DNA of 64,000 nt, taken from Desulfobacterales bacterium (GTDB lineage: Bacteria > Desulfobacterota > Desulfobacteria > Desulfobacterales > SpSt-501). The DNA is taken from positions 119 to 64,118 of the forward strand of contig JBGSTS010000020.1 in NCBI GenBank assembly GCA_041736435.1. Reading direction: 5' to 3'. Below, in pieces: positions 1-64,000 of the stretch. Every line of letters begins with the position of its first letter. Within the stretch, counting starts at the first letter, position 1. The translations under genes were made by a program, and so were the position numbers. The notes below the pieces were generated by a model, which was not told where the DNA came from, searched no databases, and saw nothing but the letters and a program-made list of their open reading frames with translations.

Positions 1-231
1 CTCGCACTCGGCCCAGACAAAAACCCCTTTGAATCGGGCCAGCTCCTCGGGGGAGGCTTGTCGGCGCTCGATGGAGAGCGCCGACTGCGGGCAGACGTTG
101 ACGCAGGCGCCGCAGAGCGTGCAGCGCTCGTCCACCGAGACGGTCTCCTTGCCGGCGGATACGGCGCCGAAAGGGCAGGCTTTCTGGCACAGGCCGCAGA
201 GATTGCAAATGGTGTGGTCGATTTTGAGCAT
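1..231 (-). CDS. Electron transfer flavoprotein alpha subunit (EtfA/LctC-like) with an N-terminal 2x[4Fe-4S] ferredoxin domain. Only the 5' part is present; the gene runs off the left edge.
   Basis: My own minus-strand translation from the ATG at 231 gives MLKIDHTICNLCGLCQKACPFGAVSAGKETVSVDERCTLCGACVNVCPQSALSIERRQ...KGVFVWAECE. It has two CxxCxxCxxxCP motifs. The gene starts 16 nt after the etfB stop. Confidence 0.7.
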   Translation of the reverse strand, partial: MLKIDHTICNLCGLCQKACPFGAVSAGKETVSVDERCTLCGACVNVCPQSALSIERRQASPEELARFKGVFVWAECE

Positions 232-247
232 GATTCAATCAGCCTTC

Positions 248-1045
248 TTACAGGTAGCCTTCCGACCTCAGAAACGATGCAATCTCTGTGGCGGCAACGA
301 CCGGTTCGAGGCCCTCCAGTTTCCGTCCGCCTTCCTTCGGCTCGGGGGGGAAGACCTTCACCACCTGGGTGTAGGAGCCGGAAAGCCCCAGTTCGGACTC
401 TCTCAGGTCGAGGTCGGCGGCGGTGACCTTGCGGATCTCCTTGCGGCGGGCGGCCAGCACCTCCGCGAGGCAGGGCATGCGCCGGAGCGGCTCCCCCTTG
501 CTCGCCGACACCAGGGCCGGCAGGCGTGCTTCCAGCACCTCGTAGCCGGATTCGACTTCGCGTTTGACGCGAACCCGCTTGCGGTTGGGTGTGAGGGAGA
601 TCTCCACCCCGTACATGACCTGGGCCATCCCCAGGATCTCGGCCATCTCCGGGCCCACCTGTGCGGTGTCTCCGTCGATGGCCTGTTTGCCGACCAGGAT
701 GAGATCGGCGTCGGGCGCCGTCTTGCGGACGACCGCGGCCAGGGTCAACGCCGTGGCCCAGGTGTCGGCGCCGGCGAATTTGCGGTCGCTCACCAGCACC
801 GCCCGGTCCGCCCCCAGCTCCAGGCAGCGCAGCAGAACCGCCTCCGCTTGAGGGGGGCCCATGCTGACGGCGATGATCTCGATCTCCGGATGGGTCGCTT
901 TCAGCCGCACGGCGTGATCCAAAGCGTACTCGCAGAAGGGGTTCAGAATGGAAGCCACTCCCTCGCGGATCAATGTCCCGGTCTCGGGGTTGACCCGCAC
1001 ATTGGTGATCTCCGGCACTTGTTTGACGCAGACGACGAGTTTCAT
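248..1045 (-). CDS. etfB: Electron transfer flavoprotein beta subunit
   Basis: 265-aa ORF starting MKLVVCVKQVPE, with ...ILVGKQAIDGDTAQVGP..., which is typical EtfB. It overlaps the upstream FAD-oxidase stop by 4 nt. Confidence 0.9.
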   Translation of the reverse strand: MKLVVCVKQVPEITNVRVNPETGTLIREGVASILNPFCEYALDHAVRLKATHPEIEIIAVSMGPPQAEAVLLRCLELGADRAVLVSDRKFAGADTWATALTLAAVVRKTAPDADLILVGKQAIDGDTAQVGPEMAEILGMAQVMYGVEISLTPNRKRVRVKREVESGYEVLEARLPALVSASKGEPLRRMPCLAEVLAARRKEIRKVTAADLDLRESELGLSGSYTQVVKVFPPEPKEGGRKLEGLEPVVAATEIASFLRSEGYL

Positions 1046-2673
1046 TCAAAGATATTCCCCGGGTTCAACAGCAGCTGCGGGTCCAGGGCCCGTTTTACCG
1101 CGCGCATCTGCTCGATGTCGGATTCGCTGTACATGGTCTTGAGAAACTTGGCTTTGAGTTTGCCGACTCCGTGCTCGGCCGAGACCGTCCCGCCGAAGGC
1201 GACCGCCTTTTCCGCAAACATCTGGTATAGGCTCAGCGCTTTGTTGAGATCCTCCATGTCGCGCGGCAGGATGTTGATGTGGAGGTGGTTGTTCCCGATG
1301 TGGCCGAAGGCCGCCCACTCCAGCCCGGCGTCGGCCAGCGCGTCCCGATAGACCGCCCACATGTCGGCCAGGCGCTCGTCGGGAACGGCCAGGTCAGTGC
1401 CCAGTTTGTGCAGGCCCGGGTGTTTTTTCTTACGCTCGGCGATCAGGGCGTTGATCGTTTCGGGCAGGATGTGGCGGAAGTTCTTGAGCCGGTCTAGTTC
1501 CCGGTTTTCATAAGCGGACCAGGAGTCGGCCAGCACGGCCCCGCAGCGTTGGGTCGCCGCCTCGAGGGCATCCATCTGTACGCTGCGGTCCGCCGGGTCG
1601 AAATCCAGTTCGAAAAATAGGGCCGCTCCGGCCGTCTTCGGTATGGCAGGCGTACCCACCGACCGGGCATCCCGCTCTTGCCGCCGGCGCAGCAGATCGA
1701 CGGCGGTTCCGGAGTAGAACTCCAAAAAGTCGAGCCGGATGCGGGGGTCGGCGCGCAACGCTTCGACCAAGGCGACGGCTTGGTCGTCGGCCTTGAGAAA
1801 CTGGACAACCGAAATTTTGGGCCGCCGCTTGAGAAGAGCGACGGTCACATCGGTGATGACGCCGAAGGCCCCCTCCGAGCCGATAAAGAGATCGATCAGA
1901 TCCATGTGGGGTGTAGCGAAAAACCCGGCGGTGTTCTTGGTGCGCGGGGAGCCGTAGCGGGGGACCGTTACGTTATAGTCGTTTCCGGCGCTGTCCGTGA
2001 CCGTAAATCCGCCGGCCGGGGATGCGAAATACTTGCCCCGGGGGATGTCCAGGAACTCTCCGTTGGCGAGCATCACGCGGATTCCTCGCACCCAGTCGCG
2101 GGTCGGCCCGTAGCGAAAGGTGCGTGCCCCCGAGGCGTTGGTGGCCACCGTGCCCCCCAACGAGGCGCTCATCTCGGTCGGGTCCGGCGGGTAGAAATAG
2201 GGATCGGGGTCCTGACGGAACCGATCCATTTCGATCAGCGTCATGCCGTCGGCGCAGCGCTCGATGTCCGGGATGCTCTTCACCGCGAGCTGGGCGGCAA
2301 TGGCTCTCAAGGTCACGGCACACTGGGCCTTGAGCCGCCACTCCGTGGACGGTGCGTCGCAGAAAAGGGCCAGGATTCGGTCGAAATTTTCGAGAGACAA
2401 CAGTGCGCCCTGGTTCGGGACGCAGCCTCCCACCAGCCCAGTGCGGGCACCGGCGATGGTGACCCGGACCTCGCGCCGGGCCATTTCCCTCATCACCGCT
2501 GACAATTCGGCCTCGGTTCTCGGAAAGAACAGGTGATCGAAGGGTTTGCAGGAGAACTTCGACTCGTCGGTGAGGTAGGCCGGGAATTCGGCGGTGATGT
2601 TCTCGAAGCCGTCCACCCGGCGGACGGTGTCAAATTGAGCGGACTCGGTGGTCTGGCTGGTGATTTCGTGCAT
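1042..2673 (-). CDS. FAD-linked oxidase (GlcD / D-lactate dehydrogenase family, LctD-like)
   Basis: 543-aa ORF with an FAD-binding PCMH-type region (ARTGLVGG, GGTVATNASG) and a C-terminal ...GGTVSAEHGVGKLK... motif. It is translationally coupled to etfB. Confidence 0.85.
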   Translation of the reverse strand: MHEITSQTTESAQFDTVRRVDGFENITAEFPAYLTDESKFSCKPFDHLFFPRTEAELSAVMREMARREVRVTIAGARTGLVGGCVPNQGALLSLENFDRILALFCDAPSTEWRLKAQCAVTLRAIAAQLAVKSIPDIERCADGMTLIEMDRFRQDPDPYFYPPDPTEMSASLGGTVATNASGARTFRYGPTRDWVRGIRVMLANGEFLDIPRGKYFASPAGGFTVTDSAGNDYNVTVPRYGSPRTKNTAGFFATPHMDLIDLFIGSEGAFGVITDVTVALLKRRPKISVVQFLKADDQAVALVEALRADPRIRLDFLEFYSGTAVDLLRRRQERDARSVGTPAIPKTAGAALFFELDFDPADRSVQMDALEAATQRCGAVLADSWSAYENRELDRLKNFRHILPETINALIAERKKKHPGLHKLGTDLAVPDERLADMWAVYRDALADAGLEWAAFGHIGNNHLHINILPRDMEDLNKALSLYQMFAEKAVAFGGTVSAEHGVGKLKAKFLKTMYSESDIEQMRAVKRALDPQLLLNPGNIFE

Positions 2674-2698
2674 GGTGCATCACGTGTAAAATTTTTTG

Positions 2699-3427
2699 TT
2701 AAACGCCCAGTTTTTTGATGCCCAGACGCCGGGCGGCGTTTTTCAGATGCCGGCTAGAGCTGGTCCTGGCCTGGCCTGCATCCCCAGCCGAAATCGCCTG
2801 GAAGATGCGTTCGTGTTCCCTCTGAACTTTGGCCGGTAGATTCGAGCTGCGGCTGGAATGCTCGCGGGCGGCGCGAATGACCGTTCCGGCCTTGGCGTTC
2901 AAATAGCCCATGAGGTCTTTCATATACTTGTTGCCGCTCATCTCAGCGATGATGCTGTGGAATTCCAGGTCCGGCTGCGCGCCGTCCGTACGGTCATCTA
3001 CCGCCTGTGCCATCCGCGCCAGGGCGTCGCGCAGTCGTTTGAGATCTCTGGGGTTACGGCGGCGAGCAGCCAAGGCCGCTGTTTCGCTTTCAATGACGGC
3101 ACGCATTTCATAAAACTGGTATAGATCCGGCTCCAAGAGCCGATCAATCCCCTCCATGCGGTAGGAGGCCCGGGCCGCAGGGTCCAGCACCATAACCCCT
3201 TTGCCTTGGCGGGAGTCGAGCAGGCCCTCGGTCTTCAACCGGGAAATCGCCTCCCGCACGACCGAGCGGCTAACGCCGAAGACCTCGCTCAACTGCGATT
3301 CCGGGGGCAGCTTCGCGCCCGGAACGTAGAGCCCGTTTCCGATCTGGCGCGCGATGATGGCCGCGACCTGCTCCGGGAGACACGGTGTTGATGAAAGTGC
3401 ATAGTTATCAGGTAACCTGGTAACCAT
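2699..3427 (-). CDS. GntR/FadR-family transcriptional regulator (winged HTH plus FCD domain)
   Basis: 242 aa. N-terminal ...LPPESQLSEVFGVSRSVVREAISRLKTEGLL... is a GntR HTH. The C-terminus is helical and FCD-like. The gene lies directly upstream of the FAD-oxidase/etf genes. Confidence 0.9.
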   Translation of the reverse strand: MVTRLPDNYALSSTPCLPEQVAAIIARQIGNGLYVPGAKLPPESQLSEVFGVSRSVVREAISRLKTEGLLDSRQGKGVMVLDPAARASYRMEGIDRLLEPDLYQFYEMRAVIESETAALAARRRNPRDLKRLRDALARMAQAVDDRTDGAQPDLEFHSIIAEMSGNKYMKDLMGYLNAKAGTVIRAAREHSSRSSNLPAKVQREHERIFQAISAGDAGQARTSSSRHLKNAARRLGIKKLGV

Positions 3428-3679
3428 ACAAATTCTCTAACCGGGAGTCATTCGAATGTCAAGGGAGTGGGAGCAGCGCTTGCGAATACTGCAGGTGAAC
3501 CTCAACCCAAACAACCCTGAAGCATACTGCCTCCGGGCAGACAGCTTGATTAACTCGGGAGAGCTTCAATGGGTTCATCCCTTGACAACCGCCGAGTGGA
3601 TGGGGTTTACTTCGGACCGATTCGTTCGGGCGATTCAATGAACGCGACCGTTTGACCTGCGACCAGTGGAGGTGGCGCC

Positions 3680-4597
3680 ATGCAGTGCAGCGAAATGGAC
3701 ACGCTCATCAAGAAGGCGGAAATTTTGATTGAGGCGCTGCCGTATATTCAAAAGCTCTATGGCAAGACCGTCGTCGTAAAATACGGCGGCAACGCCATGA
3801 TCAACGAGGAGTTGAAGAACAGCGTGATGGAGGACATCACGCTGTTGAAATTCATCGGCATGAACCCGATCGTCGTCCATGGGGGTGGACCGGAAATCAC
3901 TAAAACGCTGGAGAAATTCGAGATCAAGAGCGAATTCGTCAACGGCCTGCGGGTCACCGACTCGGCCACCATGGAAATCGCGCAGATGGTGCTGGTAGGC
4001 AAGACCAACAAGGAGATTGTCGCCCTGCTGAACAAAAAGGGCGGCAAGGCCATCGGCCTGTGCGGAATCGACGGGCGCCTGATCGAGTGCACCAAGCGCC
4101 GGGCGTTCAGCGACGGCAATGAGGTGGACCTGGGCCACGTGGGAGAAATCATGCAAATCAACTCATCGCTGCTCGCGCTGGTCGCACGCGATGAATACAT
4201 CCCGGTGGTGGCGCCGATCGGCATGGGCAAAAACGGCGAGAGCTACAACATCAACGCCGACGACGTGGCCGGCGAGATCGCCGTTGCGATGAAGGCCGAA
4301 AAGCTGATTTTTCTCACCGATGTCGAGGGCGTGAAGTCAAAGCGCGAGGAGGGCGAAGTCCTCTACGCCCTCACTATCGATGAGGTGCACACGCTGATCG
4401 ACCAGAAGGTCATCGTAGGCGGGATGATCCCGAAAGTGCAGGGTTGCATTGACGCTTTGGAGAAAGGAGTGGGGCGGGCCCACATCATCGACGGCCGGAT
4501 CCCTCACTGCATTCTGCTGGAAATCTTTACTTACAAGGGGATCGGGACGATGATCATGAAGGACAAGGTGCTCTACCACGACCGCGAAAAGCTCTGA
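3680..4597 (+). CDS. argB: Acetylglutamate kinase
   Basis: ...[13 protein letters not shown]...VVHGGGPEI...[12 protein letters not shown]... are classic amino-acid-kinase / ArgB motifs. The true start may be the ATG at 3695. Confidence 0.9.
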
Positions 4598-4598
4598 C

Positions 4599-4735
4599 GG
4601 GATGGCTGCGTCGGAAGGCCAATCTCGGCGTTGCGCTTTCCCGCCAAGGCGGGACGGTCGCTGCGGCGTACAAAAAGTACGCCTCGCGCCGCGGGATTCG
4701 CGCGCCTTGATCTTGGCCTTCGGATGCAGCCATCC
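4599..4735. repeat. ~137-nt imperfect palindrome with nested hairpins in the convergent argB/argS intergenic region
   Basis: The outer arms GGATGGCTGCGTCGGAAGGCCAA (4601-4623) and TTGGCCTTCGGATGCAGCCATCC (4713-4735) are complementary at 21 of 23 positions. Inner hairpins are TCCCGCC-AA-GGCGGGA and GGCGTAC-AAAAA-GTACGCC. Confidence 0.6.
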
Positions 4736-4830
4736 ATCGGATCGCTATGTGAGGCCCCGGAGCTTCGGTTCCGCCCTGACGAGCGACCTGACGGGATGTC
4801 GACGGTAGAAACCGCTATTCTGGAGTGGAT

Positions 4831-6603
4831 CTACATATTTTCCAACACGCCGATGCCGAGCAGCTCCAGGCCCCGTTTCAGAACGGACGCCGTGGCGCGG
4901 ATCAGGGCCAGGCGGGCGGCGGCCAGCGGCGGGCGTTCGGCCTGGATCACGGCGGGTTTGTTGTAGAACTGGTTGAAGGCGCGGGCCGTGTTGAAGACGT
5001 GCGCAGCCACCCGCGCGGGGTTGTACTCGTCCACCCCGCTCGCCAGCTCCTCGGGGAACTGGATCAGCATCTTGAGCAGCAGCAGTTCCTCGAGGTTTCC
5101 CAGCAGCCCAAAATCCGCCTTCTGCTCCAATAGGCCTCGCCGGCCGGCCTTTTCCAGGATGCCGAAAATACGGGCGTAAGCATACTGGCAGTAGGGTCCG
5201 GTGAACCCGTCGAAGGAGATGGACTCGGTCGGGTCGAAGTTGATGCTTTGAGTGGGACGCACGCGCAGCAGATAATATTTGATGGCGCCGATGCCGATGA
5301 CCTCGGCCCGGCGCCGGATCTCCTCCTCGGAAAGCCGCTTTTCGGGGTCGCGCCGGCGGATCTCCTCCTCGGCCAGTTCGATCATCGCGGCGATCAGGTC
5401 GTCGGCGTCCACCACCTTGCCCTCGCGCGACTTCATCTTGCCTTCCGGCAGGTAGACCATGCCGTAGGAGAGGTGGTGGCAGTTCGGGGCCCAGGCATAC
5501 CCCAGCGCGTCCACGATCGCGAACAGGCATTGGAAGTGATGCTCCTGTTCGCTTCCGACCACGTATACCGACGAATCGAGATGGTGCTCAGTGACCTTGA
5601 GGATCGCCGTACCGATGTCCTGGGTGATGTAAAGGCTCGTTCCATCCGGCCGCAGCACCGTGACCTTCTTGGGGGAGCCGTTTTTCTCGAGTCCGAATTG
5701 ATTCTCCGGCAGGTGAAATACCGTATTGCCGCGTTCGTCCGTTGCAAATACACCTTTCTGAAGCCCTGCGGCGATGACGTCCTTGCCGAGCGTGTAGGTC
5801 TCCGACTCGTAGTAGAAGACGTCGAAGTCCATGCCGAAAGTACGGTAGGTTTCGGCAAAACCGTCGTAGACCCACTGGTTCATCCGTTTCCAGAGCTCGA
5901 GCGTATGGACGTCGCCGGATTCCCATTTTTGAAGCATCTCCTGGATGGCCTTCTCGAGCGATGCGTCCTTCTCGGATTCGATGGCGTAGCGCACGTACCA
6001 TCGGCCGACAAAATGATCCCCCTTCACGCCTTCGGACTGAGGGGTGGCACCGCCGGCGAAGCGTTCCCAGGCGAGCATGCTTTTACAGATGTGCACCCCG
6101 CGATCGTTGATCAGGATGGATTTGACCACCGGGTGGCCGGCGGCCGCCAGCATGCGCGATACCGCGATGCCCAGGGCGGCGTTGCGCAGATGGCCGAGGT
6201 GAAGAGGCTTGTTGGTGTTGGGTGAAAGGTACTCCACCATTGCCCGCAACTCAGCCCCCGCATGCGAATCGCCATACGTCTCCCCGGCCGAGGAGATCCC
6301 CGCGAGGAGATCCCCGAACAGGCGGCCGGGGTGAAGCGTACAGTTGATGTAGGGCCCGGCGGCGGCGGCCTTAAGGATCACATCATCCGATGCGATGCCG
6401 GCCGCAATGCGCTTGGCGATCTCGGCCGGGTTGCGCCGAAGTTTTTTCGACAGCGAGAAGCACCCAACCGCGAAATGGCCGAACTGAAAATCGGGCGGGA
6501 ACCCGATCTCGAGCTCCTCCGGTGAGTGCTGAAACGCCGCGTGGCAGGCATCGGCGATCTTTTTGAGAAGGTGCTGTTTCAGGGGGCCAACAGGCATACC
6601 CAC
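4831..6603 (-). CDS. argS: Arginine--tRNA ligase
   Basis: 590 aa. It has the class-I HIGH-type motif (PNTNKPLHLGHLRNAALG), a KMSKS-like GKMKSREG, and a C-terminal anticodon-binding DALR-like region. Confidence 0.93.
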   Translation of the reverse strand: MGMPVGPLKQHLLKKIADACHAAFQHSPEELEIGFPPDFQFGHFAVGCFSLSKKLRRNPAEIAKRIAAGIASDDVILKAAAAGPYINCTLHPGRLFGDLLAGISSAGETYGDSHAGAELRAMVEYLSPNTNKPLHLGHLRNAALGIAVSRMLAAAGHPVVKSILINDRGVHICKSMLAWERFAGGATPQSEGVKGDHFVGRWYVRYAIESEKDASLEKAIQEMLQKWESGDVHTLELWKRMNQWVYDGFAETYRTFGMDFDVFYYESETYTLGKDVIAAGLQKGVFATDERGNTVFHLPENQFGLEKNGSPKKVTVLRPDGTSLYITQDIGTAILKVTEHHLDSSVYVVGSEQEHHFQCLFAIVDALGYAWAPNCHHLSYGMVYLPEGKMKSREGKVVDADDLIAAMIELAEEEIRRRDPEKRLSEEEIRRRAEVIGIGAIKYYLLRVRPTQSINFDPTESISFDGFTGPYCQYAYARIFGILEKAGRRGLLEQKADFGLLGNLEELLLLKMLIQFPEELASGVDEYNPARVAAHVFNTARAFNQFYNKPAVIQAERPPLAAARLALIRATASVLKRGLELLGIGVLENM

Positions 6604-6779
6604 ATCCTCGACCTTGAATTGTACGAAAAGCGCACGTTTCCAAATATGTCAAACTTATCCACCTTGATCAACTTCAAAATACGAATTTAAAATAGAGCGG
6701 CCGCGGATGTCGTTGACACTTATGGCCGAAAGTGCCATCCCAAACCTGCAGTTCCACCTCATCCACCAATGGAGAAAAT

Positions 6780-7745
6780 ATGAAAAAGAGCTTCAAAAAA
6801 GTGGCGGTCATCGGCGCCGGCACCATGGGGCACGGAATCGGCCTGCTGTTGGCTTTGAGCGGCTGCGATGTCAGATTGGTGGACCTCAGCCGGGAGCGCC
6901 TCGGTCTGGCCATGCGGTTGATCGAATCCCACCTCGACGGCCTGAATCTTCACCGGGAATACGGGATGGAAGCCGATGCCGTCCTCAGCCGGATCAAACC
7001 GGAGCAGGGGCTTGGCGAAAGCCTCCCGGAGCTTGATCTAATTGTGGAAGCCGTCGTGGAGAAAGCCGAGGCTAAGCGGGAACTCTTCCACCATATAGGC
7101 CGATGCAGTGGGACCGAGACCGTTGTCGCCAGCACGACCTCCTACATGGACGTTTTTTCCCTCGCGCCGGAAGAGTTGCAATCACGTCTTCTGATCGCAC
7201 ACTTCTACAACCCGCCCTACATCATTCCCCTGGTGGAGCTTGTTCCGGGGCCGCAGACCGACCCGTTTGCGGTTGCCAAGGTCAGACATTTCATGGAAAA
7301 CCAGAAGATGGTTTGCATTACGATGAAAAAATACATTCCGGGCTTCATCATCAATCGCCTGCAGCGCGCTCTCGGCCGGGAGATCTTCCACCTCATCGAT
7401 GCGGGTGTTGCCGACCCGGCAGAAATCGATCGGGCGGCCAAGGCCAGCCTGGCCATTCGTCTTCCCGTGATGGGGGTGGTGGCGCGCTACGACTTCGCCG
7501 GGCTGGATGCGACCCTCAACAACATCAAGGGGGAGCCCATCCATCTGGCCTCCGGCAGCGATCTTTCACCGACCCTGGAGCGCCTGGTCGATGAAGGCCG
7601 CTATGGCGTCAAGACCGGACGGGGCTTTTTCGATTGGAGCGATCGAAATCTCGGGGAGCTGTTGCGGGAGCGAGACTTGCGCCTGCTGCAAGTGCGAAGG
7701 TTGATGCAGGAATGGGTCGACCAGGATGCGCGCAACGGCATTTGA
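6780..7745 (+). CDS. 3-hydroxyacyl-CoA dehydrogenase family protein
   Basis: MKKSFKKVAVIGAGTMGHGIG... is a Rossmann GxGxxG fold. GGAG lies 6 nt upstream of the ATG at 6780. The ORF-track start at 6732 is probably too long. Confidence 0.85.
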   Translation: MKKSFKKVAVIGAGTMGHGIGLLLALSGCDVRLVDLSRERLGLAMRLIESHLDGLNLHREYGMEADAVLSRIKPEQGLGESLPELDLIVEAVVEKAEAKRELFHHIGRCSGTETVVASTTSYMDVFSLAPEELQSRLLIAHFYNPPYIIPLVELVPGPQTDPFAVAKVRHFMENQKMVCITMKKYIPGFIINRLQRALGREIFHLIDAGVADPAEIDRAAKASLAIRLPVMGVVARYDFAGLDATLNNIKGEPIHLASGSDLSPTLERLVDEGRYGVKTGRGFFDWSDRNLGELLRERDLRLLQVRRLMQEWVDQDARNGI

Positions 7746-7825
7746 CTTAGATCAATGCGGTCGCCGTTCTCACAGGGTATGACTCAGGGGAAACGTTTTT
7801 TTAACCTTGTCAAACCGAAAGGAGG

Positions 7826-9460
7826 TTGCCCATGTTTTGCTACCAATGTGAACAGACCGCAAAAGGTACCGGGTGCACGGTGCTGGGCGTCTGCGGCAAA
7901 CAGCCCGAGGTTGCCGCACTTCAGGATCTTCTCCTTTACACACTCATGGGGTTGTCCCAGGTCGCCGTGGAGGGGCGAAAAGTAGGCGTGTCCGACGCGG
8001 ATGTGAATGCGTTCACCGTGCAAGCGGCCTTTTCGACCCTGACCAACGTCGATTTCGACCCGGCGCGGTTCGTCGATCTGATCAACAAGGCCGCTGTCAA
8101 ACGGGACCGCCTCAAACAAAAGGTCAAAGCCGCCGGCGGGCAGATCGATTTTCCCGGCGGGGCTTCGACCCTGATGCCGAAATCCACTGTGGAGGAGTTG
8201 GTCAAGCAGGCCGAACCGCTCGGCCTGAAGTCCTACCCCGCCGACAACCCGGATATCCTTTCATTGAAGCACACGGTTCTTTTCGGGATCAAAGGCGTCA
8301 GCGCCTATGCGGACCACGCCCAAATCCTGGGGCAGACGGATGACAAGGTCTACGCCTACGTGCACGAGGGGCTGGCCGCCATCCAGCGGGCCGATTTGAA
8401 CCTGGATCAGTGGGTGGGAATGGCCCTCAAGTGCGGTGAAGCCGCTTTACGTGCCATGGAACTTCTGGATGCGGGCAACACCGGCGTCTACGGCCACCCG
8501 GTGCCGACCCAGGTGCCCCTGGGCCACAAGAAAGGCAAAGCCATTCTCATTTCGGGCCATGACCTCAAGGATTTGGAAGAACTGCTCAAGCAGACCGAAG
8601 GCAAGGGCATCCATATCTACACCCACGGGGAGATGCTGCCCACCCACGGCTACCCGAAACTGAAAAAATACAAACATTTTTACGGCCACTATGGAACGGC
8701 GTGGCAAAACCAGATCCGGGAGTTTCCCGCTTTCCCCGGCGCCATCCTGATGACCACCAACTGCATTCAACGGCCGAAGGACGACTACAAACAGAACATC
8801 TTCACAAGCGGCCTGGTCGGCTGGCCGGGGGTCCCGCACATATCCGACCTCAACTTCAAGCCTGTCATCGACCGGGCGCTCGCACTTCCCGGCTTTCAGG
8901 AGGATTTGAACGGCAAGGAGGTGACGGTGGGGTTTGCCCGCAACTCGGTTTTGGGGGTGGCGGACAAGGTCATCGAGGCCGTCAAGTCCGGCGCCATCCG
9001 GCACTTCTTCCTGGTGGCGGGCTGCGACGGGGCCAAACCGGGACGCAATTACTACACCGAGTTCGTTGAAAAAGTGCCCAAGGACTGTGTGGTCTTGACC
9101 CTTGCTTGCGGGAAGTTTCGTTTCTTCGACAAGGAACTCGGCAATATCGGTGGTATCCCGCGTTTGCTCGATGCCGGCCAGTGCAACGACGCCTACTCGG
9201 CCGTCCAGATCGCCTCGGCCCTGTCCAAGGCATTCAACGTGTCGGTCAACGAACTGCCTCTCTCGCTAATCATCTCCTGGTACGAACAAAAGGCGGTATG
9301 CGTTTTGCTCGCGCTGCTGCACCTGGGGCTCAAGAATATTCGCTTAGGGCCGTCGCTGCCGGCATTTCTAACGCCCAACGTGCTCGACACGCTGGTAAAA
9401 AACTTCAACATCAAGCCGATCGGCACGGCAGACGAAGACCTCAAAGCGATTCTCGGATAA
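7826..9460 (+). CDS. hcp: Hybrid cluster protein / hydroxylamine reductase
   Basis: MFCYQCEQTAKGTGCTVLGVCGK is the canonical Hcp N-terminal cysteine cluster. 544 aa. The RBS AAAGGAGG is upstream. Confidence 0.95.
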   Translation: MPMFCYQCEQTAKGTGCTVLGVCGKQPEVAALQDLLLYTLMGLSQVAVEGRKVGVSDADVNAFTVQAAFSTLTNVDFDPARFVDLINKAAVKRDRLKQKVKAAGGQIDFPGGASTLMPKSTVEELVKQAEPLGLKSYPADNPDILSLKHTVLFGIKGVSAYADHAQILGQTDDKVYAYVHEGLAAIQRADLNLDQWVGMALKCGEAALRAMELLDAGNTGVYGHPVPTQVPLGHKKGKAILISGHDLKDLEELLKQTEGKGIHIYTHGEMLPTHGYPKLKKYKHFYGHYGTAWQNQIREFPAFPGAILMTTNCIQRPKDDYKQNIFTSGLVGWPGVPHISDLNFKPVIDRALALPGFQEDLNGKEVTVGFARNSVLGVADKVIEAVKSGAIRHFFLVAGCDGAKPGRNYYTEFVEKVPKDCVVLTLACGKFRFFDKELGNIGGIPRLLDAGQCNDAYSAVQIASALSKAFNVSVNELPLSLIISWYEQKAVCVLLALLHLGLKNIRLGPSLPAFLTPNVLDTLVKNFNIKPIGTADEDLKAILG

Positions 9461-9482
9461 CAGCTTACGGTTAAAAATGCCC

Positions 9483-9535
9483 AACCCCTGTTCAAGCCGC
9501 CGTCCTGGTCGGCTTGGGCGGGGGTTTCTTATTTT
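9483..9535. terminator. Long hairpin followed by a T-rich tract after hcp, shared with the convergent small ORF
   Basis: AACCCC...AAGCCG-N10-CGGCTT...GGGGTT followed by TCTTATTTT. Confidence 0.6.
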
Positions 9536-9747
9536 GTCCCCAGCTTCTCCCGGATCATTCGGCAGGTCTTGCTTTCCGGGGCTGCGAGCATGGTGATGCC
9601 TAAGATCAGCAAAGGAATTGCGAAAATGATGCCCACCACCGGTACAATCACCAACCCAACCACAAACAATAGAACCGATGCGATCAGAAAGACCAGGCCT
9701 ATGGTTTTGCTCGAAAATCGCTCCTGTTTGCATTCGTTCACGTTCAT
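9529..9747 (-). CDS. Small two-helix membrane protein (hypothetical)
   Basis: 72 aa with two hydrophobic stretches (IGLVFLIASVLLFVVGLVIV / VGIIFAIPLLILGITML). I recognise no family. Confidence 0.4.
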   Translation of the reverse strand: MNVNECKQERFSSKTIGLVFLIASVLLFVVGLVIVPVVGIIFAIPLLILGITMLAAPESKTCRMIREKLGTK

Positions 9748-10245
9748 CGCTATCTCCTCTCCCTTGTTTGCGAAACGCGCAACTGCGTTTTGAATTCTCC
9801 ATCGGTCATAGGCTCAAGACTGCACGTTTCCAGTGTTGTTCCAAGAACAGTTCGATCAGTGGCCATTGAATCCTTTTTGAGGTTTACAGCACTACCATAA
9901 TGCACAAGATAAGGTTAAAAAGGCCGTTAGAACGCAAAACCTGACAAATGCAAGAAGGATACTCAATATAGCCTTTGTCATCATTTCAATCAAAGGCAAT
10001 AGATGCCCACACCACGCATAACCCAAATCGACAGGAGTCACCCAACGCGGGGGGGGGCTCGAGTTGATTCTCGGTCAGGATCTGGCCATCGGCTATGAAT
10101 CCCACTCCCAAAACAAGGCCAAGCTTTCCTTTAACAAGTCCTTCACGGTGCGGGTCCTGGAGCCGGCCGCAGTGAGCTCCTTCATCGCCGCGAATTAAGT
10201 CCCCGACGCGGGTGGCTGTGAGCAGTTCGGTGCAGGTACCCGCTC

Positions 10246-10653
10246 TCACCCCTTGAGCTTTTCGATCAACGCGCGGTAGATTATGGCAAGCCCCTCGGCG
10301 GGCCCGGCGATGGTTAGGGATTTCCAATTTTCTGCCATGGGGGACACGCCGACTCCCAGATTTTGGCAGAGCAGGTGGGCTTGGTGCCACGTCGGGAGCC
10401 AAACCAGCTTTTCCGTGATCGACTGGATGCTGCCGAAAATGTCGATGAATCGCGGCAGGCTCAGAATGAAGTAGACCCGGTTGGGAAAAGGCGAATCCGG
10501 TTGGATGTGGCTGTCGGGGTCCCAGACGAAACAGCCCACGTGGGGCCGCCAGGGCAGACCTCGGCGTTTCATTTCAAGGGCCAGGTGGCAGAGGGGTTCG
10601 TCGAAGGAGGTGGGTTCCAGGTCATTTTCCGGATCGAATCGAATCGGCATCAT
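10246..10653 (-). CDS. Hypothetical protein
   Basis: I take the start as MMPIRFDPEND... at 10653. AAAGGAGGG lies roughly 50 nt upstream of it. The longer ORF-track start at 10890 overlaps the neighbouring gene. I recognise no family. Confidence 0.5.
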   Translation of the reverse strand: MMPIRFDPENDLEPTSFDEPLCHLALEMKRRGLPWRPHVGCFVWDPDSHIQPDSPFPNRVYFILSLPRFIDIFGSIQSITEKLVWLPTWHQAHLLCQNLGVGVSPMAENWKSLTIAGPAEGLAIIYRALIEKLKG

Positions 10654-10747
10654 CTGTTTTTTCCCTTGGCTCGGTTCATTTGAGAAAGTCGACTTCAAAA
10701 CCCCCTTGCCCTCCTTTGTAATAAAAAAGTTGCGGGAATCTAAGCAC

Positions 10748-10782
10748 ATAAAGGCAACGGGAGAATCCCCCGTTGCCTTTAT
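10748..10782 (-). terminator. Perfect 14-bp stem hairpin between two co-oriented hypothetical genes
   Basis: ATAAAGGCAACGGG-agaatcc-CCCGTTGCCTTTAT. It has no immediately adjacent T-run, so it could be an attenuator or mRNA-stability element rather than a full terminator. Confidence 0.5.
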
Positions 10783-10804
10783 GGGTAAACTCGCCGGCGG
10801 GCGA

Positions 10805-11116
10805 TCAGCCGGGGATGGACACCGGTGAGTATTTGCCAATGTATTCCATGGTCTCTTCGTATTTGCCGCGCATGTCGACGGTGCCCCCATCGATGCTCTT
10901 CTTCTGAGGGGTCCACTCCGTCGGGCACTCGTTTTTCAACTGCTCGATGCGCTCGGACATGTCGGCCAGCAGCAGATTCAAATCTTGAATGTTGGGCAGA
11001 ACCTTTTCGAGCTCCTTGGACCCGAGCTTTTCCACCTTGCGGGAGAGATCGTACATCTTGGCCTTCCAAGCGATCAACTCCATCTCCATGCCTTTGCAGT
11101 AATCGACAACGTTCAT
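10805..11116 (-). CDS. Hypothetical coiled-coil-like protein
   Basis: 103 aa starting MNVVDYCKGMEMELIAWKAKMYDLSRKVEKLGS.... GGAGAGG lies upstream of the ATG. I recognise no family. Confidence 0.55.
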   Translation of the reverse strand: MNVVDYCKGMEMELIAWKAKMYDLSRKVEKLGSKELEKVLPNIQDLNLLLADMSERIEQLKNECPTEWTPQKKSIDGGTVDMRGKYEETMEYIGKYSPVSIPG

Positions 11117-11341
11117 GTTTCCTCTCCTTTACATGCGTTAAGGGTTGCCATCATTTAGTCGGTCTTTGATAAATACAATGCGCAGTTCACAGCTGTCAAG
11201 CAGGCTTGCCCGGCAGAACCGGGGCGCAAAAAAAACCACAATATAATGTAGGATTCCCCCTCTTGACACCCAACATTTTTTGGGAGATGATTTTAACTCG
11301 GAAACGAATCCTACCGTAACTTCCACCACTAGGAGCGCATC

Positions 11342-12424
11342 ATGGAAAAAATAGCGGAGACCACCCGGCAAACCTACGAGGGATGGGATGAGTTTTTCGC
11401 CAAGCCGGTGGACGAGAAGCTCGACTTCTTCAAAACCAACGGCCGCATCTTCGATGTCATTTATGCCCAGCAATTCGACCGGCAATTCCTGGATGAGCTT
11501 TGCGACCTTGCCGAAAAGATCCGGCTTCTCGCCAAGACCAAGATGGGAGCCCGAAAGCTGAGCGGCCTTCTACCCCACAAGCGGGCCATGCTCTATTTCG
11601 TGCAGCCATCTACCCGGACCTTTCTCTCCTTTCAGAACGCCTGCTTTCTTTTAGGGCTCAATGTTTCCGAGAGCCGCGGCACGAGCACCAGCTCCGAAGT
11701 GAAGGGGGAATCGCCCGAGGACACCATTCGCACCTTTGCCAGCTACGTGGACCTGATCATATCGCGCCACCCTGAGGCCGGGTTTGCCGAGAAGACTGCC
11801 TGGGTGCTGAATCAGAACGAACGGCCGGTCCCGGTTCTGAACGGGGGCTCTGGCCCCGACCAGCACCCGACCCAGGCGCTGCTCGACATCTACACGCTCA
11901 AGCGCGAGTTCGCCAGCATCGGCGGCATCGACGGCAAGAAGATCGCCATGGTCGGGGACCTCAAGCGCGGCCGGACGGTGCGCTCCCTCTCCTACCTGCT
12001 CAAAAACTACAAGGACGTCACCCTCTACTACGTGGCGCCCGAAGTGTTTCGGATGAAGGACGACATCAAAACCTTTTTGAAACGACACGGCATACCATTT
12101 TACGAGACCGATGACTTCGAGAGCGTTCTGCCCAAGGTCGATGCCATCTACATGACCCGCATCCAGAACGAATACGCCGCCGACCCCACCCGCGAAACCG
12201 AAACATTTCCAGCCTTCCACTTCAAGAAAGAGCATCTGCCCAAAATCCACGCCCACTGCGCCATCATGCATCCCTTGCCGCGGCGCCACGAGATCGAGGT
12301 GGCGGTGGACAAGGACCCGCGTGCCGCCTACTGGCGCCAGGAGCGCAATGGGATGTGGATCCGAGCCGCCCTCATCGCCCATGTCTTCCGGGTGGAACAG
12401 GAGATTTTTTCCGAGTTTGCCTGA
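11342..12424 (+). CDS. Aspartate carbamoyltransferase-like protein (ATCase/OTCase superfamily) with a ~50-aa N-terminal extension
   Basis: It has STRT (here STRTF), SRHP, DQHPTQALLD, GDLKRGRTVRS, MTRIQNE and HPLPR. HPLPR favours ATCase over OTCase, which has HCLP. Confidence 0.75.
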   Translation: MEKIAETTRQTYEGWDEFFAKPVDEKLDFFKTNGRIFDVIYAQQFDRQFLDELCDLAEKIRLLAKTKMGARKLSGLLPHKRAMLYFVQPSTRTFLSFQNACFLLGLNVSESRGTSTSSEVKGESPEDTIRTFASYVDLIISRHPEAGFAEKTAWVLNQNERPVPVLNGGSGPDQHPTQALLDIYTLKREFASIGGIDGKKIAMVGDLKRGRTVRSLSYLLKNYKDVTLYYVAPEVFRMKDDIKTFLKRHGIPFYETDDFESVLPKVDAIYMTRIQNEYAADPTRETETFPAFHFKKEHLPKIHAHCAIMHPLPRRHEIEVAVDKDPRAAYWRQERNGMWIRAALIAHVFRVEQEIFSEFA

Positions 12425-12623
12425 AAAGCACCCCGGCCGGGGCGGAGAACCTGGTCAGACGGGTCGCCGTGGCTATGATCGATCCCGGTCCACGAGCGCG
12501 GCTTGCCTTTCATTTATTGGGATGGCGCCGTATGATCGGCCTCGCGGCAGAGGATGAAGCGGCGAGAGACCCGAAGGCCTACCAACCGTAATACCGAGAG
12601 AGACAGCACAGGAGTCAAGGATC

Positions 12624-13520
12624 GTGACGAACGCCTGCGTCGAAACCCATGTGTTGGAAGAATTGCTCAAACTGCTCAAGCTGGAGCCGATCGAGGTGAA
12701 CATTTTCCGCGGCCAGAGCCAGGACCTGGGCTTCGGCAACCTTTATGGCGGTCAGGTTCTGGGGCAGGCGCTGTCGGCCGCCTATCAGACCGTGCCCCCG
12801 GCGCGTCGGGCCCACAGCCTGCATGCGTATTTTCTGAGACCCGGGGATGTCAAAAAGCCGATCATCTATAATGTCGACTGCATCCGCGACGGGAAAAGCT
12901 TCACCACCCGACGGGTGGTGGCGGTCCAGAGCGGGCGTGCAATTTTCAACTTGGCCGCCTCCTTCCAGATCGACGAACCGGGCTTCGACCACCAGGATCC
13001 GGCGCCGGCCGTGCCGGGGCCCGAGGGTCTCGCGTCAGAATTCGAACTGGTGAACAGCATCGCCGAACAGATCCCCTCCCCCATCCGGGAAAAGCTCCTC
13101 TGCCGGCGGCCCATCGAAGTCCGTCCGGTCAACCCCATGAACCCGTTTGCCCCTGAAAAACGCGAACCACTGAGGTTCAACTGGATCAAAGCCATCGACC
13201 GGATGCCCGATGATCCCGCCATCCACCAATACCTGCTGGCCTATGCCTCGGACTACGGCCTGGTGGGCACCTCCCTCTACCCCCACGGGCAGAGCTTCTG
13301 GCAGCCGGCCATGCAGATGGCCAGCCTGGATCATGTCATGTGGTTTCACCGGCCGTTTCGCATGGACGAGTGGCTCCTGTATGTGATGCAGAGCCCCAAC
13401 GCCTGCAAAGCACGGGGATTGGCGCTCGGAAGAATCTACGACCGCCGGGGAGGTCTCGTGGCCACCGTGGGCCAGGAGGGGTTGATCCGCTTCCATGCCA
13501 AAGAGGGTGCAGAGGGGTGA
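12624..13520 (+). CDS. tesB: Acyl-CoA thioesterase II
   Basis: ...LEPIEVNIFRGQSQDLGFGNLYGGQVLGQAL...HSLHAYFLRPGDVKKPIIYNVDCIRDGKSFTTRRV... is collinear with E. coli TesB as I remember it. Confidence 0.9.
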   Translation: MTNACVETHVLEELLKLLKLEPIEVNIFRGQSQDLGFGNLYGGQVLGQALSAAYQTVPPARRAHSLHAYFLRPGDVKKPIIYNVDCIRDGKSFTTRRVVAVQSGRAIFNLAASFQIDEPGFDHQDPAPAVPGPEGLASEFELVNSIAEQIPSPIREKLLCRRPIEVRPVNPMNPFAPEKREPLRFNWIKAIDRMPDDPAIHQYLLAYASDYGLVGTSLYPHGQSFWQPAMQMASLDHVMWFHRPFRMDEWLLYVMQSPNACKARGLALGRIYDRRGGLVATVGQEGLIRFHAKEGAEG

Positions 13521-13524
13521 GGCT

Positions 13525-15027
13525 TCAGGTCTCCCTGGGGAGGACTTTTGTTTTTTGACGCAGGCCGGAGATGATGGACCAGGCGAAAATGGCGGCGGTG
13601 ATGCTCAAGCAGACCAGGCTGATCGGCCGCGTGAAGAAAACAGTGAAACTCCCGCGTGAGAACATCAGGGAGGATTTGAAATAATACTCCACGAGGGGGC
13701 CCAAAACGAAGGCCAGGACCAGAGGCGGGGAGTCAAATTTAAGCTTTTTCATGATGTAGCCAACCACTCCGAACAACAACATGAAAAAAACGTCTGCCAT
13801 GCTGTTGGCCACGGAATAGGACCCGAGGATGCAAAAGATGATGATCAACGGCATCATATACGGGTAAGGAATCCGCAAGAGCTGCACCCACAGGCCGATC
13901 AGCGGCAGGTTGAGAACCAGCAGCATGATATTGCCCAGATACATGCTGGCGATGACACCCCAGAAGATGTCCGGGTGTTGGGTCATCAACAGCGGCCCGG
14001 GCGTGACCCCGTGAAGAATGAGCGCACCCAGCAGGAGCGCCATGACGACGTTTGCCGGCAGCCCCAGCGTCAGTAGCGGGATGAAGGCGGCCTGAGCCGC
14101 GGAGTTGTTGGCCGCCTCCGGTGAGGCCACCCCCTCGATGATTCCCGTGCCGAATTTTTCCGGGTACTTGGAAACGCGTTTTTCCACGGCGTAGGCCACA
14201 AACGATGCCAGCACGGCCCCGCCTCCGGGCAAAATCCCCAGCCAGAAGCCGATCACGGTCCCGCGCAGCAAGGCCCACCTGGCTTGGACCCAGTCGGCCA
14301 GCGTCGGGAGCAGGCCTTTGACCTTGGTCTTGAAGATTTCGCGCTCCGTTCCCTGTTCGAGGTTGACCAGTATCTCCGATATACCGAACAGTCCCATGAC
14401 GAGGGGAACCAGCCCGATACCGTCCAGCAGCTCGGTGAACCCGAAGGTAAACCGTGCAGACCCCGACACGGTATCGATTCCCACCGTGCCCAGAATGACC
14501 CCGAAGCAGGCCATCATCAGGGCTCGGATCATGGAGGTGGAGGTCAGGAAACTGAGGACCACGAGACCCATGCACATAAGCGAAAAATACTCCGGCGGCC
14601 CGAACCTCAAGGCGAATTTTGCCAGCGGCGGCGCCACAAGGGTCAACCCGATCAATCCCAGCGTGCCGGCAATGAACGAGCCGAACGCGCAGATCCCCAG
14701 GGCGCGTCCGGCCTTGCCTTGGCGGGCCATCTGGTAGCCGTCCAGGCAGGTCATGACCGAAGCGGCCTCCCCGGGGATGTTCACCAGGATCGAGGTGGTC
14801 GACCCCCCGTACATGGCTCCATAATAAATACCGGCGAGCATGATGATCGCTGTCACCGGGGGGGCGTGAAACGTGGCCGGCAGCAAGAGCGACATGGCCG
14901 CCGTCGGCCCCAGCCCGGGCAGAACTCCGACCAGAGTGCCGATCAGGCAGCCTAAAAGACAGTAAAAGATATTGGTGGGCTGGAGCGCAACTGCGAAACC
15001 CTGCATCAATTCATAAAATATGTCCAT
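13525..15027 (-). CDS. tctA: Tripartite tricarboxylate transporter, large permease
   Basis: The start is taken at [15 protein letters not shown] (15027). It is a polytopic TctA-type protein. The ORF-track start at 15141 would overlap tctB heavily. Confidence 0.9.
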
Positions 15028-15473
15028 ATCCGCCCCTGCGGCAGTCGCACTCCCAGAAGGACCACGAAGAGAATGTGGGTAAACGCCAGGGTCAGCGCCG
15101 AGGCGACAACCACCCGGCGCCAGCCCAGCGGCTCCACGCATCGAAACAGAAAAAGCAGGAGCAAAAAAGTGGCGGGAATGAATCCAATCACATTCCAGAG
15201 CAGCACGCCAACGAACAGGAACAGCATTGCAATGAATATTTTGAGCAGGTCGGCGCCTCGAAACCCCTTGCCATCGCCCTTTTCCGGGCCCGTCAGTAAC
15301 GCTTTAACGAGTGCAATGAGGCTCAAAGCCCCCAGGGTTGTAGCAGCCAGAAACGGCACGAAGCCCGGGCCCGGGCGGACAAACCCTCCGAAACCCAGGC
15401 GCCACGATTCCATTCCAACAGCGCAGGCGAACAGAATCCAGGCCGCATAGGCGATGGTGTAAGTTTTTCTCAT
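15006..15473 (-). CDS. tctB: Tripartite tricarboxylate transporter, small subunit
   Basis: 155-aa four-helix membrane protein lying between tctC and tctA. Confidence 0.8.
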   Translation of the reverse strand: MRKTYTIAYAAWILFACAVGMESWRLGFGGFVRPGPGFVPFLAATTLGALSLIALVKALLTGPEKGDGKGFRGADLLKIFIAMLFLFVGVLLWNVIGFIPATFLLLLFLFRCVEPLGWRRVVVASALTLAFTHILFVVLLGVRLPQGRIWTYFMN

Positions 15474-16442
15474 TTACTTCTTTATGAAATTTTGAACCTG
15501 GACACCTGCTTCCTTGTAGGCATCGGCCCAGAATTTAGCAAAGTCCGCCGTGTTCTGGTACATGACCGGCATTTCATAGCGGCCCATGGCGTTCAGGAAC
15601 CCGGCGTCGCTCAACGCTTTGTGGAAGGCATCGTGCAGGATTTTGACACGGTCGGCCGGCAAACCCTTCGGCCCCACGATGCCGATGGGTGAGTTGTGAA
15701 CTACTTTGAAGCCGGATTCCTTGACCGTCGGGATATCCGGGTATTTCTTCACGCGAGTCTCGCCGTAGGTAGCAATGAGTTTCAGCTGGCCGGCATCCAC
15801 GAGCGGGATCCAGCCCGAGGTGGTCGAGATGAAGTCCACATGCCCGCCTAACAGCCCGGCCGAGGATTCCTGGTCGCCTTTTGAAGGCAGGTGATTAAAT
15901 TTCAGCCCGGCGTTGAAAGCCATCTCCTCAGCGGCAATGTGGCCGCCCGTCCCGATGCCGGAGGCCATATATGCCAGCTCACCGGGTTTGACCTTGGCTT
16001 GATCGACCAGTTCTTGCAGGGTTTTGATCTTGGAGTCGGGGCGGACCAGAATCCCGTAAAGGTAGCCGCCGACCCGAATGATGGGGGTAAGATCATTTAC
16101 CGTGTCAAAGGAGAGCTTGTTGATGTGAGCGGCGCGGTGCAGGCTCGTGACGACCACCGACAGCAGGTACCCGTCGGGATCCTTGCCGACGATGGAGCCC
16201 GTCCCAACGGCCCCGCCGCCACCTCCTTTATTTTCGACCAAAACGGGCTGGCCGAGGATTTTGCCGGCGGCCTCCGCCAGCGGTCTGATGACCACGTCGG
16301 TAGACCCCCCGGCGGGATAGGGAACGATCAGGGTGATGGACTTGGATGGGAAGCCGGCGGCAGAAACCCAGTTTACTGAAACTCCGACAAACACCAGGAT
16401 CAGGATTACCATAAGACATCGACACGACTTCATAACAAGCAC
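15474..16442 (-). CDS. tctC: Bug/TctC-family periplasmic substrate-binding protein
   Basis: It has a signal peptide, then ...PSKSITLIVPYPAGGSTDVV..., the typical Bug-family opening. Confidence 0.9.
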   Translation of the reverse strand: MLVMKSCRCLMVILILVFVGVSVNWVSAAGFPSKSITLIVPYPAGGSTDVVIRPLAEAAGKILGQPVLVENKGGGGGAVGTGSIVGKDPDGYLLSVVVTSLHRAAHINKLSFDTVNDLTPIIRVGGYLYGILVRPDSKIKTLQELVDQAKVKPGELAYMASGIGTGGHIAAEEMAFNAGLKFNHLPSKGDQESSAGLLGGHVDFISTTSGWIPLVDAGQLKLIATYGETRVKKYPDIPTVKESGFKVVHNSPIGIVGPKGLPADRVKILHDAFHKALSDAGFLNAMGRYEMPVMYQNTADFAKFWADAYKEAGVQVQNFIKK

Positions 16443-16701
16443 CTCCTTGGAAGTTTTTTTGCTCAGTAAGCGATATTGTTTTTATTGTCAAGGCAAGCGC
16501 TTGAACGGTGCTCACCCGGTTGAGAAATGTCAGCTGAGGCTGGTGGATCATGTTTTTCGGTCTGCGGCCCTAAACGGCATGCAGCATCGAGCGCCTCTCC
16601 CCAGGTACTATTCATGTGTTCAGTTGCCGGGCCATTGGTGGTATGAAGAACAAAAAAGGTGGTTCTATAGAAACGTTGCCGAGAGTCGTTTTTCCGGAGT
16701 T

Positions 16702-18147
16702 ATGTGCCCTAACCCAAACTATTTCAGATCAGCAGCGGCCAAGGAGGAGAGCTTGGATTTTAAGCCAGTGTCCGATTCACATCTTAAAGAACTTGCCGCA
16801 TTGGTGGCGGCAGACAGGTTTTCAACCGGAGAGTCGATCCGCGATTTGCATGCCAGAGATCAGTCCTCCCACGCGGCGTGCCGGCCCGAAGCCGTGATTT
16901 GGCCTCAGACGGCGGAAGAAGTGGCGGCGATTCTCAAGTATGCCGGAGTGCACCGCATTCCCATCACCGGCTGGGGGGCCGGTTCAAGCCTCGAAGGCAA
17001 CCCCATCCCGGTCTGCCGCGGGATCGTGCTCGACTTCGGCCGCATGAACCGGATCCTGACCCTCCGTGAAGAGGATTTTCAGGCGGACGTGGAGCCGGGG
17101 GTTGTTTACCAGGACCTGAACGAAAAGCTCAGGCACACCGGGCTCTTCTTCCCGCCGGACCCGGGCGCCCGGGCCACGTTGGGCGGAATGATCGCCAACA
17201 ACGCCAGCGGCACCCGCACGGTGCTCTACGGGTCCACCCGGGATTATGTCATGCGCCTGGTGGTGGCCCTGGCGAGCGGCGAGCTGATCGAACTGGGCAC
17301 CCGGGCCAGTAAAAGTTCCTCGGGCTACAGCCTGATCAATCTGTTCATCGGCTCCGAGGGCACCCTCGGCATCGTGGTCGAGGCGACCCTTCGGTTGGTG
17401 GGGTTTCCCGTGGAGTATTCCGCCGCCGTGGCAACCTTCCCATCCGTGGAGGCGGCGGCTCACACGGTTTACGACCTTAAGCGCTCGGGGCTCAACCCGG
17501 CAGCCCTCGAGCTGCTGGGGCCGGAGTGCATCGCCCTCATGAATCAGGAGCAGCAGCTCGGGCTCGACGTGGCGCCGACCCTTTTCATCGAATTCCATGG
17601 GACGACGACCAGCCAGCTGGCCGAGGTGCTGGATGCCGCCAAGGAGATTTGCGATGCCGGGGGCTGCGTGGAGTTTCGGCCGGGGCTCGGCCGCGCCGAG
17701 CGCGACCGGATTTTCAAAGCGCGCCACGCACTGGGCGAAATGATCCAGCACAACCACCCCGAGCACCGGATCCTGATCATGGACGTGGCCGTGCCCATCA
17801 CCGCCTATGCAGAGCTTTTGGCGTCTATGCGGGCCGAGGTCGAACCTCACGGGCTCATCCACTACACGCTCAGCCACGCCGGCAACGGAAACGTACATTT
17901 GAACATCGCCGGCCGCAAAGACGACCCCGAGGAGTGGGCCCTGGTGCAGCAGGTCTCCGCGCGGTTGGTGCTGAAGGCGATTTCCCTTGGCGGCACCGCC
18001 ACCGGCGAACACGGCGTGGGCCTGGGCAAGCGCAGCTACATGGTCAATCAGCACGGGGCGAGTCTGGCGTGGATGCGGCGCGTTAAAGAGCTCTTCGACC
18101 CGAACGGAATTCTCAACCCGGGAAAAATCTTCCCCGACGGAGAATGA
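16702..18147 (+). CDS. FAD-linked oxidase (GlcD-like)
   Basis: ...GWGAGSSLEGN...GGMIANNASGTRT...GGTATGEHGVGLGKR.... The start is uncertain. Options are the ATG at 16702 or an in-frame TTG at 16753 preceded by AAGGAGGAG. The ORF-track start at 16333 overlaps tctC and is unlikely. Confidence 0.85.
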   Translation: MCPNPNYFRSAAAKEESLDFKPVSDSHLKELAALVAADRFSTGESIRDLHARDQSSHAACRPEAVIWPQTAEEVAAILKYAGVHRIPITGWGAGSSLEGNPIPVCRGIVLDFGRMNRILTLREEDFQADVEPGVVYQDLNEKLRHTGLFFPPDPGARATLGGMIANNASGTRTVLYGSTRDYVMRLVVALASGELIELGTRASKSSSGYSLINLFIGSEGTLGIVVEATLRLVGFPVEYSAAVATFPSVEAAAHTVYDLKRSGLNPAALELLGPECIALMNQEQQLGLDVAPTLFIEFHGTTTSQLAEVLDAAKEICDAGGCVEFRPGLGRAERDRIFKARHALGEMIQHNHPEHRILIMDVAVPITAYAELLASMRAEVEPHGLIHYTLSHAGNGNVHLNIAGRKDDPEEWALVQQVSARLVLKAISLGGTATGEHGVGLGKRSYMVNQHGASLAWMRRVKELFDPNGILNPGKIFPDGE

Positions 18148-18151
18148 TCTT

Positions 18152-19483
18152 ATGACGCACGCCCTGCTTCGAAATCTCACGGCATCCAACCCCCGCATGG
18201 TTCGGGGCGAAGGCATCTATCTATTCGACGCCGAGGGCCGGCGCTACATCGACGGCGCCAGCGGCTCATCCCTGGTGTGCAACATCGGCCACGGGGTCAA
18301 AGAGATCGCTGCGGTCATCTCCTCCCAGGCCGCCGAGCTCGCCTGCAACCCGTTCCACTGCTCCCACACAAAGGTCTACGAAGAGATGGCCGAACGACTG
18401 ATCCGCCTGGCCCCGAAAGGCTTTGCCAAGGTCTTCGGCGTCAGCTCCGGGTCGGAGGCCGTCGAAAACGCCGTCAAGTTCGGCCGCCAGTACCACGTCG
18501 CCCGCGGCCTTCCCTCGAAGCAGCTCGTGATCAGCCGCTGGCAGTCCTACCATGGTAACACCTTGGGAGCGCTTGCCTGCTCAGGCTACACCAGCCGCCG
18601 CCGCAAGCATGCACCGCTTTTGAAGGATGCGGTGCACATCCCACCGGCCTTCTGCTATCGCTGCACTTTCGAAAAGACGTATCCTGCCTGCGAGTTGAAG
18701 TGCGCGCGCGCCCTGGAAAGCGCCATCCTGCAGGAGGGACCGGAAAACGTGTCGGCCTTCATCGCCGAGCCGGTGGTCGGCGCGGCCCTGGGCGGAGCGC
18801 CGGCGCCGCCGGGTTATTTCGAGAGGGTCCGGGAGATCTGCTCCAGGCACGATGTCCTTTTCATCGCGGACGAAGTCATGTGCGGGCTGGGGCGCACCGG
18901 TGCCAACTTTGCAATCGACCACTGGTCGGTCGTGCCCGACCTGATCGCCACCGGCAAGGGCATGGGCAGCGGCTACTATCCCATGGGGGCCTGCCTGGTA
19001 TCGGAAAAGATAGCGGCTGCCATGCAGGCGCACGGCGCCGTCTTCGAAGGCGTGCACACCTGCTGTGGGCACCTGCTGGGAAGCCGCGTGGCGGCGGCGG
19101 TTCTGGACTATGTGAACCGCAAGGAGCTGATCATGAATTCAAAGCAACAGGGAGCGCTCCTGCTCCAGGGCTTGAGCGCGATTAAGGGCCGCCGGCCCTC
19201 GGTCGGGGACGTGAGGGGCCTGGGGTTGATGTGCGGCGTCGAGTTCGTCAAGGACAAAGGCACCCACGAGCCGTTCCCGGCCGGGATGAGGGTGGCCGAG
19301 CGGGTCATGGACGCCTGCCTGGAGCGAGGGCTGATCGTTTTTCCAGGCCACGGGAGCGTCGACGGTGTGGCCGGCGACCACCTTCTTCTCGGCCCGCCCC
19401 TGGTGATTCATGCGAGTCAGATACAGGAGATGATCTCGATCCTGGAGGATGGAATCGCAGCAGTGGAACGGGAAATCCTATAA
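18152..19483 (+). CDS. Class-III (omega-type) aminotransferase
   Basis: MTHALLRNLTASNPRMVRGEGIYLFDAEGRRYIDGASG...SGSEAVENAVK...DEVMCGLGRTG...ATGKGMGSGYYPMGA. The ATG is 5 nt after the oxidase stop. Confidence 0.9.
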   Translation: MTHALLRNLTASNPRMVRGEGIYLFDAEGRRYIDGASGSSLVCNIGHGVKEIAAVISSQAAELACNPFHCSHTKVYEEMAERLIRLAPKGFAKVFGVSSGSEAVENAVKFGRQYHVARGLPSKQLVISRWQSYHGNTLGALACSGYTSRRRKHAPLLKDAVHIPPAFCYRCTFEKTYPACELKCARALESAILQEGPENVSAFIAEPVVGAALGGAPAPPGYFERVREICSRHDVLFIADEVMCGLGRTGANFAIDHWSVVPDLIATGKGMGSGYYPMGACLVSEKIAAAMQAHGAVFEGVHTCCGHLLGSRVAAAVLDYVNRKELIMNSKQQGALLLQGLSAIKGRRPSVGDVRGLGLMCGVEFVKDKGTHEPFPAGMRVAERVMDACLERGLIVFPGHGSVDGVAGDHLLLGPPLVIHASQIQEMISILEDGIAAVEREIL

Positions 19484-19612
19484 GGTTGAAAACGGCGCCT
19501 CAGGTATTGGCCGGGCTGCGGGCGTGATCGTTGAAAAGGCCCGAAAGAGAATTATGTTTCAGCCCTAACAGATTGATCCTGCCTGACAATCTCCTCATCA
19601 AAGGGAGCCGCC

Positions 19613-22600
19613 ATGAATCGCCTGAAGCGTATTCTCCTAAGCAAAACAGTCATCATTGGTGTTTCTGCCATTGTCGTTTACACCCTGGCCGGTTTTTTTC
19701 TGGTGCCGTTCCTGGTGCGGCATTATACGCCCAAGATCGTGCAGGCAGAGCTCAAGCGGCAGGCGTCGATCGGCGAGGTGCGTTTCAACCCCTATGCTTT
19801 CACCTTCGAGGCGAACGATTTCCGCCTGGACGAACCGGGCGGGGAGCCGATCGCCGGTTTCAAGCGGCTGTTCATCGATTTCGAATTGAAAAGCCTGTTC
19901 AACTGGGCGTGGACCTTCCGCGAGGTCGTCATCGACACACTTCAAGTGAACGCGGTCATCGCCTCCGATGGCGTTCTCAATTTGGCGCAGCTGGCGCCGG
20001 CCACGGACGCCCCTCCGCCGCCGGAAACGGATGAGCCGCCGCCCAGGCTGATCATCGAGCAGGTCTCGATCGAACAGGGCCGGGTCGATTTCACCGACCG
20101 GCGCCTGTCCGAACCAGCCGCCGTCACCCTCGCCCCGCTTAACCTGAAGATCGACAACCTGACCACGCTCCCTGACCAGAAGGGGCCTAAAACCATCACC
20201 GCGACCAGCGGTGACGGGGAGACCCTGCGCTGGACCGGCTACGTCAGCCTGAACCCGGTGGCGACCCAGGGGACCCTGAAACTTGAGAAGATCCGTACGG
20301 CCACTCTCTGGAAGTTCATGCGGGACGAGGTCAACCTGGAGCCGCCGCTCGGAACCCTGAGTTTGACTGCCGACTACTCCGTGAACATGGGCGGCACCGA
20401 ACTGCAGGTGAACCTCTCCAACCTCGCCGCCGAGCTTAGGGGCGTTGTAGTGAGACTGGCCGGGGCTGAAGCGGCTTTTCTGGAGCTGCCCGACGTGAGA
20501 ATCAGCGAGGTGGGCTTTGATCTCGGCGACCGGCAGGCCGGCATCGGCAAGATAAAGGTTGCCGGTGGACGTGCGCGGCTTGCGGTGGACGAGACGGGCG
20601 CACTCGATCTGGCGCGCATCGTTAAGGCCTCCGGCGCATCGGTGCCCGCCGGCACTGCCTCAAAGCCCTGGAGGGTCAGTCTGGCAGCGCTCGACTTAGA
20701 CCGGTTTGCCCTGGGATACCGGGATGCGAGCCGGGACCCTGGGCTTAGCGCCGGCATCGATGGCGTCGCGTTGCAGCTTAAGGCCGAAGCGGAGGCCGGG
20801 GGGGATTCAACACGGGTAGCGGTGAATGATATCGTCTTAGAACTCTCCGGCCTGCGGGCGGGGCAGACCAACGCAGCGCAACCGGCGGTTCGGATCGAAA
20901 AGGTGGCCCTTGCGGGCGGCGCCTACGATTTGACCCCTAACACCCTATCGGTCGATACGCTCTCCATCGAAGGCGGCGCGATCGACCTGAAGCGGGAGAC
21001 CGACGGGAGCATCAACCTGGTTCTGCTGGCCGCTCCGCCCGAAAAAGGGGCTGTCGCCCGGGAGGCCACGGAGGCGGCCGCCGAAGGCCATCCGTTCCGG
21101 TTTCTGGTCAAAACCGTTGCCGTGTCGGGCCTGGAGACCGTGTTCTCCGATCTATCCGTAAAGCCCGGAGAACCGATCCTTACCCTCGAAGAGATGGCCG
21201 TGGTTCTGAACAACGTGGACGGCACGTCCCCCATGAAGTTCGAGGCCGACCTTAAAATCCGCGAGGGAGGGCAGATCAAAGCCGCCGGCACCGTCGACCC
21301 GTCCCTGCCGTCGGTGGAATCCGAGGTGCAGGTGGCGGACCTGGGCCTGAAGGTGTTTCAGCCCTATGTCGGCCAAGCGGCGGAGGTGATTCTCACCTCG
21401 GGTGCTTTCTCCACCCGCGGAAGCCTGCGCCACGGCGTGAAAGCAGCGGAGGCCGCAACGCTTTACCAGGGCGGTTTCAGGATCGACAATCTGCGGCTCA
21501 TCGAACCCGGCGCCAAAGAGACCCTGGTCGGCTGGAAAACGGTCCAGACCGATCAGTTGAAGCTCCAGCTCGATCCGAACGGGCTCGATATCGGTGATCT
21601 GCGGGTGGTGCAGCCCGTCGGCAAGTTTATCATCGAGAAAAACGGGTCGCTCAACCTGGCCAACGTCATCAAGCCCGGCCCCGAGCCGAAACAACCCGCC
21701 CCGGCGGCCGGCGCAGCGGATCCCTTTCCCTACCGCGTGCGCCGTGTGCTCGTCAGCGACGGGCGCGTCGACTTCGCGGACCTGAGCCTCATCACCCCCT
21801 TCGGCAGCAAAATCCATGAGCTCAAAGGCAACGTGGCCGGGATCTCCTCCGCTAAAAACGCCCGTGCCCAGGTCAAACTCGACGGCCGGGTGGACGAATA
21901 CGGGACGGCCCGGGTCGACGGGGAGTTGAATACCTCGGACCCAAAGGCCTTCACCGACGTCGGCCTGACCTTCCGCAACGTTGAGATGTCAAATCTTACC
22001 CCCTACTCGGGCAAGTTCGCCGGCCGCAAGATCGACTCCGGCAAACTGACGGTCGATCTCAAATACAAGATCGACAAGAGCCGGCTGGCGGGCGAAAACC
22101 AGATCGTGGTGGAGCGGTTGAAGCTGGGGGAAAAAGTGGAAAGCCCCGAAGCAGCGGACCTGCCGCTGGACCTCGCCATCGCCCTGATGGAGGATTCCAA
22201 CGGGGTGATCGATCTCGGGCTGCCGGTCAGCGGCAACCTGGACGCCCCCGAGTTCAGCTTCGGCGCGCTGATTTGGAAAGCCCTCGGCAATCTGCTCACC
22301 AAGATCGTGACGAGCCCCTTCCGGGCCCTGGGGGCGCTGCTGCCGGGCGGGAGCGAAGAGGACTTTAAAAGCGTGGTTTTCGAGCCCGGCCGTTCCGATG
22401 TTCCGCCGCCGGAGAAGGAAAAACTGAACAAGCTGGCGGGCGCGCTTCAGAAGCGGCCCCAGCTGAAGCTCACCGTTCAGGGCCGCTACAATCCGGAAAC
22501 CGACCTGGCGGAGCTGCGCAGCTCCAGCCTGCGGCGTGCCCTGGCCGCGCGCCAAGGGATAAAACTCGAGCCAGGCGAGGACCCCGGACCCGCTGACTAC

Positions 22601-22993
22601 AGCAGCCCGGAGATCGGCAAGGCCTTGGAGGCCATGTTCACCGAGCGCTTCGGCGCCGACGCGCTCAAGGCTATTCAGGCGGAAATGAAGGCGGCGGATG
22701 ACAACGCCAAGAAGATAGCAGCCGCCAAGGCCGCAGAAGCTGCCCCGGAGGGCGAAGCCCGAGACCCCGGCCGGCTGGCCAAAACTCTTTTCACCCGGCT
22801 GGCGGATGCCGAGCCGATCGGGGAACCCGAAATGGCCGGGCTGGCCGCTGCCCGCTCCCAGGCGATTGCCACCGAACTGAGCGGGCCGGGCGGGGTTCCG
22901 GCTGAACGCGTGGTGCTGAACCCTCCGGCCGCCATGGAGAAGGAGAAAGAGGTCCCGCCCACAGCGGTGTTGAACCTCGAGGCCGCCCGATAG
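19613..22993 (+). CDS. DUF748 / AsmA-like large envelope protein
   Basis: 1126 aa. It has an N-terminal TM anchor, then the IGEVRFNPYAFTFEANDFRLDEP pattern typical of DUF748 repeats. Composition suggests a long beta-rich protein. Confidence 0.75.
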   Translation: MNRLKRILLSKTVIIGVSAIVVYTLAGFFLVPFLVRHYTPKIVQAELKRQASIGEVRFNPYAFTFEANDFRLDEPGGEPIAGFKRLFIDFELKSLFNWAWTFREVVIDTLQVNAVIASDGVLNLAQLAPATDAPPPPETDEPPPRLIIEQVSIEQGRVDFTDRRLSEPAAVTLAPLNLKIDNLTTLPDQKGPKTITATSGDGETLRWTGYVSLNPVATQGTLKLEKIRTATLWKFMRDEVNLEPPLGTLSLTADYSVNMGGTELQVNLSNLAAELRGVVVRLAGAEAAFLELPDVRISEVGFDLGDRQAGIGKIKVAGGRARLAVDETGALDLARIVKASGASVPAGTASKPWRVSLAALDLDRFALGYRDASRDPGLSAGIDGVALQLKAEAEAGGDSTRVAVNDIVLELSGLRAGQTNAAQPAVRIEKVALAGGAYDLTPNTLSVDTLSIEGGAIDLKRETDGSINLVLLAAPPEKGAVAREATEAAAEGHPFRFLVKTVAVSGLETVFSDLSVKPGEPILTLEEMAVVLNNVDGTSPMKFEADLKIREGGQIKAAGTVDPSLPSVESEVQVADLGLKVFQPYVGQAAEVILTSGAFSTRGSLRHGVKAAEAATLYQGGFRIDNLRLIEPGAKETLVGWKTVQTDQLKLQLDPNGLDIGDLRVVQPVGKFIIEKNGSLNLANVIKPGPEPKQPAPAAGAADPFPYRVRRVLVSDGRVDFADLSLITPFGSKIHELKGNVAGISSAKNARAQVKLDGRVDEYGTARVDGELNTSDPKAFTDVGLTFRNVEMSNLTPYSGKFAGRKIDSGKLTVDLKYKIDKSRLAGENQIVVERLKLGEKVESPEAADLPLDLAIALMEDSNGVIDLGLPVSGNLDAPEFSFGALIWKALGNLLTKIVTSPFRALGALLPGGSEEDFKSVVFEPGRSDVPPPEKEKLNKLAGALQKRPQLKLTVQGRYNPETDLAELRSSSLRRALAARQGIKLEPGEDPGPADYSSPEIGKALEAMFTERFGADALKAIQAEMKAADDNAKKIAAAKAAEAAPEGEARDPGRLAKTLFTRLADAEPIGEPEMAGLAAARSQAIATELSGPGGVPAERVVLNPPAAMEKEKEVPPTAVLNLEAAR

Positions 22994-23022
22994 AGCGGGT
23001 CATGGTGCGCGGTGCCGCCCTA

Positions 23023-23049
23023 CCCACCAAAAGCTTCAGTTTTGGTGGG
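23023..23049. terminator. Bidirectional hairpin between the convergent DUF748 and MFS genes
   Basis: CCCACCAAAA-gcttcag-TTTTGGTGGG, a perfect 10-bp stem with A/T runs on both sides. Confidence 0.65.
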
Positions 23050-23117
23050 AGCGGCTTCCAGCCGCGATGATTTCACGGTCTTGCCACGGCGGCACTACTG
23101 CAGAAAGAAAACCCAAA

Positions 23118-24515
23118 TCAGCCGCTTTTCCCTATCCAGGCTGAGCCGCGCAGTTTCCGGCGGGCGAAGAGTGTCAGGGCAGCCACAAGGACCGCAAAAT
23201 ACCAGGGGAACCACCCCATTGAGGCGACAAACACCAGGTTTTCTATCTGTTCCGCATCAACGGCGGGTTCCATCCCGGTGGTTGTTGCCCGCAAACCGCT
23301 CACCAGCACGGAATAGAGAATCCCGATCAGACCGTAAGCCAGGTTGAGCGACAGCCCCCTGAAGCTCAGCACGGTGGCCCGCTGGGCCGAGGGCGTCAAC
23401 TGGTTGAGGTAGTGGCTCTGGAAAAACTGAAGCAGGACCATGGCGGCGGAGAGCATCGCCACCGGGATGATGCCCCATATCGGCACGAACAGAGTCATGC
23501 CGAACAGGCCGGCACCGGTCAACAGCGCCAGTAGGGCCAGGTTGAAGCGCGGCGAGCGGGTTTCGACCAGCCGCCGCGCGAGGCGCGGGACGAACAATCC
23601 GATCACCGCCATGGCGGAGCCGAGCAGCCCGAAGGTGGCCTCGGGCAGCTGGATCAGCCGGTAGTACTGGCTGACCAGGGTCACCGCCATGCGGACGCAG
23701 CTGTCGAAAACAAGCCCCGCCAATAAGGTGACCAGGACGACCGGGCTTTTTAGGATCCAGCTCCCGGCTTTAGCGGTGAGCGTGAAGGCCTGCGCCATCG
23801 ATTTGCCGCAAGGCGCGATTTTTCCTTCGGTGCATGCCGGCTCGTCCAACGCCACCTCGCGCATGCGCAAGGCGGTCACCAGGGTCATCACGGCCATGGC
23901 CAGAGTGAGATAGACCGGAAAGCGCAGCGTTATGGAGGTGCTGACCGTCATGGGCAATCCCGCCCATGCGAGCACCGTGCTAACCAGCTTCGGGTCGTAG
24001 ACCGCCGCCCCCAGGCTCATGGCCACGATGTACCCGGCCGACTGAACCCGCATCTGCCGCTCCAGCACCAGAGACCAGCCGCTGGCGTTCCCCGCTTTCG
24101 CCAGGGAGTCATAGGCCAGCGCCTCGTCGGCCCCGCTGGCGGTCGCCTCCGCCGCCCCGCTCAGAATGCGGTTCACCAGGAACACCGCAAACAACAGGTC
24201 CGGGTTTCCCCGAGGCACGAAGCACAGGAGCGCCATCTCCACCACCATCAGCGCACCGGCCAGCACCAGGAGGTTTCTGCGGCCCAGCGTGTCGGCCAAG
24301 GCGCCCGACGGGACCTCCAGCAACACGATGGTTGCGGCCCAGGCGGCGTTGAGCAGGGCAAACTGCTCGATGCTCAAGCCGAAGTCTAAAAAGAGCACGG
24401 TGAAAACCGGGTAATAAAACCGGGCATTGAAAAAGAGCCGGAACCAGATGAAAAGCCGCACGTTGCCGACGGCAAAGGGGGAGTTTTTAGGGTCGGTGCC
24501 CACGCCAAATATCAC
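23118..24515 (-). CDS. MFS transporter
   Basis: 465 aa with about 12 hydrophobic helices and a GALADTLGRR loop between TM2 and TM3 (MFS signature). Confidence 0.85.
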   Translation of the reverse strand: MIFGVGTDPKNSPFAVGNVRLFIWFRLFFNARFYYPVFTVLFLDFGLSIEQFALLNAAWAATIVLLEVPSGALADTLGRRNLLVLAGALMVVEMALLCFVPRGNPDLLFAVFLVNRILSGAAEATASGADEALAYDSLAKAGNASGWSLVLERQMRVQSAGYIVAMSLGAAVYDPKLVSTVLAWAGLPMTVSTSITLRFPVYLTLAMAVMTLVTALRMREVALDEPACTEGKIAPCGKSMAQAFTLTAKAGSWILKSPVVLVTLLAGLVFDSCVRMAVTLVSQYYRLIQLPEATFGLLGSAMAVIGLFVPRLARRLVETRSPRFNLALLALLTGAGLFGMTLFVPIWGIIPVAMLSAAMVLLQFFQSHYLNQLTPSAQRATVLSFRGLSLNLAYGLIGILYSVLVSGLRATTTGMEPAVDAEQIENLVFVASMGWFPWYFAVLVAALTLFARRKLRGSAWIGKSG

Positions 24516-24617
24516 CTGTGACTGGTATTTTTCACTGATTGCTGGTAGATTATAGCACTATTAGCAGAGTTTGGCTCTTCTGACACCTCAATATGTTGAC
24601 TTAGGACAGGCTGCGCT

Positions 24618-26522
24618 ATGCGAAACGGCCCAACTAATTACAACGCCGCCGACCTCGAGGTCCTGCGGGGCCTCGAGCCCGTCAAGCGGCGTCCCGGAAT
24701 GTACACCGATACCACCCGGCCCAACCACCTGGCCCAGGAGGTGATCGACAATGCCGTGGACGAGGCCATTGCAGGGTTTGCCGACCGCATCGAGGTTGCC
24801 CTGTTCAAGGACGGCTCGCTGCAGGTGATCGACAACGGCCGCGGAATGCCCGTGGACACGCACCCGGAGGAGAAGGTGTCCGGGGTCGAGGTCATCATGA
24901 CGCGGCTGCACGCCGGCGCCAAATTCGATCAGAAGAACTACCGCTTCTCCGGCGGGCTGCACGGGGTCGGGGTCTCCGTGGTCAATGCGCTTTCCGCCCG
25001 GCTCGATGTGGAGATTCGAAGAAACGGCCTCGTCTACCGGATGGGGTTCACGGCTGGGAAAAAGGCTGTCGAGCTCAAGACCGTCGGCAAGATCAAGAGG
25101 TCTGATACGGGGACGACGGTTCGCTTTTGGCCGGCCGGCCACTATTTCGAGACCACCAAATTTTCTCTCAGCCGCTTGCGCCACACGCTGCGCGCCAAGG
25201 CGGTTCTGTGCCCGCGGCTCACCGTCACATTTTTTGACGAAGCGAGCGGGCAGAGCGACGACTGGTACTTCGAGGACGGCCTGAGGGACTATCTGGCCGA
25301 GAGCGTCAGGGAGTACGCGCGGGTGCCGGAGGAGCCGTTTGTCGGCCACATGGAGGGCCGGGAGGAATCCGTCAGCTGGGCGGCCGTCTGGCTCCCCGAG
25401 GGAGGGGACGGCATCGCCGAAAGCTATGCGAATCTCATTCCCACACCCCAAGGCGGGACCCACGTAGTGGGTTTCCGGTCCGGGCTTCTGGCGGCGCTGC
25501 GCGATTTCGGCGAGTTCCGGGGCTTCATCCCGCGAGGGCTCAAGCTGACACCCGAGGATGTCTGGGAACGCTGCAGCTACATCCTCTCGGTCAAACTCTC
25601 CGACCTGCAGTTCTCCGGACAGACCAAGGAGCGGCTTTCCGCCCGGGAGTGCACGGGCTTTATCGCGAGCGTGGTCCAGGACGCCTTTTCCCACTGGCTC
25701 ACCCAGAACCCGGAGGCGGCGCAGCGGCTCTGCGAAATGGCCATCGAGAACGCCCGCCGGCGCCTGAAAGAAGCTGCGAAAATCGTGCGCCGCAAGACGG
25801 GCGTCGGCCCGACCCTGCCCGGGAAGCTCACGGACTGCATTTCGCAGAACCCGGATGAGAGCGAGCTTTTCCTGGTGGAAGGCGATTCGGCCGGGGGCTC
25901 CGCCAAGCAGGCCCGGGACAAGAACACCCAGGCCGTGCTGCCGCTGCGGGGCAAAATCCTGAATTCCTGGGAAGAGGACGCCGGCTCGATTCTGCAGTCC
26001 CGCGAAATCCACGACATCGCAGTCGCCATCGGCGTGGACCCCGGTTCGAGCGACCTCTCGGGGCTGCGCTACGGCAAGAACATCATCCTGGCCGACGCCG
26101 ATTCGGACGGACTGCACATCGCAACCCTGCTATGCGGCCTGTTTCTCAAGCATTTCCGGCCGCTGGTGGAGGCCGGGAAGATCTACGTGGCCATGCCCCC
26201 GCTCTACCGGATCGACCAGGGTCCCAAGGTTTTCTACGCTCTGGACGAGCCGGAAAAGAACGCGATCCTGAAACGGCTGAGCGAGGGCGGACACAAGGCC
26301 AAGATCAACGTCCAACGCTTCAAAGGGCTCGGCGAAATGAACCCCCCGCAGCTGCGGGAGACCACCATGCATCCCGAGACCCGGCGCCTGGTCCGCCTGA
26401 CCCTGCCCCGGCAGGATGATAGCAGCGAGGTGTTGGACATGCTGCTGTCGAAGAAACGCGTGAAGGACCGCAAGCGCTGGCTGGAGGAGGAGGGGGATCG
26501 GGCCGAGGCCGCTCTGCTTTGA
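24618..26522 (+). CDS. parE: DNA topoisomerase IV subunit B
   Basis: GLEPVKRRPGMYT, EVIDNAVDE, GGLHGVG, LVEGDSAGGSAKQARD (Toprim) and PLRGKILN. At 634 aa it lacks the GyrB-specific insertion, which favours ParE. Confidence 0.88.
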   Translation: MRNGPTNYNAADLEVLRGLEPVKRRPGMYTDTTRPNHLAQEVIDNAVDEAIAGFADRIEVALFKDGSLQVIDNGRGMPVDTHPEEKVSGVEVIMTRLHAGAKFDQKNYRFSGGLHGVGVSVVNALSARLDVEIRRNGLVYRMGFTAGKKAVELKTVGKIKRSDTGTTVRFWPAGHYFETTKFSLSRLRHTLRAKAVLCPRLTVTFFDEASGQSDDWYFEDGLRDYLAESVREYARVPEEPFVGHMEGREESVSWAAVWLPEGGDGIAESYANLIPTPQGGTHVVGFRSGLLAALRDFGEFRGFIPRGLKLTPEDVWERCSYILSVKLSDLQFSGQTKERLSARECTGFIASVVQDAFSHWLTQNPEAAQRLCEMAIENARRRLKEAAKIVRRKTGVGPTLPGKLTDCISQNPDESELFLVEGDSAGGSAKQARDKNTQAVLPLRGKILNSWEEDAGSILQSREIHDIAVAIGVDPGSSDLSGLRYGKNIILADADSDGLHIATLLCGLFLKHFRPLVEAGKIYVAMPPLYRIDQGPKVFYALDEPEKNAILKRLSEGGHKAKINVQRFKGLGEMNPPQLRETTMHPETRRLVRLTLPRQDDSSEVLDMLLSKKRVKDRKRWLEEEGDRAEAALL

Positions 26523-26576
26523 ATCAGCTTTACTTCCAACTTCAGCCGGCGACAGAATTGATTGGAGTGAGTTGCA

Positions 26577-28886
26577 ATGGTTCGTTCGAAAGCCCTGCAT
26601 GTTGAAAGCGTCGAGCAGCTGCCGCTTTCCGAATTCGTCCGCCCCGCGTATCTGAACTACGCCATGTACGTCATCATGGACCGGGCCCTGCCCTTCATCG
26701 GCGACGGGCTCAAGCCCGTCCAGCGCCGCATCGTCTTCGCCATGAGCGAGCTGGGCCTGCGGGCGAGCGCCAAGCACAAGAAATCCGCGCGCACCGTCGG
26801 CGACGTGCTCGGCAAGTATCATCCGCACGGCGACAGCGCCTGCTACGAGGCCATGGTGCTCATGGCCCAGCCTTTTTCCTACCGCTATCCGCTGGTCGAC
26901 GGCCAGGGCAACTGGGGGTCCACCGACAACCCCAAGGACTTCGCCGCCATGCGCTACACCGAAGCGCGGCTGTCGGCCTATGCCGACATGCTGCTGGCCG
27001 AGGTCGAGATGGGCACGACCGACTGGGTGCCGAACTTCGACGGCACCCTGCGCGAGCCCGTGGCGCTGCCGGCTCGGCTGCCCAACATCCTGATCAACGG
27101 GACCACCGGGATTGCGGTCGGCATGACCACCGACATCCTGCCCCACAACCTCCGCGAGGTGGCGGCTGCCTGCATCCACCTGATCGACCACCCCAAGGCG
27201 GGCGTCGAGGAGATATGCGCCCACATCAGCGGCCCCGATTTCCCGACGGGGGCTGAAATCATCACCCCGTTTGCGGAAATCCTGGAGGCCTACCGCACCG
27301 GGCAGGGCAATCTTCGCATGCGGGCCATCTACGATTACGACAACGGGGACATCATCATCACCGCCCTTCCCTACCAGGTTTCCCCGGCCCGGATCATCGA
27401 GCAGATCGCGGCCATGATGCAGGCCAAGAAGCTGCCCATGGTGGCCGACATCCGCGATGAGTCCGACCACGAGGACCCCATTCGGCTGCGCATCATCCCG
27501 CGCTCCAACCGGGTGGAAAAGGACGTGTTGATGAGCCACCTGCTGGCCACGACCGAGCTGGAGAAAAGCTGCCGGCTTAACCTGAACGTCATCGGGTTGA
27601 ACCGCCGGCCGCAGACGTTAGGCCTGGTCGACCTGCTCAACCAGTGGCTCGAGTTCCGCAAACAGACGGTGGTGAAGCGGCTCAGCTACCGGCTCGAGAA
27701 GATCAACGAACGGCTGCATGTTTTAGAGGGGCTGCTCATCGTCTTTCTGCACCTGGACGAGGTGATCCGCATCATCCGCGGAAGCGACGACCCGCAGCAG
27801 GAGCTCATGCGGCGCTTCAAGCTGAGTGACATCCAGGCCGAGGCGATTTTGCAGATCCGCCTGCGACAGCTGGCCCGGCTGGAAGAGATCAAGCTCAAAA
27901 CCGAAAAGAAGGAGCTTGAGGCCGAAAAACGCGGGATCGAGGGGGTGCTCTCCTCGGAGCGCAAGCTCAAAACCCTGATCAAGAGCGAGCTGGCCTCCGA
28001 TGCGGAAAAATTCGGCGATGCGCGCCGCACCCGGATCGTCGAGCGCTCGGAGGCGCAGGCCATTAAAGAGAAAGACTTGGCGCCCGCGGACCCGGTGACC
28101 GTGATTCTCTCCGCCAACGGATGGGTGCGGGCTGCCAAGGGCCACGACATCGACCCCGAAAGTCTGGCCTATAAACCCGGGGACGCGTTCCTGAGCGCCG
28201 CGCGGGGAAAATCGAACCAGCTTGCGGTGTTCATGGACACGACCGGCCGGACCTACTCGCTGGAGGCCCACAGCCTGCCCTCCGCCCGCAGCCTGGGGGA
28301 GCCGATCACCGCGCGCTATGTCCTGCCGCCCGGGGCGCGGTTCGTTTCGGTGGCCATCGGGGCCGAAAACCAAATGCATCTTTTGGCGAGCGACTTCGGC
28401 TACGGTTTTATGACTGAAATGGGGAACCTGCAGAGCAAAAACCAGAAGGGCAAAGCCATGCTGAAGGTCCCGGTCGGCGCCAGTGCCCTGCCGGCGCTGT
28501 CCGTCGCGGACCTCCAACGCCAGTATCTGGCCGCCTTCTCCAGCGCCGGTTACCTGCTGGTGATCGCGCTCAAGGATCTGCCGGTCCTTCCCAAGGGCAA
28601 GGGCAACAAGATCATCCAAATTCCGCGCAAAAAGCTTGTCGGGCGCGAGGAGCTGCTGAAACAGCTGGTCGTGTTCGACCCGCAGGATGCGCTCGTGATC
28701 CAATCGGGCAAGCGCAGCTATAAACTGACCCCGGACATCGTTAAGAGCTATTTAGGAGAAAGAGGCCGGCGGGGCAAAAAACTGCCACGCGGGTTCCGGT
28801 CGGTGGACCGGGTCGCACGTGAAGCGTCCGGCCCCGAAGAGGGTCCGGCGAAAACGCCCGGACAGGCCACATTCGAGAATTTTTAA
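26577..28886 (+). CDS. parC: DNA topoisomerase IV subunit A
   Basis: ...[10 protein letters not shown]...[18 protein letters not shown]...[10 protein letters not shown] (catalytic Tyr). 769 aa. It lies immediately after parE. Confidence 0.88.
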
Positions 28887-28922
28887 ACCGGACAAGGCGG
28901 CTCGGTGTTGGAGCTTAATCCG

Positions 28923-28949
28923 AATTCCCGGCGGCGCCAGGGAATTTTT
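28923..28949 (+). terminator. Rho-independent terminator after parC
   Basis: AATTCCC-ggcggcgcca-GGGAATT followed by TTT. Confidence 0.6.
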
Positions 28950-28955
28950 CCGAGT

Positions 28956-29366
28956 CTATTGGCGCGCGATACTTTTTTTCATGTAATCATCCACGGCCGA
29001 ATGCAGGGTTTCGGCCGCGAGTTCGGCACAGTGCAGGGTCTCTTTAGGCAGTTCGCCGATAACCTTCTGAATCGCATCGGCGTCGATCTCCAGCAGCGCT
29101 TGAGGCGTTTTGCCCTTGGCAAGATCGGCCGCCGCCATGGCGCAGTTTAAACTGGTCGTGCAGCCGTTTGTCCAGTGGGTGGATTTGACGACCTGGTCAT
29201 CTTCAAATTGAAGGCAGATCTCCATCGTGTCCCCGCACCGGCCGGTGATGCGCGCCTTGCCGTCCGGGGCCTCCAGGATCGGGTTCAAGCGGTAGTGGGC
29301 CCAGAACCATATCCCGACGATGGCCATCAAGACGCCGATACCGCCTATCAGTGCCAACACATCCAT
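28956..29366 (-). CDS. NifU-N/IscU-like Fe-S scaffold domain protein with an N-terminal transmembrane helix
   Basis: The TM helix is MDVLALIGGIGVLMAIVGIWFWAH. The IscU-like cysteines are GRCGD...NGCTTS...LHCAEL. It starts 7 nt after the rnfB stop. Confidence 0.7.
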   Translation of the reverse strand: MDVLALIGGIGVLMAIVGIWFWAHYRLNPILEAPDGKARITGRCGDTMEICLQFEDDQVVKSTHWTNGCTTSLNCAMAAADLAKGKTPQALLEIDADAIQKVIGELPKETLHCAELAAETLHSAVDDYMKKSIARQ

Positions 29367-29372
29367 TTCCTT

Positions 29373-30257
29373 CTATAATGCCAGGGCTTCCTGCTCCGTG
29401 ACCCCATCGGGGCTTTTCAGAAATGGATGCTCCTGGAAAGGGCGAATGACGTGGATCATGAAGCAGGCCTCCAGGCAGGCTTCCCGGCAGGAATCCCCGT
29501 ACGCGAGGCACTGCGTGTGGTCCACCCGGATGACGCCGTCGACGAGGGCGATGGCCCCGGCCGGGCAGGCCCTGACGCAGGACAAACAGTGAAGGCAGCC
29601 TGAGGAGCAGATTCGGTGGGTCTCTTTGCCGGTGTCTTTGCTGCTGCAGCGCACCACGACCCGGCCGCTGCGGGGAATGAGGCTGAACAGTCCCTTGGGG
29701 CAGGCGCCGGCGCACAGGCCGCATCCGGTGCACCTCTCTTCGTCGATGACCGGGAAATGATGGACCATGGTGATAGCGCCGAAGGGGCAGGCGCGCTCAC
29801 AGTCGCCAAAGCCGACGCAGCCGAATTGGCAGTCTGTGGGGCCGCCAAAGGCCAGGTTGGCGGCGGAGCAGCTCCCATAGCCGACATACTCGTATTTTTC
29901 ATAATTGTTTCTCAGGCACCTGGCGCAGTGGACTACCGCCAAGGCCCCTTCGATTGATCCCAGCTGCTTGCCGGTGATCTTGGCCACCGCCTCGGCCACG
30001 GGCGCTTTTCCGGGGAAACACAGTGCGGGGGAAACATCCGGGTCGGTGACCACCGCCTCGGCATAGGCTTCGCACCCGGCGAAGCCGCAGGCGCCTCATT
30101 GCCCGCCGGCCAGGAGCGCCTGAACCGCCTCGACCTTCGGGTTGACCTCGACCGCGAATTTGTGGGCGGCCAACCCCAGCCCGATGCCGAATAAAACGCC
30201 AATACACCCCAGAACAGCCAGCCCCCCCAGGGCCAAATTAATGTAGGAGAGATCCAT
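29373..30257 (-). CDS. rnfB: Rnf complex subunit B, read through an in-frame TGA (codon 54, plus-strand 30096-30098) as candidate selenocysteine
   Basis: From the ATG at 30257 I read MDLSYINLALGGLAVLGCIGVLFGIGLGLAAHKFAVEVNPKVEAVQALLAGGQ-[TGA]-GACGFAGCEAYAEAVVTDPDVSPALCFPG.... The TGA sits at the first Cys of the RnfB CxxCxxxxC...C N-terminal Fe-S domain. It is in the same frame as ORF 29373..30053. Poly-ferredoxin motifs follow downstream. Confidence 0.65.
30066..30086 (-). other. Candidate bacterial SECIS-like hairpin 9 nt 3' of the rnfB UGA
   Basis: On the minus strand this reads GGCUUCG-CCGGGUG-CGAAGCC, a perfect 7-bp stem with a 7-nt loop containing GGU. Confidence 0.45.
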
Positions 30258-30275
30258 CGGTATCCTCGCAACCGC

Positions 30276-31271
30276 CTAAAACAGAGACATGCCTGAAAAC
30301 CCCATGAAGGAGAGCGCAAAAAGGCCGGCCACGATAAAGGCGATGGGCAGGCCCCGGTAGGCTTCCGGGATTTTGGCGAACTCGAGCCGCTCGCGGACGG
30401 ACGACATCAAAAACAGCGCGATCAGAAATCCAAGGCCGGCCCCTGACGCCAGCATCAGGCTCTCCGCAAGATTGTATTCGTTCTGAGCCAGGGTCAGCGG
30501 AACCGCAATGATGATGCAGTTGGCAATCACCAGTACCAGGTAGACCCCGAAGGCCTTGAACAGTTTGGGGTTGACCTTGCGCATGATGGTGTCGACTCCC
30601 TGCACGGTCAACGAGACCAAGCCGATGAAGACCACGATTTGCAGGTAGTCCAGCCGATAGGGCTTCAGGACAAACTGGTAGAGAAACCACGAGAGCATGG
30701 AGGCAAACACAATCACGATGGTGAAGGTGATCCCCATGCCGACGGCGGTCGATTTTTTGCGCGAGGTGCCGAAAAACACGCACAGCCCTAAATATTTCGA
30801 AAAAACGAAATTCTGGATGATCATGGCGCCGATCAAAATGGAGAGCAACGTCCCGAAATAGGGCTGTTTCACCGTGAGTCGCGCCGTGCCGAGCGATTTG
30901 CCGTCGGAAAGGATCTCCTTGAGAATGACGGTGTGGCTGTTCTGGCGATTCAGGGCATCCGTCAGCCGCAGGGTCAGGGTTTTTTTGTTCCGGCTGAGCT
31001 CAGCCGCTGCGATCTCCGCTAAAATGTCAGGATCGGTCAGTTCATTGACCGAAAAGTTGGCAATGCGTTGAGCCCAGGCATCATCCACCGGCCCGGCGAA
31101 CGCGATGGTGATTTCATGGCTGTCCCCGAAAACGGCGCTTTGAACGAAAGGATGCTCTGTTTTGCACCCCGTTACTAGCAATAGCCCCATGCAAAGCCAG
31201 ATGGCGCCGAAACGCCGGAGGCGGGCGACGGCAAGGCCGGCCTGCGGGCGCTTATCCCAACCGTTGCGCAT
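30276..31271 (-). CDS. rnfA: Rnf complex subunit A fused to a ~140-aa N-terminal lipoprotein-signal plus Ig-like extension
   Basis: The C-terminal ~190 aa is collinear with RnfA (NFVFSKYLGLCVFFGTSRK...ANCIIIAVPL...RERLEFAKIPEAYRGLPIAFIVAGLFALSFMGFSG). The N-terminus has a lipobox LLLVTG|C. It is followed by ...ITIAFAGPVDDAWAQRIANFSVNE...KTLTLRL...HTVILKEILSDGKSL. Confidence 0.8.
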   Translation of the reverse strand: MRNGWDKRPQAGLAVARLRRFGAIWLCMGLLLVTGCKTEHPFVQSAVFGDSHEITIAFAGPVDDAWAQRIANFSVNELTDPDILAEIAAAELSRNKKTLTLRLTDALNRQNSHTVILKEILSDGKSLGTARLTVKQPYFGTLLSILIGAMIIQNFVFSKYLGLCVFFGTSRKKSTAVGMGITFTIVIVFASMLSWFLYQFVLKPYRLDYLQIVVFIGLVSLTVQGVDTIMRKVNPKLFKAFGVYLVLVIANCIIIAVPLTLAQNEYNLAESLMLASGAGLGFLIALFLMSSVRERLEFAKIPEAYRGLPIAFIVAGLFALSFMGFSGMSLF

Positions 31272-31893
31272 CCACCCCCCTTTTTTTGCGGCGTGCGCTG
31301 ATCGCTTCCGTGTAATTGAAGATGGCCATCATGAACCCGACTGTGAAAAACCCGGCAGCCGGCAGCACAAAAAACAGCATCGGACGAAACCCGACGACCT
31401 TGACGCCGAGAAAGGTCCCCATGCCCAAAATTTCACGAATCGTCCCCAGGGTCGTCATACCGAATAAAAACCCGACCCCCATCCCCATTCCGTCCCAAAA
31501 GGAAGAGGCCAAATCGTGCTTGCACGCAAACACCTCCAGGCGCATGGTGATGATGGCAAACGCCACGATCAGCCTGACGAAGATGCCCATGGCCTTGTAG
31601 GCCTCCGGAACATAGGCCGCCAGGATGAGATCGATCACCGTGACCCAGGTGGCGATCGTCAGGGTGTAGGTCGGGATGCGGATGCGCGGGTGGATGTGAT
31701 TCTTGATCAGCGAGATGGTGCAGCTCGAGAACACCTGGACAAAAAGCACCGCCACCCCCAGCAGCAGCCCGTTCATCACGCTGGTGGTGAGCCCCACGGC
31801 CGGGCACATGCTGAGGGCCAGGCGGAATATGGGGTTTTCGTTCAAGACGCCGTTCAAGAACAGCTGTTTATGTGTCTTGGGTGTTGTCAGCAC
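31252..31893 (-). CDS. rnfE: Rnf complex subunit E
   Basis: 213 aa with ...NPIFRLALSMCPAVGLTTSVMNG.... It is a six-helix RnfE/NqrD-type protein. Confidence 0.9.
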   Translation of the reverse strand: MLTTPKTHKQLFLNGVLNENPIFRLALSMCPAVGLTTSVMNGLLLGVAVLFVQVFSSCTISLIKNHIHPRIRIPTYTLTIATWVTVIDLILAAYVPEAYKAMGIFVRLIVAFAIITMRLEVFACKHDLASSFWDGMGMGVGFLFGMTTLGTIREILGMGTFLGVKVVGFRPMLFFVLPAAGFFTVGFMMAIFNYTEAISARRKKRGVDAQRLG

Positions 31894-31956
31894 GTATCAA
31901 TTTCCTCTTGTGCCCCGAAGGCCCCGCATGTCATCGCAATCCCCGGCGTTGATCGG

Positions 31957-32865
31957 TTAAAACGCAACTTGGATATTGTTTTCGCGGGCCGCCTGCTCCA
32001 GGAGCGTGAGGCGGTGGACTGAATTGCGCACGATGCGTTTAACGCCGTTGGCCACCGCGCTGCTGGAAATCGTCGCTCCGCTGATGGCATGAATCTCCTC
32101 GTTTTGATACTTCGTTCTCAGGGCGTTTGCGTCCCCTTCGGACAAGGCCCCCTTCCCCCCGATTCCGGATTCCAGATAGTGCTTGTGTTCCTCGGACAAC
32201 GGGGTCCGGGTGACGGACAGGGTCTTGACGGTGTCGATCGCCTTGTTCCTGAACTGATTTTTAAAATACGCTTTTTCGATTTCGCCGCCCAGCCCGGGGT
32301 CCTCCTCATGCGCGGTGATTTCCACCCCGCGAACACTGAAATCCGGGTTCAGCGCCACCATGAGATGGATCGCATTCTTGTATCCGGGGAATTTTCCCGG
32401 GATGATGTAGGCCAGGCGCTTGCCGTCCAGCTCCGCAACGGTTACGGCCTCGGCATCGTGAAAGGCGGTGCGCGGGCCCAACAGCGCGGCAATGGCCCTG
32501 CCGCGATCCTTTTCGTCGGACACCCTCTCCGGTGAAATCTTCAGTTGATGGCGGTCTACCAACCGACCGTTCAGGTCGATGATCCAGAATTCATGTTCGG
32601 TTTTGCCCGCGGCCGGGACCAGGTAACCGGACCGGGGTCCCGCCTCATCCTCGACGATGTAGCGGTGAAGGGTGTGCAGTCTCAGATTCGGCGGCATCGG
32701 GCGGGACCGGCTGTATCCCAGCAAGCCGGCCATGGTCTGCTGAACATTCAGAAGTTCATTGCGCTTTTTGGCCTTGGCCGTTGCCATGAACACCCCGCCC
32801 ATCACCCCCCCGGCGATCAGGCAGGAAACGGTCAGGGCCACCGCGATTTTGAAAATCTCCTTCAT
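31957..32865 (-). CDS. rnfG: Rnf complex subunit G (FMN-binding), unusually long
   Basis: The start is MKEIFKIAVAL at 32865, an ATGA overlap with the rnfD stop. It has a TM anchor and the C-terminal FMN attachment motif HAISGATISS. At 302 aa it is longer than the ~200 aa I consider typical. Confidence 0.85.
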   Translation of the reverse strand: MKEIFKIAVALTVSCLIAGGVMGGVFMATAKAKKRNELLNVQQTMAGLLGYSRSRPMPPNLRLHTLHRYIVEDEAGPRSGYLVPAAGKTEHEFWIIDLNGRLVDRHQLKISPERVSDEKDRGRAIAALLGPRTAFHDAEAVTVAELDGKRLAYIIPGKFPGYKNAIHLMVALNPDFSVRGVEITAHEEDPGLGGEIEKAYFKNQFRNKAIDTVKTLSVTRTPLSEEHKHYLESGIGGKGALSEGDANALRTKYQNEEIHAISGATISSSAVANGVKRIVRNSVHRLTLLEQAARENNIQVAF

Positions 32866-33872
32866 GCAGCGCCCTCGGAGAAGCGCTTCGGCCGGAACCA
32901 TTGATCCAGGGCCGGAGTCAAAGGGTTCATCAGCAGGATGGCATAACAGATCCCCTCCGGATACCCCCCCTTCAGTCGGATGAGGACCGTCAGAGCCCCG
33001 ATTCCAAAACCAAAAAGGACCTGGCCGGTTCTCTGGCTGGGAGAGGTGACATAGTCGGTGGCCATGAAGAAGGCGCCCAGGATCACCCCGCCGGAGAGCA
33101 CGGCCAGAAGCGGGTTGCCCGAGAACAGCTGTTCGCCGCCGAAGACCCAGGTTAAGAAACCGGTGGAGGCGATGACCGACACCGGGATATGCCAGGTGAT
33201 ATAATGCTTATAAACTAAAAAGATCCCCCCGAGTAAAAGCAGCAGGGCTGATGTCTCCCCGATGCAGCCGGGTCGCAGCCCGATAAAAAAATCGGTGTAA
33301 ACGGTCGACAGCGACCCGAATTTTTCGATAAAGGCCTTCATCCCGTAATGTTTCAGCACATGGAGCGGGGTGGCGGCCGAGACGGCGTCGATCCCGGACC
33401 CCAGGTATTTGAACAGGGAGGCGCCCCGCAGGGGTTCCAACCAGGCGGTGGTCATGACGACCGGATAGGTGGCCACCAGAAAGGCCCGGCCGATCAGTGC
33501 CGGGTTGAAAATGTTGAAGCCCAGCCCGCCCATGAGCACTTTGGTCACAAAGATGGCCATGACGGCTCCCGTGACGGGGGTCCAGTAGGGGACGCCCGGC
33601 GGGATGATGTAGGCCAAAAGCAGACCGGTGATCACCGCGCTGCCGTCATTGATCTTGACCGGCCGCTGTAACAGTTTGTTGGAGATCGCCTCGGTGGCGA
33701 CACAGGCGCCGACGCTGATCAGCGTGATGATCAAGGTTTGAAGGCCGAAGACGAAGACCGATACCATCAACGGCGGGGTCAGGCATGCCACCACGGTCCA
33801 CATGATGGTCGCCACCGTCGTGTTCTGCTTGATGTGCGGTGAAACAGATACGATCAGGTCTGCTTGGGCCAT
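32862..33872 (-). CDS. rnfD: Rnf complex subunit D
   Basis: 336-aa polytopic NqrB/RnfD-type protein with ...GAFFMATDYVTSP.... Confidence 0.9.
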   Translation of the reverse strand: MAQADLIVSVSPHIKQNTTVATIMWTVVACLTPPLMVSVFVFGLQTLIITLISVGACVATEAISNKLLQRPVKINDGSAVITGLLLAYIIPPGVPYWTPVTGAVMAIFVTKVLMGGLGFNIFNPALIGRAFLVATYPVVMTTAWLEPLRGASLFKYLGSGIDAVSAATPLHVLKHYGMKAFIEKFGSLSTVYTDFFIGLRPGCIGETSALLLLLGGIFLVYKHYITWHIPVSVIASTGFLTWVFGGEQLFSGNPLLAVLSGGVILGAFFMATDYVTSPSQRTGQVLFGFGIGALTVLIRLKGGYPEGICYAILLMNPLTPALDQWFRPKRFSEGAA

Positions 33873-35320
33873 TTCCGCTTTTCTTTTTTCTTTTCGGCTT
33901 CACGAATCCGTATCCGGGCGAGCCGGATAAACTGGACCAGCGGGCGCTTGGACGGACAGACATAGGCGCAGCTGCCGCACTCGAAGCAATCGTCCACCAG
34001 CCCGAACTGGGCGGTTTCGGCCCCGCGGCCCGCCTCGACATAGATGCCGATGTTGTTGGGCTCGAGCCCCATGGGACAGGCCTGCAGGCAAAATCCGCAG
34101 CGGATGCAGGGGCCATAGTCCTGTGCGTCGATCTCGTCGCGGGTCAAAAACAGGACCCCGGCCGTGGTTTTGGTGATGGGTATTTCCAGGCTGGAGACGG
34201 CAAAGCCCATCATCGGCCCCCCCGCTACCACCTTGGCAAGGCCTGGGGTCGTGCCGCCCAGGTATGAAACGATGTCGGACAGATGGGTGCCGATCGGAAC
34301 GAGCAAGTTGGCCGGCCGGGCGATCCCCTTGCCGGAAACGGTGATGACGCGTTCGTAAAAAGGTTTGCGCCGGACGACGGCATCATAAATGGTTTTGCTA
34401 GTGTAGACGTTCTGAACCATGACGCCGATGCTCGAGGAACGTTTTCCGGAGGGCCGCACACGGCCGGTGACGCTCTGGATGATCTGGTCGGCCGAGCCCT
34501 GAGGGTATTTGACGCGCAGCGGGGCGACTTTGATGGAAAACGGCTCTTCGGCCCGGTTGCACCCGATGGCCTCGTTCAATGCGGTGATGGCATCCGGCTT
34601 GTTGTTTTCCACCCCGATGACGCAAGCGCGGATACCCAGAATGGTCAGGATGATCTTGGCTCCTTCAACCACCTCCTGGGGTTGCTCCACCATGATGCGA
34701 TGATCGCAGGTCAGATACGGCTCGCACTCCGCCCCGTTCAGAATCAAGGTCTCCAGCGGGACTTCCGGGGAGACGTTCAGCTTGGCGTGGGCTGGAAAGC
34801 CGGCGCCGCCCAGGCCCACGATGCCGGCGTCCCTGATCCGGTCGAGCAGCTCCTGCCTGGAAAATTGCCGCCACTCCTCCGCGGCGAGGGTGGGGGACAC
34901 GGCCTCCGGGTCGCGGGAGATGACGATGGCCGTCGCCTTGCCGGTCATCGGGTGAAGTGCGTCGACCACCCCCTCCACGGTGCCGCCGATGCTGGCGTGC
35001 AGGGCGGCGCCCAGCGAGTCTTCGATCGACCCGATCCGGTCGCCGGCTCTGACCCGGGGTTTACGGGTGACCAGCTGCCGATAGATGCGCCCCGGGTGCC
35101 GGCCGAAAAGGAGGGCGTCGTCCGGCGGGGTCTCCGGTGGTTTCTGCACCGCCACGTGACAGGCCGCGCCGACATGTTGTTTCAAAAACAGGCACACCCG
35201 GGGCGGCGGCGGCAACGTCTCCACCGAAAGGCCGGCGGTCGACTCCTTCAGCGCAGCGGGATGTACTCCGCCCAGCGGAAAGGTCGCCGGCGTGGCAACC
35301 GCCCTGCCGTCAGTGGCCAT
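33854..35320 (-). CDS. rnfC: Rnf complex subunit C
   Basis: It has IVGLGGAGFPAH (NADH/FMN site), LNGAECEPYLTCD and two ferredoxin motifs (CIRCGFCLQACP / CFECGSCAYVCP). Confidence 0.9.
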   Translation of the reverse strand: MATDGRAVATPATFPLGGVHPAALKESTAGLSVETLPPPPRVCLFLKQHVGAACHVAVQKPPETPPDDALLFGRHPGRIYRQLVTRKPRVRAGDRIGSIEDSLGAALHASIGGTVEGVVDALHPMTGKATAIVISRDPEAVSPTLAAEEWRQFSRQELLDRIRDAGIVGLGGAGFPAHAKLNVSPEVPLETLILNGAECEPYLTCDHRIMVEQPQEVVEGAKIILTILGIRACVIGVENNKPDAITALNEAIGCNRAEEPFSIKVAPLRVKYPQGSADQIIQSVTGRVRPSGKRSSSIGVMVQNVYTSKTIYDAVVRRKPFYERVITVSGKGIARPANLLVPIGTHLSDIVSYLGGTTPGLAKVVAGGPMMGFAVSSLEIPITKTTAGVLFLTRDEIDAQDYGPCIRCGFCLQACPMGLEPNNIGIYVEAGRGAETAQFGLVDDCFECGSCAYVCPSKRPLVQFIRLARIRIREAEKKKEKRKWPKQT

Positions 35321-35831
35321 ATCGCGTCCGGCTCCTTCCGAGCAGGCTCAGCCCGTACTCTTCTCGGCTTTTCTGGGACAGCGCGGCCGGCTCGCCGAAC
35401 TGCAAAGCATCCGTGGGACACACGGCCACGCAGGCCGGTTCGAGGCCCTCGTCTATCCGGTCCATGCACATGTTGCACTTCATGGCCTTGCCGGCGGTGG
35501 CATCCCACTGGGGGATGTGCCAGGGGCACGCCAGGATGCAGGACTTGCACCCCACGCACAATTCCCGCAGGATGTAGACCAGCCCGTCCTTGTCTCGTTT
35601 GCGAATGGCGTTGACCGGGCATGCGTTCAGGCACCAGGCGTCCTCACAGTGGAAACAGGGGATGAACAGGGAAGACATCATGGGTTTCCCATTCATGAGC
35701 TTCGGCCCCAACACCACGATTTTTCCCAGGGTGGCCCCGGCCGGGACTTGGTTTTTGACCTTGCAGGCGATTTCGCAGGCGTGGCAGGCGACGCATTTGG
35801 CCGGATCCGTATAAATCAGGTAATCTCCCAT
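35310..35831 (-). CDS. Four-cluster 4Fe-4S ferredoxin subunit (DmsB/PsrB-type)
   Basis: CVACHACEIACK, CFHCEDAWCLNACP, CVGCKSCILACP and CNMCMDRIDEGLEPACVAVCP. Its 3' end overlaps the rnfC start by 11 nt. Confidence 0.85.
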   Translation of the reverse strand: MGDYLIYTDPAKCVACHACEIACKVKNQVPAGATLGKIVVLGPKLMNGKPMMSSLFIPCFHCEDAWCLNACPVNAIRKRDKDGLVYILRELCVGCKSCILACPWHIPQWDATAGKAMKCNMCMDRIDEGLEPACVAVCPTDALQFGEPAALSQKSREEYGLSLLGRSRTRYGH

Positions 35832-35852
35832 TTTTTCTCTCTCCCTCCGAAA

Positions 35853-37943
35853 TCAAACCCGTTTCACCGTGACCAAGGTGTGGTCAAACGCCGGACTTCC
35901 GCCCACCGGGTCCACCGTCGCCTCCTGGAGCATCGCATCGGCCACCCCGCGCTGATAACTCCTTCTGGATTCAGGCTCCTGGTGTCCGAACCCGTGAAGC
36001 ATGAAAACGGCCTCCGGCTGAATCATGTTCGTCACGAAGGCTTTCAGCCGCCCCGATCCTGCCGCCGAGGCGATTTCGACTAAATCCATGTTTTTGATCC
36101 CCAGCGCGGCGGCCCGCTCGGAATTGATCCAGAGGACATTCTCCGGCACGAGTTCGTTCAGGTAGGTGTTGTTCTGGGTCATCACGTTGGTGTGCGCAAC
36201 ACAGCGGCCGACGATTAGCCTGAATCGGTCTTGGGGCGTCTCCAGGGGCTCATACGGCGGAAAGGATTGGAAGCTATGCTTTTCCAATAGGCTGGACGCA
36301 AACTCGATTTTGCCGGAAGGGGTTTTGAACTGGATCCCGTTTTCGCGATCCCACCAGATGGGCTTGTCGCTGAGGGAGACAAACCCCTTGGCTTCGAAAT
36401 CCCCGGCCTGGAGTCCTACGTCCGCCAGTTGATACTTCCAAATGTCTTCGATGGTCTCGTAGGGGAAATAGTCTCCTGCGCCCAGGCGCTCGGCCAGTTG
36501 CTTCAGGATCCACCACATGGGTTTGGTGTCGAATCGGGGCTTGATGCAGGCGATCCTGCGGTTAATGGCCGGTTTCAGGCCGGCCGCCATCTGCAAGGGG
36601 TCCGAGCGTTCCAGGAAAAACGATTCCGGCAGAATTACATCCGCCCGCGAGGTGGTTCCGCCGAAATTGATGTCGCAGGAGACGATCAGCTCCAGCTTTT
36701 CAAGCGCACGCAGGGTCTGTTGGTAATCGCACAGCGAAAAGAGCGGGTCGTAACGGAAAGCAAAAAGAACCTTGAGCGGGTAGGGGTCTTCATTCAGCAC
36801 CGCCGATGGGAACATGGCGCCCACGCCGTGGGCCGGGTCGACGATGGGGAACTTCTCCTGCCCGCAGCCGTCAAACTTGCGGCCGTCCGCCATTTTGGGG
36901 AACTGCTGGTCTGAAAATTTGCGGATGCCGGCCGCCAGCCCCGCATCCTTGGGGCCTTTTTTGATGAACACCCCGCCCTTGGCCTCGATGCTGCCCATCA
37001 AGGCGTTCAGAATCATGATGGAGCGCCTAAAATAGATTTCATTGGGGTGGCCCGACCCCCGGTACCCATAGTGAAAAACAACGGCGGGTTTGGCCTCGTT
37101 GATGTCCTTGGCCAGCTGAACGATCTCCTCAGCGGGGATTCCCGTTTCCGCCTCGGCCCACTCCGGGGTGAACTCCTTGACAAAGTTGCAGAGCTTGTCG
37201 AAACCCTCCACCCAGCGGTCCACGTATTTAACATCATAGAAGTGGCGTTCCCTGATGATTACGTGCATCAGGGCGTAATTCAGCGCCAAGTCCGTCCCGG
37301 GCCGGATCATCATATATCGGCTCGATTTGGCGGCCGTGATGCTCACCCGCGGGTCGATGGTGGTGAGCTTCGTCCCTTGCGCCATGGCGTCGAGCAGCGC
37401 ATTGACGGCCTTGACTTCCATGCTCTCGAAAATGTTCCGCCCATAGAGGACGACGTGCCGCGCATTGCCCCAGTCGGCGCTGATCTGAGCGTCGGTGTAC
37501 CCGGTCAGCGAGCGGCAGGCGGTGTTGATGGATCCTTTGCAGACGGTGTCGTGTGAAAAATAATTCGGCGACCCGATCGCTTTCATGAACGTCTTGGACA
37601 AGTCCGTCGCCAGGTTCACGCGTTCGCAGTACACCGCGCTCTTGCTGCCGTATTTTTCAAAAATCTCCCGGCAGCGGTCCGCCGTATAATCCAGGGCAGC
37701 ATCCCAGCTGGCGGTTTTCCACTGTCCGGACCCGCGGGCCCCGGACCGGATCAGGGGCCCATGGACCCGCTGCGGATCATTGACCCAGCCGACAGCGGCC
37801 GCGCCCTTCGGACACACGCCGCCTTTCATGGCCGGAACATGCGGGTTGCCGCCGATGCTGACAACCTGGTCGTCCTCGACCACCACGGCTATGGGGCATC
37901 TGACGGAACACATGAAACACAACGTGTAAACCGTTTTTTTCAT
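35853..37943 (-). CDS. Molybdopterin (Mo/W-bisPGD) oxidoreductase catalytic subunit of the PsrA/PhsA/SoeA-like group, with no signal peptide
   Basis: The N-terminal LCFMCSVRCP...CPKG is the MopB [4Fe-4S] motif at residues 9-16, so there is no room for a Tat RRxFLK leader. The candidate metal-ligand Cys is in FSHDTVCKGS. 696 aa. Confidence 0.85.
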   Translation of the reverse strand: MKKTVYTLCFMCSVRCPIAVVVEDDQVVSIGGNPHVPAMKGGVCPKGAAAVGWVNDPQRVHGPLIRSGARGSGQWKTASWDAALDYTADRCREIFEKYGSKSAVYCERVNLATDLSKTFMKAIGSPNYFSHDTVCKGSINTACRSLTGYTDAQISADWGNARHVVLYGRNIFESMEVKAVNALLDAMAQGTKLTTIDPRVSITAAKSSRYMMIRPGTDLALNYALMHVIIRERHFYDVKYVDRWVEGFDKLCNFVKEFTPEWAEAETGIPAEEIVQLAKDINEAKPAVVFHYGYRGSGHPNEIYFRRSIMILNALMGSIEAKGGVFIKKGPKDAGLAAGIRKFSDQQFPKMADGRKFDGCGQEKFPIVDPAHGVGAMFPSAVLNEDPYPLKVLFAFRYDPLFSLCDYQQTLRALEKLELIVSCDINFGGTTSRADVILPESFFLERSDPLQMAAGLKPAINRRIACIKPRFDTKPMWWILKQLAERLGAGDYFPYETIEDIWKYQLADVGLQAGDFEAKGFVSLSDKPIWWDRENGIQFKTPSGKIEFASSLLEKHSFQSFPPYEPLETPQDRFRLIVGRCVAHTNVMTQNNTYLNELVPENVLWINSERAAALGIKNMDLVEIASAAGSGRLKAFVTNMIQPEAVFMLHGFGHQEPESRRSYQRGVADAMLQEATVDPVGGSPAFDHTLVTVKRV

Positions 37944-38030
37944 GATTTTTCTCCGGTTGGCTGTCCGTTGGCACTGAAGCGGCCGCTGCGTTCAAGCTGC
38001 CAGGCCGCAAATCAAACATGCATCCAGACT

Positions 38031-38051
38031 TTCAAGAGAACCTTCAAGAGA
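38031..38051. promoter_or_regulatory. Tandem direct repeat TTCAAGAGA (x2, 12-bp period) upstream of the Mo-oxidoreductase/rnf operon
   Basis: TTCAAGAGA occurs at 38031-38039 and at 38043-38051, about 90-110 nt upstream of the ATG at 37943. Confidence 0.35.
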
Positions 38052-38181
38052 GCGGACTTTGCATCGCCGAAATCAATTCCGTCTCAGTTTAGCAAGCCCT
38101 ATGCCAGACGGTAAAAAATAATAATAATAAATATTAGCAAATAGTTAGAATAGTATCGACCATCTTTTTTGGGTAGTTTTC

Positions 38182-38196
38182 ATTGCGATTTGCAAT
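38182..38196. promoter_or_regulatory. Palindrome ATTGC-N5-GCAAT (copy 1) in the AT-rich region upstream of the Mo-oxidoreductase/rnf operon
   Basis: ATTGCGATTTGCAAT. Confidence 0.4.
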
Positions 38197-38314
38197 ATTT
38201 TATCGATTACTTACAGGTATAATGCACGAATAATGCATCCCGACGCCAGCGGCGGGGACGCGTTATTTCAAAGCATTTCTTTAAAAACGAGGAAGTGTCG
38301 GGCAGGTTAAAAGC

Positions 38315-38329
38315 ATTGCGGATTGCAAT
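38315..38329. promoter_or_regulatory. Palindrome ATTGC-N5-GCAAT (copy 2)
   Basis: ATTGCGGATTGCAAT, extendable to CATTGCGGATTGCAATG. It lies 133 bp from copy 1. Confidence 0.4.
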
Positions 38330-38383
38330 GTTCACATAACCAGGGCGATGGGATCTGCCTGGGTATCGCAAGCGTGCCGGCGG

Positions 38384-39040
38384 TTAGTTGTCCGCGTGGC
38401 GGTAGATTTCGCCCTCGACGAGGTAGATCACCTCCTCGGCAATGTTGGTGGCGTGGTCTGAGATTCGTTCGAGGTGGCGCGAGATGAGCAGCAGGTTGAT
38501 GTAATACCCCACCCTCTCGGGCAGCTCTTTGATGGCTTGCTTGATCTGGTCGTAGGCTTCGTTCTTGATGTGGTCGACCTCGTCGTCGAGGGTGATGACC
38601 CTGTAGGCGATATCCACGTCCGTGTTGACAAGGGAGTCCAGGCTCATTTTCAGCATCCGCTGAACCTTTTCCCCCATCTCCGAGTAATCGAACATGAAGG
38701 GCGGTTTGGGGCGCTTGGCGATGATGCTCACCCGCTGGCCGATATTCACGACCTGGTCGCCGATGCGCTCGAGTTCGTTGTTGATTTTGACTACCGAGAT
38801 GATGAAACGCAGGTCAACGGCCACCGGTTGATGCAGGGCCAACACCTTCAGGCACTCCTCCTCGATCTCGACCTCCATGGCATCGACCTCCCGGTCGGCG
38901 GCGATGATGCGCTCAGCCAGCTCCGGGTCGATCTGGTCGATGGCCTTGGTAGCCGTGTGCACGAGATCCTCCACCAGGGACCCCAGGGTGAGAATGCGTT
39001 TCTTGATGCTGTCGAGCTCTCTGCGGAAGCGCTTGGTCAT
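38384..39040 (-). CDS. phoU: Phosphate signalling complex protein PhoU
   Basis: 218 aa with two PhoU repeats (...DREVDAMEVEIEEECLKVLALHQPVAVDLR... / ...DDEVDHIKNEAYDQI...ISRHLERISDHATNIAEE). Confidence 0.9.
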   Translation of the reverse strand: MTKRFRRELDSIKKRILTLGSLVEDLVHTATKAIDQIDPELAERIIAADREVDAMEVEIEEECLKVLALHQPVAVDLRFIISVVKINNELERIGDQVVNIGQRVSIIAKRPKPPFMFDYSEMGEKVQRMLKMSLDSLVNTDVDIAYRVITLDDEVDHIKNEAYDQIKQAIKELPERVGYYINLLLISRHLERISDHATNIAEEVIYLVEGEIYRHADN

Positions 39041-39110
39041 CGGGTCATGCCCCCCAATCAGCGTTCATTTAGCTTCAATCTTTATGCTATTACATCCAGG
39101 CTAGCGGCGT

Positions 39111-39137
39111 GTGAGTAAAAGGTTAGGTTTCGGTTAT
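39111..39137 (-). promoter_or_regulatory. Candidate Pho box array (phoU promoter)
   Basis: The plus strand has GTGAG (39111), GTTAG (39122) and GTTAT (39133). On the minus strand that is ATAAC-N6-CTAAC-N6-CTCAC. The period is 11 bp and the array is about 70-95 nt upstream of the phoU ATG. Confidence 0.5.
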
Positions 39138-39224
39138 CCATATCATATCCGAGGGCACTGCAAAATGCCCGATTTCTGCATGGGTTGCCGGCTTCACCAT
39201 CTTGCGGCAAACGCCTCACCATAA

Positions 39225-39262
39225 ATAATCAATATTTAGTGGTTGTCTAACATCGGGCTAAC
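39225..39262 (+). promoter_or_regulatory. Candidate Pho box array (phoH side)
   Basis: ATAAT (39225), TTAGT (39236), CTAAC (39247) and CTAAC (39258), all exactly 11 bp apart. Confidence 0.5.
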
Positions 39263-39280
39263 TACATGTTGTTAATTACC

Positions 39281-39309
39281 TTGACCTCTGGGGCTTTTTT
39301 ATTTACACT
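39281..39309 (+). promoter_or_regulatory. Candidate sigma70-type promoter downstream of the phoH-side array
   Basis: TTGACC (39281-39286), a 17-nt spacer, then TACACT (39304-39309). Confidence 0.3.
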
Positions 39310-39554
39310 ATTTCCGGATACGACGATGCCCATAGCCGATCTCCATGAGCTAAACCGGCCACCCGCCTGTCCCTTCCACCGGATCTGCTCCAACGATCAT
39401 TCGCTTTCTGTTGCCCGTTCGCCGCTGTTGCCGCAATATGCTTGCCCTGAAATTTACCGGAGTTTCATGGGTTCCGCCCCTACCCAACTCGGAAGGGGAG
39501 GGTTTTCCTCAATCGCCCCGCCGCTGACCGCGCCGGGGCTTTCTACGTCCAGAG

Positions 39555-40760
39555 GTGAAACGCATGCTGGATCAGCAGAAGAACTACATCATCGACACCA
39601 ATGTGCTGCTGGAGGACCCCAATTCGCTGGTCAAACTGAGAAACGGCAATGAGAACCACATCTTCATTCCCTACCATGTGCTTCTCGAACTGAACAAAAT
39701 CAAGAAAGACCCGAAGCTGCGCCATATCGTCGCCCGTGTGATCGAGTACCTGGTCGCCAACCCGGACGCATTCAAAGTTCTCCACTCCGACGCTGTCGCC
39801 AACCCATACGTGAACCTCGTGGACAACTTCATTCTGGACGAGATCCAATCCAGCGGCCTGGACAAGCCCATCCTGGTGACCAACGACAAGATCTTCCAAC
39901 TCCAGGCGCGGCTGCGGGGGATCACGAGCGAGATCTACAAGGAGTCGGTGCCGTTCAAGTCCGAGGCGGAATACTTTACCGGCTTCGTGGCCGGCCGAGA
40001 GGAGGCGGTGGCCAACGCCTTCATGTGGAACGACCAGGGCAAGCCCGTGTTTTTCGGGCCCGACGGGGAAAAAGTCATCGACTACCAGCACAAGGTCTGG
40101 AAGGTCGCTCCCCGCAACGTGTTTCAGAACCTGGCCATGGAGCTGATGACCCACCCGGGGATCGACATCGTCTCCGTGCAGAGCGAGGCCGGCTACGGCA
40201 AGAGCTACCTGGCGCTTGCGGCGGCTCTCTATCTCGTGCTCGAACGCAAGGCCTACCAGAAGATCTACGTTATCAAGCCCACCATCGAGATCGGCCAAAA
40301 GCTCGGCTATCTCCCCGGCCGACTCGAAGAGAAGATGGAGCCTTACACACGCTACATCGCCGACCTGCTTGCAAAGCTTCACCGGCTGCGGCCCGCTAAC
40401 AAGGTCTTCGTCGAGGCAGACGCCTACCCGCCCCAGTTCAACTCCAAGATGTTCGAGATTCTGCCTCTGGCGTACATCCGGGGCATGAACATCGACAACG
40501 CCGTGGTTATCATCGACGAGATGCAGAACATGGCCCGCTCGGAGTGCCGCGCACTGCTCTCCCGCATGGGGGAGGGGGTGAAGTGCCTGTGCCTTGGGGA
40601 CACCCGCCAGGTGGACAACCCCTATCTCAACCAGGAAAACAACGGGTTGAACTGGGTGGTCAAGAAATTCAAGGGCAGCCGGATCTACGCCCACATCGTG
40701 CTGAAAGGGGATAAATCCCGCGGCCCCATCACCGATCTGGTCATTTCCACCGGACTCTAA
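39555..40760 (+). CDS. PhoH-family ATPase with an N-terminal PIN domain (YlaK-like)
   Basis: KNYIIDTNVLLEDPNSL is a PIN domain. ...SEAGYGKSYLALAAAL... is a P-loop. ...VIIDEMQNM... is Walker B. ...GDTRQVDNPYL... is also present. The more likely start is the ATG at 39564, with AGAGG upstream. Confidence 0.85.
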   Translation: MKRMLDQQKNYIIDTNVLLEDPNSLVKLRNGNENHIFIPYHVLLELNKIKKDPKLRHIVARVIEYLVANPDAFKVLHSDAVANPYVNLVDNFILDEIQSSGLDKPILVTNDKIFQLQARLRGITSEIYKESVPFKSEAEYFTGFVAGREEAVANAFMWNDQGKPVFFGPDGEKVIDYQHKVWKVAPRNVFQNLAMELMTHPGIDIVSVQSEAGYGKSYLALAAALYLVLERKAYQKIYVIKPTIEIGQKLGYLPGRLEEKMEPYTRYIADLLAKLHRLRPANKVFVEADAYPPQFNSKMFEILPLAYIRGMNIDNAVVIIDEMQNMARSECRALLSRMGEGVKCLCLGDTRQVDNPYLNQENNGLNWVVKKFKGSRIYAHIVLKGDKSRGPITDLVISTGL

Positions 40761-40819
40761 CGGTCGGTGAGGCCGCGCCCGGCTAACTGCAAGGGTTTTA
40801 ATATTACTCCCGGGCTCGG

Positions 40820-40855
40820 GGGAATTAGTCTGCAGCTGATGGGGGCCTAATTCCC
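40820..40855. terminator. Hairpin in the convergent phoH / acyltransferase intergenic region
   Basis: GGGAATTAG-N18-CTAATTCCC, a 9-bp stem. The loop is large, so the call is weak. Confidence 0.35.
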
Positions 40856-40958
40856 ACCGGGCGTGGCCGGGACGGACAGGTCACCATTTGAATTTATTTT
40901 GTTGCCGGTACGATAATGCCGTTGCCGGCTAGGTTGCCTGCCGGATGAATAAATGCGA

Positions 40959-42833
40959 TCAGCCTGCGTGGTGCCTCTGCGTTTCAGGCACAGGGGGCGG
41001 GGATCCGCTTTCGGCGCAGGCCCCGTGGCAGGCCATCAGCGCGGCGACCCCCGCTTCCCCCATGTAGCGTTCAAGGGTCTTGCGGTCGGTCTGAAGCAGG
41101 TCCACCACGATCAGTCCGTCCATGACGTTGCCGAAATCCCGGTCGATGTTGAACCCCAGCAGCTGCCCGCCCAAGTTGAGATAGTGCCGCAACAGAACCG
41201 GGACCTCGCGCTTCTGGAATTCGATGTCGGCAATCACCGCACAAACCTCCTTGAAATCCTGTAAATGGAGCGTTTTACCGGATTGGGCGCATCCGGGTAT
41301 GCGGATGGGGGCGATTTTGGCCGGCCGCCGTGGCCGGACCATGAGAGAGAGGTCCTTCGCCTGACTGTGCTGAAGCAGGGTAGTTGCGATCAGGCGCCGC
41401 GATAAATCGCTGTAGTCGCGGCTGATGCTGACCGGTCCGAAGAGCCGCCGATACTGAGGTTGGCGGGCGATGAAACTGCCGATGCCTTTCCACAGGAGCA
41501 GCAGGGGGGCATAGGAGCGCTGATATTCCGGACGGACGAAGGAGCGGCCCAGCTCCAGCGCGGACCCCAGCCTTTTAAAAAATTGCGCCTGGGTGTGAAA
41601 CAGGGTAGTGGTGTAGAGGCCTTTCCGGCCGAATCGACTCAACAAAATATCGGTTCGGCCGAGGCGGTAGGCACCGACAATTTCGGATGCGGCCTCGTTC
41701 CAGACAAACAGATGCAGGTAGTGAGGATCGAATCGGTCCAGGTCTAAAGGCTTCCCGGTCCCCTCGGACGCCGCCCGGAACGAGAGTTCCCGCAGACGGC
41801 CGATCTCTTGCAATAGATTGGGTATTTGCCCAGCCTCAGCCTGCCACACGGAAAAATCACCGCTCTGCGCCAGGCGCTGCCAGGCAGGCAGGCGCTCGAT
41901 CTCGCGGCGACAGACATCCGGGTCCTGGGGGATAGCCAGCGGCTGCTCCCTGGGCACGTGAGGCATTTTTTCGATCGCGGCCGTCCGGATCCCGGCTGAC
42001 GGTTTGAATCCCAGAATGAGGGTCCTCCAACGCAGGTACTCCACCCGTCGTGAATCATCGGCGTAGCGTTGAATCCAGCGAAACGGAATGGGGGCCCCGA
42101 TTTTGACCTCGATCGTCTTGCGCTCCTTGTTGATCAACTCCCTCGCCAGCAGAGCCGTACGCAGGCGCGGGTGGATCATGCCGGCGGCATGGAAGACAAT
42201 GCCGTTGCGGCCTTTCACGAAAACCGGAAGAACCGCAGCCCGAGTCCTGCGGGCAATGAGGCCGGCGGCCGGGCTCCAGGCGCTGTCGGCAATCTCGCAG
42301 CTCGCTAATTTGAAATGCGAGACTTCACCGGCGGGAAAAACGAGAAGCATGCCTCCGTCGTTTACCCAGCGCAGGGCCGCCCGGATCGACCCGGTATTGC
42401 TGCGGGCCGATCCGGGCCGGTTGAACGGGTCGACCGGGATGGTCAGGCGTCGAAGCTGAGGGATGCGGTTCAGCATGAAGTTGGCCATGATTTTCAGATC
42501 CGGCCGAACGGACATCAGCAGATCGGCTAGGATAATCCCCTCGATCCCTCCGAAAGGGTGATTGGCAACCACCACCAAAGACCCCGTGCGGGGTATCTGA
42601 TCGATTTCATGCAGGCTGGGCTCGCAGCGAACACCCATTTCGGACAGCAAGGCGTGCATGAAGCGTTTCGGCTCCTTGACGTGGGCCACCCGATCATAAA
42701 GCATGGCGCACCGGGTGAGCCCAAGAACGTGCTCGATCGGCCGGAGCCCGCGGGCGGCCCATCGACTTGTTTTGGATTCAGGCAAATCCGGTAAAATCGA
42801 AAAAATGGGTTTGTGTGAAACAGTCGTCTCCAT
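40959..42833 (-). CDS. Bifunctional acyltransferase with a PlsC-type O-acyltransferase domain and an OlsB-like GNAT N-acyltransferase domain (OlsF-like aminolipid synthase)
   Basis: The N-terminal half has VVANHPFGGIEG and ...LLVFPAGEVSH... (lysophospholipid acyltransferase blocks). The C-terminal half has ...FRAASEGTGKPLDLDRFDPHYLHLFVWNEAASEIVGAYRLG..., the hemolysin/OlsB-like N-acyl-amino-acid synthase signature. Confidence 0.7.
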   Translation of the reverse strand: METTVSHKPIFSILPDLPESKTSRWAARGLRPIEHVLGLTRCAMLYDRVAHVKEPKRFMHALLSEMGVRCEPSLHEIDQIPRTGSLVVVANHPFGGIEGIILADLLMSVRPDLKIMANFMLNRIPQLRRLTIPVDPFNRPGSARSNTGSIRAALRWVNDGGMLLVFPAGEVSHFKLASCEIADSAWSPAAGLIARRTRAAVLPVFVKGRNGIVFHAAGMIHPRLRTALLARELINKERKTIEVKIGAPIPFRWIQRYADDSRRVEYLRWRTLILGFKPSAGIRTAAIEKMPHVPREQPLAIPQDPDVCRREIERLPAWQRLAQSGDFSVWQAEAGQIPNLLQEIGRLRELSFRAASEGTGKPLDLDRFDPHYLHLFVWNEAASEIVGAYRLGRTDILLSRFGRKGLYTTTLFHTQAQFFKRLGSALELGRSFVRPEYQRSYAPLLLLWKGIGSFIARQPQYRRLFGPVSISRDYSDLSRRLIATTLLQHSQAKDLSLMVRPRRPAKIAPIRIPGCAQSGKTLHLQDFKEVCAVIADIEFQKREVPVLLRHYLNLGGQLLGFNIDRDFGNVMDGLIVVDLLQTDRKTLERYMGEAGVAALMACHGACAESGSPPPVPETQRHHAG

Positions 42834-43051
42834 AATGTCTCCTCCGCGTCAAATAGTTTTTCCGGGGCCCTGCATCCCCCTGCACCGGGAGCAGATGGGA
42901 TGCCGCGTGGCTGGGACCGGCGTGGCGGCGGCAGCCCCCGGTCGCAGCTGCTTATTACCGACTCTGATGTTGCATGAGCCTAGCGGGCGGGGTTTAGGAG
43001 CGTGCTAGATTGCGGCTAAAATTCCATGCGGTGGGGATCTGGCATTCAAAA

Positions 43052-43078
43052 CTAACCGCAGGTTAACTTACAGCTAAC
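43052..43078 (+). promoter_or_regulatory. Candidate Pho box array (divergent OlsF-like / lysE intergenic region)
   Basis: CTAAC (43052), TTAAC (43063) and CTAAC (43074) at an 11-bp period. The last unit is 88 nt upstream of the lysE-family ATG. Confidence 0.55.
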
Positions 43079-43165
43079 GTGCCCCGGTCAGAGTCGGATG
43101 AGACGTGATCGGGGAACCGGCCGTTAAGGAAGCGCGCTGCGGCGCCGGCCGGTTCAAGGAGCGGA

Positions 43166-43798
43166 ATGGATCAGCTTTTGTTTTGCAAGGGGGTCGCCCT
43201 GGGCCTTTTGTTGTGTGCCCCTCTCGGCCCGGTCGGTATCCTCTGCATCCGGCACACGCTGGTGGACGGCCGGCTGGCAGGCATGCTTGCGGTGCTGGGC
43301 GCTGCTATGGTGGATGCGGTCTACTGCCTCATTGCGGCCCTCGGCATTACGCTGGTCGCGGGATTTTTAGAACAAGGCCGCTCCTGGATTCAGCCTCTCG
43401 GCGGGTTGGTGCTGGCCTTTGTCGGGTTTCATCTGACATGCGAGCCCTCCGGCGCGCGCCGTGTTTCCGGGACACGCGGCTATAACCTCATGGGGGCCTT
43501 CCTATCGACGTTTTTGCTGATGCTTTCCAACCCGCTGCCGATCCTGATCATCAGCGCAGCCATTTCCGCCATCAGCGGACCCGCGTGGGTGTCGATGCCG
43601 ACCGCGGCGCTCGTGTTGATGGCCGGCGTGTTCTGCGGTTCAATCCTGTGGGCGCCGATCCTCATCATCGGCGCATCCATGCTCAAACCCCTGCTGAAGC
43701 GCGAGCACCTGCGGGTCCTGCAGCGGGCCAGCGGCATCGCACTTCTAATCTGCGGGTTTTTCCTCGGTATCTCACCTTTTTTCCGCCACCCCGGTTAA
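43166..43798 (+). CDS. LysE/RhtB-family amino-acid exporter
   Basis: 210 aa with six hydrophobic helices and the N-terminal ...APLGPVGILCIRHTL... typical of LysE-type translocators. Confidence 0.8.
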   Translation: MDQLLFCKGVALGLLLCAPLGPVGILCIRHTLVDGRLAGMLAVLGAAMVDAVYCLIAALGITLVAGFLEQGRSWIQPLGGLVLAFVGFHLTCEPSGARRVSGTRGYNLMGAFLSTFLLMLSNPLPILIISAAISAISGPAWVSMPTAALVLMAGVFCGSILWAPILIIGASMLKPLLKREHLRVLQRASGIALLICGFFLGISPFFRHPG

Positions 43799-43810
43799 CT
43801 TCATCAACAT

Positions 43811-43848
43811 TTAGCGGTGTTTTAATCCGGGACTAACAGCATGTTGAT
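43811..43848 (+). promoter_or_regulatory. Candidate Pho box array (PHP-glycosyltransferase promoter)
   Basis: TTAGC (43811), TTAAT (43822), CTAAC (43833) and TTGAT (43844) at an 11-bp period. The array ends 50 nt upstream of the ATG at 43899. Confidence 0.5.
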
Positions 43849-43898
43849 CAAATTCGGCTTGATATGAGCGATTCGATCAATCCCTTTTCAGAGGAGCT

Positions 43899-45794
43899 AT
43901 GATGAAAGCGGACCTGCATGTGCATTCGCGGCACTCGACCCGGCCCTCCCAGTGGTTCCTGCAAAAGATCGGCTGCCCGGAAAGCTTTACCGACCCGCTG
44001 CAGCTCTACCACATTGCCCGGCGGCGGGGCATGACGCTGGTGACCATCACGGATCACAACAAGATCGACGGTGCCCTCGAGATCGCTCATCTTCCCGGGG
44101 CCTTCGTGAGCGAAGAGGTGACCGCCTATTTTCCCGAAGACGGCTGCAAGGTCCATGTGCTGGTCTACCGCATCACCGAGGCGCAGCACGCGGAGATCCA
44201 GAAAATCCGCACCGACGTTTACGACCTCCTCCGCTACCTAAAGGATGCGGCCATACCCTGTGCCCTGGCCCACCCGATGTATGCGGTCAACGATCGGTTG
44301 ACGGTGGCCCACATCGAAAAGCTCTTGCTGTTGTTCCGCAATTTCGAATTGAACGGCGACAGCAACCCGGAGTCCAACCGCAGCCTGGAGACGGTGCTGT
44401 CAGCCTTGACCCCGGCTGACATTGAGCGTCTGGCGAACACCCATGGCATCTCCCCGCTCTGGCCGGAACCCTGGCGCAAAAATCTGATCGGCGGCTCCGA
44501 CGACCACAGCTCGCTCAACATCTCCCGCAACTTCACCCAGGTGGAGGGCGCCGGGAGCGTCGATGCGTTCCTGGCCGGGATAGAGTCCGGGCAGGCACGG
44601 GTGGTCCAGCGGCCCTCCTCGCCGCAGGCCATGGCTCACAACCTCTACAGCATCGCCTACCAGTTTTATCGTCAGAAACTCGGGTTGAGCCGGGATGCAC
44701 CGCAGCATTTCCTGCTGCGCTTCATCGACCGGTGCCTGCGGCTAACGGACGGGTCTGAATCGGGGTTTCTGGCACGGCTGCATTTTCTGTGGCAATACCG
44801 CCGGATCCGCAAAATACAGGGCAGCATTCCCGGCCCCCTGGTGGAGCTCCTGCAGCAGGAGACGTCGCGGTTGCTGGAAGAGGATCCGGCGCTTTTCGAT
44901 CTGCCCGAGGCGGGCGACTGGATGTCCAAGCGGATGGAGGAGCGTTGGTTCGACTTCATGGACAGGATGTCCAACCGGATCCTGCTCGGATGCGCCAACC
45001 ATCTCCTGGGCCATGTGTCGGGGGCCAACCTGTTCAACATTTTTCAAACCATCGGCTCGGCCGGAGGGTTCTGCACGCTGCTGACCCCCTATGCGATGGC
45101 GTTTTCCCACTACAACCGCCAACGGCAGTTCAGCCAAGCCGTGTTGGAACGGTTTGGGCATGCCGTGCCTGACGATCCGACGCCATCGCAGGCGTGCGCT
45201 GTGTTTGCGGACACTCAAGCCGACGGGCAGGAATCGATCCGAACGCATGCTCGCAGCCATCCGGGGCGGCGGTGCGCGCTGTTGACCTGCGATACCGGGG
45301 TTGAATCCGAGGCCGTCAAGCGTTTTGAGCCCATCGGGGTCTACGAATTCGACGAGCAGCCGCACTACCGGCTGGTCTACCCGCCGGTCCTGGAGATGCT
45401 CGACTACTGCTACACCGGCCGATTCAGCCGTGTGCACCTGGCCACCACCGGCCCGGCCGGTTTGGCCGGCCTGTTCATCGGTCGCTTTCTGAAGCTGCCG
45501 CTGGAGGCCGACTTCAGCGACCTGCTGCCGCGCATGGCGCGGGAGATCACCCGGGATGGGTTCATCGAGGAGCTCTGCTGGCGCTACACGGTGTGGTTCT
45601 ACAGCCAGATGAATACGGTTTACGTCTCCTCCGGAGCCCAGCTGGCCGAGCTGGCCCAGCACGGTATTCCCCGCGCAAAACTCAGGGTGGCACCGCAGCC
45701 GACGGATTCGGCATCGCTCTGGGGCGATGCCCGCACAGCCCCCGCCGGTGCTGCCTCCCGGCGGCTGCGGCGGCAGGCCGGCGCCCGCATCTGA
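43899..45794 (+). CDS. PHP-domain phosphoesterase fused to a GT-B (GT4-like) glycosyltransferase N-terminal half. The C-terminal nucleotide-sugar half appears to be missing.
   Basis: MKADLHVHSRHS...VTITDHNKIDG is a PHP metal-binding motif. The C-terminal ~200 aa resembles a GT4 N-domain (...RVHLATTGPAGLAGL...VYVSSGAQLAELAQHGIPRAKLRV). The ORF then ends in low-complexity sequence, where RGVD...EX7E would be expected. Confidence 0.65.
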   Translation: MMKADLHVHSRHSTRPSQWFLQKIGCPESFTDPLQLYHIARRRGMTLVTITDHNKIDGALEIAHLPGAFVSEEVTAYFPEDGCKVHVLVYRITEAQHAEIQKIRTDVYDLLRYLKDAAIPCALAHPMYAVNDRLTVAHIEKLLLLFRNFELNGDSNPESNRSLETVLSALTPADIERLANTHGISPLWPEPWRKNLIGGSDDHSSLNISRNFTQVEGAGSVDAFLAGIESGQARVVQRPSSPQAMAHNLYSIAYQFYRQKLGLSRDAPQHFLLRFIDRCLRLTDGSESGFLARLHFLWQYRRIRKIQGSIPGPLVELLQQETSRLLEEDPALFDLPEAGDWMSKRMEERWFDFMDRMSNRILLGCANHLLGHVSGANLFNIFQTIGSAGGFCTLLTPYAMAFSHYNRQRQFSQAVLERFGHAVPDDPTPSQACAVFADTQADGQESIRTHARSHPGRRCALLTCDTGVESEAVKRFEPIGVYEFDEQPHYRLVYPPVLEMLDYCYTGRFSRVHLATTGPAGLAGLFIGRFLKLPLEADFSDLLPRMAREITRDGFIEELCWRYTVWFYSQMNTVYVSSGAQLAELAQHGIPRAKLRVAPQPTDSASLWGDARTAPAGAASRRLRRQAGARI

Positions 45795-45851
45795 CACCCA
45801 CCGATCCCCAGCCCGATCGGCTGCAGGGCCTGAGATGCGGCTCATAAAAAA

Positions 45852-45878
45852 ATAACCCTGCCTTAACCGAGGGGTAAC
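45852..45878 (+). promoter_or_regulatory. Candidate Pho box array (PAP2/glycosyltransferase promoter)
   Basis: ATAAC (45852), TTAAC (45863, within CTTAACCG) and GTAAC (45874) at an 11-bp period. The array ends 40 nt upstream of the ATG at 45918. Confidence 0.55.
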
Positions 45879-45917
45879 GATGCGAGGGTATCATCGGCCC
45901 ATTCCAAGGAGAATCCT

Positions 45918-46445
45918 ATGCGCTATTTGGTCGATAGCATCACGCGTTGGGACACCCAGTGGTTCAGCGCTATTTTTGGATTGGGCGGAAAACGGCTCCT
46001 ATCCCTTCTGATGCCGTGGGTGTCGCGCAGCGGCGACGGCTATTTCTACCCGGTGCTGGCTTTGGGTCTGATAGCGATCGATGATGCGCAGGGAAGGCGC
46101 TTCCTGACGGCGGCCCTGGCGGCATTTGCCCTTGAACTGCCGGCATACAAGCTGATCAAGAACTGCGTCAAGCGGGATCGGCCCACCGACAAACTGCCGG
46201 CCGTATGCGGCCGCATTGTCCCAAGCGATCGGTTCAGTTTTCCTTCAGGCCACGCGGCGGGCGCCATGCTGATCGCAACCCTTCTTGCCCACATGGTGCC
46301 GGTCGTTTTTCCGCTGGCCGCCGCCTGGGCTCTATCGGTTGGCTTTTCGCGGGTCTATCTGGGGGTTCATTACCCCACCGATGTCCTGGCGGGAATGGCC
46401 ATCGGCATGCTGAGCGCCCTCTTCGGCATTGCTCTGGCGGCTTGA
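45918..46445 (+). CDS. PAP2-family (phosphatidic acid / lipid phosphate) phosphatase
   Basis: All three PAP2 motifs are present: KNCVKRDRP, FPSGHA and SRVYLGVHYPTD. It is a membrane protein. Confidence 0.85.
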   Translation: MRYLVDSITRWDTQWFSAIFGLGGKRLLSLLMPWVSRSGDGYFYPVLALGLIAIDDAQGRRFLTAALAAFALELPAYKLIKNCVKRDRPTDKLPAVCGRIVPSDRFSFPSGHAAGAMLIATLLAHMVPVVFPLAAAWALSVGFSRVYLGVHYPTDVLAGMAIGMLSALFGIALAA

Positions 46446-46459
46446 GCCTAACGGCTGCC

Positions 46460-47506
46460 ATGAAGATTCTTTATGGAGTCCAAGGCACCGGCAACGGCCA
46501 CATCTCCCGCTCTCGCGAAGTCATCCGTTATCTGAAGGAAGATGGTCACGAGGTCCAGGTGATCGTCAGCGGCCGGGACCGGGCTTTGCTCTGGGATATG
46601 GAGATCTTCGAGCCATACACGGCGCTGCGGGGGCTCACCTTCGCCACCCATCGCGGCCGGATCCAACACCTGCGCACGGCGCGCCAGTTGAACCTGATCC
46701 GGTTCTACGTCGACATCCGCGCCTTCGATGCTCGTGGGTTCGATCTGGTCATCACCGACTACGAGCCGGCAACCGCGCGCATTGCCCGTCGCCATCGGCT
46801 GCCATCGATCGGGATCGGACACCAGTACGCCTTTTGCCACGACATTCCGGTCAAGGGCCAAAACCCTCTGGCGCGCTACATCCTGGATCACTTCGCGCCC
46901 GTGGATTATCCGATCGGACTGCACTGGCACCACTTCGAACAGCCGATCCTGCCGCCGGTGGTGCCGGAATTTTCTTCCCGGCCGGCGCCGGTTCCCGGAA
47001 AGATACTCGTCTATCTCCCGTTCGAGGAGCTTTCCGATATCCTGCGGCTGCTTGGCCCCTTCGATGCTCATGCGTTTTATATCTACCATCAGCTGCAGCA
47101 GCCCGAGGGCACGGGCCATTTGAACTTGAGGCCCTATTCGCGCACCGCCTTTCTCAACGACCTGACCGATTGCAGCGGGGTCATCACCAACGCCGGTTTC
47201 GAGCTGGTCAGCGAGGCTCTGGCACTCGGCAAAAAAATCCTGGTCAAACCGCTCACCGGGCAGATGGAGCAGCTCTCCAATGCGGCGGCGCTCGCCGAGC
47301 TGAACCTGGGGCTGACAATGAAGAGGCTTGACAGGGAGGAAGTGGACCGGTTTTTGGGAAAACCCACCTTAGTCCGGGCGCAATACCCAAACGTTGCCCG
47401 CATGATCGCCGATTGGATTCCTAAAGGGGACTGGGGGAGTCTGGCCGAGCTCTCTCGCGCAGCCTGGGCGCAGACTCACTATTCCGGAGGTTTCAGTTCG
47501 GGCTAA
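46460..47506 (+). CDS. GT-B glycosyltransferase (MurG/MJ1255-like)
   Basis: MKILYGVQGTGNGHISRS... is the glycine-rich N-terminal motif of this family. The ATG is 15 nt after the PAP2 stop. The ORF-track start at 46205 overlaps PAP2. Confidence 0.7.
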   Translation: MKILYGVQGTGNGHISRSREVIRYLKEDGHEVQVIVSGRDRALLWDMEIFEPYTALRGLTFATHRGRIQHLRTARQLNLIRFYVDIRAFDARGFDLVITDYEPATARIARRHRLPSIGIGHQYAFCHDIPVKGQNPLARYILDHFAPVDYPIGLHWHHFEQPILPPVVPEFSSRPAPVPGKILVYLPFEELSDILRLLGPFDAHAFYIYHQLQQPEGTGHLNLRPYSRTAFLNDLTDCSGVITNAGFELVSEALALGKKILVKPLTGQMEQLSNAAALAELNLGLTMKRLDREEVDRFLGKPTLVRAQYPNVARMIADWIPKGDWGSLAELSRAAWAQTHYSGGFSSG

Positions 47507-49905
47507 CTCGCTTCGATGATGACTCGTCCAGCTCCCCCATCGATCGTCACCTGGGAGCCCTCTGGAATCAAGCGGGTCGCCTGGCGGATTCCGACCACGG
47601 AGGGGATCCCCAGCTCCCGCGCCACGATGGAGCAGTGGTTCAGCAGCCCGCCCTCTTCCATTACGAGGCCTCCCACCAGGCTGAGAATGGGTGTCCAGCC
47701 CGGATCCGTATGCCGGGCCACGACGACATCCCCCTGGTGGATGGCGGCCGTCGCAGGATCCACGACGATAACCGCTCTGCCAGTGGCTCGCCCCGGACTG
47801 GTTCCGATCCCGTGCAGGACCGTGCCATCGAGAGTGAGATCATATTCCGGCCGGCCCTCAACCCAAAACGTGCAGGGATCCGCCGGTTTACTAAACTGTT
47901 CGCGTCGCTTACCGGCGATCCGGTTCGCTGCCATAGGCGGCAGGCGACCGGCCGCCAACCGTTCGATCTCATCGGGGGTTAGGAAAAGGGTCAGATCCCC
48001 CAAGCCGAAGTGCCGTCCGAGCGAAAGCAGGTCCGCGCGAATATGGAACAGGACTTCATCCAGCAGAAATCGTAGCTCCTCCCGCAGGTCAAGAAACCGG
48101 CAGGTCAGGCGAGCAACCAACTTCAGTGCCATCCGTGGCACCGATAGAAGCGCCCCTCGCGGCCTTTCCGCCGCAGGACGGCATTCGGGCGTTATCCTCG
48201 TGGTCCCGCCATGGCGCACCAGCGACTGGAGAATTGCGATCACCTCTTCCGGGGCTTCGATCCAGCGCTTCATTGCGAGCGTGCGGTGGCGTGAGCGGCA
48301 ACCGTAGCGGCCGAGGAAGGTGTCGAGCGCTTTCTGAAGATCGGTTGGCAGCGAACGGGCCAGGCTCTCCGCAGGCTCGTTTCGAAAGCGTTCGCCGGCG
48401 TCGCGGTCGGCGGCGATGCGTTCTCCCATGGCACGAAACCACTGCTCGATCCGCAGGGTGACGTTGTTGCCGCGCCGGCTGAGGAGCTCTAAAAATTCGG
48501 TCCCAGGCAGTTTCATCAGGTCCATGGCCCACCAGCGAAGTACCCAGGTGAAAAACGTTGCGTGGGAATAGGGCCACTGGTTGTTTTCCTGGATCAAGGC
48601 CAGAGTTTCCAAATCGGTGCGCAGGATCTCGATCAAGTCGGAAGCGGTCGCTTCGCTCGCTGCAGGCCGGGCCGGCGTTCGCATGCGGGCACGCAGGCGC
48701 TCGATGTTACGCGGCGCGCGCCGCAGGCACACCCAGGGCAGAAGGCCCGGTTCGCTCAGGGGAAGGCGGGCCAGGCAGAAGCCGATGCGCAAAAGCGTCC
48801 ACGCAGGGGGGGTAGGGATATCCTCCAGTTGCGAGTCCGTCGGCAGCAGGGAGTGAAACTCTTTGAACCGCAACCGGCGCGGCATGAGGGCGATGAGGCG
48901 CCGAATCCCTTCGCAGTTGACATAGAGATAGCCGTTGACGACCGCCAGGGCCGGCACGACCGGAATGATTCCGACCCGCCGCGCGATGGCCGACAAGTCA
49001 AAGCGCGGGGCATGCGCCAGCATGACCTCGGCCATGAACGGGGTCAGCCGGTCGGCCCAGAGATCGTCAGCGATCTTGCGGGTCCAGCTCCCGGCCGGCG
49101 GCAGAACGCCCGCGCCGGCCAGGGAGGTGATCGGCCGCACCTGGAGCAGCCAGAGCCTCAAACGCCGGTCAACCGCCCACTCCATATCGAGCGCGGCACC
49201 ATCGTAGACTTGCTCCAGTTGCTGCAGCAGTCGCGCCACCTCTTCCCAGGGAGTGTCCCGCGCCACTTTCTGACGTGACCGCCGCCTCCCTTCGAGCTCG
49301 ACTCGCCCGCTCCGGAGAAAGGCCGCGCGGCATGGTGTGCGGTGACCGCTGACCAACCCGTCGCCGTGGCCCCGGACGGCCTCGATGATCATTTCATCCC
49401 TGCCGGGAGCGAGCGGGTTGCGGCTGAAGGCCACGCCGGCAACGTGAGACTCCACCATGCGCTGGATGACGACGGCCATCCGTGGGGTTTCAACGTCGCT
49501 TCCCCGAACGTTGAGGGCCTTCACGTAACTGCCCACTATTTCGGAGCTGGCGCTGGCCCAGCAGGCTTCGATACGCTCCAGAAGCCCATCTTCGGTGTCG
49601 ATCTCAAGGAAGCTCTGATATTGACCGGCAAAACTCCGGCGATGGCCGTCCTCGCGGGTAGCCGAGGAGCGGATGGAAACGCCTCTGCTCAGGCTGAGGC
49701 GGCGGGCGGCCTCCAGGACCTCGTCGCGCAGCCCGTCCGGCCAGGAGCCGGTGGCCAGGTAAAGGCGGTGGGCCGCAGTGCTGACGGCAATCGCCTCGGG
49801 CACTGGAAACCCCCGCCGGGCGGCATCGGCCAAGGTGGAAAACTTTCGGCCGACCACACTCGGATCAAGTGCATGGTCATCCTGAAATCCGATGAGGTAG
49901 GTCAT
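47503..49905 (-). CDS. PEP-utilising enzyme family protein (N-terminal PPDK_N ATP-grasp, C-terminal phosphohistidine swivel domain)
   Basis: The N-terminus has ...VGRKFSTLADAARRGFPVPEAIAVS.... The C-terminus has ...GIGTSPGRATGRAVIV...ARHTDPGWTPILSLVGGLVMEEGGLLNHCSIVARELGIPSVVG. There is no PEP/pyruvate TIM-barrel domain. Confidence 0.8.
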   Translation of the reverse strand: MTYLIGFQDDHALDPSVVGRKFSTLADAARRGFPVPEAIAVSTAAHRLYLATGSWPDGLRDEVLEAARRLSLSRGVSIRSSATREDGHRRSFAGQYQSFLEIDTEDGLLERIEACWASASSEIVGSYVKALNVRGSDVETPRMAVVIQRMVESHVAGVAFSRNPLAPGRDEMIIEAVRGHGDGLVSGHRTPCRAAFLRSGRVELEGRRRSRQKVARDTPWEEVARLLQQLEQVYDGAALDMEWAVDRRLRLWLLQVRPITSLAGAGVLPPAGSWTRKIADDLWADRLTPFMAEVMLAHAPRFDLSAIARRVGIIPVVPALAVVNGYLYVNCEGIRRLIALMPRRLRFKEFHSLLPTDSQLEDIPTPPAWTLLRIGFCLARLPLSEPGLLPWVCLRRAPRNIERLRARMRTPARPAASEATASDLIEILRTDLETLALIQENNQWPYSHATFFTWVLRWWAMDLMKLPGTEFLELLSRRGNNVTLRIEQWFRAMGERIAADRDAGERFRNEPAESLARSLPTDLQKALDTFLGRYGCRSRHRTLAMKRWIEAPEEVIAILQSLVRHGGTTRITPECRPAAERPRGALLSVPRMALKLVARLTCRFLDLREELRFLLDEVLFHIRADLLSLGRHFGLGDLTLFLTPDEIERLAAGRLPPMAANRIAGKRREQFSKPADPCTFWVEGRPEYDLTLDGTVLHGIGTSPGRATGRAVIVVDPATAAIHQGDVVVARHTDPGWTPILSLVGGLVMEEGGLLNHCSIVARELGIPSVVGIRQATRLIPEGSQVTIDGGAGRVIIEAS

Positions 49906-50159
49906 CGCAGTCTCATATCGCTGATTGCGAACGCCGATGCAGCGGCATCATTTTACGTGGTTGAGGCTCGTAAATTTTTCGAGCGGGGCGGGTGCCGGAT
50001 ATTCGAACAGACTCCGGTCCGGCTGTTTGACTCTGATGTGAAATAGGTTAGAAATCGGTTGCCGGTTGTCATTGGTGCGGGCAAAGAGGAGCTGCCGCTC
50101 ATCTCGGGCAATCCTTAGACGAAGGCAGCCCAAAAGGAAAAAGCTGGATAGCGGCAGGT

Positions 50160-51332
50160 TTAAGGGCTGCGACGCTGTCGGGTGCGCCGGGGAGAGCGGT
50201 CAAGCATTGCCAAGACCTTGACCGCGACCTCATACGCCGCCTGCGGCCGGGCGATGCGCCGGGCATTGGCCTTGAGCCGAGCCAGCCGACGCGGCGAAGA
50301 GAGCAGCGCATTCAATTTATAGTTCAGGGTCGCCAGATGGCCGACCTTTACCGCCGCACCGCTTTCCAACAGGAAATCGGCGTTGCGGCTCTCCTGGCCG
50401 GGGATCGGATTGACGATCAGCATCGCACCCCCGCAGCATAAAACCTCCGCCGATGTCAATCCGCCGGGTTTGGAAATCACCACGTCCGCCGCGGCCATGA
50501 GCTCATCGATCGCCTCCGTGAAGCCGACGATCGTGACACGGTGGTGCGGTGCGGCGGGTGCCCGGTTCAACCGCTCCCGGAGCGCATCATTGCGCCCGCA
50601 CACCACCACAATCTCCACGGCGACGTTCAGTGCCAGCAAGCTGAAAAAAATCTGTTCGATCGGACCGACCCCGAACCCGCCTGAAAGCAGGAGCAGGATC
50701 GGCCGCTCCCCCTTAAGCCCCTGGGTCCTGAGGCAGCGGAGTCGGTCTTTGCGTCTGCTGAACACCGGGTGAACGGGAATGCCGCTGACCGTGATATCCC
50801 GCGCTGGTACCCCCCAATAGGCGAGATTCGCCGCGCTCTCCTCCGTGGCCGCGAAGTAGTGATCGCATGGGCGTTGGACCCACATCCGGTGCGTCATGAA
50901 ATCGGTAGTGACGGTCACCTGCCGCACATTGATTTTTCCCGCGGTCCGCAGCGAACCGATGATCTCCGCCGGTAGAAAATGAGTGTTGACCACCACGTCC
51001 CAGCTCTCTGATTCCAAAAGCTTCAGGAAAGGTTTGAGATTCAAGCGCTGCAGGGCAATCCGAAATCGATCCGCCTCCAGCTCCTGAGGGCGGTCCAAGA
51101 GGTCGTAGACATAGCCGAGCAAGTGGGGGGCCCGGCGGGCAACATCGAGGTAGCCCTTGCCGTATATTCTGCGGAAGGCGGAGCTGGCCAGGCTCAGGAC
51201 GTCCACATTCTTCAGCATCAGGCCGGGGGCAATTTCCTGCAGGGCCAGCTCGATGGCTTCCGCCGCACGCACGTGGCCGGCCCCGACGGATGCCGAAAGG
51301 ATGAGAATGCGTTTGGGAATTTGTTGGCGCAA
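50160..51332 (-). CDS. GT28 diacylglycerol glycosyltransferase (MGDG-synthase / UgtP-like)
   Basis: ...ILILSASVGAGHVRAAEAI...FRRIYGKGYLDVARRAPHLLGYVYD... is an MGDG_synth N-domain. ...ISKPGGLTSAEVLCCGGAMLIVNPIPGQESRNADFL is a GT28 C-domain. Confidence 0.8.
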   Translation of the reverse strand: MRQQIPKRILILSASVGAGHVRAAEAIELALQEIAPGLMLKNVDVLSLASSAFRRIYGKGYLDVARRAPHLLGYVYDLLDRPQELEADRFRIALQRLNLKPFLKLLESESWDVVVNTHFLPAEIIGSLRTAGKINVRQVTVTTDFMTHRMWVQRPCDHYFAATEESAANLAYWGVPARDITVSGIPVHPVFSRRKDRLRCLRTQGLKGERPILLLLSGGFGVGPIEQIFFSLLALNVAVEIVVVCGRNDALRERLNRAPAAPHHRVTIVGFTEAIDELMAAADVVISKPGGLTSAEVLCCGGAMLIVNPIPGQESRNADFLLESGAAVKVGHLATLNYKLNALLSSPRRLARLKANARRIARPQAAYEVAVKVLAMLDRSPRRTRQRRSP

Positions 51333-51404
51333 AAAATACCTACAATCTCTAAATGTCCAATGTATTATGATAGCGAATAAAAATGGTCAGAATCAATAAA
51401 ATTT

Positions 51405-51461
51405 CATTAATTCCGCTTGTTGCGACATTAAAACATTGACGGACCCATTAAAATCCATTAA
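51405..51461 (-). promoter_or_regulatory. Candidate Pho box array (GT28 glycolipid synthase promoter)
   Basis: The hexamer CATTAA (TTAATG on the minus strand) occurs four times, at 51405, 51426, 51446 and 51456. Spacings are 21, 20 and 10 bp. The nearest unit is 73 nt upstream of the ATG at 51332. Confidence 0.45.
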
Positions 51462-51611
51462 TCGTTTCTTGCTGAAATCTGCACTGATATTTCTCCTTAC
51501 CGTTTTTCACAAATCATTTCATGTAATGACGTTTTTTTGGAAGATTGAACGCGACCAATTGCCCGCAGTGCTTGCCTGAAAGCTTTCCCGGAATCAACGG
51601 AGGTGGCAAAA

Positions 51612-51965
51612 ATGACAACACCGTCCTCATCCATGAAAGAATTTATGGAGTCATTAAAAGGCAGGAGCTTTGAGGATATCATTCTGCTGGCCGAGCGAGA
51701 ATCCATTCGGGCGTATCGAAGGGCCTTGCGCCCATGTCGGAGCGACGGCATCCCTACCATTGACTGGTGCAACTATTCCCGCAGACTGGTCGACATGATC
51801 GAGTTTTTGAGAAGCGAGTCTAAGCCCTTGAAATTGGATACTGAAACCCGGGGGCTGATGGTTTCTATGCAGCAAGAGTTCGAGAAATTGAAAGCTCGAT
51901 CCCATTCAAAAACGTTCGGGCCTGAAGCGGCTTTTTCTGCGCGGCAGCGTCCGTTGTCACGGTAG
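51612..51965 (+). CDS. Hypothetical small soluble protein in an AT-rich island
   Basis: 117 aa from the ATG at 51612, with GGAGG 8 nt upstream. It looks helical and I recognise no family. An antisense ORF at 51497..51772 competes with it. Confidence 0.35.
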   Translation: MTTPSSSMKEFMESLKGRSFEDIILLAERESIRAYRRALRPCRSDGIPTIDWCNYSRRLVDMIEFLRSESKPLKLDTETRGLMVSMQQEFEKLKARSHSKTFGPEAAFSARQRPLSR

Positions 51966-51994
51966 AGCAATTTGCTCCGGCTCAGGAGGTCACG

Positions 51995-52072
51995 ATGAAC
52001 GATATTGTTCTTCTGATTATCATCATCGGTTGCTTTATCACTACGATCATCGGCATGCAAGCCAACCGCTGA
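51995..52072 (+). CDS. Candidate 25-aa hydrophobic micro-protein
   Basis: MNDIVLLIIIIGCFITTIIGMQANR, with AGGAGG 6 nt upstream of the ATG. It is too short for the ORF track. Confidence 0.3.
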   Translation: MNDIVLLIIIIGCFITTIIGMQANR

Positions 52073-52076
52073 GGCC

Positions 52077-52562
52077 TCATAAATCCGGATTTAAATTTCT
52101 CTCGATATAGGAGGCGTAGTCCTTCATGACCGGCTGGTATTTTTGATCCATCAGGTCAGAAGAAATTAGGAAATCGGCCGTCGACCGGTTGCATGCGATG
52201 GGAATGTTGTAGAGCACGGCGATGCGCAGCAGGGCTTTCACATCCACGTCGTGTGGATGCGGGGTCATCGGGTCCCAAAGAAATATAATGCAGTCGATCT
52301 GCCCCTCCACGATCATAGCGCCGAGCTGCTGGTCCCCGCCCAGCGGACCGGATTTCAATTTCAGAATCTCAAACGGGAGGGCCCTTTCTGCCACTTTTTT
52401 CTTCAATGCCGCCTCGATCATCCGCCCGGTGGTTCCGGTGCAGATGAGCCGATGCCGCAGTAACGGCTGGTAGTTCCATTCCACCCACTCGATGAGATCC
52501 TTCTTTCGATGGTCATGCGCGACCAGCGCGATATTTTTTACTTCCTCCATCCGATCCTCCAA
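52077..52562 (-). CDS. mgsA: Methylglyoxal synthase
   Basis: ...IALVAHDHRKKDLIEWV...LICTGTTG...GPLGGDQQLGA...FLWDPMTPHPHDVDVKALLR.... Confidence 0.9.
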   Translation of the reverse strand: MEDRMEEVKNIALVAHDHRKKDLIEWVEWNYQPLLRHRLICTGTTGRMIEAALKKKVAERALPFEILKLKSGPLGGDQQLGAMIVEGQIDCIIFLWDPMTPHPHDVDVKALLRIAVLYNIPIACNRSTADFLISSDLMDQKYQPVMKDYASYIERNLNPDL

Positions 52563-52835
52563 TCTGTTTGACCGCCCGTTGCCATGCTTGCTGAGATCGA
52601 AAAAACCTTGCTGATGACGCTTCAGAATAACTTACACCATGGGGCCGGAGGATGGCAATGACTAGCAGGTTAGAGTTCCGCTAGAAACCAAGTGCGGCAT
52701 GCGATCCACCCGATGGCGTTCACAAGGCCTTTTATCTTCCCGGAATCGTATATTTTTATTTTTCGTTATCAACAGCGTGTTCATAACCAGGAGTATCCAA
52801 CCGTACATCCGAGGAAATCGTGGCCTTGCGAACAA

Positions 52836-52862
52836 CTAACCCGAGGCTAGTATAATCCTAAC
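52836..52862 (+). promoter_or_regulatory. Candidate Pho box array (2-aminoethylphosphonate operon promoter)
   Basis: CTAAC (52836), CTAGT (52847) and CTAAC (52858) at an 11-bp period, about 140 nt upstream of the phnS ATG. Confidence 0.55.
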
Positions 52863-53003
52863 AGAAGCGCGCGAGGCTCGCTTCACATTGCCTGTTCTTC
52901 TTGAGGTGAACGGGAGTGTCAGGTGACGGTGCAGCCTGGTATGCGCGTGTCGGCGATCGACACGCGATCTTTTTAATGTTGTTCAGCGAAAGGAGATCCA
53001 CCC

Positions 53004-54047
53004 ATGTTGCCGTCGGTTCTTGCCCGCTTCAAATCTTTCGGACTGCTGGCCTGCGTCCTGGCACTGTTTATCGCCGCACCTTCCGCGGTGCTGGCCGCAG
53101 AGGAGATCATCGTCTACACCGCATTAGAGGATGACGAAATCCCCAAGTACCTCGCCCTCTTCAAGCAGCAGCATCCGGATATCACCGTCAAGATCGTGCG
53201 GGACTCCACCGGCATCGTCACCGCCAAGCTACTGGCTGAGAAGGCCAACCCCCAGGCCGATGTCGTCTGGGGAACGGCGGCAACCAGCCTCATGCTCTGC
53301 AAGCAGGCGGGAATGCTGGAACCCTTTGCGCCCAAGGGACTCGAGAAGGTGAAACCGCTCATGCGCGACTCCGCCAACCCGCCGGCCTGGGTGGGGATCA
53401 AGGCCTGGGAAACCGGGTTCTGCGTCAACACGATCGAATCCAAGAAGCTGAAACTGCCGGCCCCCGAATCCTTCGCCGACTTGACCAAACCGGTCTACAA
53501 GGGCCAGATTTCAATGCCCAACCCCGCCTCCTCCGGGACCGGCTTCCTGACGGTTTCCGCCGTGCTGCAGATGATGGGCGAGGCCCCGGGCTGGGAGTAT
53601 CTTGACAAGTTGCACGCCAACATCGCTCGCTACACGCACTCCGGCTCCAAGCCCTGCAAGATGGCGGGCGCCGGCGAGGTTCCGATCGGGATCTCCTTCG
53701 CCTACCGCGGGTTCATGCAGAAGCAGAAGGGCGAGCCGGTCGAGACGGTTTTCCCCAAGGAGGGCTCCGGCTGGGACGTAGAAGCCAACGCCATGATCAA
53801 GAAGGCCGCCATCAAACCGGCGGCTAAAATCTTCCTCGATTGGGCCATCAGCGAGCCGGTGATGAAGGAGTACGGCAAGATCTATCCGGTGACCGCCTAC
53901 CCGAGCGGCAACCCCATCCCCGAGGGATACCCGAAGGAGCCCGAAAAGCAGCTCGCCAAGAACGACTTCGACTGGGCCGCCAAAAACCGCGAGCGCATCT
54001 TGGCGGAATGGACCAAACGCTACGACAGCAAAAGCGAGGCCAAATAG
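53004..54047 (+). CDS. phnS: 2-aminoethylphosphonate-type ABC transporter, periplasmic binding protein (FbpA/PhnS family)
   Basis: It has a signal peptide, then [13 protein letters not shown]...PASSGTGFL.... The operon context with phnX and phnW supports the call. AAAGGAG lies upstream. Confidence 0.8.
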
Positions 54048-54066
54048 CTCCTACTGCCGCCGCTTG

Positions 54067-54093
54067 CGAGCCGGATGGCCGCCATCCGGCTCG
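54067..54093 (+). other. Intercistronic stem-loop after the binding-protein gene
   Basis: CGAGCCGGATGG-ccg-CCATCCGGCTCG, an 11-12-bp perfect stem between phnS and the ATPase gene. Confidence 0.6.
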
Positions 54094-54112
54094 GATTCGA
54101 ACGAGGACCCGT

Positions 54113-55219
54113 ATGGGCAACTCCTTTGATCTTTCGCCCTATTTAAAAGTCGCCGGCGTCACCAAAACCTTCGGGGAGTTTACCGCCCTCCAGGATGTCT
54201 CCTTCAGCGCCGAGCGCGGCGAGTTTCTGTGTGTGCTGGGCCCGAGCGGCTGCGGTAAAACCACCGTACTGCGCATCCTGGCCGGACTGGAGGTTCAGAC
54301 CGGCGGCAGCGTGCACATCGAGAACCGGGACGTCTCCGGCCTGCCGATATCCAAACGCAATGTGGGCATCGTTTTCCAGTCCTATGCTCTCTTTCCGAAC
54401 CTGACCGCAGCCCAGAACGTGGCCTACGGGTTGAAGAGCCGGCGGTCTCAAAAAGAGCGCAGCGCGCAGCGGGTGGCGGAACTGCTTGAGCTGGTCGGGC
54501 TGACAGGCATGGGTGAGAAGTACCCGGCGCAGCTGTCGGGAGGCCAGCAGCAGAGGGTGGCGCTGGCCCGCGCCATGGCCCTCTCGCCGGACCTGCTGCT
54601 ACTGGACGAGCCGTTGTCGGCGCTGGACGCCCAGGTGCGTGTCCTGCTGCGCCAGGAGATCCGCCAGCTGCAGCAGCGGCTCAAGGTGACCACCATCATG
54701 GTGACCCATGACCAGGAGGAGGCGTTGACCATGGCCGACCGCATTCTGGTCATGGACAAAGGCCGCCTGGTGCAGAGCGGGACCCCGCTTGAAATCTATG
54801 ACCGACCGGCCACCCCGTTTGTGGCCGCCTTCATCGGATCCATGAATTTTTTAGAGAACGCGGTCAAGGTGGATACGGCGGTCTACCGAATCGGCGGCTG
54901 CGACCTGCGGGTGGCAGGGGAAAACGGATCGCAGCGGCTGGCGATCGGCGGCAGCGCCACGCTCGGCATCCGACCCGAGGACATCCTGATCTGGTCCGAC
55001 CGCCGCGATGCACCCAACACGCTCCCGGCCCAAGTGGAGGCGATTGAATACCGCGGTCCGCTCTTCAGGGTGGGCCTGCGGCTGGGGCCCTGCGGCCCCG
55101 GGGCCGCGCGGGTCGAAGCCGACATCCCCTCGGAGAAGGTTCGCCGCCTGGAGCTTCGGCCGGCCGCGACGCTGCCCGTGCAGCTGCCAGAGGACCGGCT
55201 CCGCGTGTACACCGCTTAA
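54113..55219 (+). CDS. phnT: ABC transporter ATP-binding protein (PhnT-like)
   Basis: GPSGCGKTT (Walker A), [14 protein letters not shown] (signature) and LLLLDEP (Walker B). The start is MGNSFDL at 54113. Confidence 0.9.
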
Positions 55220-55223
55220 TCCG

Positions 55224-56981
55224 ATGCACGCTTCGGCCCGTCAGGCGTCACCCATTGTGACGAAGGAGCTTTTGAGCAGCCTGAGCACAGAGGCCTGGAT
55301 CTCATGGTTGCTGATCCTGCTGACGTGTGCCTGGCTTCTCGTCGTCGTGGTGCTGCCGGTCGTCCAGCTGGTGGCCAAAAGCCTGCAGGACAGCCAGGGC
55401 GGCTTCGTGGGGCTGGCCAATTACGTCGCCTATTTCAAGAACCCGGCCCTGTCGAACTCGCTGGCCAATAGCCTCTACGTGTCGGCGTCAACGACCCTTA
55501 TTTCCGTCGTGTTGGGATTCATTTTCGCTTTCGCCCTGACCCGCTCGCGCATCCCCGGCCGCGGCATCTTCAAAGGCATCGCCATGATGCCTCTTTTCGC
55601 CCCGACGCTCCTGAACGGGATCGCACTGGTCTACCTCTTCGGCCGAAAGGGCCTGATCACGGGGGGGTTCTTCGGCACCTTCGCCGGCGTCGACATCCAG
55701 GTTTACGGGACGGTCGGCATCATCATTTCCGAGGCGATCTACACTTTTCCCCAGGCTGTGTTGATCCTCTCCATCGCTCTGAACCTTGCCGATGCCAGGC
55801 TCTACGAGGCTTCGGAGTCTTTGGGTGCCCGCTGGCTGCGCACCTTCTTTTGCGTCACCCTGCCCGGCATCAAATACGGACTGCTCAGCGCGGTGTTCGT
55901 CTGCTTCACCCTGGCCTTCACCGATTTCGGCGCTCCCAAGGTGATCGGCGGCAACACCAACATCCTCGCCACGGACATCTACAAGCAGGTCATCGGCCAA
56001 CAGAACTTCACCATGGGGGCCGTGGTCAGCATCGTGCTCCTGGTCCCGACCGTGGTCGCCTTTGTCGTGGATCGCATCGTGCAGCGCCGCCAGGTGGCCA
56101 TGATCGCCGCCCGGTCGGTCCCGCTGCAGCCCAAGCTCAGCTTGCTGCGGGATGGCGCCTTTTTTGTATTTTGCGCTCTAGTGGCAGCGGCGATCCTCGG
56201 TTTCTACGCCACCGCCCTTTTCGCCTCGCTGGTCAAGGTCTGGCCCTACCATCTGGAACTGGGGCTATGGCACTATCATTTCACCGGTACCGGCGGCGGT
56301 GGCTACCCGGCCTTCTGGAACAGCATCCGGATGAGCCTTTATTCTGCGGCCGCTGGCACGGTCATTATTTTTGCAAGCGCGTACCTGATCGAAAAGAGCC
56401 GCAAGCTGAATCTCCTGCGCCGGTCCGCCTATTTTCTCTCCATTCTGCCCCTCGCCCTGCCCGGGCTCGTGATCGGGCTGGCCTACATCTTTTTCTTCAA
56501 CCCCCGGGGCTGGGAATTCTTCGGGTGGTGGGTGCCAAACCCGTTCAGTTTCCTATACGCCACCATGGCCATCCTGGTCATCAGCAACATCGTGCATTTC
56601 TACACCGTCGGTTTCCTGACCGCCACAACCGCTTTGAAACAGCTGGACGACGAATTCGAGACCGTGTCCGCATCCATGGGGGTCCCGTTCTACAAAACCT
56701 TTACCCGGGTGACCGTGCCGGTCTGCCTGCCGGCCGTGCTGGAGATCGGCATGTACTTTTTCGTCAACTCCATGGCGACCGTGTCGGCGGTCATTTTTCT
56801 CTACTCGGCGGACATCCCCTTGGCCTCCGTGGCGGTGGCTAACATGGACGATGCCGGCGACACGGCCCCCGCGGCCGCCATGTCGGTGATGATCGTGCTT
56901 GCCAATATCGGGGTTCGCGTGATTTTCGGGGGATTGACCCGCAGCATCAAACGGCGCAGTCAGGCCTGGGCCAACGGCTGA
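55224..56981 (+). CDS. phnU: Fused double ABC permease (PhnU/PhnV-like)
   Basis: 585 aa with about 12 helices and two EAA-like loops ([15 protein letters not shown] / [15 protein letters not shown]). Confidence 0.85.
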
Positions 56982-57013
56982 GCCGCAACCGCCTGCGAGC
57001 AGGGAGGCGCATC

Positions 57014-57847
57014 ATGACGACTGTTGTGCGTAAACCGCTCCACACCGGTCCACTGCGCGCGGTAGTGCTGGACTGGGCGGGAACGGCCGTCGACTACGGC
57101 TGCCTCGGGCCTGCGGCCGTTTTTGTGGAGGTTTTCAAGAAGTTCGGCATCGCGGTCACCACGGCCGAGGCCCGGCAGTTTATGGGGCTGAAGAAAATCG
57201 ACCACATCCGCAGCATGTGCCGGCTTCCGGCGGTGGTTGCCGCGTGGCAATCCGTTCACGGGTGGGCACCCGATGAGAGCGATGTCGACGCGCTTTACGC
57301 CGAAACCGAACCGATGATGGTTTCCGCGATCGCCGGCCATGCCGAGCCCATCCCGGGGCTTCTCCCCTTCGTGCAGGCCATGCGGGAGAAGGTTATCAAG
57401 GTTGGCTCCTCGACCGGCTACACACGGGCCATGATGGAGGTCATGGTGCCGGAGGCCCGCCGCAGGGGATACTTTCCGGATGCCGTGGTCACCTCTTCGG
57501 ATGTGCCGGATGGGCGGCCCTATCCCTGGATGTGCTACCTGAACGCCATTCAACTTCAGGTTTACCCCATGCAGGCCATGGTGAAAATCGGCGACACGCC
57601 AAGCGATATCTACGAAGGGCTCAACGCCGGGATGTGGACCATTGGCCTGACCAAGTCCGGCAACCTGCTGGGGCTGCCGGCTGAAGCGTGCGATCGTCTG
57701 GAGTCGAACGAGCTCTCTTGCCGTCTTGCCTCCGCCGAGCGCGACCTGAATGCAGCCGGCGCGCATTACACGGCGGAGGGCATCTGGGCGGTGCTGCCGA
57801 TCATCGAAGAGATCAACGCCCGCCTTGCAGCCGGGGAGCAGCCCTGA
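57014..57847 (+). CDS. phnX: Phosphonoacetaldehyde hydrolase (phosphonatase)
   Basis: ...AVVLDWAGTAVDYGCLGPA... is the HAD motif I with the PhnX-specific context. It is followed by ...KIGDTPSDIYEGLNAGMWTIG.... Confidence 0.9.
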   Translation: MTTVVRKPLHTGPLRAVVLDWAGTAVDYGCLGPAAVFVEVFKKFGIAVTTAEARQFMGLKKIDHIRSMCRLPAVVAAWQSVHGWAPDESDVDALYAETEPMMVSAIAGHAEPIPGLLPFVQAMREKVIKVGSSTGYTRAMMEVMVPEARRRGYFPDAVVTSSDVPDGRPYPWMCYLNAIQLQVYPMQAMVKIGDTPSDIYEGLNAGMWTIGLTKSGNLLGLPAEACDRLESNELSCRLASAERDLNAAGAHYTAEGIWAVLPIIEEINARLAAGEQP

Positions 57848-58098
57848 GCCGACGGCAATGGGTTCCTGAGGCCGGTGGCCGGCGCAGGTCCGTCTGGGAG
57901 GTGGTCCGCGTGACAGTGGACATGGGTCGCTCCGAAACGGGGGCTCAGGTTCAAGGTGTCCGATGGCAGCTTCTCTACCCGCACCCCGCCGCTGACCATC
58001 GAACGCACGGAGCTGGACCGTGCCCTGGACATCCTGGATGACGCCCTCCAGGAAGTTGAAACCGGGACGACTACCCGAATCGACTAAAAGGAGTCACC

Positions 58099-59235
58099 AT
58101 GGAATTCCCGGAACTGCCCGAAAATCCCTACCTGCTCCTCACCCCGGGGCCCTTGACCACTACGGCGAGCGTCAAAGCCGTGATGCTGCGCGACTGGTGC
58201 ACCTGGGACGAGGATTACAACCGGCTCGTCCAGGCGATCCGCCGCGAGCTTACGGCACTGGCCACGGCCGAGCCGGGTTTCACCACCGTACTGATGCAGG
58301 GCAGCGGCACCTTCGGGGTGGAAGCGGTTGTGACCACGGCCGTACCGGAGGGGGGCAAGCTGTTGGTGCTCGCCAACGGCGCCTACGGCCGCCGGATCGC
58401 CCACATCGCGCAGCGTGGCCGCATCGCGGTCCAGGTTCTGGACAGCGGTGAAACCTCCCCGCCGGATATCGACCGGATGTCGGCCGTCCTTCAGAAAGAG
58501 CCGTCCATCACTCACGTGGCGGTTGTCCACTGTGAAACCACCACCGGCATGCTGAACCCGCTCGAGGCCATCGGCCGCGTGGTCAAACCGCTCGACCGGG
58601 TCTTGATCGTGGATGCCATGAGCAGCTTCGGCGGCATCCCCCTGGATGCGGTCGCCATTGGAGCGGATTATCTCATCAGCAGCGCCAACAAATGCATCCA
58701 GGGGGTGCCGGGCTTCTCCTTCGTGGTGGCCCGCCGGCAGGAGCTTGAAAAAACAAAGGGCCGTGCCCGCTCGCTTAGCCTGGACCTATACGATCAGTGG
58801 GCGACCATGGAGAACCACCCCGGCAAGTGGCGCTTCACCTCGCCCACCCATGTGGTGCACGCCTTTTATCAGGCCCTCCAAGAGCTCAGGGCCGAAGGCG
58901 GTGTCGCTGCCCGCAATGCGCGCTATCGAAAAAACCGGGATTCCCTGGTCGACGGCATGCAGGCCATGGGTTTTACGCCGCTGCTGTCGCCTGCCTTTCG
59001 CTCCCCTATTATCACGGCGTTTCACAGCCCAGCGAACCCGGCTTATGATTTCAGGAGATTCTACGACCTGCTGAAAAAGCAGGGGTTTGTGATCTACCCC
59101 GGAAAAGTCACCGAGCTCGATACATTTCGCATCGGCACCATCGGCGATGTTCATCCCGCGGACATCGAGCGTCTTCTAAAGGCGGTCGATGCTTCCATGT
59201 ACTGGAAACAATCTCGTTATTCCCCCGGCAAATGA
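58099..59235 (+). CDS. phnW: 2-aminoethylphosphonate--pyruvate transaminase
   Basis: ...[32 protein letters not shown]... and ...[16 protein letters not shown]... (PLP lysine). It is a class-V aminotransferase. Confidence 0.9.
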
Positions 59236-59310
59236 ATTCATCTTTGACTTCTTCCGGCTTTTAACTCCAAAGGGCTCACTTCGGCTAGTAGGCCCTTTGC
59301 CTTGGAACCG

Positions 59311-59348
59311 CTAACTATTTACTAATGCAAACTTAATGACCGGCTAGT
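59311..59348 (+). promoter_or_regulatory. Candidate Pho box array (DUF5132-like gene promoter)
   Basis: CTAAC (59311), CTAAT (59322), TTAAT (59333) and CTAGT (59344), all exactly 11 bp apart. Confidence 0.55.
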
Positions 59349-59530
59349 TTAAGTCGGGTGTAATCTGCAATTTTCAATAGGTAATTAAATGACTTTTCTT
59401 CTCGACACGGCGGTATCTTGCTTGTTAGTTTTGCTGCAAATGCCGGGTGTTTTCCGGCGCCTGAGCGTCGAAGCATGGATCGAACCATGAAGGGCGGCCC
59501 GGTCTGAACGGGTCGAGCAAGGAGGGAGTC

Positions 59531-59818
59531 ATGTTCGGTATCACCAACGGAATCCGCTTCGGGGGTGCGGTGGCCATCGGCGCCGCAGCCGTACTGCTGG
59601 CACCGGTCGTGTTGCCGATCGTTGCCGCTGTGTTGAAACCGGTCGCCAAGTCGGTCATCAAGGGCGGCATCATGGCCTTCGAGGGTGCGAAGGTGGCTTT
59701 GGCCGAAACCCAGGAAACGGTCGAGGACATCGTGGCCGAGGCCAAGGCCGAAATAAAGGCCGAAATATCCGAAAGCCGCAAGGTCCCGGCCAAGACCACC
59801 AAAAAGCAGGCTGCCTGA
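59531..59818 (+). CDS. Small membrane protein (DUF5132-like)
   Basis: 95 aa. It has an N-terminal hydrophobic hairpin (FGGAVAIGAAAVLLAPVVLPIVAAVL) and a charged C-terminal helix (AEAKAEIKAEISE). AAGGAGGGAG lies upstream. The family assignment is from memory. Confidence 0.55.
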   Translation: MFGITNGIRFGGAVAIGAAAVLLAPVVLPIVAAVLKPVAKSVIKGGIMAFEGAKVALAETQETVEDIVAEAKAEIKAEISESRKVPAKTTKKQAA

Positions 59819-59828
59819 TCCGCAGGCG

Positions 59829-60350
59829 GTGCACGGGATCTTTATGCCGGAAGTGCCCGAGGCCTTTATCGCCCATCACTCCCCCAATCGGCTGAGGATT
59901 CGAATCCCCTCCCGGCGGGGGGACTCGGCTTTCTTCGCCTCGGTGCAGGAGGCCTATGCCCGGAAAGGTGAGCAGCCGGAGGCGAACCCGCATACGGCGA
60001 GTCTGCTCTTTGTCGGCAAAGCCGCTGAGGGCGAGGCGGTTGCCGACCTCGGGCGCGAGCAGGGTCTTTTCGAGCTTCGAATCGGAACCCCACCCCATCG
60101 GCCCCTCATGCACGAGGCGGTCAAGCCGGTGGCCGGTCTCAACCGCTCCATTCAGCAGGTGACGGGCGGCAGGATTGATCTTCCCAGCGGCTTCTTCCTG
60201 ATGCTGCTGGGGTTCGGCATCTACGAAATTCTCCGCGGCCGCTTCTCCACTCCACCGTGGTACACCGCGTTCTGGTATGCGTTCGGACTTGTTTCGATGT
60301 ACGTGATCGAAAAGGAAATCCGGGCCATCCCCGGCCATGAACACGACTGA
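59829..60350 (+). CDS. HMA2-like (cysteine-less heavy-metal-associated fold) domain protein with two C-terminal TM helices
   Basis: ...HHSPNRLRIRIPSRRGDSAFFASVQEAY...HTASLLFVG... resembles the GRLR(V/I)R-type HMA2 signature. The C-terminus is hydrophobic. The start may be the ATG at 59844. Confidence 0.5.
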   Translation: MHGIFMPEVPEAFIAHHSPNRLRIRIPSRRGDSAFFASVQEAYARKGEQPEANPHTASLLFVGKAAEGEAVADLGREQGLFELRIGTPPHRPLMHEAVKPVAGLNRSIQQVTGGRIDLPSGFFLMLLGFGIYEILRGRFSTPPWYTAFWYAFGLVSMYVIEKEIRAIPGHEHD

Positions 60351-60416
60351 CGGTTTCCACCGTCGCCGCCCCTGAGACTGCGCGTTTAGGGGCCCGGCTC
60401 TATGGCAGCCGAGCCT

Positions 60417-60454
60417 TTAACCGACTTCTAACGATTTCCGAACACCCTCATAAC
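60417..60454 (+). promoter_or_regulatory. Candidate Pho box array (P-type ATPase promoter)
   Basis: TTAAC (60417), CTAAC (60428), CGAAC (60439) and ATAAC (60450) at an 11-bp period. The array ends about 100 nt upstream of the ATG at 60558. Confidence 0.55.
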
Positions 60455-60557
60455 CATTCCCGGGGATTCTGAACAACGGCGTACATCTTGGCAGCGAGGG
60501 CATGAAGCAAGCTCCTTATCCACACTGTCCGACGCTGCGGTTCGCAGCGGAGCGTTG

Positions 60558-63500
60558 ATGATTCAATCGATTCACACCCAGGTAGAGGGCCGGGCCCGTT
60601 TCAAGATCGACGGGCTGTTCGGTTCGGAGATGCTCAAGCGGGTCCTTGAACAGAGGCTCTCCCGCGAAGGGGAGATTTACTCGGTATCGGCCAGCATCCT
60701 CACCGGCAATATCCTGGTCAATTTCAACTCCAACAACGACCACCACACCATCCGGTTTCTGATCGAAGAGATCCTGGTGGAAATCCACCAAAAGGGATTG
60801 CCGCCGGCTGCAGCCTTCGAGCTGGAGCCTGAATCGGCGGCGAAACGCTCGCCGGCCCGGGCCTTGCCGGTGGAGACCCTCAAACGCTTCTTGTCCCCGG
60901 AGTCGGAGGGTGCGGCGCCACTCGACAAGCCCTGGCATACGCTGGAGGCCCCCTTGGCCGCCTCCATCCTGCGCACAGACGCCCGCGCGGGGCTTTACGC
61001 GAGTGAAGCCGCCGAGCGGCTGAAGGCTTACGGTCCCAACCTCCTGCCCAAGCCCGAGCCGCGCTCAAAAGCCGAAATATTTTTCCAGCAGTTGAACTCG
61101 CTGCCGGTGCTGCTGCTGGGGGCTGCGGCCGGCATCTCGGTTCTGACCGGGGGCATCCTCGATGCGGCCGTCATCGGCGGCGTCGTGCTGGCCAATGCCG
61201 TCATCGGCTACATCACGGAGAGCGGCGCCGAAAAAACCATGGAGTCCCTCAAGGAGCTGGTCCACCCGACGGCGGAAGTCATCCGGGAGGAACGCTCCGT
61301 CCACCTGGCCGTGGAGGAGGTGACGGTCGGGGACCTCCTGGTGTTGAAACCCGGGACCTACGTAGCCGCCGACAGCCGGATCGTGTCTGCCGATCGGCTG
61401 AGCATCGACGAGTCCATGCTGACCGGCGAGAGCATGCCGGTGCACAAGGAAGCCAAGAGGCTCAAGCACGAGAACACGCCGCTGGCCGATCGCGCCAACA
61501 TGGTTTACATGGGAACGCTCGTGACCGGCGGGCAGGGCCTCGCGCTGGTGGTGGCCGTCGGCCGCTTCACCCAGGTCGGCATGCTCCAGGCGATGCTGGC
61601 CGACACTCAAACCCCGCCGACGCCGATCGAGCTTCAGCTGGCACAGATGGGGAACCAGCTGGTGGCGGCCTGCGGGGCGATTTGCGGGGTGGTGTTCGGG
61701 ATCGGTTTTTTACGCAGCTACGGCCTGGTCCAGATGCTGCAGATGTCGATTTCGCTGGCGGCTTCGGCCGTGCCCGAGGGGCTTCCGGCTGCGGCGACGA
61801 TCAACTTCGCCATGGGCATTACCGACCTGCGCCGGCATGGGGTGCTCGTTCGCAAGCTGCAGGCGGTTGAGACCCTGGGGGCCGTCCAGACCATCTGCCT
61901 GGACAAGACCGGGACCATCACCGAGAATCGCATGACGTTGACCGAAATCCTGGCCGGCCGCACGCGCTATGCCGTGGTGAAGAATATGCTGGAGCCCTTG
62001 CCGGGGGGGCGCGATGTCCTCGCCGTCGGCGAAATCCGGCACCTGCTGATCGTTTGTGCCCTCTGCAACGAAATCAAGATCACGGTGGACAAGGAAAGCG
62101 GCGAAATCGACCTCTTCGGCTCCTCCACGGAGACGGCCCTGATGCGGGTGGCGGCTGCGACCGGAATCGATATCGTCGGCCTGCAGGAGGATTTTCGCTT
62201 CGTGGGCCTGCGCCTGCGGTCGGAAAACCGGCTCTACATGAGCAGCCTGCACTCATGCCCCTCGGAGGACTGCCGCTACATCTTCACCAAGGGCAGCCCG
62301 CACGACGTCCTCGATCTGTGCGACCGCGAAATGGTAAAGGGTCGGGTGAAGGCCCTCACCGAGGAGCGCCGGCAGGAGATCCACATCGAAAACGACCGCA
62401 TGGCCGGCCGTGGCCTGCGGGTATTGGGCTTCGCCTTCAATCGCTTCACAATGAAGGCGGAGATCGACGAGTCCGCCCCGATGGTCTGGCTGGGGCTGGC
62501 CGGTATGGCCGACCCCATCCGGCCGGGGGTGGCCGAGTTGATCGCGGTCTTCCAGCGGGCGGGCATCGAAACCGTGATGATCACGGGCGACCAGAGCACT
62601 ACGGCCTATGCCGTGGCCCGCGAACTGAACCTCGGCGGCGAAAAGCCCCTCAAGATCCTGGACTCGGCCGAGCTCACCTCGCTTGACTCCGAGCGGCTCC
62701 AGGCGCTCGCCAAGAACGTGCACGTCTACTCCCGGGTCAGCCCGGCGCACAAGCTGCGGATCGTTCAGGCCCTGCAGGATGCCGGCCGCGTCGTGGCCAT
62801 GACCGGAGACGGGATCAACGACGGACCCGCCTTGAAAGCGGCCAATATCGGCATCGCCATGGGCGAGTCCGGCACCGATGTGGCCCGCGAGGTGGCGGAC
62901 ATCATCATCGCGGGCGACAAACTGGAGCAGTTGGCTCAGGCCCTGGGCGGCGGGCGTACGACCTACGGGAACATCCGCAAATCGGTGCACTTTTTCCTCT
63001 CCACCAACCTGACCGAGATCATGGTGATGTTCGCCTGCATGGCCCTCGGCCTGGGGTTTCCGCTGACCGTCATGCAGCTGCTCTGGATCAACATCATCTC
63101 GGACATCTTCCCGGGGCTGGCCCTCTCGCGCGAAGAGCCGGAGCCGGGCCTCATGACCCAGCCGCCGCGGCCCGCCGGCGCTCCGCTCTTTTCGGGCCGG
63201 GACTTCCGCGTCATGGCCGTGGAGTCCGGCATCATCAGCACCGGCGCCCTATCCGCCTATCTCTACGGGATCGGCCGCTATGGCCGCGGGGCCCGGGCCG
63301 GCTCGCTGGCCTTCCAGGCGCTTGTCTTCGGCCAGCTGCTGCATGCCTACAGCTGCCGCACGGAGAAGAGGAGCATCTTCGATGCCAAGCGCCCGCCGAG
63401 GAACCCCTATCTCGACCTGGCGATCGGAGGCTCCCTTGCGCTGCAGGTGCTCACCCTGGTACTCCCCGGACTGCGGGGGGTTCTCGGGGCCGCCGCGCCG

Positions 63501-63608
63501 ACCCTCATCGATGTTGCCGTCATCGGTGCCTGCGCGCTGGGGCCTTTCATCGCCAACGAAACGCGCAAACTGGCTCAACCTTATATCTCTGGTGAGGTGA
63601 CCACATGA
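60558..63608 (+). CDS. P2-type (SERCA/PMCA-like) cation-translocating P-type ATPase with an N-terminal HMA2-like domain
   Basis: It has TGES, PEGLP (TM4), [20 protein letters not shown] and [14 protein letters not shown]5 has STNLTE and TM6 has NIISD, which mirror the SERCA Ca-site residues. The N-terminus has ...[10 protein letters not shown]...ILVNFN with no CxxC. Confidence 0.9.
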
Positions 63609-64000
63609 TTTTCACATCCGAATCCGTTACCGACGGCCATCCGGACAAGATGTGCGACCAGGTCAGCGACTGCATCGTCGACCATTTTCTGAAGCAGGAC
63701 CCCTTCTCCCGCGTGCGGGCCGAGTGCGCGGTGTCGAGCGCCATCATCTTCATCGCCGTGCGCTACGCCTCCGAGGCGAAGGTGGACTTCTCCTACCTGG
63801 CGCGCAAGGTGATCCAGAAGATCGGCTACGACCAGCCGGACTTCAACGCCAAGATCTGCAGCATCCTGTCGGCGCCCCAGGAGCTGCCGCTGAACATGGC
63901 TCATCGCTTCGATGAGACCCAGCTCTCGGACGAGGAGATCGACAAAGTGGCCGCCAAGAACCAGGTGACGTTGTTCGGTTTCGCCTGCGACCAGACCCCG
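63605..64000 (+). CDS. metK: S-adenosylmethionine synthetase-like protein (divergent MetK). The 5' part runs off the right edge.
   Basis: My own translation gives [41 protein letters not shown]...KNQVTLFGFACDQTP. The ATG overlaps the ATPase stop (ATGA). It is not in the ORF track because there is no stop codon inside the window. Confidence 0.8.
   Translation, partial: MIFTSESVTDGHPDKMCDQVSDCIVDHFLKQDPFSRVRAECAVSSAIIFIAVRYASEAKVDFSYLARKVIQKIGYDQPDFNAKICSILSAPQELPLNMAHRFDETQLSDEEIDKVAAKNQVTLFGFACDQTP

Follow-up and report, generated by a model that had tools for sequence, protein, structure and literature searches.

The window, which is the whole 64,000-nucleotide stretch of DNA analysed in this study, belongs to an uncultured Desulfobacterales lineage sampled through metagenome assemblies only. 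Taken as a whole mechanism, the region from about 38 to 63.6 kb of the window is probably a Pho-regulon island with a membrane-lipid remodelling cluster at its centre (40.9-51.3 kb). An earlier note had placed five lipid-related genes or gene pairs in this centre, and their positions and domains were borne out by Pfam and NCBIfam searches.

An OlsF-like bifunctional aminolipid synthase was identified on the reverse strand (40959..42833; Pfam Acyltransf_2 and Acetyltransf_5), with an N-terminal O-acyltransferase and a C-terminal N-acyltransferase domain. Its top NCBIfam match was OlsF (394.8 bits, nearly full length, equivalog cutoff 620), in agreement with the two-domain acyltransferase proposed earlier. 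It is followed on the forward strand by a LysE-family transporter (43166..43798; Pfam LysE, 68 bits) and by a protein in which a helical linker joins a PHP phosphoesterase domain to the vestige of a GT4 N-terminal Rossmann domain (43899..45794). Next come a PAP2 lipid phosphate phosphatase (45918..46445, forward; Pfam PAP2, 76 bits), in which the motifs KX6RP, PSGH and SRX5HX3D are intact, and a GT-B glycosyltransferase of TIGR00661 (MJ1255/VC2487; 46460..47506, forward; 204.6 bits, cutoff 195.9). The glycosyltransferase starts 14 nt past PAP2, the listed ORF start at 46205 being too far upstream, and the two genes are predicted to be co-transcribed. On the reverse strand lie a swivelling-histidine dikinase resembling rifampicin phosphotransferase and PigC in profile matches (47503..49905) and a GT28 UgtP/MGDG-synthase-like diacylglycerol glycosyltransferase (50160..51332; Pfam MGDG_synth, 73 bits, and Glyco_tran_28_C). 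The dikinase, of the PEP-utilising type, is a sixth conserved gene of the cluster, which the earlier note did not contain.

The phoU/phoH genes and phosphonate operon said to lie nearby were confirmed by profile matches. They comprise phoU for the phosphate signalling complex protein (38384..39040, reverse; TIGR02135, 204.7 bits, cutoff 130; Pfam PhoU), a PIN-PhoH2 gene of the phosphate-starvation-inducible RNA helicase/RNase type (39555..40760, forward; Pfam PIN_4 and PhoH; 158.6 bits with the NCBIfam PhoH2 model, under its cutoff), and an operon for uptake and degradation of 2-aminoethylphosphonate (53004..59235, forward) with phnS2, phnT2, a permease gene, phnX and phnW. The four phn genes exceeded the NCBIfam equivalog cutoffs, and the permease was called from Pfam BPD_transp_1 only. 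A methylglyoxal synthase gene (52077..52562, reverse; NF003559, 210 bits, cutoff 84) lies ahead of this operon; the reaction of this enzyme frees Pi from DHAP.

The candidate Pho boxes consist of two to four YTAAY direct repeats with a period of 11 bp. The two-unit pattern YTAAY-N6-YTAAY was matched 8 times in the window (0.14 expected), always in non-coding DNA at 38-61 kb and mostly 5' of gene starts, and the three-unit pattern 5 times (0.00 expected). In a scoring scan, three-unit arrays preceded phoU, phoH2, olsF, lysE, the PHP gene, PAP2 and phnS, as well as two small ORFs and a P-type ATPase gene; the scan found none across the first 38 kb of the window, and the Markov simulations used as the null gave means of 0.01-0.04. 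This enrichment cannot be chance, and the candidate Pho boxes are real. The experimentally defined PhoB box of D. vulgaris is YGTNAC, which has the core T-N-A-C in common with the YTAAY motif.

The individual arrays were compared with those of related loci (numbered with the prefix L). The phoU array (39100..39137, reverse; ATAACC-N5-CTAACC-N5-CTCACA-N5-CTAGC) is conserved in L002 and L006, and that of phoH2 (39225..39262, forward; pattern matches and scan) lies about 290 bp 5' of the gene. The scan placed the olsF array at 42993..43019 (reverse; TTAGCC-N5-CTAGCA-N5-CTAAA), conserved in L002, L004-L006, L010 and L017. Pattern matches and scan agreed on the arrays of lysE (43052..43078, forward; CTAACC-N5-TTAACT-N5-CTAAC), conserved in L002, L007, L011 and L017, and of the PHP gene (43800..43848, forward; TTTAGC, TTAATC and CTAACA), conserved in at least 9 orthologous promoters. 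The PAP2 array (45841..45878, forward; ATAACC-N5-TTAACC-N5-GTAACG; pattern match and scan) is followed by a TATCAT -10-like hexamer, read in the sequence at 45889-45894, and is conserved in L002, L003, L005, L006, L009, L013-L015 and L058. A further array was scored 5' of phnS2 (52836..52862, forward). Direct reading also revealed a likely Pho box 5' of the dikinase gene (50035..50062, reverse; GCAACC-N5-CTAACC-N5-CACAT), and the dikinase promoters of L004-L007, L009, L013 and L014 carry stronger arrays at the same place.

The claim that a candidate Pho box precedes each lipid gene stood for the regular arrays of olsF, lysE, PHP and PAP2, but only in weaker form for GT28. TTAAT-type repeats followed by a TATCAT -10-like hexamer were read 5' of GT28 (51422..51462, reverse; repeats conserved in L002), with a promoter-like match at 51396-51367 ahead of the gene, and this promoter is a weaker candidate because the repeat spacing is irregular (8-12 bp). 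Among orthologues with 50-89% protein identity, arrays occupy identical promoter positions. The motif also precedes pstS and phoU in L044, and in L053 a PHP-GT4 gene heading a pstSCAB-phoU operon. Across the PHP-GT family, an array lies within 250 bp upstream in 33 of 77 loci, against a background of 1.7%.

Gene order is conserved as well. The order olsF-(lysE)-PHP-(phoH2)-PAP2-GT-dikinase is kept in the related Desulfobacterales loci L002-L011, and phoU, PHP-GT4, phoH2, PAP2, GT and dikinase follow one another in L013, L014 and L058, as they do without phoH2 in L015. Of the 13 loci with PAP2, the TIGR00661 glycosyltransferase or the dikinase, every one had all three.

This triad appears to be a conserved, Pho-controlled second module that would dephosphorylate and glycosylate a lipophilic acceptor, for which phosphatidate/diacylglycerol is the simplest guess. 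The specificity of PAP2 is ambiguous. Its top NCBIfam match was the undecaprenyl-diphosphatase SepP (60 bits) and its nearest solved structures were Aquifex LpxE (E=2.4e-10) and B. subtilis PgpB (E=2.7e-9); with matches about equal, its sequence is not separable from lipid A, undecaprenyl-PP or PGP phosphatases. For the glycosyltransferase, no characterised relative was found by sequence and structure comparison. With its AlphaFold model (pLDDT 89), Foldseek returned GT1-type glycosyltransferases of lipophilic aglycones, which are natural-product enzymes and not known lipid glycosyltransferases. The dikinase consists of an ATP-grasp domain, a middle domain of no recognisable family and a C-terminal histidine domain, without a PEP/pyruvate barrel. 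Rifampicin phosphotransferase (RPH) and PigC/RedH have the same order of ATP-grasp, substrate and C-terminal phosphohistidine domains, whereas the dikinase gene of the window is associated with a Pho box and tied to PAP2 and the glycosyltransferase.

It is conceivable, if rather unlikely, that under phosphate stress the triad acts not on diacylglycerol lipids but on a different phosphorylated component of the envelope, which it would remodel: either lipid A, from which phosphates would be removed as by LpxE/LpxF before the product is decorated, or undecaprenyl-phosphate-linked intermediates, comparable to the Bacillus switch from teichoic to teichuronic acid. The SepP and LpxE matches of PAP2 and the GT1-like, not GT28 or GT4, character of the glycosyltransferase would fit such a role. 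Because the triad is also found next to PHP-GT4 genes of full length (L013-L015, L058), replacement of a lost GT4 function does not suffice to explain it. However, PgpB matches PAP2 almost equally, the triad is always embedded among lipid-remodelling genes, and its glycosyltransferase is a soluble GT-B enzyme, unlike the known lipid A sugar transferases, which are periplasmic ArnT-type enzymes.

The product of 43899-45794 is related to the Agt-type PHP-GT4 glycolipid synthases but is truncated. The PHP family falls into two length classes of about 620 and 817 aa; the truncated clade is long-lived and monophyletic (26 sequence clusters) and has lost PF00534 and the motifs TDTFYxxNGVA and TYHT. 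The AlphaFold model has a single, confidently predicted Rossmann domain at the C-terminal side, which corresponds to just one half of GT4 structures, and no remnant of the missing half was found anywhere in the window. Since the donor-binding half is absent and the N-half motifs are degenerate, the protein cannot be counted as a glycosyltransferase; of the fusion described earlier, the PHP fold and the GT4 N-terminal half remain. It is probably a phosphoesterase only.

Full-length members of this family appear to have a counterpart in Desulfovibrio alaskensis G20, where under phosphate limitation >90% of phospholipids give way to the products of an OlsF homologue and of a glycosyltransferase (Bosak et al. 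2016, PMC5193443). In the same work, mutants of Dde_3661 (OlsF homologue) lost ornithine lipids, and mutants of Dde_3613 ('Agt') lost MGDG/GADG, a loss confined to phosphate limitation; the paper's main text neither mentions a PHP domain nor assigns it a role. Dde_3613 is a group-1 glycosyltransferase auto-annotated with an N-terminal PHP region, and by this annotation string, which is not a sequence comparison, it appears to be included in the PHP-GT4 family.

In a second and unlikely alternative, the PHP protein would be a nucleotide or RNA phosphoesterase (RNase AM- or pAp-phosphatase-like) that scavenges nucleic-acid phosphorus together with PIN-PhoH2 and has nothing to do with lipids. The structures nearest to its PHP domain are nucleotide and RNA phosphoesterases, not lipases (RNase AM, 7ug9, E=3e-7, and TrpH-like proteins), phoH2 lies directly 3' of the PHP gene and ahead of PAP2 in most relatives, and a search for a hydrophobic segment in the protein found none. 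However, a complete GT4 is fused to the PHP domain in 33 of 64 aligned relatives and 69 of 80 loci, the PHP-annotated G20 protein is genetically required for MGDG/GADG, and the acceptor-side Rossmann domain kept in the truncated clade would be hard to explain for an RNase. That the gene is a decaying pseudogene, clustered by historical accident without co-regulation, is very improbable and largely refuted: the catalytic half is absent and two N-half motifs are degenerate, but the reading frame is intact, the PHP metal ligands are invariant, the C-terminal domain is confidently folded, 26 distinct clusters extend to ~57% identity, the Pho box is conserved and the motif enrichment is beyond chance.

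The most credible diacylglycerol glycosyltransferase of the cluster, as judged from sequence, is the GT28 protein. Its proposed MGDG-synthase/UgtP-like identity was confirmed by Pfam MGDG_synth and by matches to the solved structures of UgtP (9wde, E=9e-40) and MGD1 (4wyi, E=4e-25), full-length for MGD1. UgtP (YpfP), the processive diacylglycerol glucosyltransferase of Bacillus, is the constitutive lipoteichoic-acid anchor enzyme of Firmicutes, whereas the GT28 gene belongs to a Pho island of a Gram-negative bacterium or, in L005 and L017, to a lysE-GT28 operon. It is confined to truncated-PHP loci (L002, L005, L017 and a fragment in L006), and is absent within 10 kb from five others. The NCBIfam score of GT28 is 214.9 (equivalog cutoff 500), and since both OlsF and GT28 stay below their cutoffs, their exact products are not assured.

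Adjacent to the PHP gene in most truncated-clade loci, olsF is also linked to lysE in L002, L005, L007, L008, L011 and L017. OlsF proteins of Serratia proteamaculans, Vibrio cholerae (VC0489) and Flavobacterium johnsoniae have the same domain order, and a Pho box precedes Serratia olsF and V. cholerae olsF depends on PhoBR (review PMC12971839). In contrast to these, olsF of the window is divergently paired with a Pho-box-preceded lysE, a pairing not mentioned in that 2026 aminolipid review.

Compared with G20, which is of the same phylum, the window has an OlsF homologue and the same predicted chemistries, glycosyl-DAG and ornithine-type aminolipid. The two lipid genes of G20 are ~48 locus tags apart, whereas those of the window are adjacent in one Pho-box island; the window PHP protein lacks the glycosyltransferase donor half, and GT28, the triad and LysE are added. 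The PlcP-Agt system reportedly occurs in SAR11, Sinorhizobium and other marine heterotrophs. In it, under PhoB control, a phosphoesterase converts phospholipid to diacylglycerol and a neighbouring glycosyltransferase glycosylates the product. The logic of phosphoesterase plus glycosyltransferase is the same here, but domain searches found no calcineurin-type metallophosphoesterase (PlcP) in the cluster; the phosphoesterase candidates there belong to the PHP and PAP2 superfamilies, and its credible diacylglycerol glycosyltransferase is GT28, not GT4.

We propose that under phosphate limitation a PhoB-type regulator would bind the 11-bp-periodic YTAAY repeats at the -35 position and turn the genes on. 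The PHP protein, which would descend from PHP-GT4 glycolipid synthases minus their nucleotide-sugar-binding half, probably acts only as a metal-dependent phosphoesterase, which its surviving acceptor-side Rossmann domain would anchor to membrane or lipid, and may help to strip phosphate-containing head groups, yielding diacylglycerol and recovered phosphate. GT28, on its strong homology, would glycosylate this diacylglycerol and has probably taken over the function of the lost GT4, while OlsF would make a phosphorus-free, ornithine-type acyloxyacyl aminolipid. The phoU, phoH2 and methylglyoxal synthase genes and the phosphonate operon would complete a programme of phosphorus sparing and scavenging.

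In conclusion, the lipid-remodelling reading is well supported: the Pho-controlled lipid-replacement cluster proposed earlier agrees with the Pho-box footprints, synteny, GT28 homology and G20 genetics, except that the PHP fusion does not count as a glycosyltransferase. The strategy is already known from D. alaskensis G20 and is not new. Several parts of the cluster are variants without earlier characterisation, though the lipid swap itself is known in the group, and behind phosphate-starvation control sites the island groups genes that probably swap membrane phospholipids for phosphorus-free lipids.

The region 40959-51332 contains seven real genes, and the OlsF-like acyltransferase, the LysE exporter, the PAP2 phosphatase and the MGDG-synthase/UgtP-like glycosyltransferase that the earlier note had placed there were all recovered. 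Its location among genes of phosphate metabolism was also confirmed, with phoU (38384-39040) and PIN-PhoH2 (39555-40760) on the left and a 2-aminoethylphosphonate operon (53004-59235) on the right. The OlsF-like protein (40959-42833(-)) is a fusion of an N-terminal O-acyltransferase (Pfam Acyltransf_2, residues 54-274) and a C-terminal GNAT N-acyltransferase (Acetyltransf_5, residues 347-448). OlsF was its best NCBIfam family, though the score of 394.8 bits over model positions 29-569 of 570 was below the equivalog cutoff of 620 bits; the runner-up families GlsB (128 bits) and GlsA (89 bits) scored far lower. A PDB sequence search with this protein gave no match, and its exact sequence was recorded solely in a Logan assembly. 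OlsF is common in Desulfobacterales, Serratia olsF has a Pho box upstream, and Vibrio cholerae OlsF is PhoBR-dependent (PMC12971839). The LysE-family transporter gene (43166-43798(+), Pfam LysE) is consistently linked to olsF and is preceded by a canonical Pho-box array. The window also encodes an acetylglutamate kinase (3680-4597), an ornithine/aspartate carbamoyltransferase (11342-12424) and a class-III aminotransferase (17987-19483) of ornithine/arginine metabolism; their presence is probably a coincidence, because none has a Pho-box array.

The 631-aa PHP-domain protein encoded at 43899-45794(+) had been described as a PHP-glycosyltransferase fusion, which was correct for the PHP domain and the N-terminal half of a GT4 enzyme, but the donor-binding half is missing. 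Its homologues come in two length classes: the closest (mostly 57-86% identity) have, for the most part, about 610-650 aa and no Pfam PF00534, and the remoter (47-55% identity) have about 817 aa and a complete GT4 module. Cultured carriers of the long form include Desulfosarcina alkanivorans PL12 (L046), Desulfobacter curvatus DSM 3379 (L022) and Desulfobacter latus (L039). Compared with this long form, the window protein has no PF00534 donor-binding domain and is not a complete GT-B GT4 enzyme. In the alignment the short form stops where the second Rossmann domain ought to start, the TDTFYxxNGVA and TYHT motifs of the GT4 first half are gone, and no remnant of a split-off or decayed C-terminal half was detected across the whole window. 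The AlphaFold model (pLDDT 83) consists of a PHP barrel (1-240), a helical linker (242-418) and one Rossmann domain (433-597). Foldseek bore out the PHP fold by matching the barrel to RNase AM/TrpH-type PHP domains, and aligned the Rossmann domain solely with the N-terminal halves of GT4 enzymes, among them BshA, MshA and HepE; a PDB sequence search gave noise only. The PHP metal ligands (D5/H7/H9, D52-H53, E72-E73, H125 and D201-D202-H203) showed no or almost no variation across 64 sequences, and were kept invariant in short and long forms alike. Neighbour-joining placed the truncated forms near the window protein in a single clade of 26 sequence clusters, a result that points to an old, maintained loss and not to a recent pseudogene. 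This anatomy suggests that nucleotide-sugar binding was lost and that the truncated protein is probably a phosphoesterase only. The organism behind the window is uncultured; a 100%-identical copy of the protein was found on an NCBI contig, and the nearest GTDB species representative, 'Desulfobacterales bacterium Prado111', has a PHP protein of 84% identity. Hydropathy analysis detected no transmembrane segment in any of three proteins, namely the PHP protein, the OlsF-like protein and the glycosyltransferase of the TIGR00661 family.

A one-genome-per-species scan yielded 567 PHP-protein relatives, of which the best 80 came nearly all from Desulfobacterales and Syntrophobacterales, and the loci around these relatives (numbered L002 and so on) were compared by tblastn with the window proteins. 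The order olsF-(lysE)-PHP-(phoH2)-PAP2-TIGR00661 glycosyltransferase-dikinase recurs in L002-L011. In most relatives (L004, L006-L009, L011, L013, L014 and L058) phoH2 separates the PHP gene from PAP2; it lies left of olsF in the window and L002, and was therefore displaced there by local rearrangement. The phoH2 of L008 is in three pieces, probably due to frameshifts. On a rival reading, the PHP domain and PhoH2 may scavenge phosphate from nucleotides or RNA instead of acting on lipids; the nearest folds of the PHP domain are RNase AM-like, and phoH2 is the usual downstream neighbour of the PHP gene. The 383-aa ORF 39543-40694(-), antisense to phoH2 and with no Pfam or family match, was rejected as a shadow ORF of the kind typical of GC-rich DNA, and likewise the ORFs 44742-45845(-) and 46429-47331(+).

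The glycosyltransferase at 50160-51332(-) belongs to GT28, with both Pfam domains above threshold (MGDG_synth, PF06925, 73 bits, cutoff 25; Glyco_tran_28_C, PF04101, 30.9 bits, cutoff 22), and in the PDB it matched UgtP (E=9e-40) and MGD1 (E=4e-25). Against the diglucosyl-DAG synthase equivalog PRK13609 it aligned over the full length with 214.9 bits, below the cutoff of 500. Among the loci of the best 80 of the 567 relatives (tblastn), GT28 was confined to those with a truncated PHP protein, namely L002, L005, L017 and, as a fragment, L006; in L005 and L017 it lies directly downstream of lysE on the same strand. GT28 is thus a likely replacement for the lost GT4 transferase. In L006 a 60-residue piece beside olsF (7699-7878) is all that is left of GT28, and looks like a decayed copy.

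The remaining three genes encode a PAP2 phosphatase, a TIGR00661 glycosyltransferase and a PEP-utilising-type dikinase, hereafter the triad. The PAP2 protein (45918-46445(+), Pfam PAP2 76 bits) has the catalytic motifs KX6RP, PSGH and SRX5HX3D intact (KNCVKRDRP, PSGH and SRVYLGVHYPTD, read in translation). Every NCBIfam equivalog match to its subfamilies (PgpB, LpxE, UppP/SepP) was far under cutoff, and the structures of Aquifex LpxE and B. subtilis PgpB matched about equally. The GT-B glycosyltransferase gene (46460-47506(+)) begins 14 nt past PAP2, and its product belongs to TIGR00661 (MJ1255/VC2487), with 204.6 bits versus a cutoff of 195.9. A 433-aa ORF from 46205 was discarded as its true start, since the homologues are 341-352 aa long and start at MKILYG. 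Its AlphaFold model (pLDDT 89) resembles GT1 enzymes acting on lipophilic aglycones; the PDB sequence search gave a marginal match only, no characterised TIGR00661 member was found, and a literature search for TIGR00661, MJ1255 and PF13528 gave nothing relevant. Convergent with this gene lies the dikinase gene (47503-49905(-)), which was absent from the earlier note. The 800-aa product has PPDK_N at residues 50-262 and PEP-utilizers at 723-793 (Pfam), and the PEP/pyruvate-binding TIM barrel that follows the phosphohistidine domain in PEP synthase and pyruvate phosphate dikinase is missing (Pfam). Its layout is that of rifampicin phosphotransferase/PigC, i.e. ATP-grasp, a middle domain without known family and a C-terminal phosphohistidine domain, with no PEP/pyruvate barrel; RPH 5fbs likewise has its histidine domain at the C terminus. 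The triad was complete in all 13 loci holding any member (tblastn, loci of the best 80 of 567 relatives), and in four triad loci (L013-L015 and L058) the PHP protein is full-length and phoU is found immediately upstream. On a rival reading, what the triad remodels may be lipid A or envelope components linked to undecaprenyl instead of diacylglycerol lipids.

The intergenic Pho boxes consist of 2-4 direct YTAAY repeats with an 11-bp period, including the unit variants TTTAG, CTAGC and CTCAC. In the window, YTAAY-N6-YTAAY had 8 matches versus 0.14 expected, and the three-unit pattern 5 versus 0.00 expected. A scoring scan located three-unit arrays before phoU, phoH2, olsF, lysE, the PHP gene, PAP2, phnS2, a small-ORF pair and a P-type ATPase gene, and none in the first 38 kb of the window. 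The arrays before lysE, the PHP gene and PAP2 are at 43052-43078, 43800-43848 and 45841-45878, respectively; second-order Markov simulations gave an average of 0.01-0.04 hits. Arrays stood at matching promoter positions in orthologues of other Desulfobacterales assemblies (50-89% protein identity), which constitutes a phylogenetic footprint. Pseudogene decay and chance clustering of these genes are effectively excluded by this conservation and the motif statistics. Thus olsF, lysE, the PHP gene and PAP2 do follow an array, as had been claimed for each gene, but GT28 has weaker TTAAT repeats with irregular spacing; yet the upstream lysE in L005 and L017 has a canonical array. The dikinase promoter is also weaker (one perfect and two degenerate units), with stronger arrays in orthologues. 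In the PAP2 promoter TATCAT follows about 10 bp after the last repeat, and a Pho repeat followed by a -10-like hexamer would be expected of a promoter where a PhoB-type activator stands in for the -35 element. A sigma-70 promoter and terminator scan of the window performed no better than shuffles; a poor sigma-70 result is expected with PhoB-dependent promoters.

Since no pst operon was found in the window, L044 and L053 were used for calibration. In L044 the motif was found before pstS and phoU. In L053 (Desulfosarcinaceae, 9797-17096) the series pstS, pstC, pstA, pstB and phoU starts 4 bp past the end of a full-length PHP-GT4 gene (10001-12460), and the Pho-box array lies upstream of PHP-GT4; therefore the glycolipid synthase heads the phosphate-transporter operon. 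Arrays occurred within 250 bp upstream in 33 of the 77 loci encoding PHP-protein relatives versus a background of 1.7%. In Desulfovibrio vulgaris the PhoB box was determined by experiment and consists of YGTNAC repeats (PMC3333781), with which the window motif shares a T-N-A-C core. Because of the occurrence at pstS and phoU, this enrichment and the common core, we identify the YTAAY array, on sequence grounds, as the Pho box of this lineage; the arrays show the 11-bp tandem repeats upstream of gene starts, at pstS and phoU too, that are expected of a PhoB regulon. A two-unit Pho-box-like element, CTAACTATTTGCTAAT, occurs at 38133-38148(-), some 190 bp before the gene of a PhsA-like molybdopterin oxidoreductase (35853-37943(-)); it differs very little from the beginning of the array at 59311, and may be chance or a genuine site.

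To the right of the cluster lies methylglyoxal synthase (52077-52562(-)), an enzyme that frees Pi from DHAP. In L005, L023, L040 and L044 a homologue occurs no more than 10 kb from the PHP gene, and no clear Pho box was seen upstream of it in the window. In the phosphonate operon, phnS2, phnT2, phnX and phnW scored above their NCBIfam equivalog cutoffs, and the permease was assigned on Pfam alone. Just past phnW is a strong array of about four units, CTAACT-N5-CTAATG-N5-TTAATG-N5-CTAGT (59311-59348(+)), followed by two small ORFs with no family match (59531-59818(+), 95 aa with one hydrophobic segment; 59829-60350(+), 173 aa). A type-II (Ca2+/PMR1-like) P-type ATPase gene (60555-63608(+)) has its own array (60417-60454(+)), and in L003, L004, L007, L009 and L011 the lipid cluster has a close homologue (74-87% identity) nearby, so the cation pump seems to be part of the Pho regulon of this lineage. 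A 1126-aa DUF748/AsmA-like protein, of a family linked to inter-membrane lipid transport, is encoded 18 kb from the cluster (19613-22993(+)) without a Pho box.

Under phosphate limitation Desulfovibrio alaskensis G20 exchanges more than 90% of its phospholipids for MGDG, GADG and ornithine lipid; mutants of Dde_3613 ('Agt') have no glycolipids and mutants of the OlsF homologue Dde_3661 no ornithine lipid (PMC5193443). By annotation, the validated G20 enzyme appears to share the PHP-GT architecture of the long form. The term PHP is absent from the main text of the G20 paper (PMC5193443), a 'Dde_3613' literature search returned one paper only, a 2024 PNAS paper on sulfate-reducer lipidomes named no genes, and nothing relevant on a PHP domain with a glycosyltransferase under phosphate limitation was found in the open-access literature. 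The cluster resembles the PlcP (calcineurin-type phospholipase C)/Agt system in its functions, yet is not a member, as no cluster gene has a Metallophos-type domain (Pfam) and no PlcP metallophosphoesterase lies next to a glycosyltransferase. The earlier note's proposal that the cluster serves to replace phospholipids with phosphorus-free lipids was right in outline, but sulfate reducers and many other bacteria were already known to work on this principle; the locus is a variant of it and not a new kind of system.

The observed genes and domains, the motif with its enrichment and conservation, and the synteny can be put together as follows. By homology and the G20 genetics, OlsF would make an ornithine-type aminolipid, and GT28 would glycosylate diacylglycerol, standing in for the lost transferase. 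The truncated PHP protein would act as a phosphoesterase, and its remaining acceptor-side domain may hold it at the lipid substrate. We tentatively propose, as a possibility with rather less than even chances, that the PHP domain of the sulfate-reducer 'Agt' is the enzyme converting phospholipid to diacylglycerol, that it became here a stand-alone membrane-targeted phosphoesterase with glycosylation passed to a recruited UgtP-type GT28, and that the Pho-controlled triad is a second lipid head-group pathway.

Sulfate reducers were proposed as sources of phosphorus-free glycolipids and aminolipids in anoxic waters (Bosak et al. 2016, PMC5193443), and genes marking this capacity matter when metagenomes and lipid biomarkers are interpreted. 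Worth following are the truncated Agt-type protein, the family-wide PHP domain, the Pho-regulated triad and the definition of the Desulfobacterales Pho box. The locus defines this Pho box and adds three poorly characterised protein families to the Pho regulon, namely TIGR00661, the RPH-like dikinase and the LysE transporter. The conserved PHP domain travels with the Agt family, was given no role in the G20 paper, and is a candidate for the missing head-group-removing step. Since the Agt-type marker has a widespread truncated form that is probably unable to make glycolipid, counts based on 'agt' homology may overestimate or misassign the glycolipid capacity.

Follow-up and report, generated by a model that had tools for sequence, protein, structure and literature searches.

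A conserved, shortened member of the PHP-helical-GT4 protein family in a putative phosphate-starvation island of a Desulfobacterales bacterium

Does a phosphoesterase domain joined to half of a glycosyltransferase mark a decaying gene, or a protein that works in this shortened form? The question is raised by a 631-aa open reading frame (43899..45794, plus strand; confirmed in the open reading frame listing) within the window, a stretch of 64,000 nucleotides from a Desulfobacterales genome (GCA_041736435.1, contig JBGSTS010000020.1). A preliminary description of this DNA took the N-terminal part of the protein for a PHP-type phosphoesterase and the C-terminal part for a GT4 enzyme reduced to its N-terminal Rossmann half, and it likened the pair to the two-gene PlcP-Agt module of lipid renovation. 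The motifs HVHSRHS, TDHN and GIPRAKLRV lie at residues 7-13, 51-54 and 589-597, and the stop codon comes 34 residues past the last of these. The AF2 model of the protein comprises a PHP domain, a set of helices and a GT4 N-half, the latter being a single Rossmann domain followed by a disordered tail; given its overall scores (pLDDT 85.2, pTM 0.85), the three parts are predicted to be positioned as one unit. These parts and the neighboring features are listed in Table 1.

Table 1. Parts of the 631-aa protein and surrounding features, in window coordinates.
Feature	Coordinates	Strand	Basis
PHP-fold metal-dependent phosphoesterase domain, residues 1-241	43899..44621	+	VIA, Foldseek, conserved ligands
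Helical middle region, residues 242-430	44622..45188	+	AF2 model
Acceptor-side Rossmann half, GT4/GT-B, residues 431-598	45189..45692	+	VIA; sub-threshold Pfam
Variable 33-residue tail and stop codon	45693..45794	+	Low pLDDT, relaxed dN/dS
Promoter element upstream of the PHP/GT4N gene	43799..43848	+	PWM 58.5 bits
Second element copy, phoU/phoH2 intergenic region	39224..39273	+	PWM 46.9 bits, second in genome
Array of three direct TAAC repeats ahead of the LysE gene	43053..43078	+	Strict match
Array of three direct TAAC repeats ahead of the PAP2 gene	45853..45878	+	Strict match
PhoU	38384..39040	-	PF01895 160.3 bits
PIN-PhoH (PhoH2-like) gene	39555..40760	+	NF053827 158.6 bits, sub-threshold
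OlsF-like bifunctional ornithine-lipid synthase	40959..42833	-	NF052615 394.8 bits (cut-off 620); PF13444, PF19576
LysE-type exporter gene directly upstream	43166..43798	+	PF01810 68.4 bits
PAP2 lipid phosphatase (175 aa), opening the downstream module	45918..46445	+	PF01569 76.1 bits
Complete MJ1255/VC2487-family GT-B glycosyltransferase, 346 aa	46466..47506	+	TIGR00661 203.2 bits (cut-off 195.9); PF13528 140 bits
PEP-synthase-like phosphotransferase (PPDK_N and mobile His domain)	47503..49905	-	PF01326 143.8, PF00391 78.5 bits
UgtP/MGDG-synthase-like GT28 diacylglycerol glycosyltransferase	50160..51332	-	PF06925 73 bits

The assignment of the N-terminal part to the PHP superfamily is borne out by structure comparison, which places residues 1-240 in its distorted (beta/alpha)7 barrel fold. 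They superpose on 3e38_B with a VIA Z of 17.3 (rmsd 2.8, 192 residues aligned) and on nine more PHP entries at Z 14.4-16.9, including 3o0f and 2anu (16.9 each), EndoQ (16.6), and Cv1693 and RNase AM (14.7 each). Foldseek likewise pairs the domain with the PHP domain of RNase AM (7ug9; E 9.7e-7). The match to the Pfam model PF02811 is very weak (E 0.46), and most of the domain is modeled at pLDDT above 90. Across 117 sequences, D52, H53, E72, E73, H86, H97, H125, D201, D202 and H203 are invariant and D5, H7 and H9 nearly so, with H7-x-H9, H53, E73, H86, H125 and D201-x-H203 of the PHP motif all invariant or at least 90% conserved. We assign these residues to metal sites by what we take to be the family pattern (HxH at strand 1, then His, Glu, His, His, and a DxH close to the end), and we take the trinuclear-metal active site to be intact.

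The substrate of such a site is less readily told from its relatives. The nearest solved structures are RNase AM/TrpH, the pAp phosphatase Cv1693, EndoQ, PsfC and PHP proteins without known function, at 14-22% identity. In the preliminary description, clustering with histidinol phosphatases was held to speak against a lipid role; no histidinol phosphatase occurs among the nearest solved relatives in Foldseek or VIA, but no lipid enzyme does either, nor was homology to any lipid enzyme found for the domain. The TrpH/YciV-type phosphoesterases (RNase AM, 7ug9/9etk; Cv1693, 2yb1) and 3e38, 3o0f and 2anu have in common with the window protein the fold, over ~180-190 residues at 17-22% identity, and the metal-ligand motifs. 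These TrpH/YciV-type and uncharacterized proteins differ from it, however, in that they are soluble, their known activities concern nucleotides or RNA, and none is joined to a glycosyltransferase half.

Helices span residues 242-418 of the AF2 model and include a Gly-rich hydrophobic helix at about 378-394. The top Kyte-Doolittle 19-residue windows of the protein fall at 361-403 with values of 1.0-1.2, under the typical membrane-spanning value; the helix is too weakly hydrophobic to be taken for a transmembrane segment, a point against the membrane docking proposed below. No Pfam model matches the middle region. Folded by itself, it gives a weak model (pLDDT 66.7), for which the best VIA score among 48,161 chains was Z 6.0, the noise level for helical models, and the ESM Atlas returned no usable match.

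The C-terminal part is, as proposed, one half of a GT4 fold. Residues 430-601 match only the N-halves of GT-B enzymes (VIA Z 12-14), among them WbnH (13.9), MshA (13.7), HepE, BshA and the SPS N-halves 6kih and 6ldq. Two Pfam models give sub-threshold scores, PF13439 over residues 462-603 (26.2 bits, cut-off 28.5) and PF13579 (25.6 bits), and PF00534, the C-half model, has no match in the protein. Retaining GT4 glycosyltransferases of the MshA, BshA, HepE, WbnH and PimA type superpose on residues 430-601 by their N-terminal Rossmann domains, but each has its own C-terminal Rossmann domain with an EX7E donor site, which the window protein lacks. Alignment with ~817-aa relatives, which carry on with RGVD..FHP and the EX7E half, confirms the early observation that the open reading frame stops where a GT4 protein would continue: it ends exactly at the interdomain boundary. 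In place of the ~190-residue donor-binding half is the short tail, modeled at pLDDT below 50 over residues 603-631 and variable in length and sequence between the aligned short forms. The FTDTFYxVNGVA donor-loop motif of the long forms is also replaced, by unrelated residues, and neither of the features sought for an active GT4/GT-B enzyme (two Rossmann domains with EX7E, a Gly-rich loop after strand 1) was found.

No alternative frame restores the missing half, which agrees with the preliminary description: when an 817-aa relative was searched against the whole genome, only its residues 1-611 matched at the locus, with no remnant of the C-half in any frame. A detached C-half was not found in this genome (94.7% complete) either, with all 19 PF00534 matches lying in frames of 345-700 aa. 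Residues 612-817 of the relative have no close copy there, and the best other GT4 matches reach 25-34% identity. Because the nucleotide-sugar-binding C-terminal Rossmann half is lost, the 631-aa protein is predicted to have no glycosyltransferase activity.

This loss does not reflect decay. Full-length relatives are indeed PHP-GT4 fusions; the window protein aligns to ~817-aa proteins at 47-56% identity over 95-100% of the query and nests within the tree of the PHP-helical-GT4 family. Short forms account for 53 of the 117 close database relatives, and the lengths that remain beyond the N-half fall into two separate classes. Of 150 listed cluster representatives at 50% identity, which are more distant, 86 have a match that runs to the end of the GT4 N-half; beyond it, 0-79 residues remain in 26 of them and 180-259 in 60, with no case at 80-179. 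The short type is present in all three genomes of the genus. In a sample of 121 genomes from the order, 38 bear the family, and 6 of these have the short type. The same architecture is carried by 14 other species-level genomes at 46-86% identity.

Selection follows the same division. Across nine short-form pairs, dN/dS is 0.07-0.22 in the PHP domain, 0.12-0.22 in the middle region and 0.075-0.35 in the GT4N core, and the remaining GT4 half is thus under purifying selection. Selection is relaxed in the donor (beta1-)loop at 430-462 (0.20-0.90, where three long-form pairs give 0.03-0.18 over the same columns) and in the tail (0.28-1.7). The preliminary description had offered a decayed gene as one of two possibilities and had named widespread homologues of the same length as the observation that would overturn it. 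Forms of ~630 aa are in fact widespread and fixed in the genus, and purifying selection acts on them; that possibility is therefore unsupported, and we conclude that the protein is a conserved, shortened member of the PHP-helical-GT4 family rather than a broken glycosyltransferase.

A recent pseudogene or an assembly artefact, caused by a frameshift or indel near 45690-45720, would account for an end 34 residues past the domain boundary and for a low-confidence, fast-evolving tail. Contigs from two other studies, however, cross 44106-45782 and 45625-46200 without gaps, and no such indel is present in these independent assemblies. With dN/dS well below 1 in all three kept domains, the two length classes, the genus-wide presence and the recurrence of the architecture in other species, and with no frame holding a C-half remnant, this explanation has a negligible probability and we exclude it.

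The AU test does not reject one common origin for the 15 short forms taken from genomes (delta lnL 36.2, p 0.076), and the argument for recurrent loss therefore leans partly on metagenome proteins. The locus tree leaves out 11 of 80 loci: those running off their contigs (L006, L007, L026, L038, L042, L058 and L062), those that are broken or odd (L048, L060 and L074), and L050, with a 1012-aa frame. Partial sequences P0044, P0064 and P0109 are left out of the tree of close database relatives.

The second possibility raised at the outset was that the protein works with a separate glycosyltransferase half or module. The half was not found in the genome, but the idea of a module holds in modified form: each of the 15 complete short forms is followed downstream by a PAP2 gene and a complete MJ1255-type glycosyltransferase gene, compared with 4 of 55 long forms, and these four long forms are together sister to the main short clade. 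PF13528 spans residues 1-298 of the 346 in the glycosyltransferase. Of the 15 short-form loci with the module, 13 also have the PEP-synthase-like gene, which is convergent with the module and is additionally present in L009, L010 and L013. The UgtP-like gene of the window, which scores 214.9 bits against NF010135 (diglucosyl-DAG synthase; cut-off 500), also occurs in L001, L003, L004 and L006.

The PAP2 gene has weak NCBIfam matches of the SepP, PgpB and LpxE types. Its product could itself make diacylglycerol from phosphatidate; the PHP domain would then have a different task, which counts against the role proposed for it below.

The wider neighborhood points to phosphate starvation. PhoU homologues occur in the flanks of 16 of the 80 related loci and PhoH2-like homologues in those of 23, one or the other being present at 31. 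Twelve of the 80 related loci have a LysE copy close to the gene, with neither the upstream position nor the strand constant. Module-less long forms adjoin genes for PstS-type proteins, pst permease, PhoU, PhoH2 and OlsF. Together with PhoU, PhoH2, OlsF-like and UgtP-like genes, the window also contains 2-AEP genes (phnS2), and the suspected setting of lipid replacement under phosphate starvation is upheld; by gene content, the locus appears to be a phosphate-starvation island.

Upstream of the gene is an element of three direct TTTAG/TTAAT/CTAAC-type units with 11-bp spacing. Scored with a 50-nt PWM derived from 11 orthologous loci, the window excluded, it ranks best among 8.3 million genome positions, followed by the copy between phoU and phoH2 and then, at a distance, by scores of 26.4 and 26.3 bits. 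The element is kept across orthologous loci of varying GC content. Neither the strict TAAC array nor the 50-nt PWM finds it upstream of the three PstS-like (PBP_like_2) genes of this genome, so that a local regulator, and not the general Pho regulon, may act on it. The strict pattern TAAC-N6-8-TAAC-N6-8-TAAC has two matches in the whole genome (4.18 Mb, for which chance alone would give ~0.9), and this locus holds the two of them. One match is probably the start of a LysE-PHP/GT4N operon. The other is the repeat array that had been noted after the open reading frame, and TAAC repeats upstream of PAP2 recur in related loci such as L002, L008, L022, L023, L036 and L080.

A functional anchor is provided by ABB40406 of Oleidesulfovibrio (Desulfovibrio) alaskensis G20 (816 aa, 'glycosyl transferase group 1'), which shares 44% identity with residues 1-604 of the window protein. 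ABB40406 is very probably Dde_3613, on the basis of matching product names and of the offset between accessions and locus tags, which comes out one off. For this offset, CutC of G20 was presumed to be Dde_3282. ABB40076 served as the anchor (PMC4453576). In a search made to check the spacing of locus tags, G20 OlsF was not among the best 120 matches; no paper containing the accession ABB40406 was found, and the supplements of Bosak et al. (2016, PMC5193443), where searched, name only a 'glycosyltransferase gene'. The Dde_3613 mutant ('glycosyltransferase group I, Agt homolog') is described there as lacking all glycolipids, MGDG and GADG, under phosphate limitation, and an OlsF partner is described alongside Agt; the terms PHP, phosphoesterase and N-terminal do not occur in the available text of that article. 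The window protein shares with this Agt the order of PHP, helical and GT4 N-half parts and a phosphate-starvation context. Unlike it, the window protein has no PF00534 donor-binding half and its donor loop is degenerate, and on these structural grounds it is predicted not to be the MGDG/GADG synthase itself.

PlcP is a calcineurin-type metallophosphoesterase (PF00149). A Pfam scan of the window protein at E <= 0.01 returns GT4 N-domain models only, and the PHP fold of its N-terminal domain makes it an analogue of PlcP, not a homologue. As described in the accessible text of Sebastian et al. (2016, PMC4796936), PlcP-Agt of Alphaproteobacteria/SAR11 follows the same logic, in which a phosphoesterase frees diacylglycerol and a GT4 enzyme glycosylates it under phosphate-starvation control. 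Compared with that two-gene system, the long forms would fuse both activities in one protein, whereas the short forms would leave glycosylation to other genes. The likeness drawn in the preliminary description is apt in the sense of 'works like', because the G20 relative is very probably the Agt whose loss abolishes glycolipids. A search of the open literature (subscription journals lay outside it) found nothing relevant on a PHP-glycosyltransferase lipid enzyme or on the MJ1255/PF13528 family.

We propose, with about even confidence, that the shortened Agt-type protein is a phosphate-starvation phospholipid phosphoesterase that feeds diacylglycerol to the adjoining glycosyltransferases. An ancestral deletion would have taken away the nucleotide-sugar-binding C-terminal Rossmann half, with the acceptor/lipid-side half of the GT4 fold retained as a structural, membrane- or lipid-docking part. 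Phosphate starvation would turn the gene on via 11-bp-spaced direct-repeat (PhoB-type) sites in common with phoU/phoH2, and the protein would be located at the cytoplasmic membrane face. There, the PHP site would cleave phospholipid head-group phosphoesters in the manner of a phospholipase C or a phosphatidate phosphatase, freeing phosphorus and leaving diacylglycerol, which the MJ1255-type and UgtP-like glycosyltransferases would glycosylate; OlsF would supply ornithine lipid in parallel. What the data establish is the architecture and its conservation, the selection acting on it, the missing donor half, the module that accompanies it and the Pho-type setting; the lipid substrate, the membrane docking and the PhoB regulation are what we infer in this scheme. 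More tentatively, the PHP domain may be a bacterial phospholipase C or phosphatidate phosphatase of a class not recognized before. Agt would then be a cutter and glycosylator in one polypeptide, and the short forms derived cutters only, with a dead GT-B half as lipid or membrane dock and with glycosylation passed to the PAP2 / MJ1255-GT / PEP-synthase-like module.

Other readings give the PHP domain a different substrate. It might act on nucleotides, either clearing UDP/NDP from glycosyltransferases or cutting pAp/RNA ends for phosphorus recycling, which would make the short form a starvation-induced nucleotide phosphatase. We consider this a minority possibility that deserves some weight, as the closest PHP structures of known activity are RNase AM, Cv1693 with AMP and EndoQ, one source labels a relative 'predicted metal-dependent phosphoesterase TrpH', and a gene for a PIN-PhoH RNA enzyme often lies nearby. 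Nevertheless, the identity to those enzymes is low and most top matches are without known function; the domain always comes fused to hydrophobic helices and to a lipid-type GT4 half, the one on the lipid side, and purifying selection on the GT half after loss of the donor half is hard to explain by soluble nucleotides alone. Alternatively, the glycosyltransferase would make an intermediate, either a phosphorylated glycolipid or a sugar phosphate, from which the domain removes the phosphate; in the short forms, the MJ1255-type enzyme would supply this substrate. GT4-phosphatase fusions of such logic exist in sucrose-phosphate synthase/phosphatase, and the structural matches include SPS N-halves. 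The best NCBIfam match for the GT part of the long forms, moreover, is the N-acetylglucosaminyl-phosphatidylglycerol synthase model, sub-threshold at 130 bits (cut-off 480). We know of no phosphorylated intermediate for MGDG or GADG, however, and regard this alternative as unlikely. According to the available text of PMC5193443, it is these two lipids that the G20 mutant no longer makes, and neither needs dephosphorylation if made from diacylglycerol.

It is less likely still that the protein is one part of a split glycosyltransferase, pairing in trans with a separate donor half or with the MJ1255-type enzyme. The N-half core is conserved and a glycosyltransferase gene always lies downstream, as such a pairing would lead one to expect. 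Against it, the PF00534 frames of the genome are sized as complete enzymes and none holds a close copy of the missing residues, the MJ1255-type protein is already a complete two-domain GT-B enzyme, and the donor loop of the N-half is degenerate and under relaxed selection.

In anoxic sediments and water columns, the exchange of phospholipids for glycolipids is taken as a sign that phosphorus is limiting. As far as the accessible account of Bosak et al. (2016, PMC5193443) goes, 'agt' is the sole genetic handle on glycolipid replacement in sulfate reducers. The sugar-transferring half is missing from 26 of 86 distant representatives (~30%) and from 53 of the 117 close relatives, and counts of 'agt homologues' in metagenomes therefore over-predict this glycolipid synthase. 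The locus is also a clean natural case of half a GT-B fold retained as a non-catalytic part. A new lipid pathway may well be encoded by the uncharacterized PAP2 / MJ1255-GT / PEP-synthase-like module, which, on the more tentative reading above, may produce a different, undescribed phosphorus-free lipid. Finally, the Agt family carries an intact, unstudied phosphoesterase domain that could be the missing diacylglycerol-generating step.

The target gene encodes a PHP phosphoesterase joined to only the N-terminal half of a GT4 glycosyltransferase, as the preliminary description held; structural matches, invariant metal-ligand motifs and a Pfam result without a C-terminal GT domain all agree with this reading. 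Pfam returned sub-threshold GT4 N-domain models alone (residues 462-603) and nearly missed the PHP domain (E 0.46), which NCBIfam matched weakly as a CehA/McbA metallohydrolase (30.6 bits). The AlphaFold2 prediction, based on an alignment of 117 relatives, is confident (mean pLDDT 85.2, pTM 0.85) and places the three retained parts in one compact predicted unit. The PHP part resembles the solved PHP proteins 3e38, 3o0f, 2anu, EndoQ, PsfC, Cv1693 and RNase AM (Z 14.4-17.3), and the Rossmann part resembles the N-terminal halves only of the GT-B enzymes WbnH, MshA, HepE, BshA and SPS (Z 12-14). Little or no variation is seen in the PHP metal-ligand motifs across the 117 sequences, and the PHP site of the target is intact. 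A hydrophobic helix at about residues 378-394 scores 1.0-1.2 on the Kyte-Doolittle scale, too low for a membrane span.

Location of the target gene, its modelled parts and neighboring features in the window
Feature	Location	Strand	Description
Target gene	43899..45794	+	631 aa; window ORF listing
PHP barrel	target residues 1-240		AlphaFold2 model
Helices	target residues 242-418		AlphaFold2 model
Single Rossmann domain	target residues 433-597		AlphaFold2 model
Disordered tail	target residues 603-631		AlphaFold2 model
PEP-synthase/rifampicin-phosphotransferase-like protein	47503-49905	-	800 aa; ATP-grasp PPDK_N and mobile His domain
2-aminoethylphosphonate uptake and breakdown cluster	53004-59235		phnS2-type binding protein, then ABC ATPase, permease

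By length, the nearest database relatives form two classes: short forms of ~612-673 aa, with GT4 N-domain models only, and long forms of ~817 aa, which additionally carry PF00534 and the EX7E half. In the alignment, every short form ends within a few tens of residues past the last strand of the N-domain, and the donor-binding domain follows on in the long forms. When an 817-aa relative was used as query against the genome, residues 1-611 matched at the target locus. Because residues 612-817 found nothing closer in the genome than generic GT4s (25-34% identity), and all 19 PF00534 matches lie within frames of 345-700 aa, the C-half is lost from the target, neither displaced nor frame-shifted. 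Nucleotide-sugar binding of the normal GT-B kind is not possible for the target protein. Elsewhere in a 121-genome sample of the order, one family gene (G087:C33:14964-17379) is broken into two neighboring ORFs (residues 1-419 and residues 433-804).

We searched 1.84 billion cluster representatives exhaustively with phmmer (E <= 1e-30) and obtained 496 matches; among the 150 listed, 86 reach the end of the N-domain, leaving 0-79 further residues in 26, 180-259 in 60 and 80-179 in none. Random contig-end fragments would not leave such a gap, so the short architecture is a discrete class. The family occurs in 38 of the 121 sampled genomes, the short type in the window's genus (all three genomes) and three other genera, and one genome (G050, two contigs) has both a short and a long member. 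Nei-Gojobori dN/dS for nine short-form pairs spans 0.07-0.22 for the PHP domain, 0.12-0.22 for the helical region and 0.075-0.35 for the core of the GT remnant, values that indicate purifying selection on all three parts. Ratios are higher, and rough for windows as short as 33 codons, in the tail (0.28-1.7) and in the loop after strand 1 (0.20-0.90), which in long forms is a conserved FTDTFYxVNGVA motif; three long-form pairs give 0.03-0.18 on the same columns. The discreteness of the short class, its fixation in three of three genus genomes and the low dN/dS of the retained domains show that the target is not the decayed gene that had been considered. Nor was the suspected indel found, as public-run contigs of two other studies run gap-free across 44106-45782 and 45625-46200. 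In public run X4, a contig of a related population carries 1- and 2-base insertions three positions apart (window 45292-45295) inside the GT4 N-half, for a net gain of one codon; this is probably strain variation.

Among the 117 database relatives (53 short, 64 long), in a tree built from shared columns only, 49 of the 53 short forms, the target included, lie on one side, comprising a starred core of 48 (97%) and one long-branched row with weak support (79%). Three more short lineages (P0052; P0097; P0057 with P0060) are nested closely in the long sister clade, and the P0097 tail lines up with the very C-terminal end of the long forms, which points to an in-frame deletion within the gene. A genome-derived tree of 70 proteins, from which 11 of 80 related loci were left out as cut off or broken, requires two changes of the short/long label: a 12-member short clade is sister to a 5-member long clade, and a 3-member short clade (L022, L023, L036) falls among other long forms. 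The AU test did not reject a single origin of the genome-derived short forms (p 0.076). Recurrent loss of the donor half is likely but unproven, since the three further short lineages are metagenome proteins examined at the sequence level.

A PAP2 phosphatase and an MJ1255/VC2487-family glycosyltransferase lie downstream in 15 of 15 complete short forms, target included, usually with a convergent PEP-synthase-like gene. Among 55 long forms, within flanks of differing length, this module was found only at L009, L010 and L013, and in part at L012, all four from the long clade that forms the sister group of the main short one. This distribution is consistent with the transferase half being lost where a second glycosyltransferase was already available; two to five events are too few for meaningful statistics. 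Convergence of the PEP-synthase-like gene on the pair also occurs in L001-L005, L008-L010, L013, L016, L017, L019, L022, L033 and L080; in the window, this gene lies downstream of a UgtP-like GT on the same strand.

The window runs from PhoU through PIN-PhoH (PhoH2-like), an OlsF-like ornithine-lipid synthase and LysE to the target, then PAP2, the MJ1255-type GT, the PEP-synthase-like gene, a UgtP/MGDG-synthase-like GT28 and a phnS2-type 2-aminoethylphosphonate transporter, whose binding protein scores above its cut-off (477 bits). The ORFs that follow are, by their N-terminal sequence, presumably phnX-like and phnW-like. PIN-PhoH adjoins phoU 3 kb upstream of the target, and in many related loci it separates the PHP-GT4 gene from PAP2 (L005 10061-11254, L009 11009-12208, others). 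Flanks of the 80 loci contain PhoH2 in 23, PhoU in 16 and either in 31. For 25 module-less long forms (up to two neighbors per side, 97 ORFs), neighbors include PhoH2-type proteins (5 loci), PstS-type binding proteins (4), OlsF-like proteins (2), a pst permease (1) and PhoU (1). Therefore, the whole PHP-GT4 family is tied to phosphate-starvation genes. Eight of these 25 loci (L028, L029, L046, L047, L049, L051, L059, L068) have a radical SAM protein of ~420-470 aa directly beside the long-form gene. Phosphatidylserine-decarboxylase-like (4 loci) and Methyltransf_24 (6 loci) genes just upstream of others (L021, L025, L041, L043, L056, L073, L075) might belong to another head-group pathway.

A 50-nt element upstream of the target, containing three TTTAG/TTAAT/CTAAC-type units spaced 11 bp apart, is kept in related loci whose GC contents differ widely. 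Its direct-repeat type and spacing resemble the Pho boxes of Bacillus and cyanobacteria. With a matrix from 11 related loci, window excluded, the target-upstream site ranks first genome-wide (58.5 bits) and the phoU/phoH2 intergenic region second (46.9 bits), followed by sites at 26.4 and 26.3 bits; the latter, outside the window (C107:65767 in contig coordinates, minus strand), is a third plausible copy. Strict TAAC-N6-8-TAAC-N6-8-TAAC arrays occur twice in the 4.18-Mb genome (~0.9 expected), upstream of LysE and of PAP2. Because neither type of site was found upstream of the genome's three PstS-like genes, the element may instead serve a local regulator.

The preliminary description likened the gene to the PlcP-Agt pair, which is indeed the closest system by function; the closest by descent is the Agt-type PHP-GT4 family of sulfate-reducers. 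A Desulfovibrio long form used as query retrieved an 816-aa "glycosyltransferase [Oleidesulfovibrio alaskensis]", whose cluster includes ABB40406.1 ("glycosyl transferase group 1", strain G20), 44% identical to the target over residues 1-604. The accession offset from CutC of G20, which we take to be Dde_3282, puts ABB40406 at Dde_3612/3613. CutC is ABB40076 (PMC4453576). As the product names match and the offset fits, we infer that ABB40406 is Dde_3613. According to Bosak et al. 2016 (PMC5193443), a transposon mutant of Dde_3613 ("glycosyltransferase group I, Agt homolog") has no glycolipids (MGDG, GADG) under phosphate limitation and grows poorly, and homologues at E < 1e-100 occur in >50 deltaproteobacterial genomes. 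The terms PHP, phosphoesterase, PlcP and N-terminal are absent from the text of that paper, and no description of the family's PHP domain, the short forms or the MJ1255-type module was found in open-access papers and bioRxiv. Collinear similarity makes the target a member of this family, although it lacks the features that define an active GT4.

Finally, we propose that the PHP site would hydrolyse a phospholipid phosphoester, yielding diacylglycerol for the adjoining glycosyltransferases. The chief alternative is a PHP activity directed at nucleotides, to which the nearest characterised PHP structures point; since the target domain is at most 22% identical to any characterised PHP enzyme, homology cannot choose between the two. 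Under the proposed phospholipid activity, the hydrophobic helix, together with the GT half that was kept, would hold the enzyme at the membrane and its lipid.

Follow-up and report, generated by a model that had tools for sequence, protein, structure and literature searches.

A putatively Pho-controlled operon encoding a P2A-type ATPase with CoBaHMA and DUF5132 partners in a Desulfobacterales bacterium

Described systems and the layout of the operon

CoBaHMA is a described domain family, one member of which heads calcyanin, a marker of intracellular amorphous Ca-carbonate (PMC8890360); binding of anionic lipids by the domain has been advanced in the literature as a hypothesis. In Microcystis, the calcyanin gene ccyA is flanked by DUF5132 genes (two copies), a CoBaHMA-DUF454 gene and cax; the last two and one of the DUF5132 copies share its expression. 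[quoted passage not shown] Fez proteins are enriched on ferrosomes, the formation of which was abolished by deletion of fezB and fezC and rescued by fezABC supplied in trans. With respect to phosphate control, the PhoB box of Desulfovibrio vulgaris consists of (c/t)GTnAC units repeated at an 11-bp phase, as in the site AGGTTACAGCATAGTTAC, established by EMSA and DAP-chip (PMC3333781, PMC6456213).

The operon considered here lies at the end of the window (the whole stretch of DNA analysed, 64,000 nt) and comprises four genes, all on the + strand (59531-64000):

59531..59818, + strand: DUF5132 protein, 95 aa (Pfam DUF5132, 47.9 bits against a cut-off of 25)
59844..60350, + strand: CoBaHMA (HMA_2) domain followed by a two-helix membrane hairpin, 168 aa (Pfam, family alignment, AF2)
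60558..63608, + strand: P2A-type P-type ATPase, 1016 aa (Pfam, NCBIfam, solved relatives, AF2)
63605..64000, + strand: 5′ part of a divergent MetK-like gene, covering the MetK N-terminal domain and cut by the window end (392 aa in full)

Pfam and NCBIfam profile matches bear out this gene content, including the DUF5132 assignment, as it had been read in an initial annotation of the sequence. That annotation had also singled out co-occurrence of the small proteins with the pump as a point on which the module could fall; the DUF5132/CoBaHMA-hairpin/ATPase trio was found in 18 of 19 non-redundant related loci, and the module stands. The DUF5132 gene is the first gene in the same fraction of loci (18/19), and identity to the relatives ranges from 92% down to 54% for the pump and falls to 35% for the hairpin protein. 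In 17 of 18 loci the gene after the pump is MetK-like, and this is true even of L022, where the small proteins are missing. The conserved surroundings of the operon include a CoBaHMA protein of 123 aa, another CoBaHMA-ATPase, Get3/TRC40-family (Get3/ArsA-type) or ParA-like ATPases, and an Na_Ca_ex gene, located after the MetK-like gene in L017, L019 and L021. The best reading of the operon is that PhoB activates it and that it supplies a Ca2+-type pump for export or sequestration, together with CoBaHMA and DUF5132 proteins dedicated to that pump; the explanation as a whole is given a probability of about 0.6.

The pump, its membrane partners and the MetK-like protein

The ATPase contains the Pfam domains Cation_ATPase_N, E1-E2_ATPase, Hydrolase and Cation_ATPase_C and the motifs DKTGT, TGES, PEGLP, STNLTE and NIISD, the last three of which had been noted previously. 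Its closest solved relatives are SPCA1 (441 bits), LMCA1 (429 bits) and SERCA1a (338 bits), in agreement with the earlier view that it is P2A-like and not P1B. No variation occurs in the pump family at E407, N817, E820, N845, S848 or D849, and the motifs of TM5 and TM6 can be aligned with N768/E771 and N796/T799/D800 of SERCA. The proposed match to the SERCA Ca-site holds for the TM4, TM5 and TM6 residues and fails at the position aligned to E908, where the pump family has an invariant Gln. Since the calcium-site side chains of SERCA and SPCA are kept on TM4, TM5 and TM6, removal of Ca2+ (possibly Mn2+) from the cytoplasm is the most likely function of the pump, and a specificity for Ca2+ would be in keeping with its sequence. 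Transport of another cation (Mn2+, Mg2+, Fe2+ or a monovalent ion) by the same operon under the same regulation is possible, if unlikely. The pump falls below the NCBIfam equivalog cut-offs of all characterized subfamilies (558 against 798 for the PMR1 type and 462 against 703 for the SERCA type), the Gln aligned to E908 is accompanied by an invariant His929 and by DIFPG in TM6 in place of DG(L/P)PA, and SPCA-type pumps carry Mn2+ too. Against this stand the TM4, TM5 and TM6 ligands, which match those of Ca2+ pumps, the co-location of Na_Ca_ex in three relatives, and the association of the DUF5132/CoBaHMA pair with a Ca2+/H+ exchanger in Microcystis.

The 168-aa protein most likely begins at the ATG at 59844, because homologues align from residue 8, although its reading frame can also be opened at a GTG at 59829 (59829-60350, 173 aa). 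It carries HHSPNRLRIRIP and no Cys, and in the family alignment (A1) R16 and R18 are invariant while H11, NPxTGS and RGxxxxPPWYTAFWYAFG are nearly so. In its AF2 model (pLDDT 81), three helices come after a b0-b1-a1-b2-b3-a2-b4 arrangement, and a Foldseek search of this model against the PDB gave no significant match. Residues 1-80 of the pump form an N-terminal CoBaHMA domain, joined to the pump body by a low-confidence linker (residues 85-118); in the AF2 models, both this domain and the hairpin protein combine b0 with a ferredoxin-like topology, and the CoBaHMA signatures His, RxR and TGS are found in the family alignments. Both HMA-like domains are free of Cys, in support of the earlier reading. 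Their earlier label, HMA2, is right insofar as HMA_2 is matched below the cut-off of 30 bits (26.0 bits for the hairpin protein and 26.8 bits, also sub-cut-off, for pump residues 5-63); the domains are better named as members of the CoBaHMA family. In the DUF5132 protein, a hydrophobic stretch with many small residues at the N-terminus gives way to a long charged helix, and both small proteins probably interact physically with the pump.

The ATG of the MetK-like gene overlaps the TGA of the pump gene (ATGA), an arrangement in which the two are translationally coupled. All 120 of the closest MetK-like homologues lack GAGDQG and have (A/V)KNQVT in its place, and HSG(D/K)ALSGKD replaces HGGGAFSGKD in these homologues; GHPDK, GRK and SGKD..VDR are retained. 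Canonical MetK has an intrinsic tripolyphosphatase activity. It is conceivable, if quite improbable, that the protein lacks efficient SAM synthesis and acts mainly as a tripolyphosphatase, short-chain polyphosphatase or regulator, the pump disposing of Ca2+/Mg2+ from polyphosphate granules consumed in phosphate starvation. That role would suit the canonical activity, the loss of GAGDQG, the placement of the gene after the pump in 17 of 18 loci, and the loss of polyphosphate granules in phosphate-limited Desulfovibrio alaskensis. Against this role, the protein scores 376 where the metK equivalog of NCBIfam requires 309, so that it may be a divergent active SAM synthetase, even the only one of the genome. 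Any role of the MetK-like protein in the system is put forward here as a suggestion.

Phased arrays and phosphate control

Upstream of the operon, within it, and in the preceding part of the window are the following elements:

39104..39268: divergent arrays, towards phoU on the - strand (39136 downwards) and towards PIN-PhoH on the + strand (39226-39268)
43052..43084, + strand: perfect three-unit array upstream of LysE
43812-43844: array upstream of a GT4 glycosyltransferase
45852-45884: array upstream of PAP2 and GT1
52837..52869, + strand: array CTAAC, CTAGT, CTAAC, preceding a phosphonate ABC transporter operon (last genes phnX-phnW) directly upstream of the module
59311..59354, + strand: Pho-box-like array 1, 177 bp upstream of the DUF5132 start
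59359..59364, + strand: candidate -10 hexamer TGTAAT, 5 bp past the fourth array slot, read from the sequence
59378..59430, + strand: conserved promoter-like block, TAGGTAATTAAATGACTTTTCTTC, with TCGACA (59402-59407), a 17-nt spacer and TTAGTT (59425-59430)
60417..60460, + strand: internal Pho-box-like array 2, 98 bp upstream of the pump start

Arrays 1 and 2 had been described as four-unit, 11-bp-phased NTAAY arrays. Both are real, each being made up of three exact units and one unit with a single mismatch: CTAAC (59311), CTAAT (59322), TTAAT (59333) and the degenerate CTAGT (59344) in array 1, and TTAAC (60417), CTAAC (60428), the degenerate CGAAC (60439) and ATAAC (60450) in array 2. The window holds seven occurrences of TAAC-N7-TAAC against 0.23 expected and three of three phased TAAY against 0.00 expected. 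Arrays with at least three of four units number five at period 11 and none or one at each other period from 6 to 17, and in the window and relatives pooled (261 kb) period 11 accounts for 59 TAAY pairs and any other single period for 6-8. A chance origin of the arrays in AT-rich sequence could draw on the base composition of intergenic DNA, in which A and T are more frequent than on average (61% GC). Such an origin is nevertheless ruled out by the period controls and its probability is negligible, as period 11 alone gives a signal within the same DNA and arrays are kept at the same position in distant relatives.

Array 1 is also present in L005, and strict or relaxed arrays precede the DUF5132 gene in L017, L018, L019, L020, L021 and L024. 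At the position of array 2, three clean CTAAC/T units occur in L003, L007, L008 and L011 within spacers that are otherwise unalignable, and partial arrays in L005, L006 and L023; no array was found at that intergenic position in L002, L004, L012 and L014, and near the module arrays are absent or unrecognizable in L002, L012, L014 and L022. The spacing of TGTAAT would be the geometry expected for a PhoB-dependent promoter, and a generic sigma-70 scan returned nothing at 59359..59364. The promoter-like block recurs as T(C/T/G)GACA-N16/17-TTAGTT/TAATnn, a form shared by L002, L003, L005-L008, L011, L012 and L014, and would give a leader of ~90 nt, which matches no Rfam family. Array 1 sits 48-91 bp upstream of the -35-like box of this block, so the geometry of activation is uncertain.

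All arrays in the window are intergenic and in the sense orientation to the genes downstream, namely phoU, PIN-PhoH, LysE, GT4, PAP2/GT1, the phosphonate ABC operon, DUF5132 and the pump. Among the relatives, the motif precedes pstSCAB (L024), a phosphonate ABC transporter (L003), and PhoH, a PstS-like operon and Exo_endo_phos (L018). The earlier proposal that both arrays are of Pho type gains from this company, as the motif stands before phoU, PhoH, the phosphonate operon and P-free-lipid genes and, in L024, pstSCAB. The arrays resemble the EMSA-validated D. vulgaris PhoB box in their 11-bp phasing and differ from it at the first position of the unit ((C/T)TAAC against GTnAC). This departure, the generic nature of an 11-bp direct-repeat layout among OmpR/PhoB-family regulators, and the finding of neither phoB nor phoR among the window ORFs scanned (a set without several ORFs at ~13.5-24.5 kb and a few small ones elsewhere) would fit binding by another OmpR-family regulator, such as a divalent-cation or envelope-stress sensor. 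Such a regulator is very improbable, since the genes downstream of the motif (pstSCAB, phoU, PhoH twice, phosphonate transporters twice, Exo_endo_phos and P-free-lipid genes) form the signature of a Pho regulon. The best explanation is that the operon is the last of a ~26-kb phosphate-starvation (Pho) island in a sulfate-reducer-type, Desulfatibacillum-like bacterium; PhoB would bind at the arrays and low phosphate would induce the operon, a phosphate-dependent expression suggested by the sites and by synteny.

In the proposed mechanism, a PhoB-type response regulator would bind head-to-tail on the 11-bp-phased (C/T)TAAC repeats when phosphate is scarce and activate the promoter before the DUF5132 gene, from which all four genes would be expressed, while a second, internal promoter would boost the pump and MetK-like genes. 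The pump would export Ca2+ (possibly Mn2+), with its CoBaHMA domain held on a flexible tether, and the CoBaHMA-hairpin and DUF5132 proteins would serve as dedicated membrane partners that regulate, stabilize or localize it. CoBaHMA may use its conserved basic face to sense an anionic ligand, for example an anionic phospholipid or polyphosphate, the level of which would change in phosphate starvation.

Comparison with ferrosome and calcyanin gene clusters

The three parts of the operon that precede the MetK-like gene parallel the architecture of fezABC as described in the literature, down to RLRIRI and RARF motifs in the window proteins, with a P2A pump where fez has a P1B-6 ATPase. The operon also echoes the Microcystis calcyanin neighbourhood, in which DUF5132 and CoBaHMA occur with the Ca2+/H+ exchanger gene cax. 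These likenesses, the CoBaHMA domain at the head of calcyanin, and the Get3/TRC40-family and ParA-like ATPases within the cluster raise the idea that the operon and its conserved neighbours could specify a fez-like, lipid-bounded compartment loaded with Ca2+ instead of Fe2+; this compartment, produced or remodelled under Pho control, might then contain a body of Ca-phosphate/polyphosphate or of Ca-carbonate. Such a compartment is distinctly unlikely. The P1B-6 motifs D[YF]SCA and HNxxT are missing from those ATPases with a CoBaHMA domain that were inspected in this gene neighbourhood. FezC has a membrane part described as DUF4405-like, to which the 168-aa protein shows no match. It would also be counter-intuitive for phosphate starvation to induce a mineral store that itself contains phosphate, and we know of no such inclusions in these bacteria.

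The initial annotation called the module undescribed. The components of the module have antecedents in the CoBaHMA family, and both a neighbourhood of DUF5132, CoBaHMA-hairpin and exchanger genes and the fezABC parallel are known; therefore the module is not without precedent. Taken with the Pho-type sites, its resemblance in layout to the gene set of an iron-storage organelle suggests that the operon may be an undescribed ion-handling system turned on at phosphate exhaustion.

Gene content of the operon and its P2A pump

The operon lies on the forward strand in a Desulfatibacillum-like member of the Desulfobacterales, and the four-gene content proposed for it in the initial annotation is borne out by ORF calls and Pfam searches.

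Genes of the operon and the gene preceding it (window coordinates)
58099-59235, + strand: phnW, the gene preceding the operon
59531-59818, + strand: DUF5132 gene, 95 aa; passes Pfam DUF5132 (PF17195) with 47.9 bits against a cut-off of 25
59829-60350, + strand: CoBaHMA-hairpin gene, ORF of 173 aa; probable real start at ATG 59844 (168 aa)
60558-63608, + strand: pump gene, 1016 aa; Pfam Cation_ATPase_N, E1-E2_ATPase, Hydrolase, Cation_ATPase and Cation_ATPase_C, with HMA_2 at residues 5-63
from 63605 past the window end, + strand: MetK-like gene, its ATG overlapping the pump TGA; Pfam MetK N-terminal domain

Among the related loci on public contigs (L001-L024), L001 carries a pump identical to that of the window and contains the MetK-like gene in full (4997-6175, 392 aa); beyond it, on the opposite strand, are a 96-aa ORF and the gene of a 123-aa protein that matches HMA_2 strongly (MHYYCHHVPGRIRVKLP...). 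The HMA_2 matches within the operon, in the C-terminal half of the 173-aa ORF (26.0 bits) and at residues 5-63 of the pump (26.8 bits), are under the Pfam cut-off of 30, and PF19991 (HMA_2) is the precomputed assignment on most homologues and on the 123-aa neighbor. NCBIfam searches returned nothing informative for the two small proteins; a relationship of the DUF5132 protein to the ATP-synthase b subunit was rejected, the NCBIfam matches being weak and judged compositional.

HMA_2 is the Pfam name of the CoBaHMA family. This family was originally recognized as a domain at the N-terminus of calcyanin, the cyanobacterial marker protein for intracellular amorphous calcium carbonate, and is distinguished by an extra strand (b0) with a conserved histidine, conserved basic residues in b1/b2 and the lack of CxxC (PMC8890360). 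The HMA-like domain of the 168-aa protein had been noted to be free of cysteine, and that of the pump to be free of CxxC; by sequence, neither domain contains a cysteine. The 168-aa family (40 sequences) is characterized by H11, invariant R16 and R18 (RLRIRI), NPxTGS and, in the membrane hairpin, an almost invariant RGxxxxPPWYTAFWYAFG, while H6, G11, R12, and R14 are nearly invariant in the pump family. In its AF2 model (pLDDT 81), the 168-aa protein follows precisely the order of b0 plus a ferredoxin-like fold, and then has three helices, with strands at residues 6-13, 16-20, 46-48, 53-57, and 77-79 and helices at 28-39 and 58-72 (pLDDT ∼90 there). A Foldseek search of this model against the PDB gave no significant match (best E-value 0.078), so that the CoBaHMA fold assignment rests on topology and the sequence signature. 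In the AF2 model of the pump (mean pLDDT 76.9), residues 1-80 are arranged as b0-b1-a1-b2-b3-a2 (pLDDT 80-89) with b4 not clear, and a low-confidence linker (85-118) separates the CoBaHMA domain from the pump. Binding of anionic lipids has been hypothesized for CoBaHMA; we know of no demonstrated function for CoBaHMA domains or DUF5132.

The core of the pump contains the P-type motifs CLDKTGTIT, LTGESMPV, and PEGLP, and Pfam domains and AF2 helices are in accord with ten TM helices and a cation-ATPase domain at the C-terminus. Its classification as P2A-like rather than P1B holds, with PEGLP in TM4 and P1B NCBIfam models far under their cut-offs. The closest solved relatives are human SPCA1 (7yag, 441 bits) and Listeria LMCA1 (6zhf, 429 bits), then SERCA1a (1iwo, 338 bits), all of which match over the full length and have DKTGT, TGES, PEGLP, the TM5 N/E and TM6 N/S/D residues and the C-terminal TM7-10 domain in common with the pump, but lack its ∼120 additional N-terminal residues (CoBaHMA domain plus linker) and its dedicated small partner genes. 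The pump scores under the NCBIfam equivalog cut-offs of both the PMR1-type (TIGR01522, 558.7 against 798.3) and the SERCA-type model (TIGR01116, 462.1 against 703.4), the generic TIGR01494 being the sole model that it passes.

Residues E407 (PEGLP), N817 and E820 (STNLTE), and N845, S848, and D849 (NIISD) are invariant in 44 pump-family members. The site II ligands are kept, E407, N845, and D849 aligning to PEGLP and NIIMD of SPCA1, and the residues of STNLTE and NIISD align with the SPCA1 site; the TM5/TM6 ligands align to what we take to be N768/E771 and N796/T799/D800 in a fragment of SERCA. Of SERCA site I (N768, E771, T799, E908), the pump has N817, E820, and S848, and the TM8 position is an invariant Gln926, close to an invariant His929; TM6 reads DIFPG. 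The putative equivalence of Gln926 to E908 was taken via SPCA1 because the alignment with the SERCA fragment could not bridge the TM7-8 loop. The initial annotation, in which the pump was said to match the SERCA Ca-site residues, was therefore mostly right, the TM4, TM5, and TM6 ligands agreeing and the glutamine aligned to E908 departing from it. By its sequence the pump looks like a calcium-type member of a subfamily of its own, and a calcium-type specificity is cautiously favored.

The 11-bp arrays and the phosphate regulon

Two arrays are associated with the operon. The first (59311-59354), upstream of the DUF5132 gene, reads CTAAC, CTAAT, TTAAT, and CTAGT in 11-bp register, and the second (60417-60460), internal to the operon and upstream of the pump, reads TTAAC, CTAAC, CGAAC, and ATAAC; what had been called four-unit NTAAY arrays are thus three exact units each, with a fourth that has a single mismatch. 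The 11-bp arrays are real. The window has 7 copies of TAAC-N7-TAAC, where dinucleotide-preserving shuffles predict 0.23, and for three phased TAAY the counts are 3 observed and 0.00 expected. Because whole-window shuffling is blind to the AT-richness of intergenic DNA, other periods were scanned as a control: arrays with at least three of four units number 5 at period 11 and 0 or 1 at each other period from 6 to 17, and when three units with one mismatch permitted are sought, about ten array loci are found in the window at period 11 and none at periods 9, 10, 12, and 13. In 261 kb pooled from the window and 13 related loci, period 11 has 59 TAAY pairs and every other period 6-8, and for TAAC pairs the figures are 18 and 0-3.

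All arrays in the window are intergenic, sense-oriented and upstream of a gene, and direct repeats with an 11-bp period, in 2-4 units and sense-oriented upstream of pst, phoU, and phosphonate genes, are what known Pho boxes have in common. The repeats themselves differ, being CTGTCAT-N4-CTGTCAT in E. coli, TT(A/T/C)ACA in B. subtilis and CTTAACCT in cyanobacteria. The window unit, (C/T)TAAC and often then A, shares T-n-A-C with the D. vulgaris box, although the leading G is absent. The PhoB repeat of D. vulgaris, (c/t)GTnAC, has been mapped by DAP-chip and EMSA, and a validated site, AGGTTACAGCATAGTTAC, is 11-bp phased too (PMC3333781, PMC6456213), which provides an experimental precedent since this species belongs to the same phylum as the window organism. 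On sequence grounds, (C/T)TAAC at 11-bp phase would define the Pho box of the lineage.

In addition to the DUF5132 and pump genes, the arrays of the window precede genes in a ∼21-kb Pho island (38384-59235) that lies ahead of the operon, and in which most + strand operons, and phoU, carry them.

Genes of the Pho island (window coordinates)
38384-39040, - strand: phoU, array-preceded
39555: PIN-PhoH gene, array-preceded
40959-42833, - strand: OlsF-like (bifunctional) acyl/N-acyltransferase
43166: LysE gene, array-preceded
43899: GT4 glycosyltransferase gene, array-preceded (43899-45794, 631-aa protein with a GT4 C-terminus and ∼460 N-terminal residues without a Pfam match)
45918: PAP2 and GT1 glycosyltransferase, array-preceded
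47503-49905, - strand: PPDK-like protein
50160-51332, - strand: MGDG-synthase-like gene
53004: solute-binding protein gene of a phosphonate ABC transporter operon ending in phnX-phnW, array-preceded

The array at the PIN-PhoH gene is 287 bp upstream of the earliest possible start (window 39269-39554), implying a long leader or an unannotated small gene. The OlsF-like and MGDG-synthase-like genes are a toolkit for swapping phospholipids for ornithine lipids and glycolipids, a replacement that has been observed in phosphate-limited Desulfovibrio alaskensis in a study that makes no mention of a Pho-regulated Ca-ATPase (PMC5193443).

In the related loci, the motif precedes pstSCAB (L024, as CTAACAAAGTTCTAACATAATTTAAACA), a phosphonate ABC transporter (L003), PIN-PhoH, a PstS-like operon and an Exo_endo_phos gene (all in L018), and likewise GT4 genes. 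The description of the arrays as Pho-like is well supported by this recurrence of one motif at phoU, PhoH and the phosphonate operon of the window and at the pst-type operons of relatives. Pho control of the operon is highly probable, and PhoB binding and low-phosphate induction would be expected by analogy with the EMSA-validated D. vulgaris site. No phoB or phoR was found among the window ORFs scanned.

Outside the island, a relaxed three-unit array (CTAAT, ATAAT, CAAT-type) on the - strand at 24531-24563 sits between a 465-aa - strand ORF (23118-24515) and gyrB (24618). Gyrase genes are among the D. vulgaris PhoB targets from DAP-chip; this array could also be a chance or -10-like sequence. 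An Rnf-type complex (29203-37943, - strand) with RnfC-, RnfD-, RnfG-, RnfE/A-like and ferredoxin-like proteins, adjoining a molybdopterin oxidoreductase, is unrelated to the operon.

Both array positions of the operon recur in relatives. Arrays upstream of the DUF5132 gene are present in the window and in L005, L017, L018, L019, L020, L021, and L024. The hairpin gene and the pump are separated by a spacer that is otherwise unalignable between species; it holds three clean CTAAC/T units in L003, L007, L008, and L011 (pumps 75-78% identical to that of the window) and partial arrays in L005, L006, and L023, and no array in L002, L004, L012, and L014. The 123-aa CoBaHMA gene or the 96-aa gene is array-preceded in L002, L003, L005, L008, L012, L017, L018, L019, L023, and L024.

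Downstream of the first array is a conserved promoter-like block, T(C/T/G)GACA-N16/17-TTAGTT, preceded by TAGGTAAATTAATGACTTTT. Window 59378-59530 comprises a block strongly conserved across species (TAGGTAAATTAATGACTTTTYTTCTCGACA ... TTGTTAGTTTTGCTGCAA) and a ∼90-nt leader before the DUF5132 gene, and may act as a leader element or as a promoter that includes a second regulator site. A TGTAAT located 5 bp past the fourth slot of the first array could be a candidate PhoB-type -10. A generic sigma-70 and terminator scan of 59150-60650 detected no promoter and no + strand terminator, and the promoter proposals consequently rest on cross-species conservation. A SAM, Mg or Mn riboswitch was rejected, a permissive E-value Rfam search of the same region (59150-60650) yielding sub-threshold noise only.

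We propose, with a probability of about 0.6, that this is a Pho-controlled operon whose pump exports Ca2+ (or Mn2+) with CoBaHMA and DUF5132 proteins as partners. Upon phosphate limitation, PhoB would switch on the operon from two array-dependent promoters, the pump would clear Ca2+ (or Mn2+) from the cytoplasm, and it would have as regulatory or localizing partners DUF5132 and the CoBaHMA domains, of which one belongs to the pump and two or three to small proteins. Removal of these cations would be physiologically sensible at a time when polyphosphate and anionic phospholipids, both major intracellular cation buffers, would be in the course of consumption. A literature search for a Pho-regulated bacterial Ca-ATPase returned fungal and protozoan papers only. 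The proposal points to a connection of phosphate starvation with the handling of divalent cations in anaerobes that use up polyphosphate and exchange their phospholipids for other lipids, and the apparent wiring of the module into a clearly recognizable phosphate-starvation regulon makes CoBaHMA function approachable, by supplying a condition (low phosphate) and a partner (the P2A pump).

Conservation of the module and its neighbors

The expectation that the small proteins accompany such ATPases elsewhere is confirmed, the DUF5132 gene, CoBaHMA-hairpin gene and CoBaHMA-headed pump gene occurring together in 18 of the 19 non-redundant loci for which 5′ flank is available. Pump identity across the loci ranges from 92% to 54%, and that of the hairpin protein falls to 35%, in a Syntrophobacterales genome. 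The exception (L022) encodes an 870-aa pump without a CoBaHMA head and has neither small gene, with the MetK-like gene and the convergent 123-aa CoBaHMA gene still there. Together with a calcium-type pump, CoBaHMA and DUF5132 proteins make up a stable module that is shared by many Desulfobacterales and extends to at least one genome of the Syntrophobacterales.

The MetK-like gene lies directly 3′ of the pump in 17/18 loci with 3′ flank (exception L020). Indirectly, 21 of the best 120 MetK-like clusters have a longest contig sized identically to that of one of the best 120 pump clusters. The protein contains all three MetK Pfam domains and scores 376.3 bits with TIGR01034 (equivalog cut-off 309.4), but only ∼300-320 bits with solved bacterial MetKs. 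Relative to the Thermus MetK structure 5h9u, GAGDQG is replaced by AAKNQV (AKNQVT) and HGGGAFSGKD by HSGDALSGKD, changes that are kept, as HSG(D/K)ALSGKD in the latter case, in 12 pump-linked copies and all 120 closest database homologs, every one of which lacks GAGDQG; there is also a ∼7-residue insertion near the C-terminus. By these sequence features the pump-coupled MetK-like protein is a distinct subfamily, and its coupling to a P-type pump may point to a novel activity in an enzyme family that has been studied very thoroughly.

Several neighbors recur around the module. The 123-aa CoBaHMA protein, just past the window end (L001 6264-6635, - strand), is a canonical CoBaHMA (HHVPGRIRVKLP) with a hydrophobic C-terminal tail that makes it look tail-anchored, and its gene is convergent to the operon in nearly all relatives, often with a Pho-type array of its own. 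L002 (10688-13600), L003, L004, L005, L008, and L012 each encode a second P2-like ATPase with a CoBaHMA head, 970-1011 aa long and with 34-38% identity to the first; its cation site is degenerate, since TM4 reads IPSGL (no Glu) and the TM6 region WNNAAALALA (no Asp), and Pfam reports no C-terminal TM7-10 domain in it. A 721-aa P1B ATPase of the CPC type, with a CoBaHMA-like head (HRTPGRLRIAL), is encoded divergently to the module in L019 (3719-5884, - strand) and L021 (4348-6513, - strand), and therefore both P1B and P2 pumps of one locus are CoBaHMA-headed. Other neighbors are a Na_Ca_ex exchanger immediately after the MetK-like gene (L017, L019, and L021), a recurrent Get3/ArsA/TRC40-family ATPase accompanied by a small AF_1253-like gene (in L002-L004 a Get3/TRC40-family ATPase shares the cluster with the 123-aa gene), a ParA-like ATPase (L018), and the pho genes pstSCAB, phosphonate ABC transporter, PhoH and alkaline phosphatase.

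Comparison with known pump partners and metal-storing systems

Small membrane proteins that regulate or stabilize P-type pumps include phospholamban, sarcolipin, FXYD, KdpF, MgtR, and MgtS, of which only some, such as KdpF and MgtR, are encoded next to their pump. The small proteins of the operon have no sequence relationship to phospholamban-type regulators and, unlike these, one of them has a soluble domain, CoBaHMA, which occurs as a fusion to the pump as well. The combination of a CoBaHMA-headed P2A pump, a CoBaHMA-hairpin protein, DUF5132 and a divergent MetK-like protein under Pho boxes had no description in the literature searched, so that the initial view of an undescribed module stands for this specific combination, although not for its general design, which has precedents in fezABC and the ccyA neighborhood.

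The fezABC genes of D. magneticus encode a small GxxxG protein that is hydrophobic at its N-terminus (FezA), a P1B-6 ATPase with an N-terminal RxR/RxRxR motif (FezB) and a protein annotated as HMA that has this R-rich motif as well as two transmembrane helices (FezC). All three are enriched on ferrosomes, formation of which was abolished by deletion of fezB and fezC and restored by fezABC in trans, and larger fez clusters include a second R-rich ATPase (Grant et al., bioRxiv 10.1101/2020.01.10.902569). The three-part design is common to fezABC and the operon, both in Desulfobacterota, and the operon encodes proteins with FezA/FezC-like architecture, likenesses that are drawn from the published descriptions; by the same analogy, the R-rich motif looks like the b1 signature of CoBaHMA. 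However, the operon pump is P2A (PEGLP, 10 TM, Ca-type ligands) and FezB is P1B-6 (D[YF]SCA, HNxxT, 6 TM), the gene order is different, a MetK-like gene is attached and the apparent control is by phosphate rather than iron. Neither the pump nor the neighboring ATPases checked are of the FezB type, and a direct fez link was rejected, the P1B-6 motifs being absent from both ATPases inspected, the 721-aa one in L019 and the second one in L002.

By analogy with fezABC, the operon and its neighbors might be read as a kit for a ferrosome-like organelle, with a calcium-type pump in place of the iron pump, giving a fez-like Ca-handling compartment. The tail-anchored-looking CoBaHMA protein, the second CoBaHMA-ATPase with its degenerate site, the Get3-/ParA-type ATPase and Na_Ca_ex would then belong to the kit. 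We regard this as unlikely. If it were true, many Desulfobacterales would build or remodel a lipid-bounded Ca compartment under PhoB control, containing Ca-polyphosphate, Ca-phosphate or Ca-carbonate, and bacterial biomineral organelles would have in CoBaHMA a common module for targeting or assembly, through which ferrosomes, the amorphous Ca-carbonate inclusions of cyanobacteria and the operon would be linked.

The second precedent is the ccyA neighborhood. In Microcystis aeruginosa PCC 7806, ccyA is flanked by two DUF5132 genes, a CoBaHMA-hairpin gene, a stand-alone CoBaHMA gene and a Ca2+/H+ exchanger gene, and co-expression with ccyA is seen for cax, the CoBaHMA-DUF454 gene and one of the DUF5132 genes (bioRxiv 10.1101/2024.07.07.602159). 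DUF5132, CoBaHMA fused to a membrane hairpin, stand-alone CoBaHMA and a Ca2+ transporter are thus clustered in both systems, although the transporter is a Ca2+/H+ exchanger and the hairpin DUF454-like in the one and the transporter a P-type pump in the other; the operon is without a calcyanin (GlyZip) gene, and neither a Pho link nor a MetK-like gene is reported for the ccyA neighborhood. That the operon has its architecture in common with both the ferrosome genes and the calcyanin neighborhood suggests a shared logic of bacterial metal-storing compartments.
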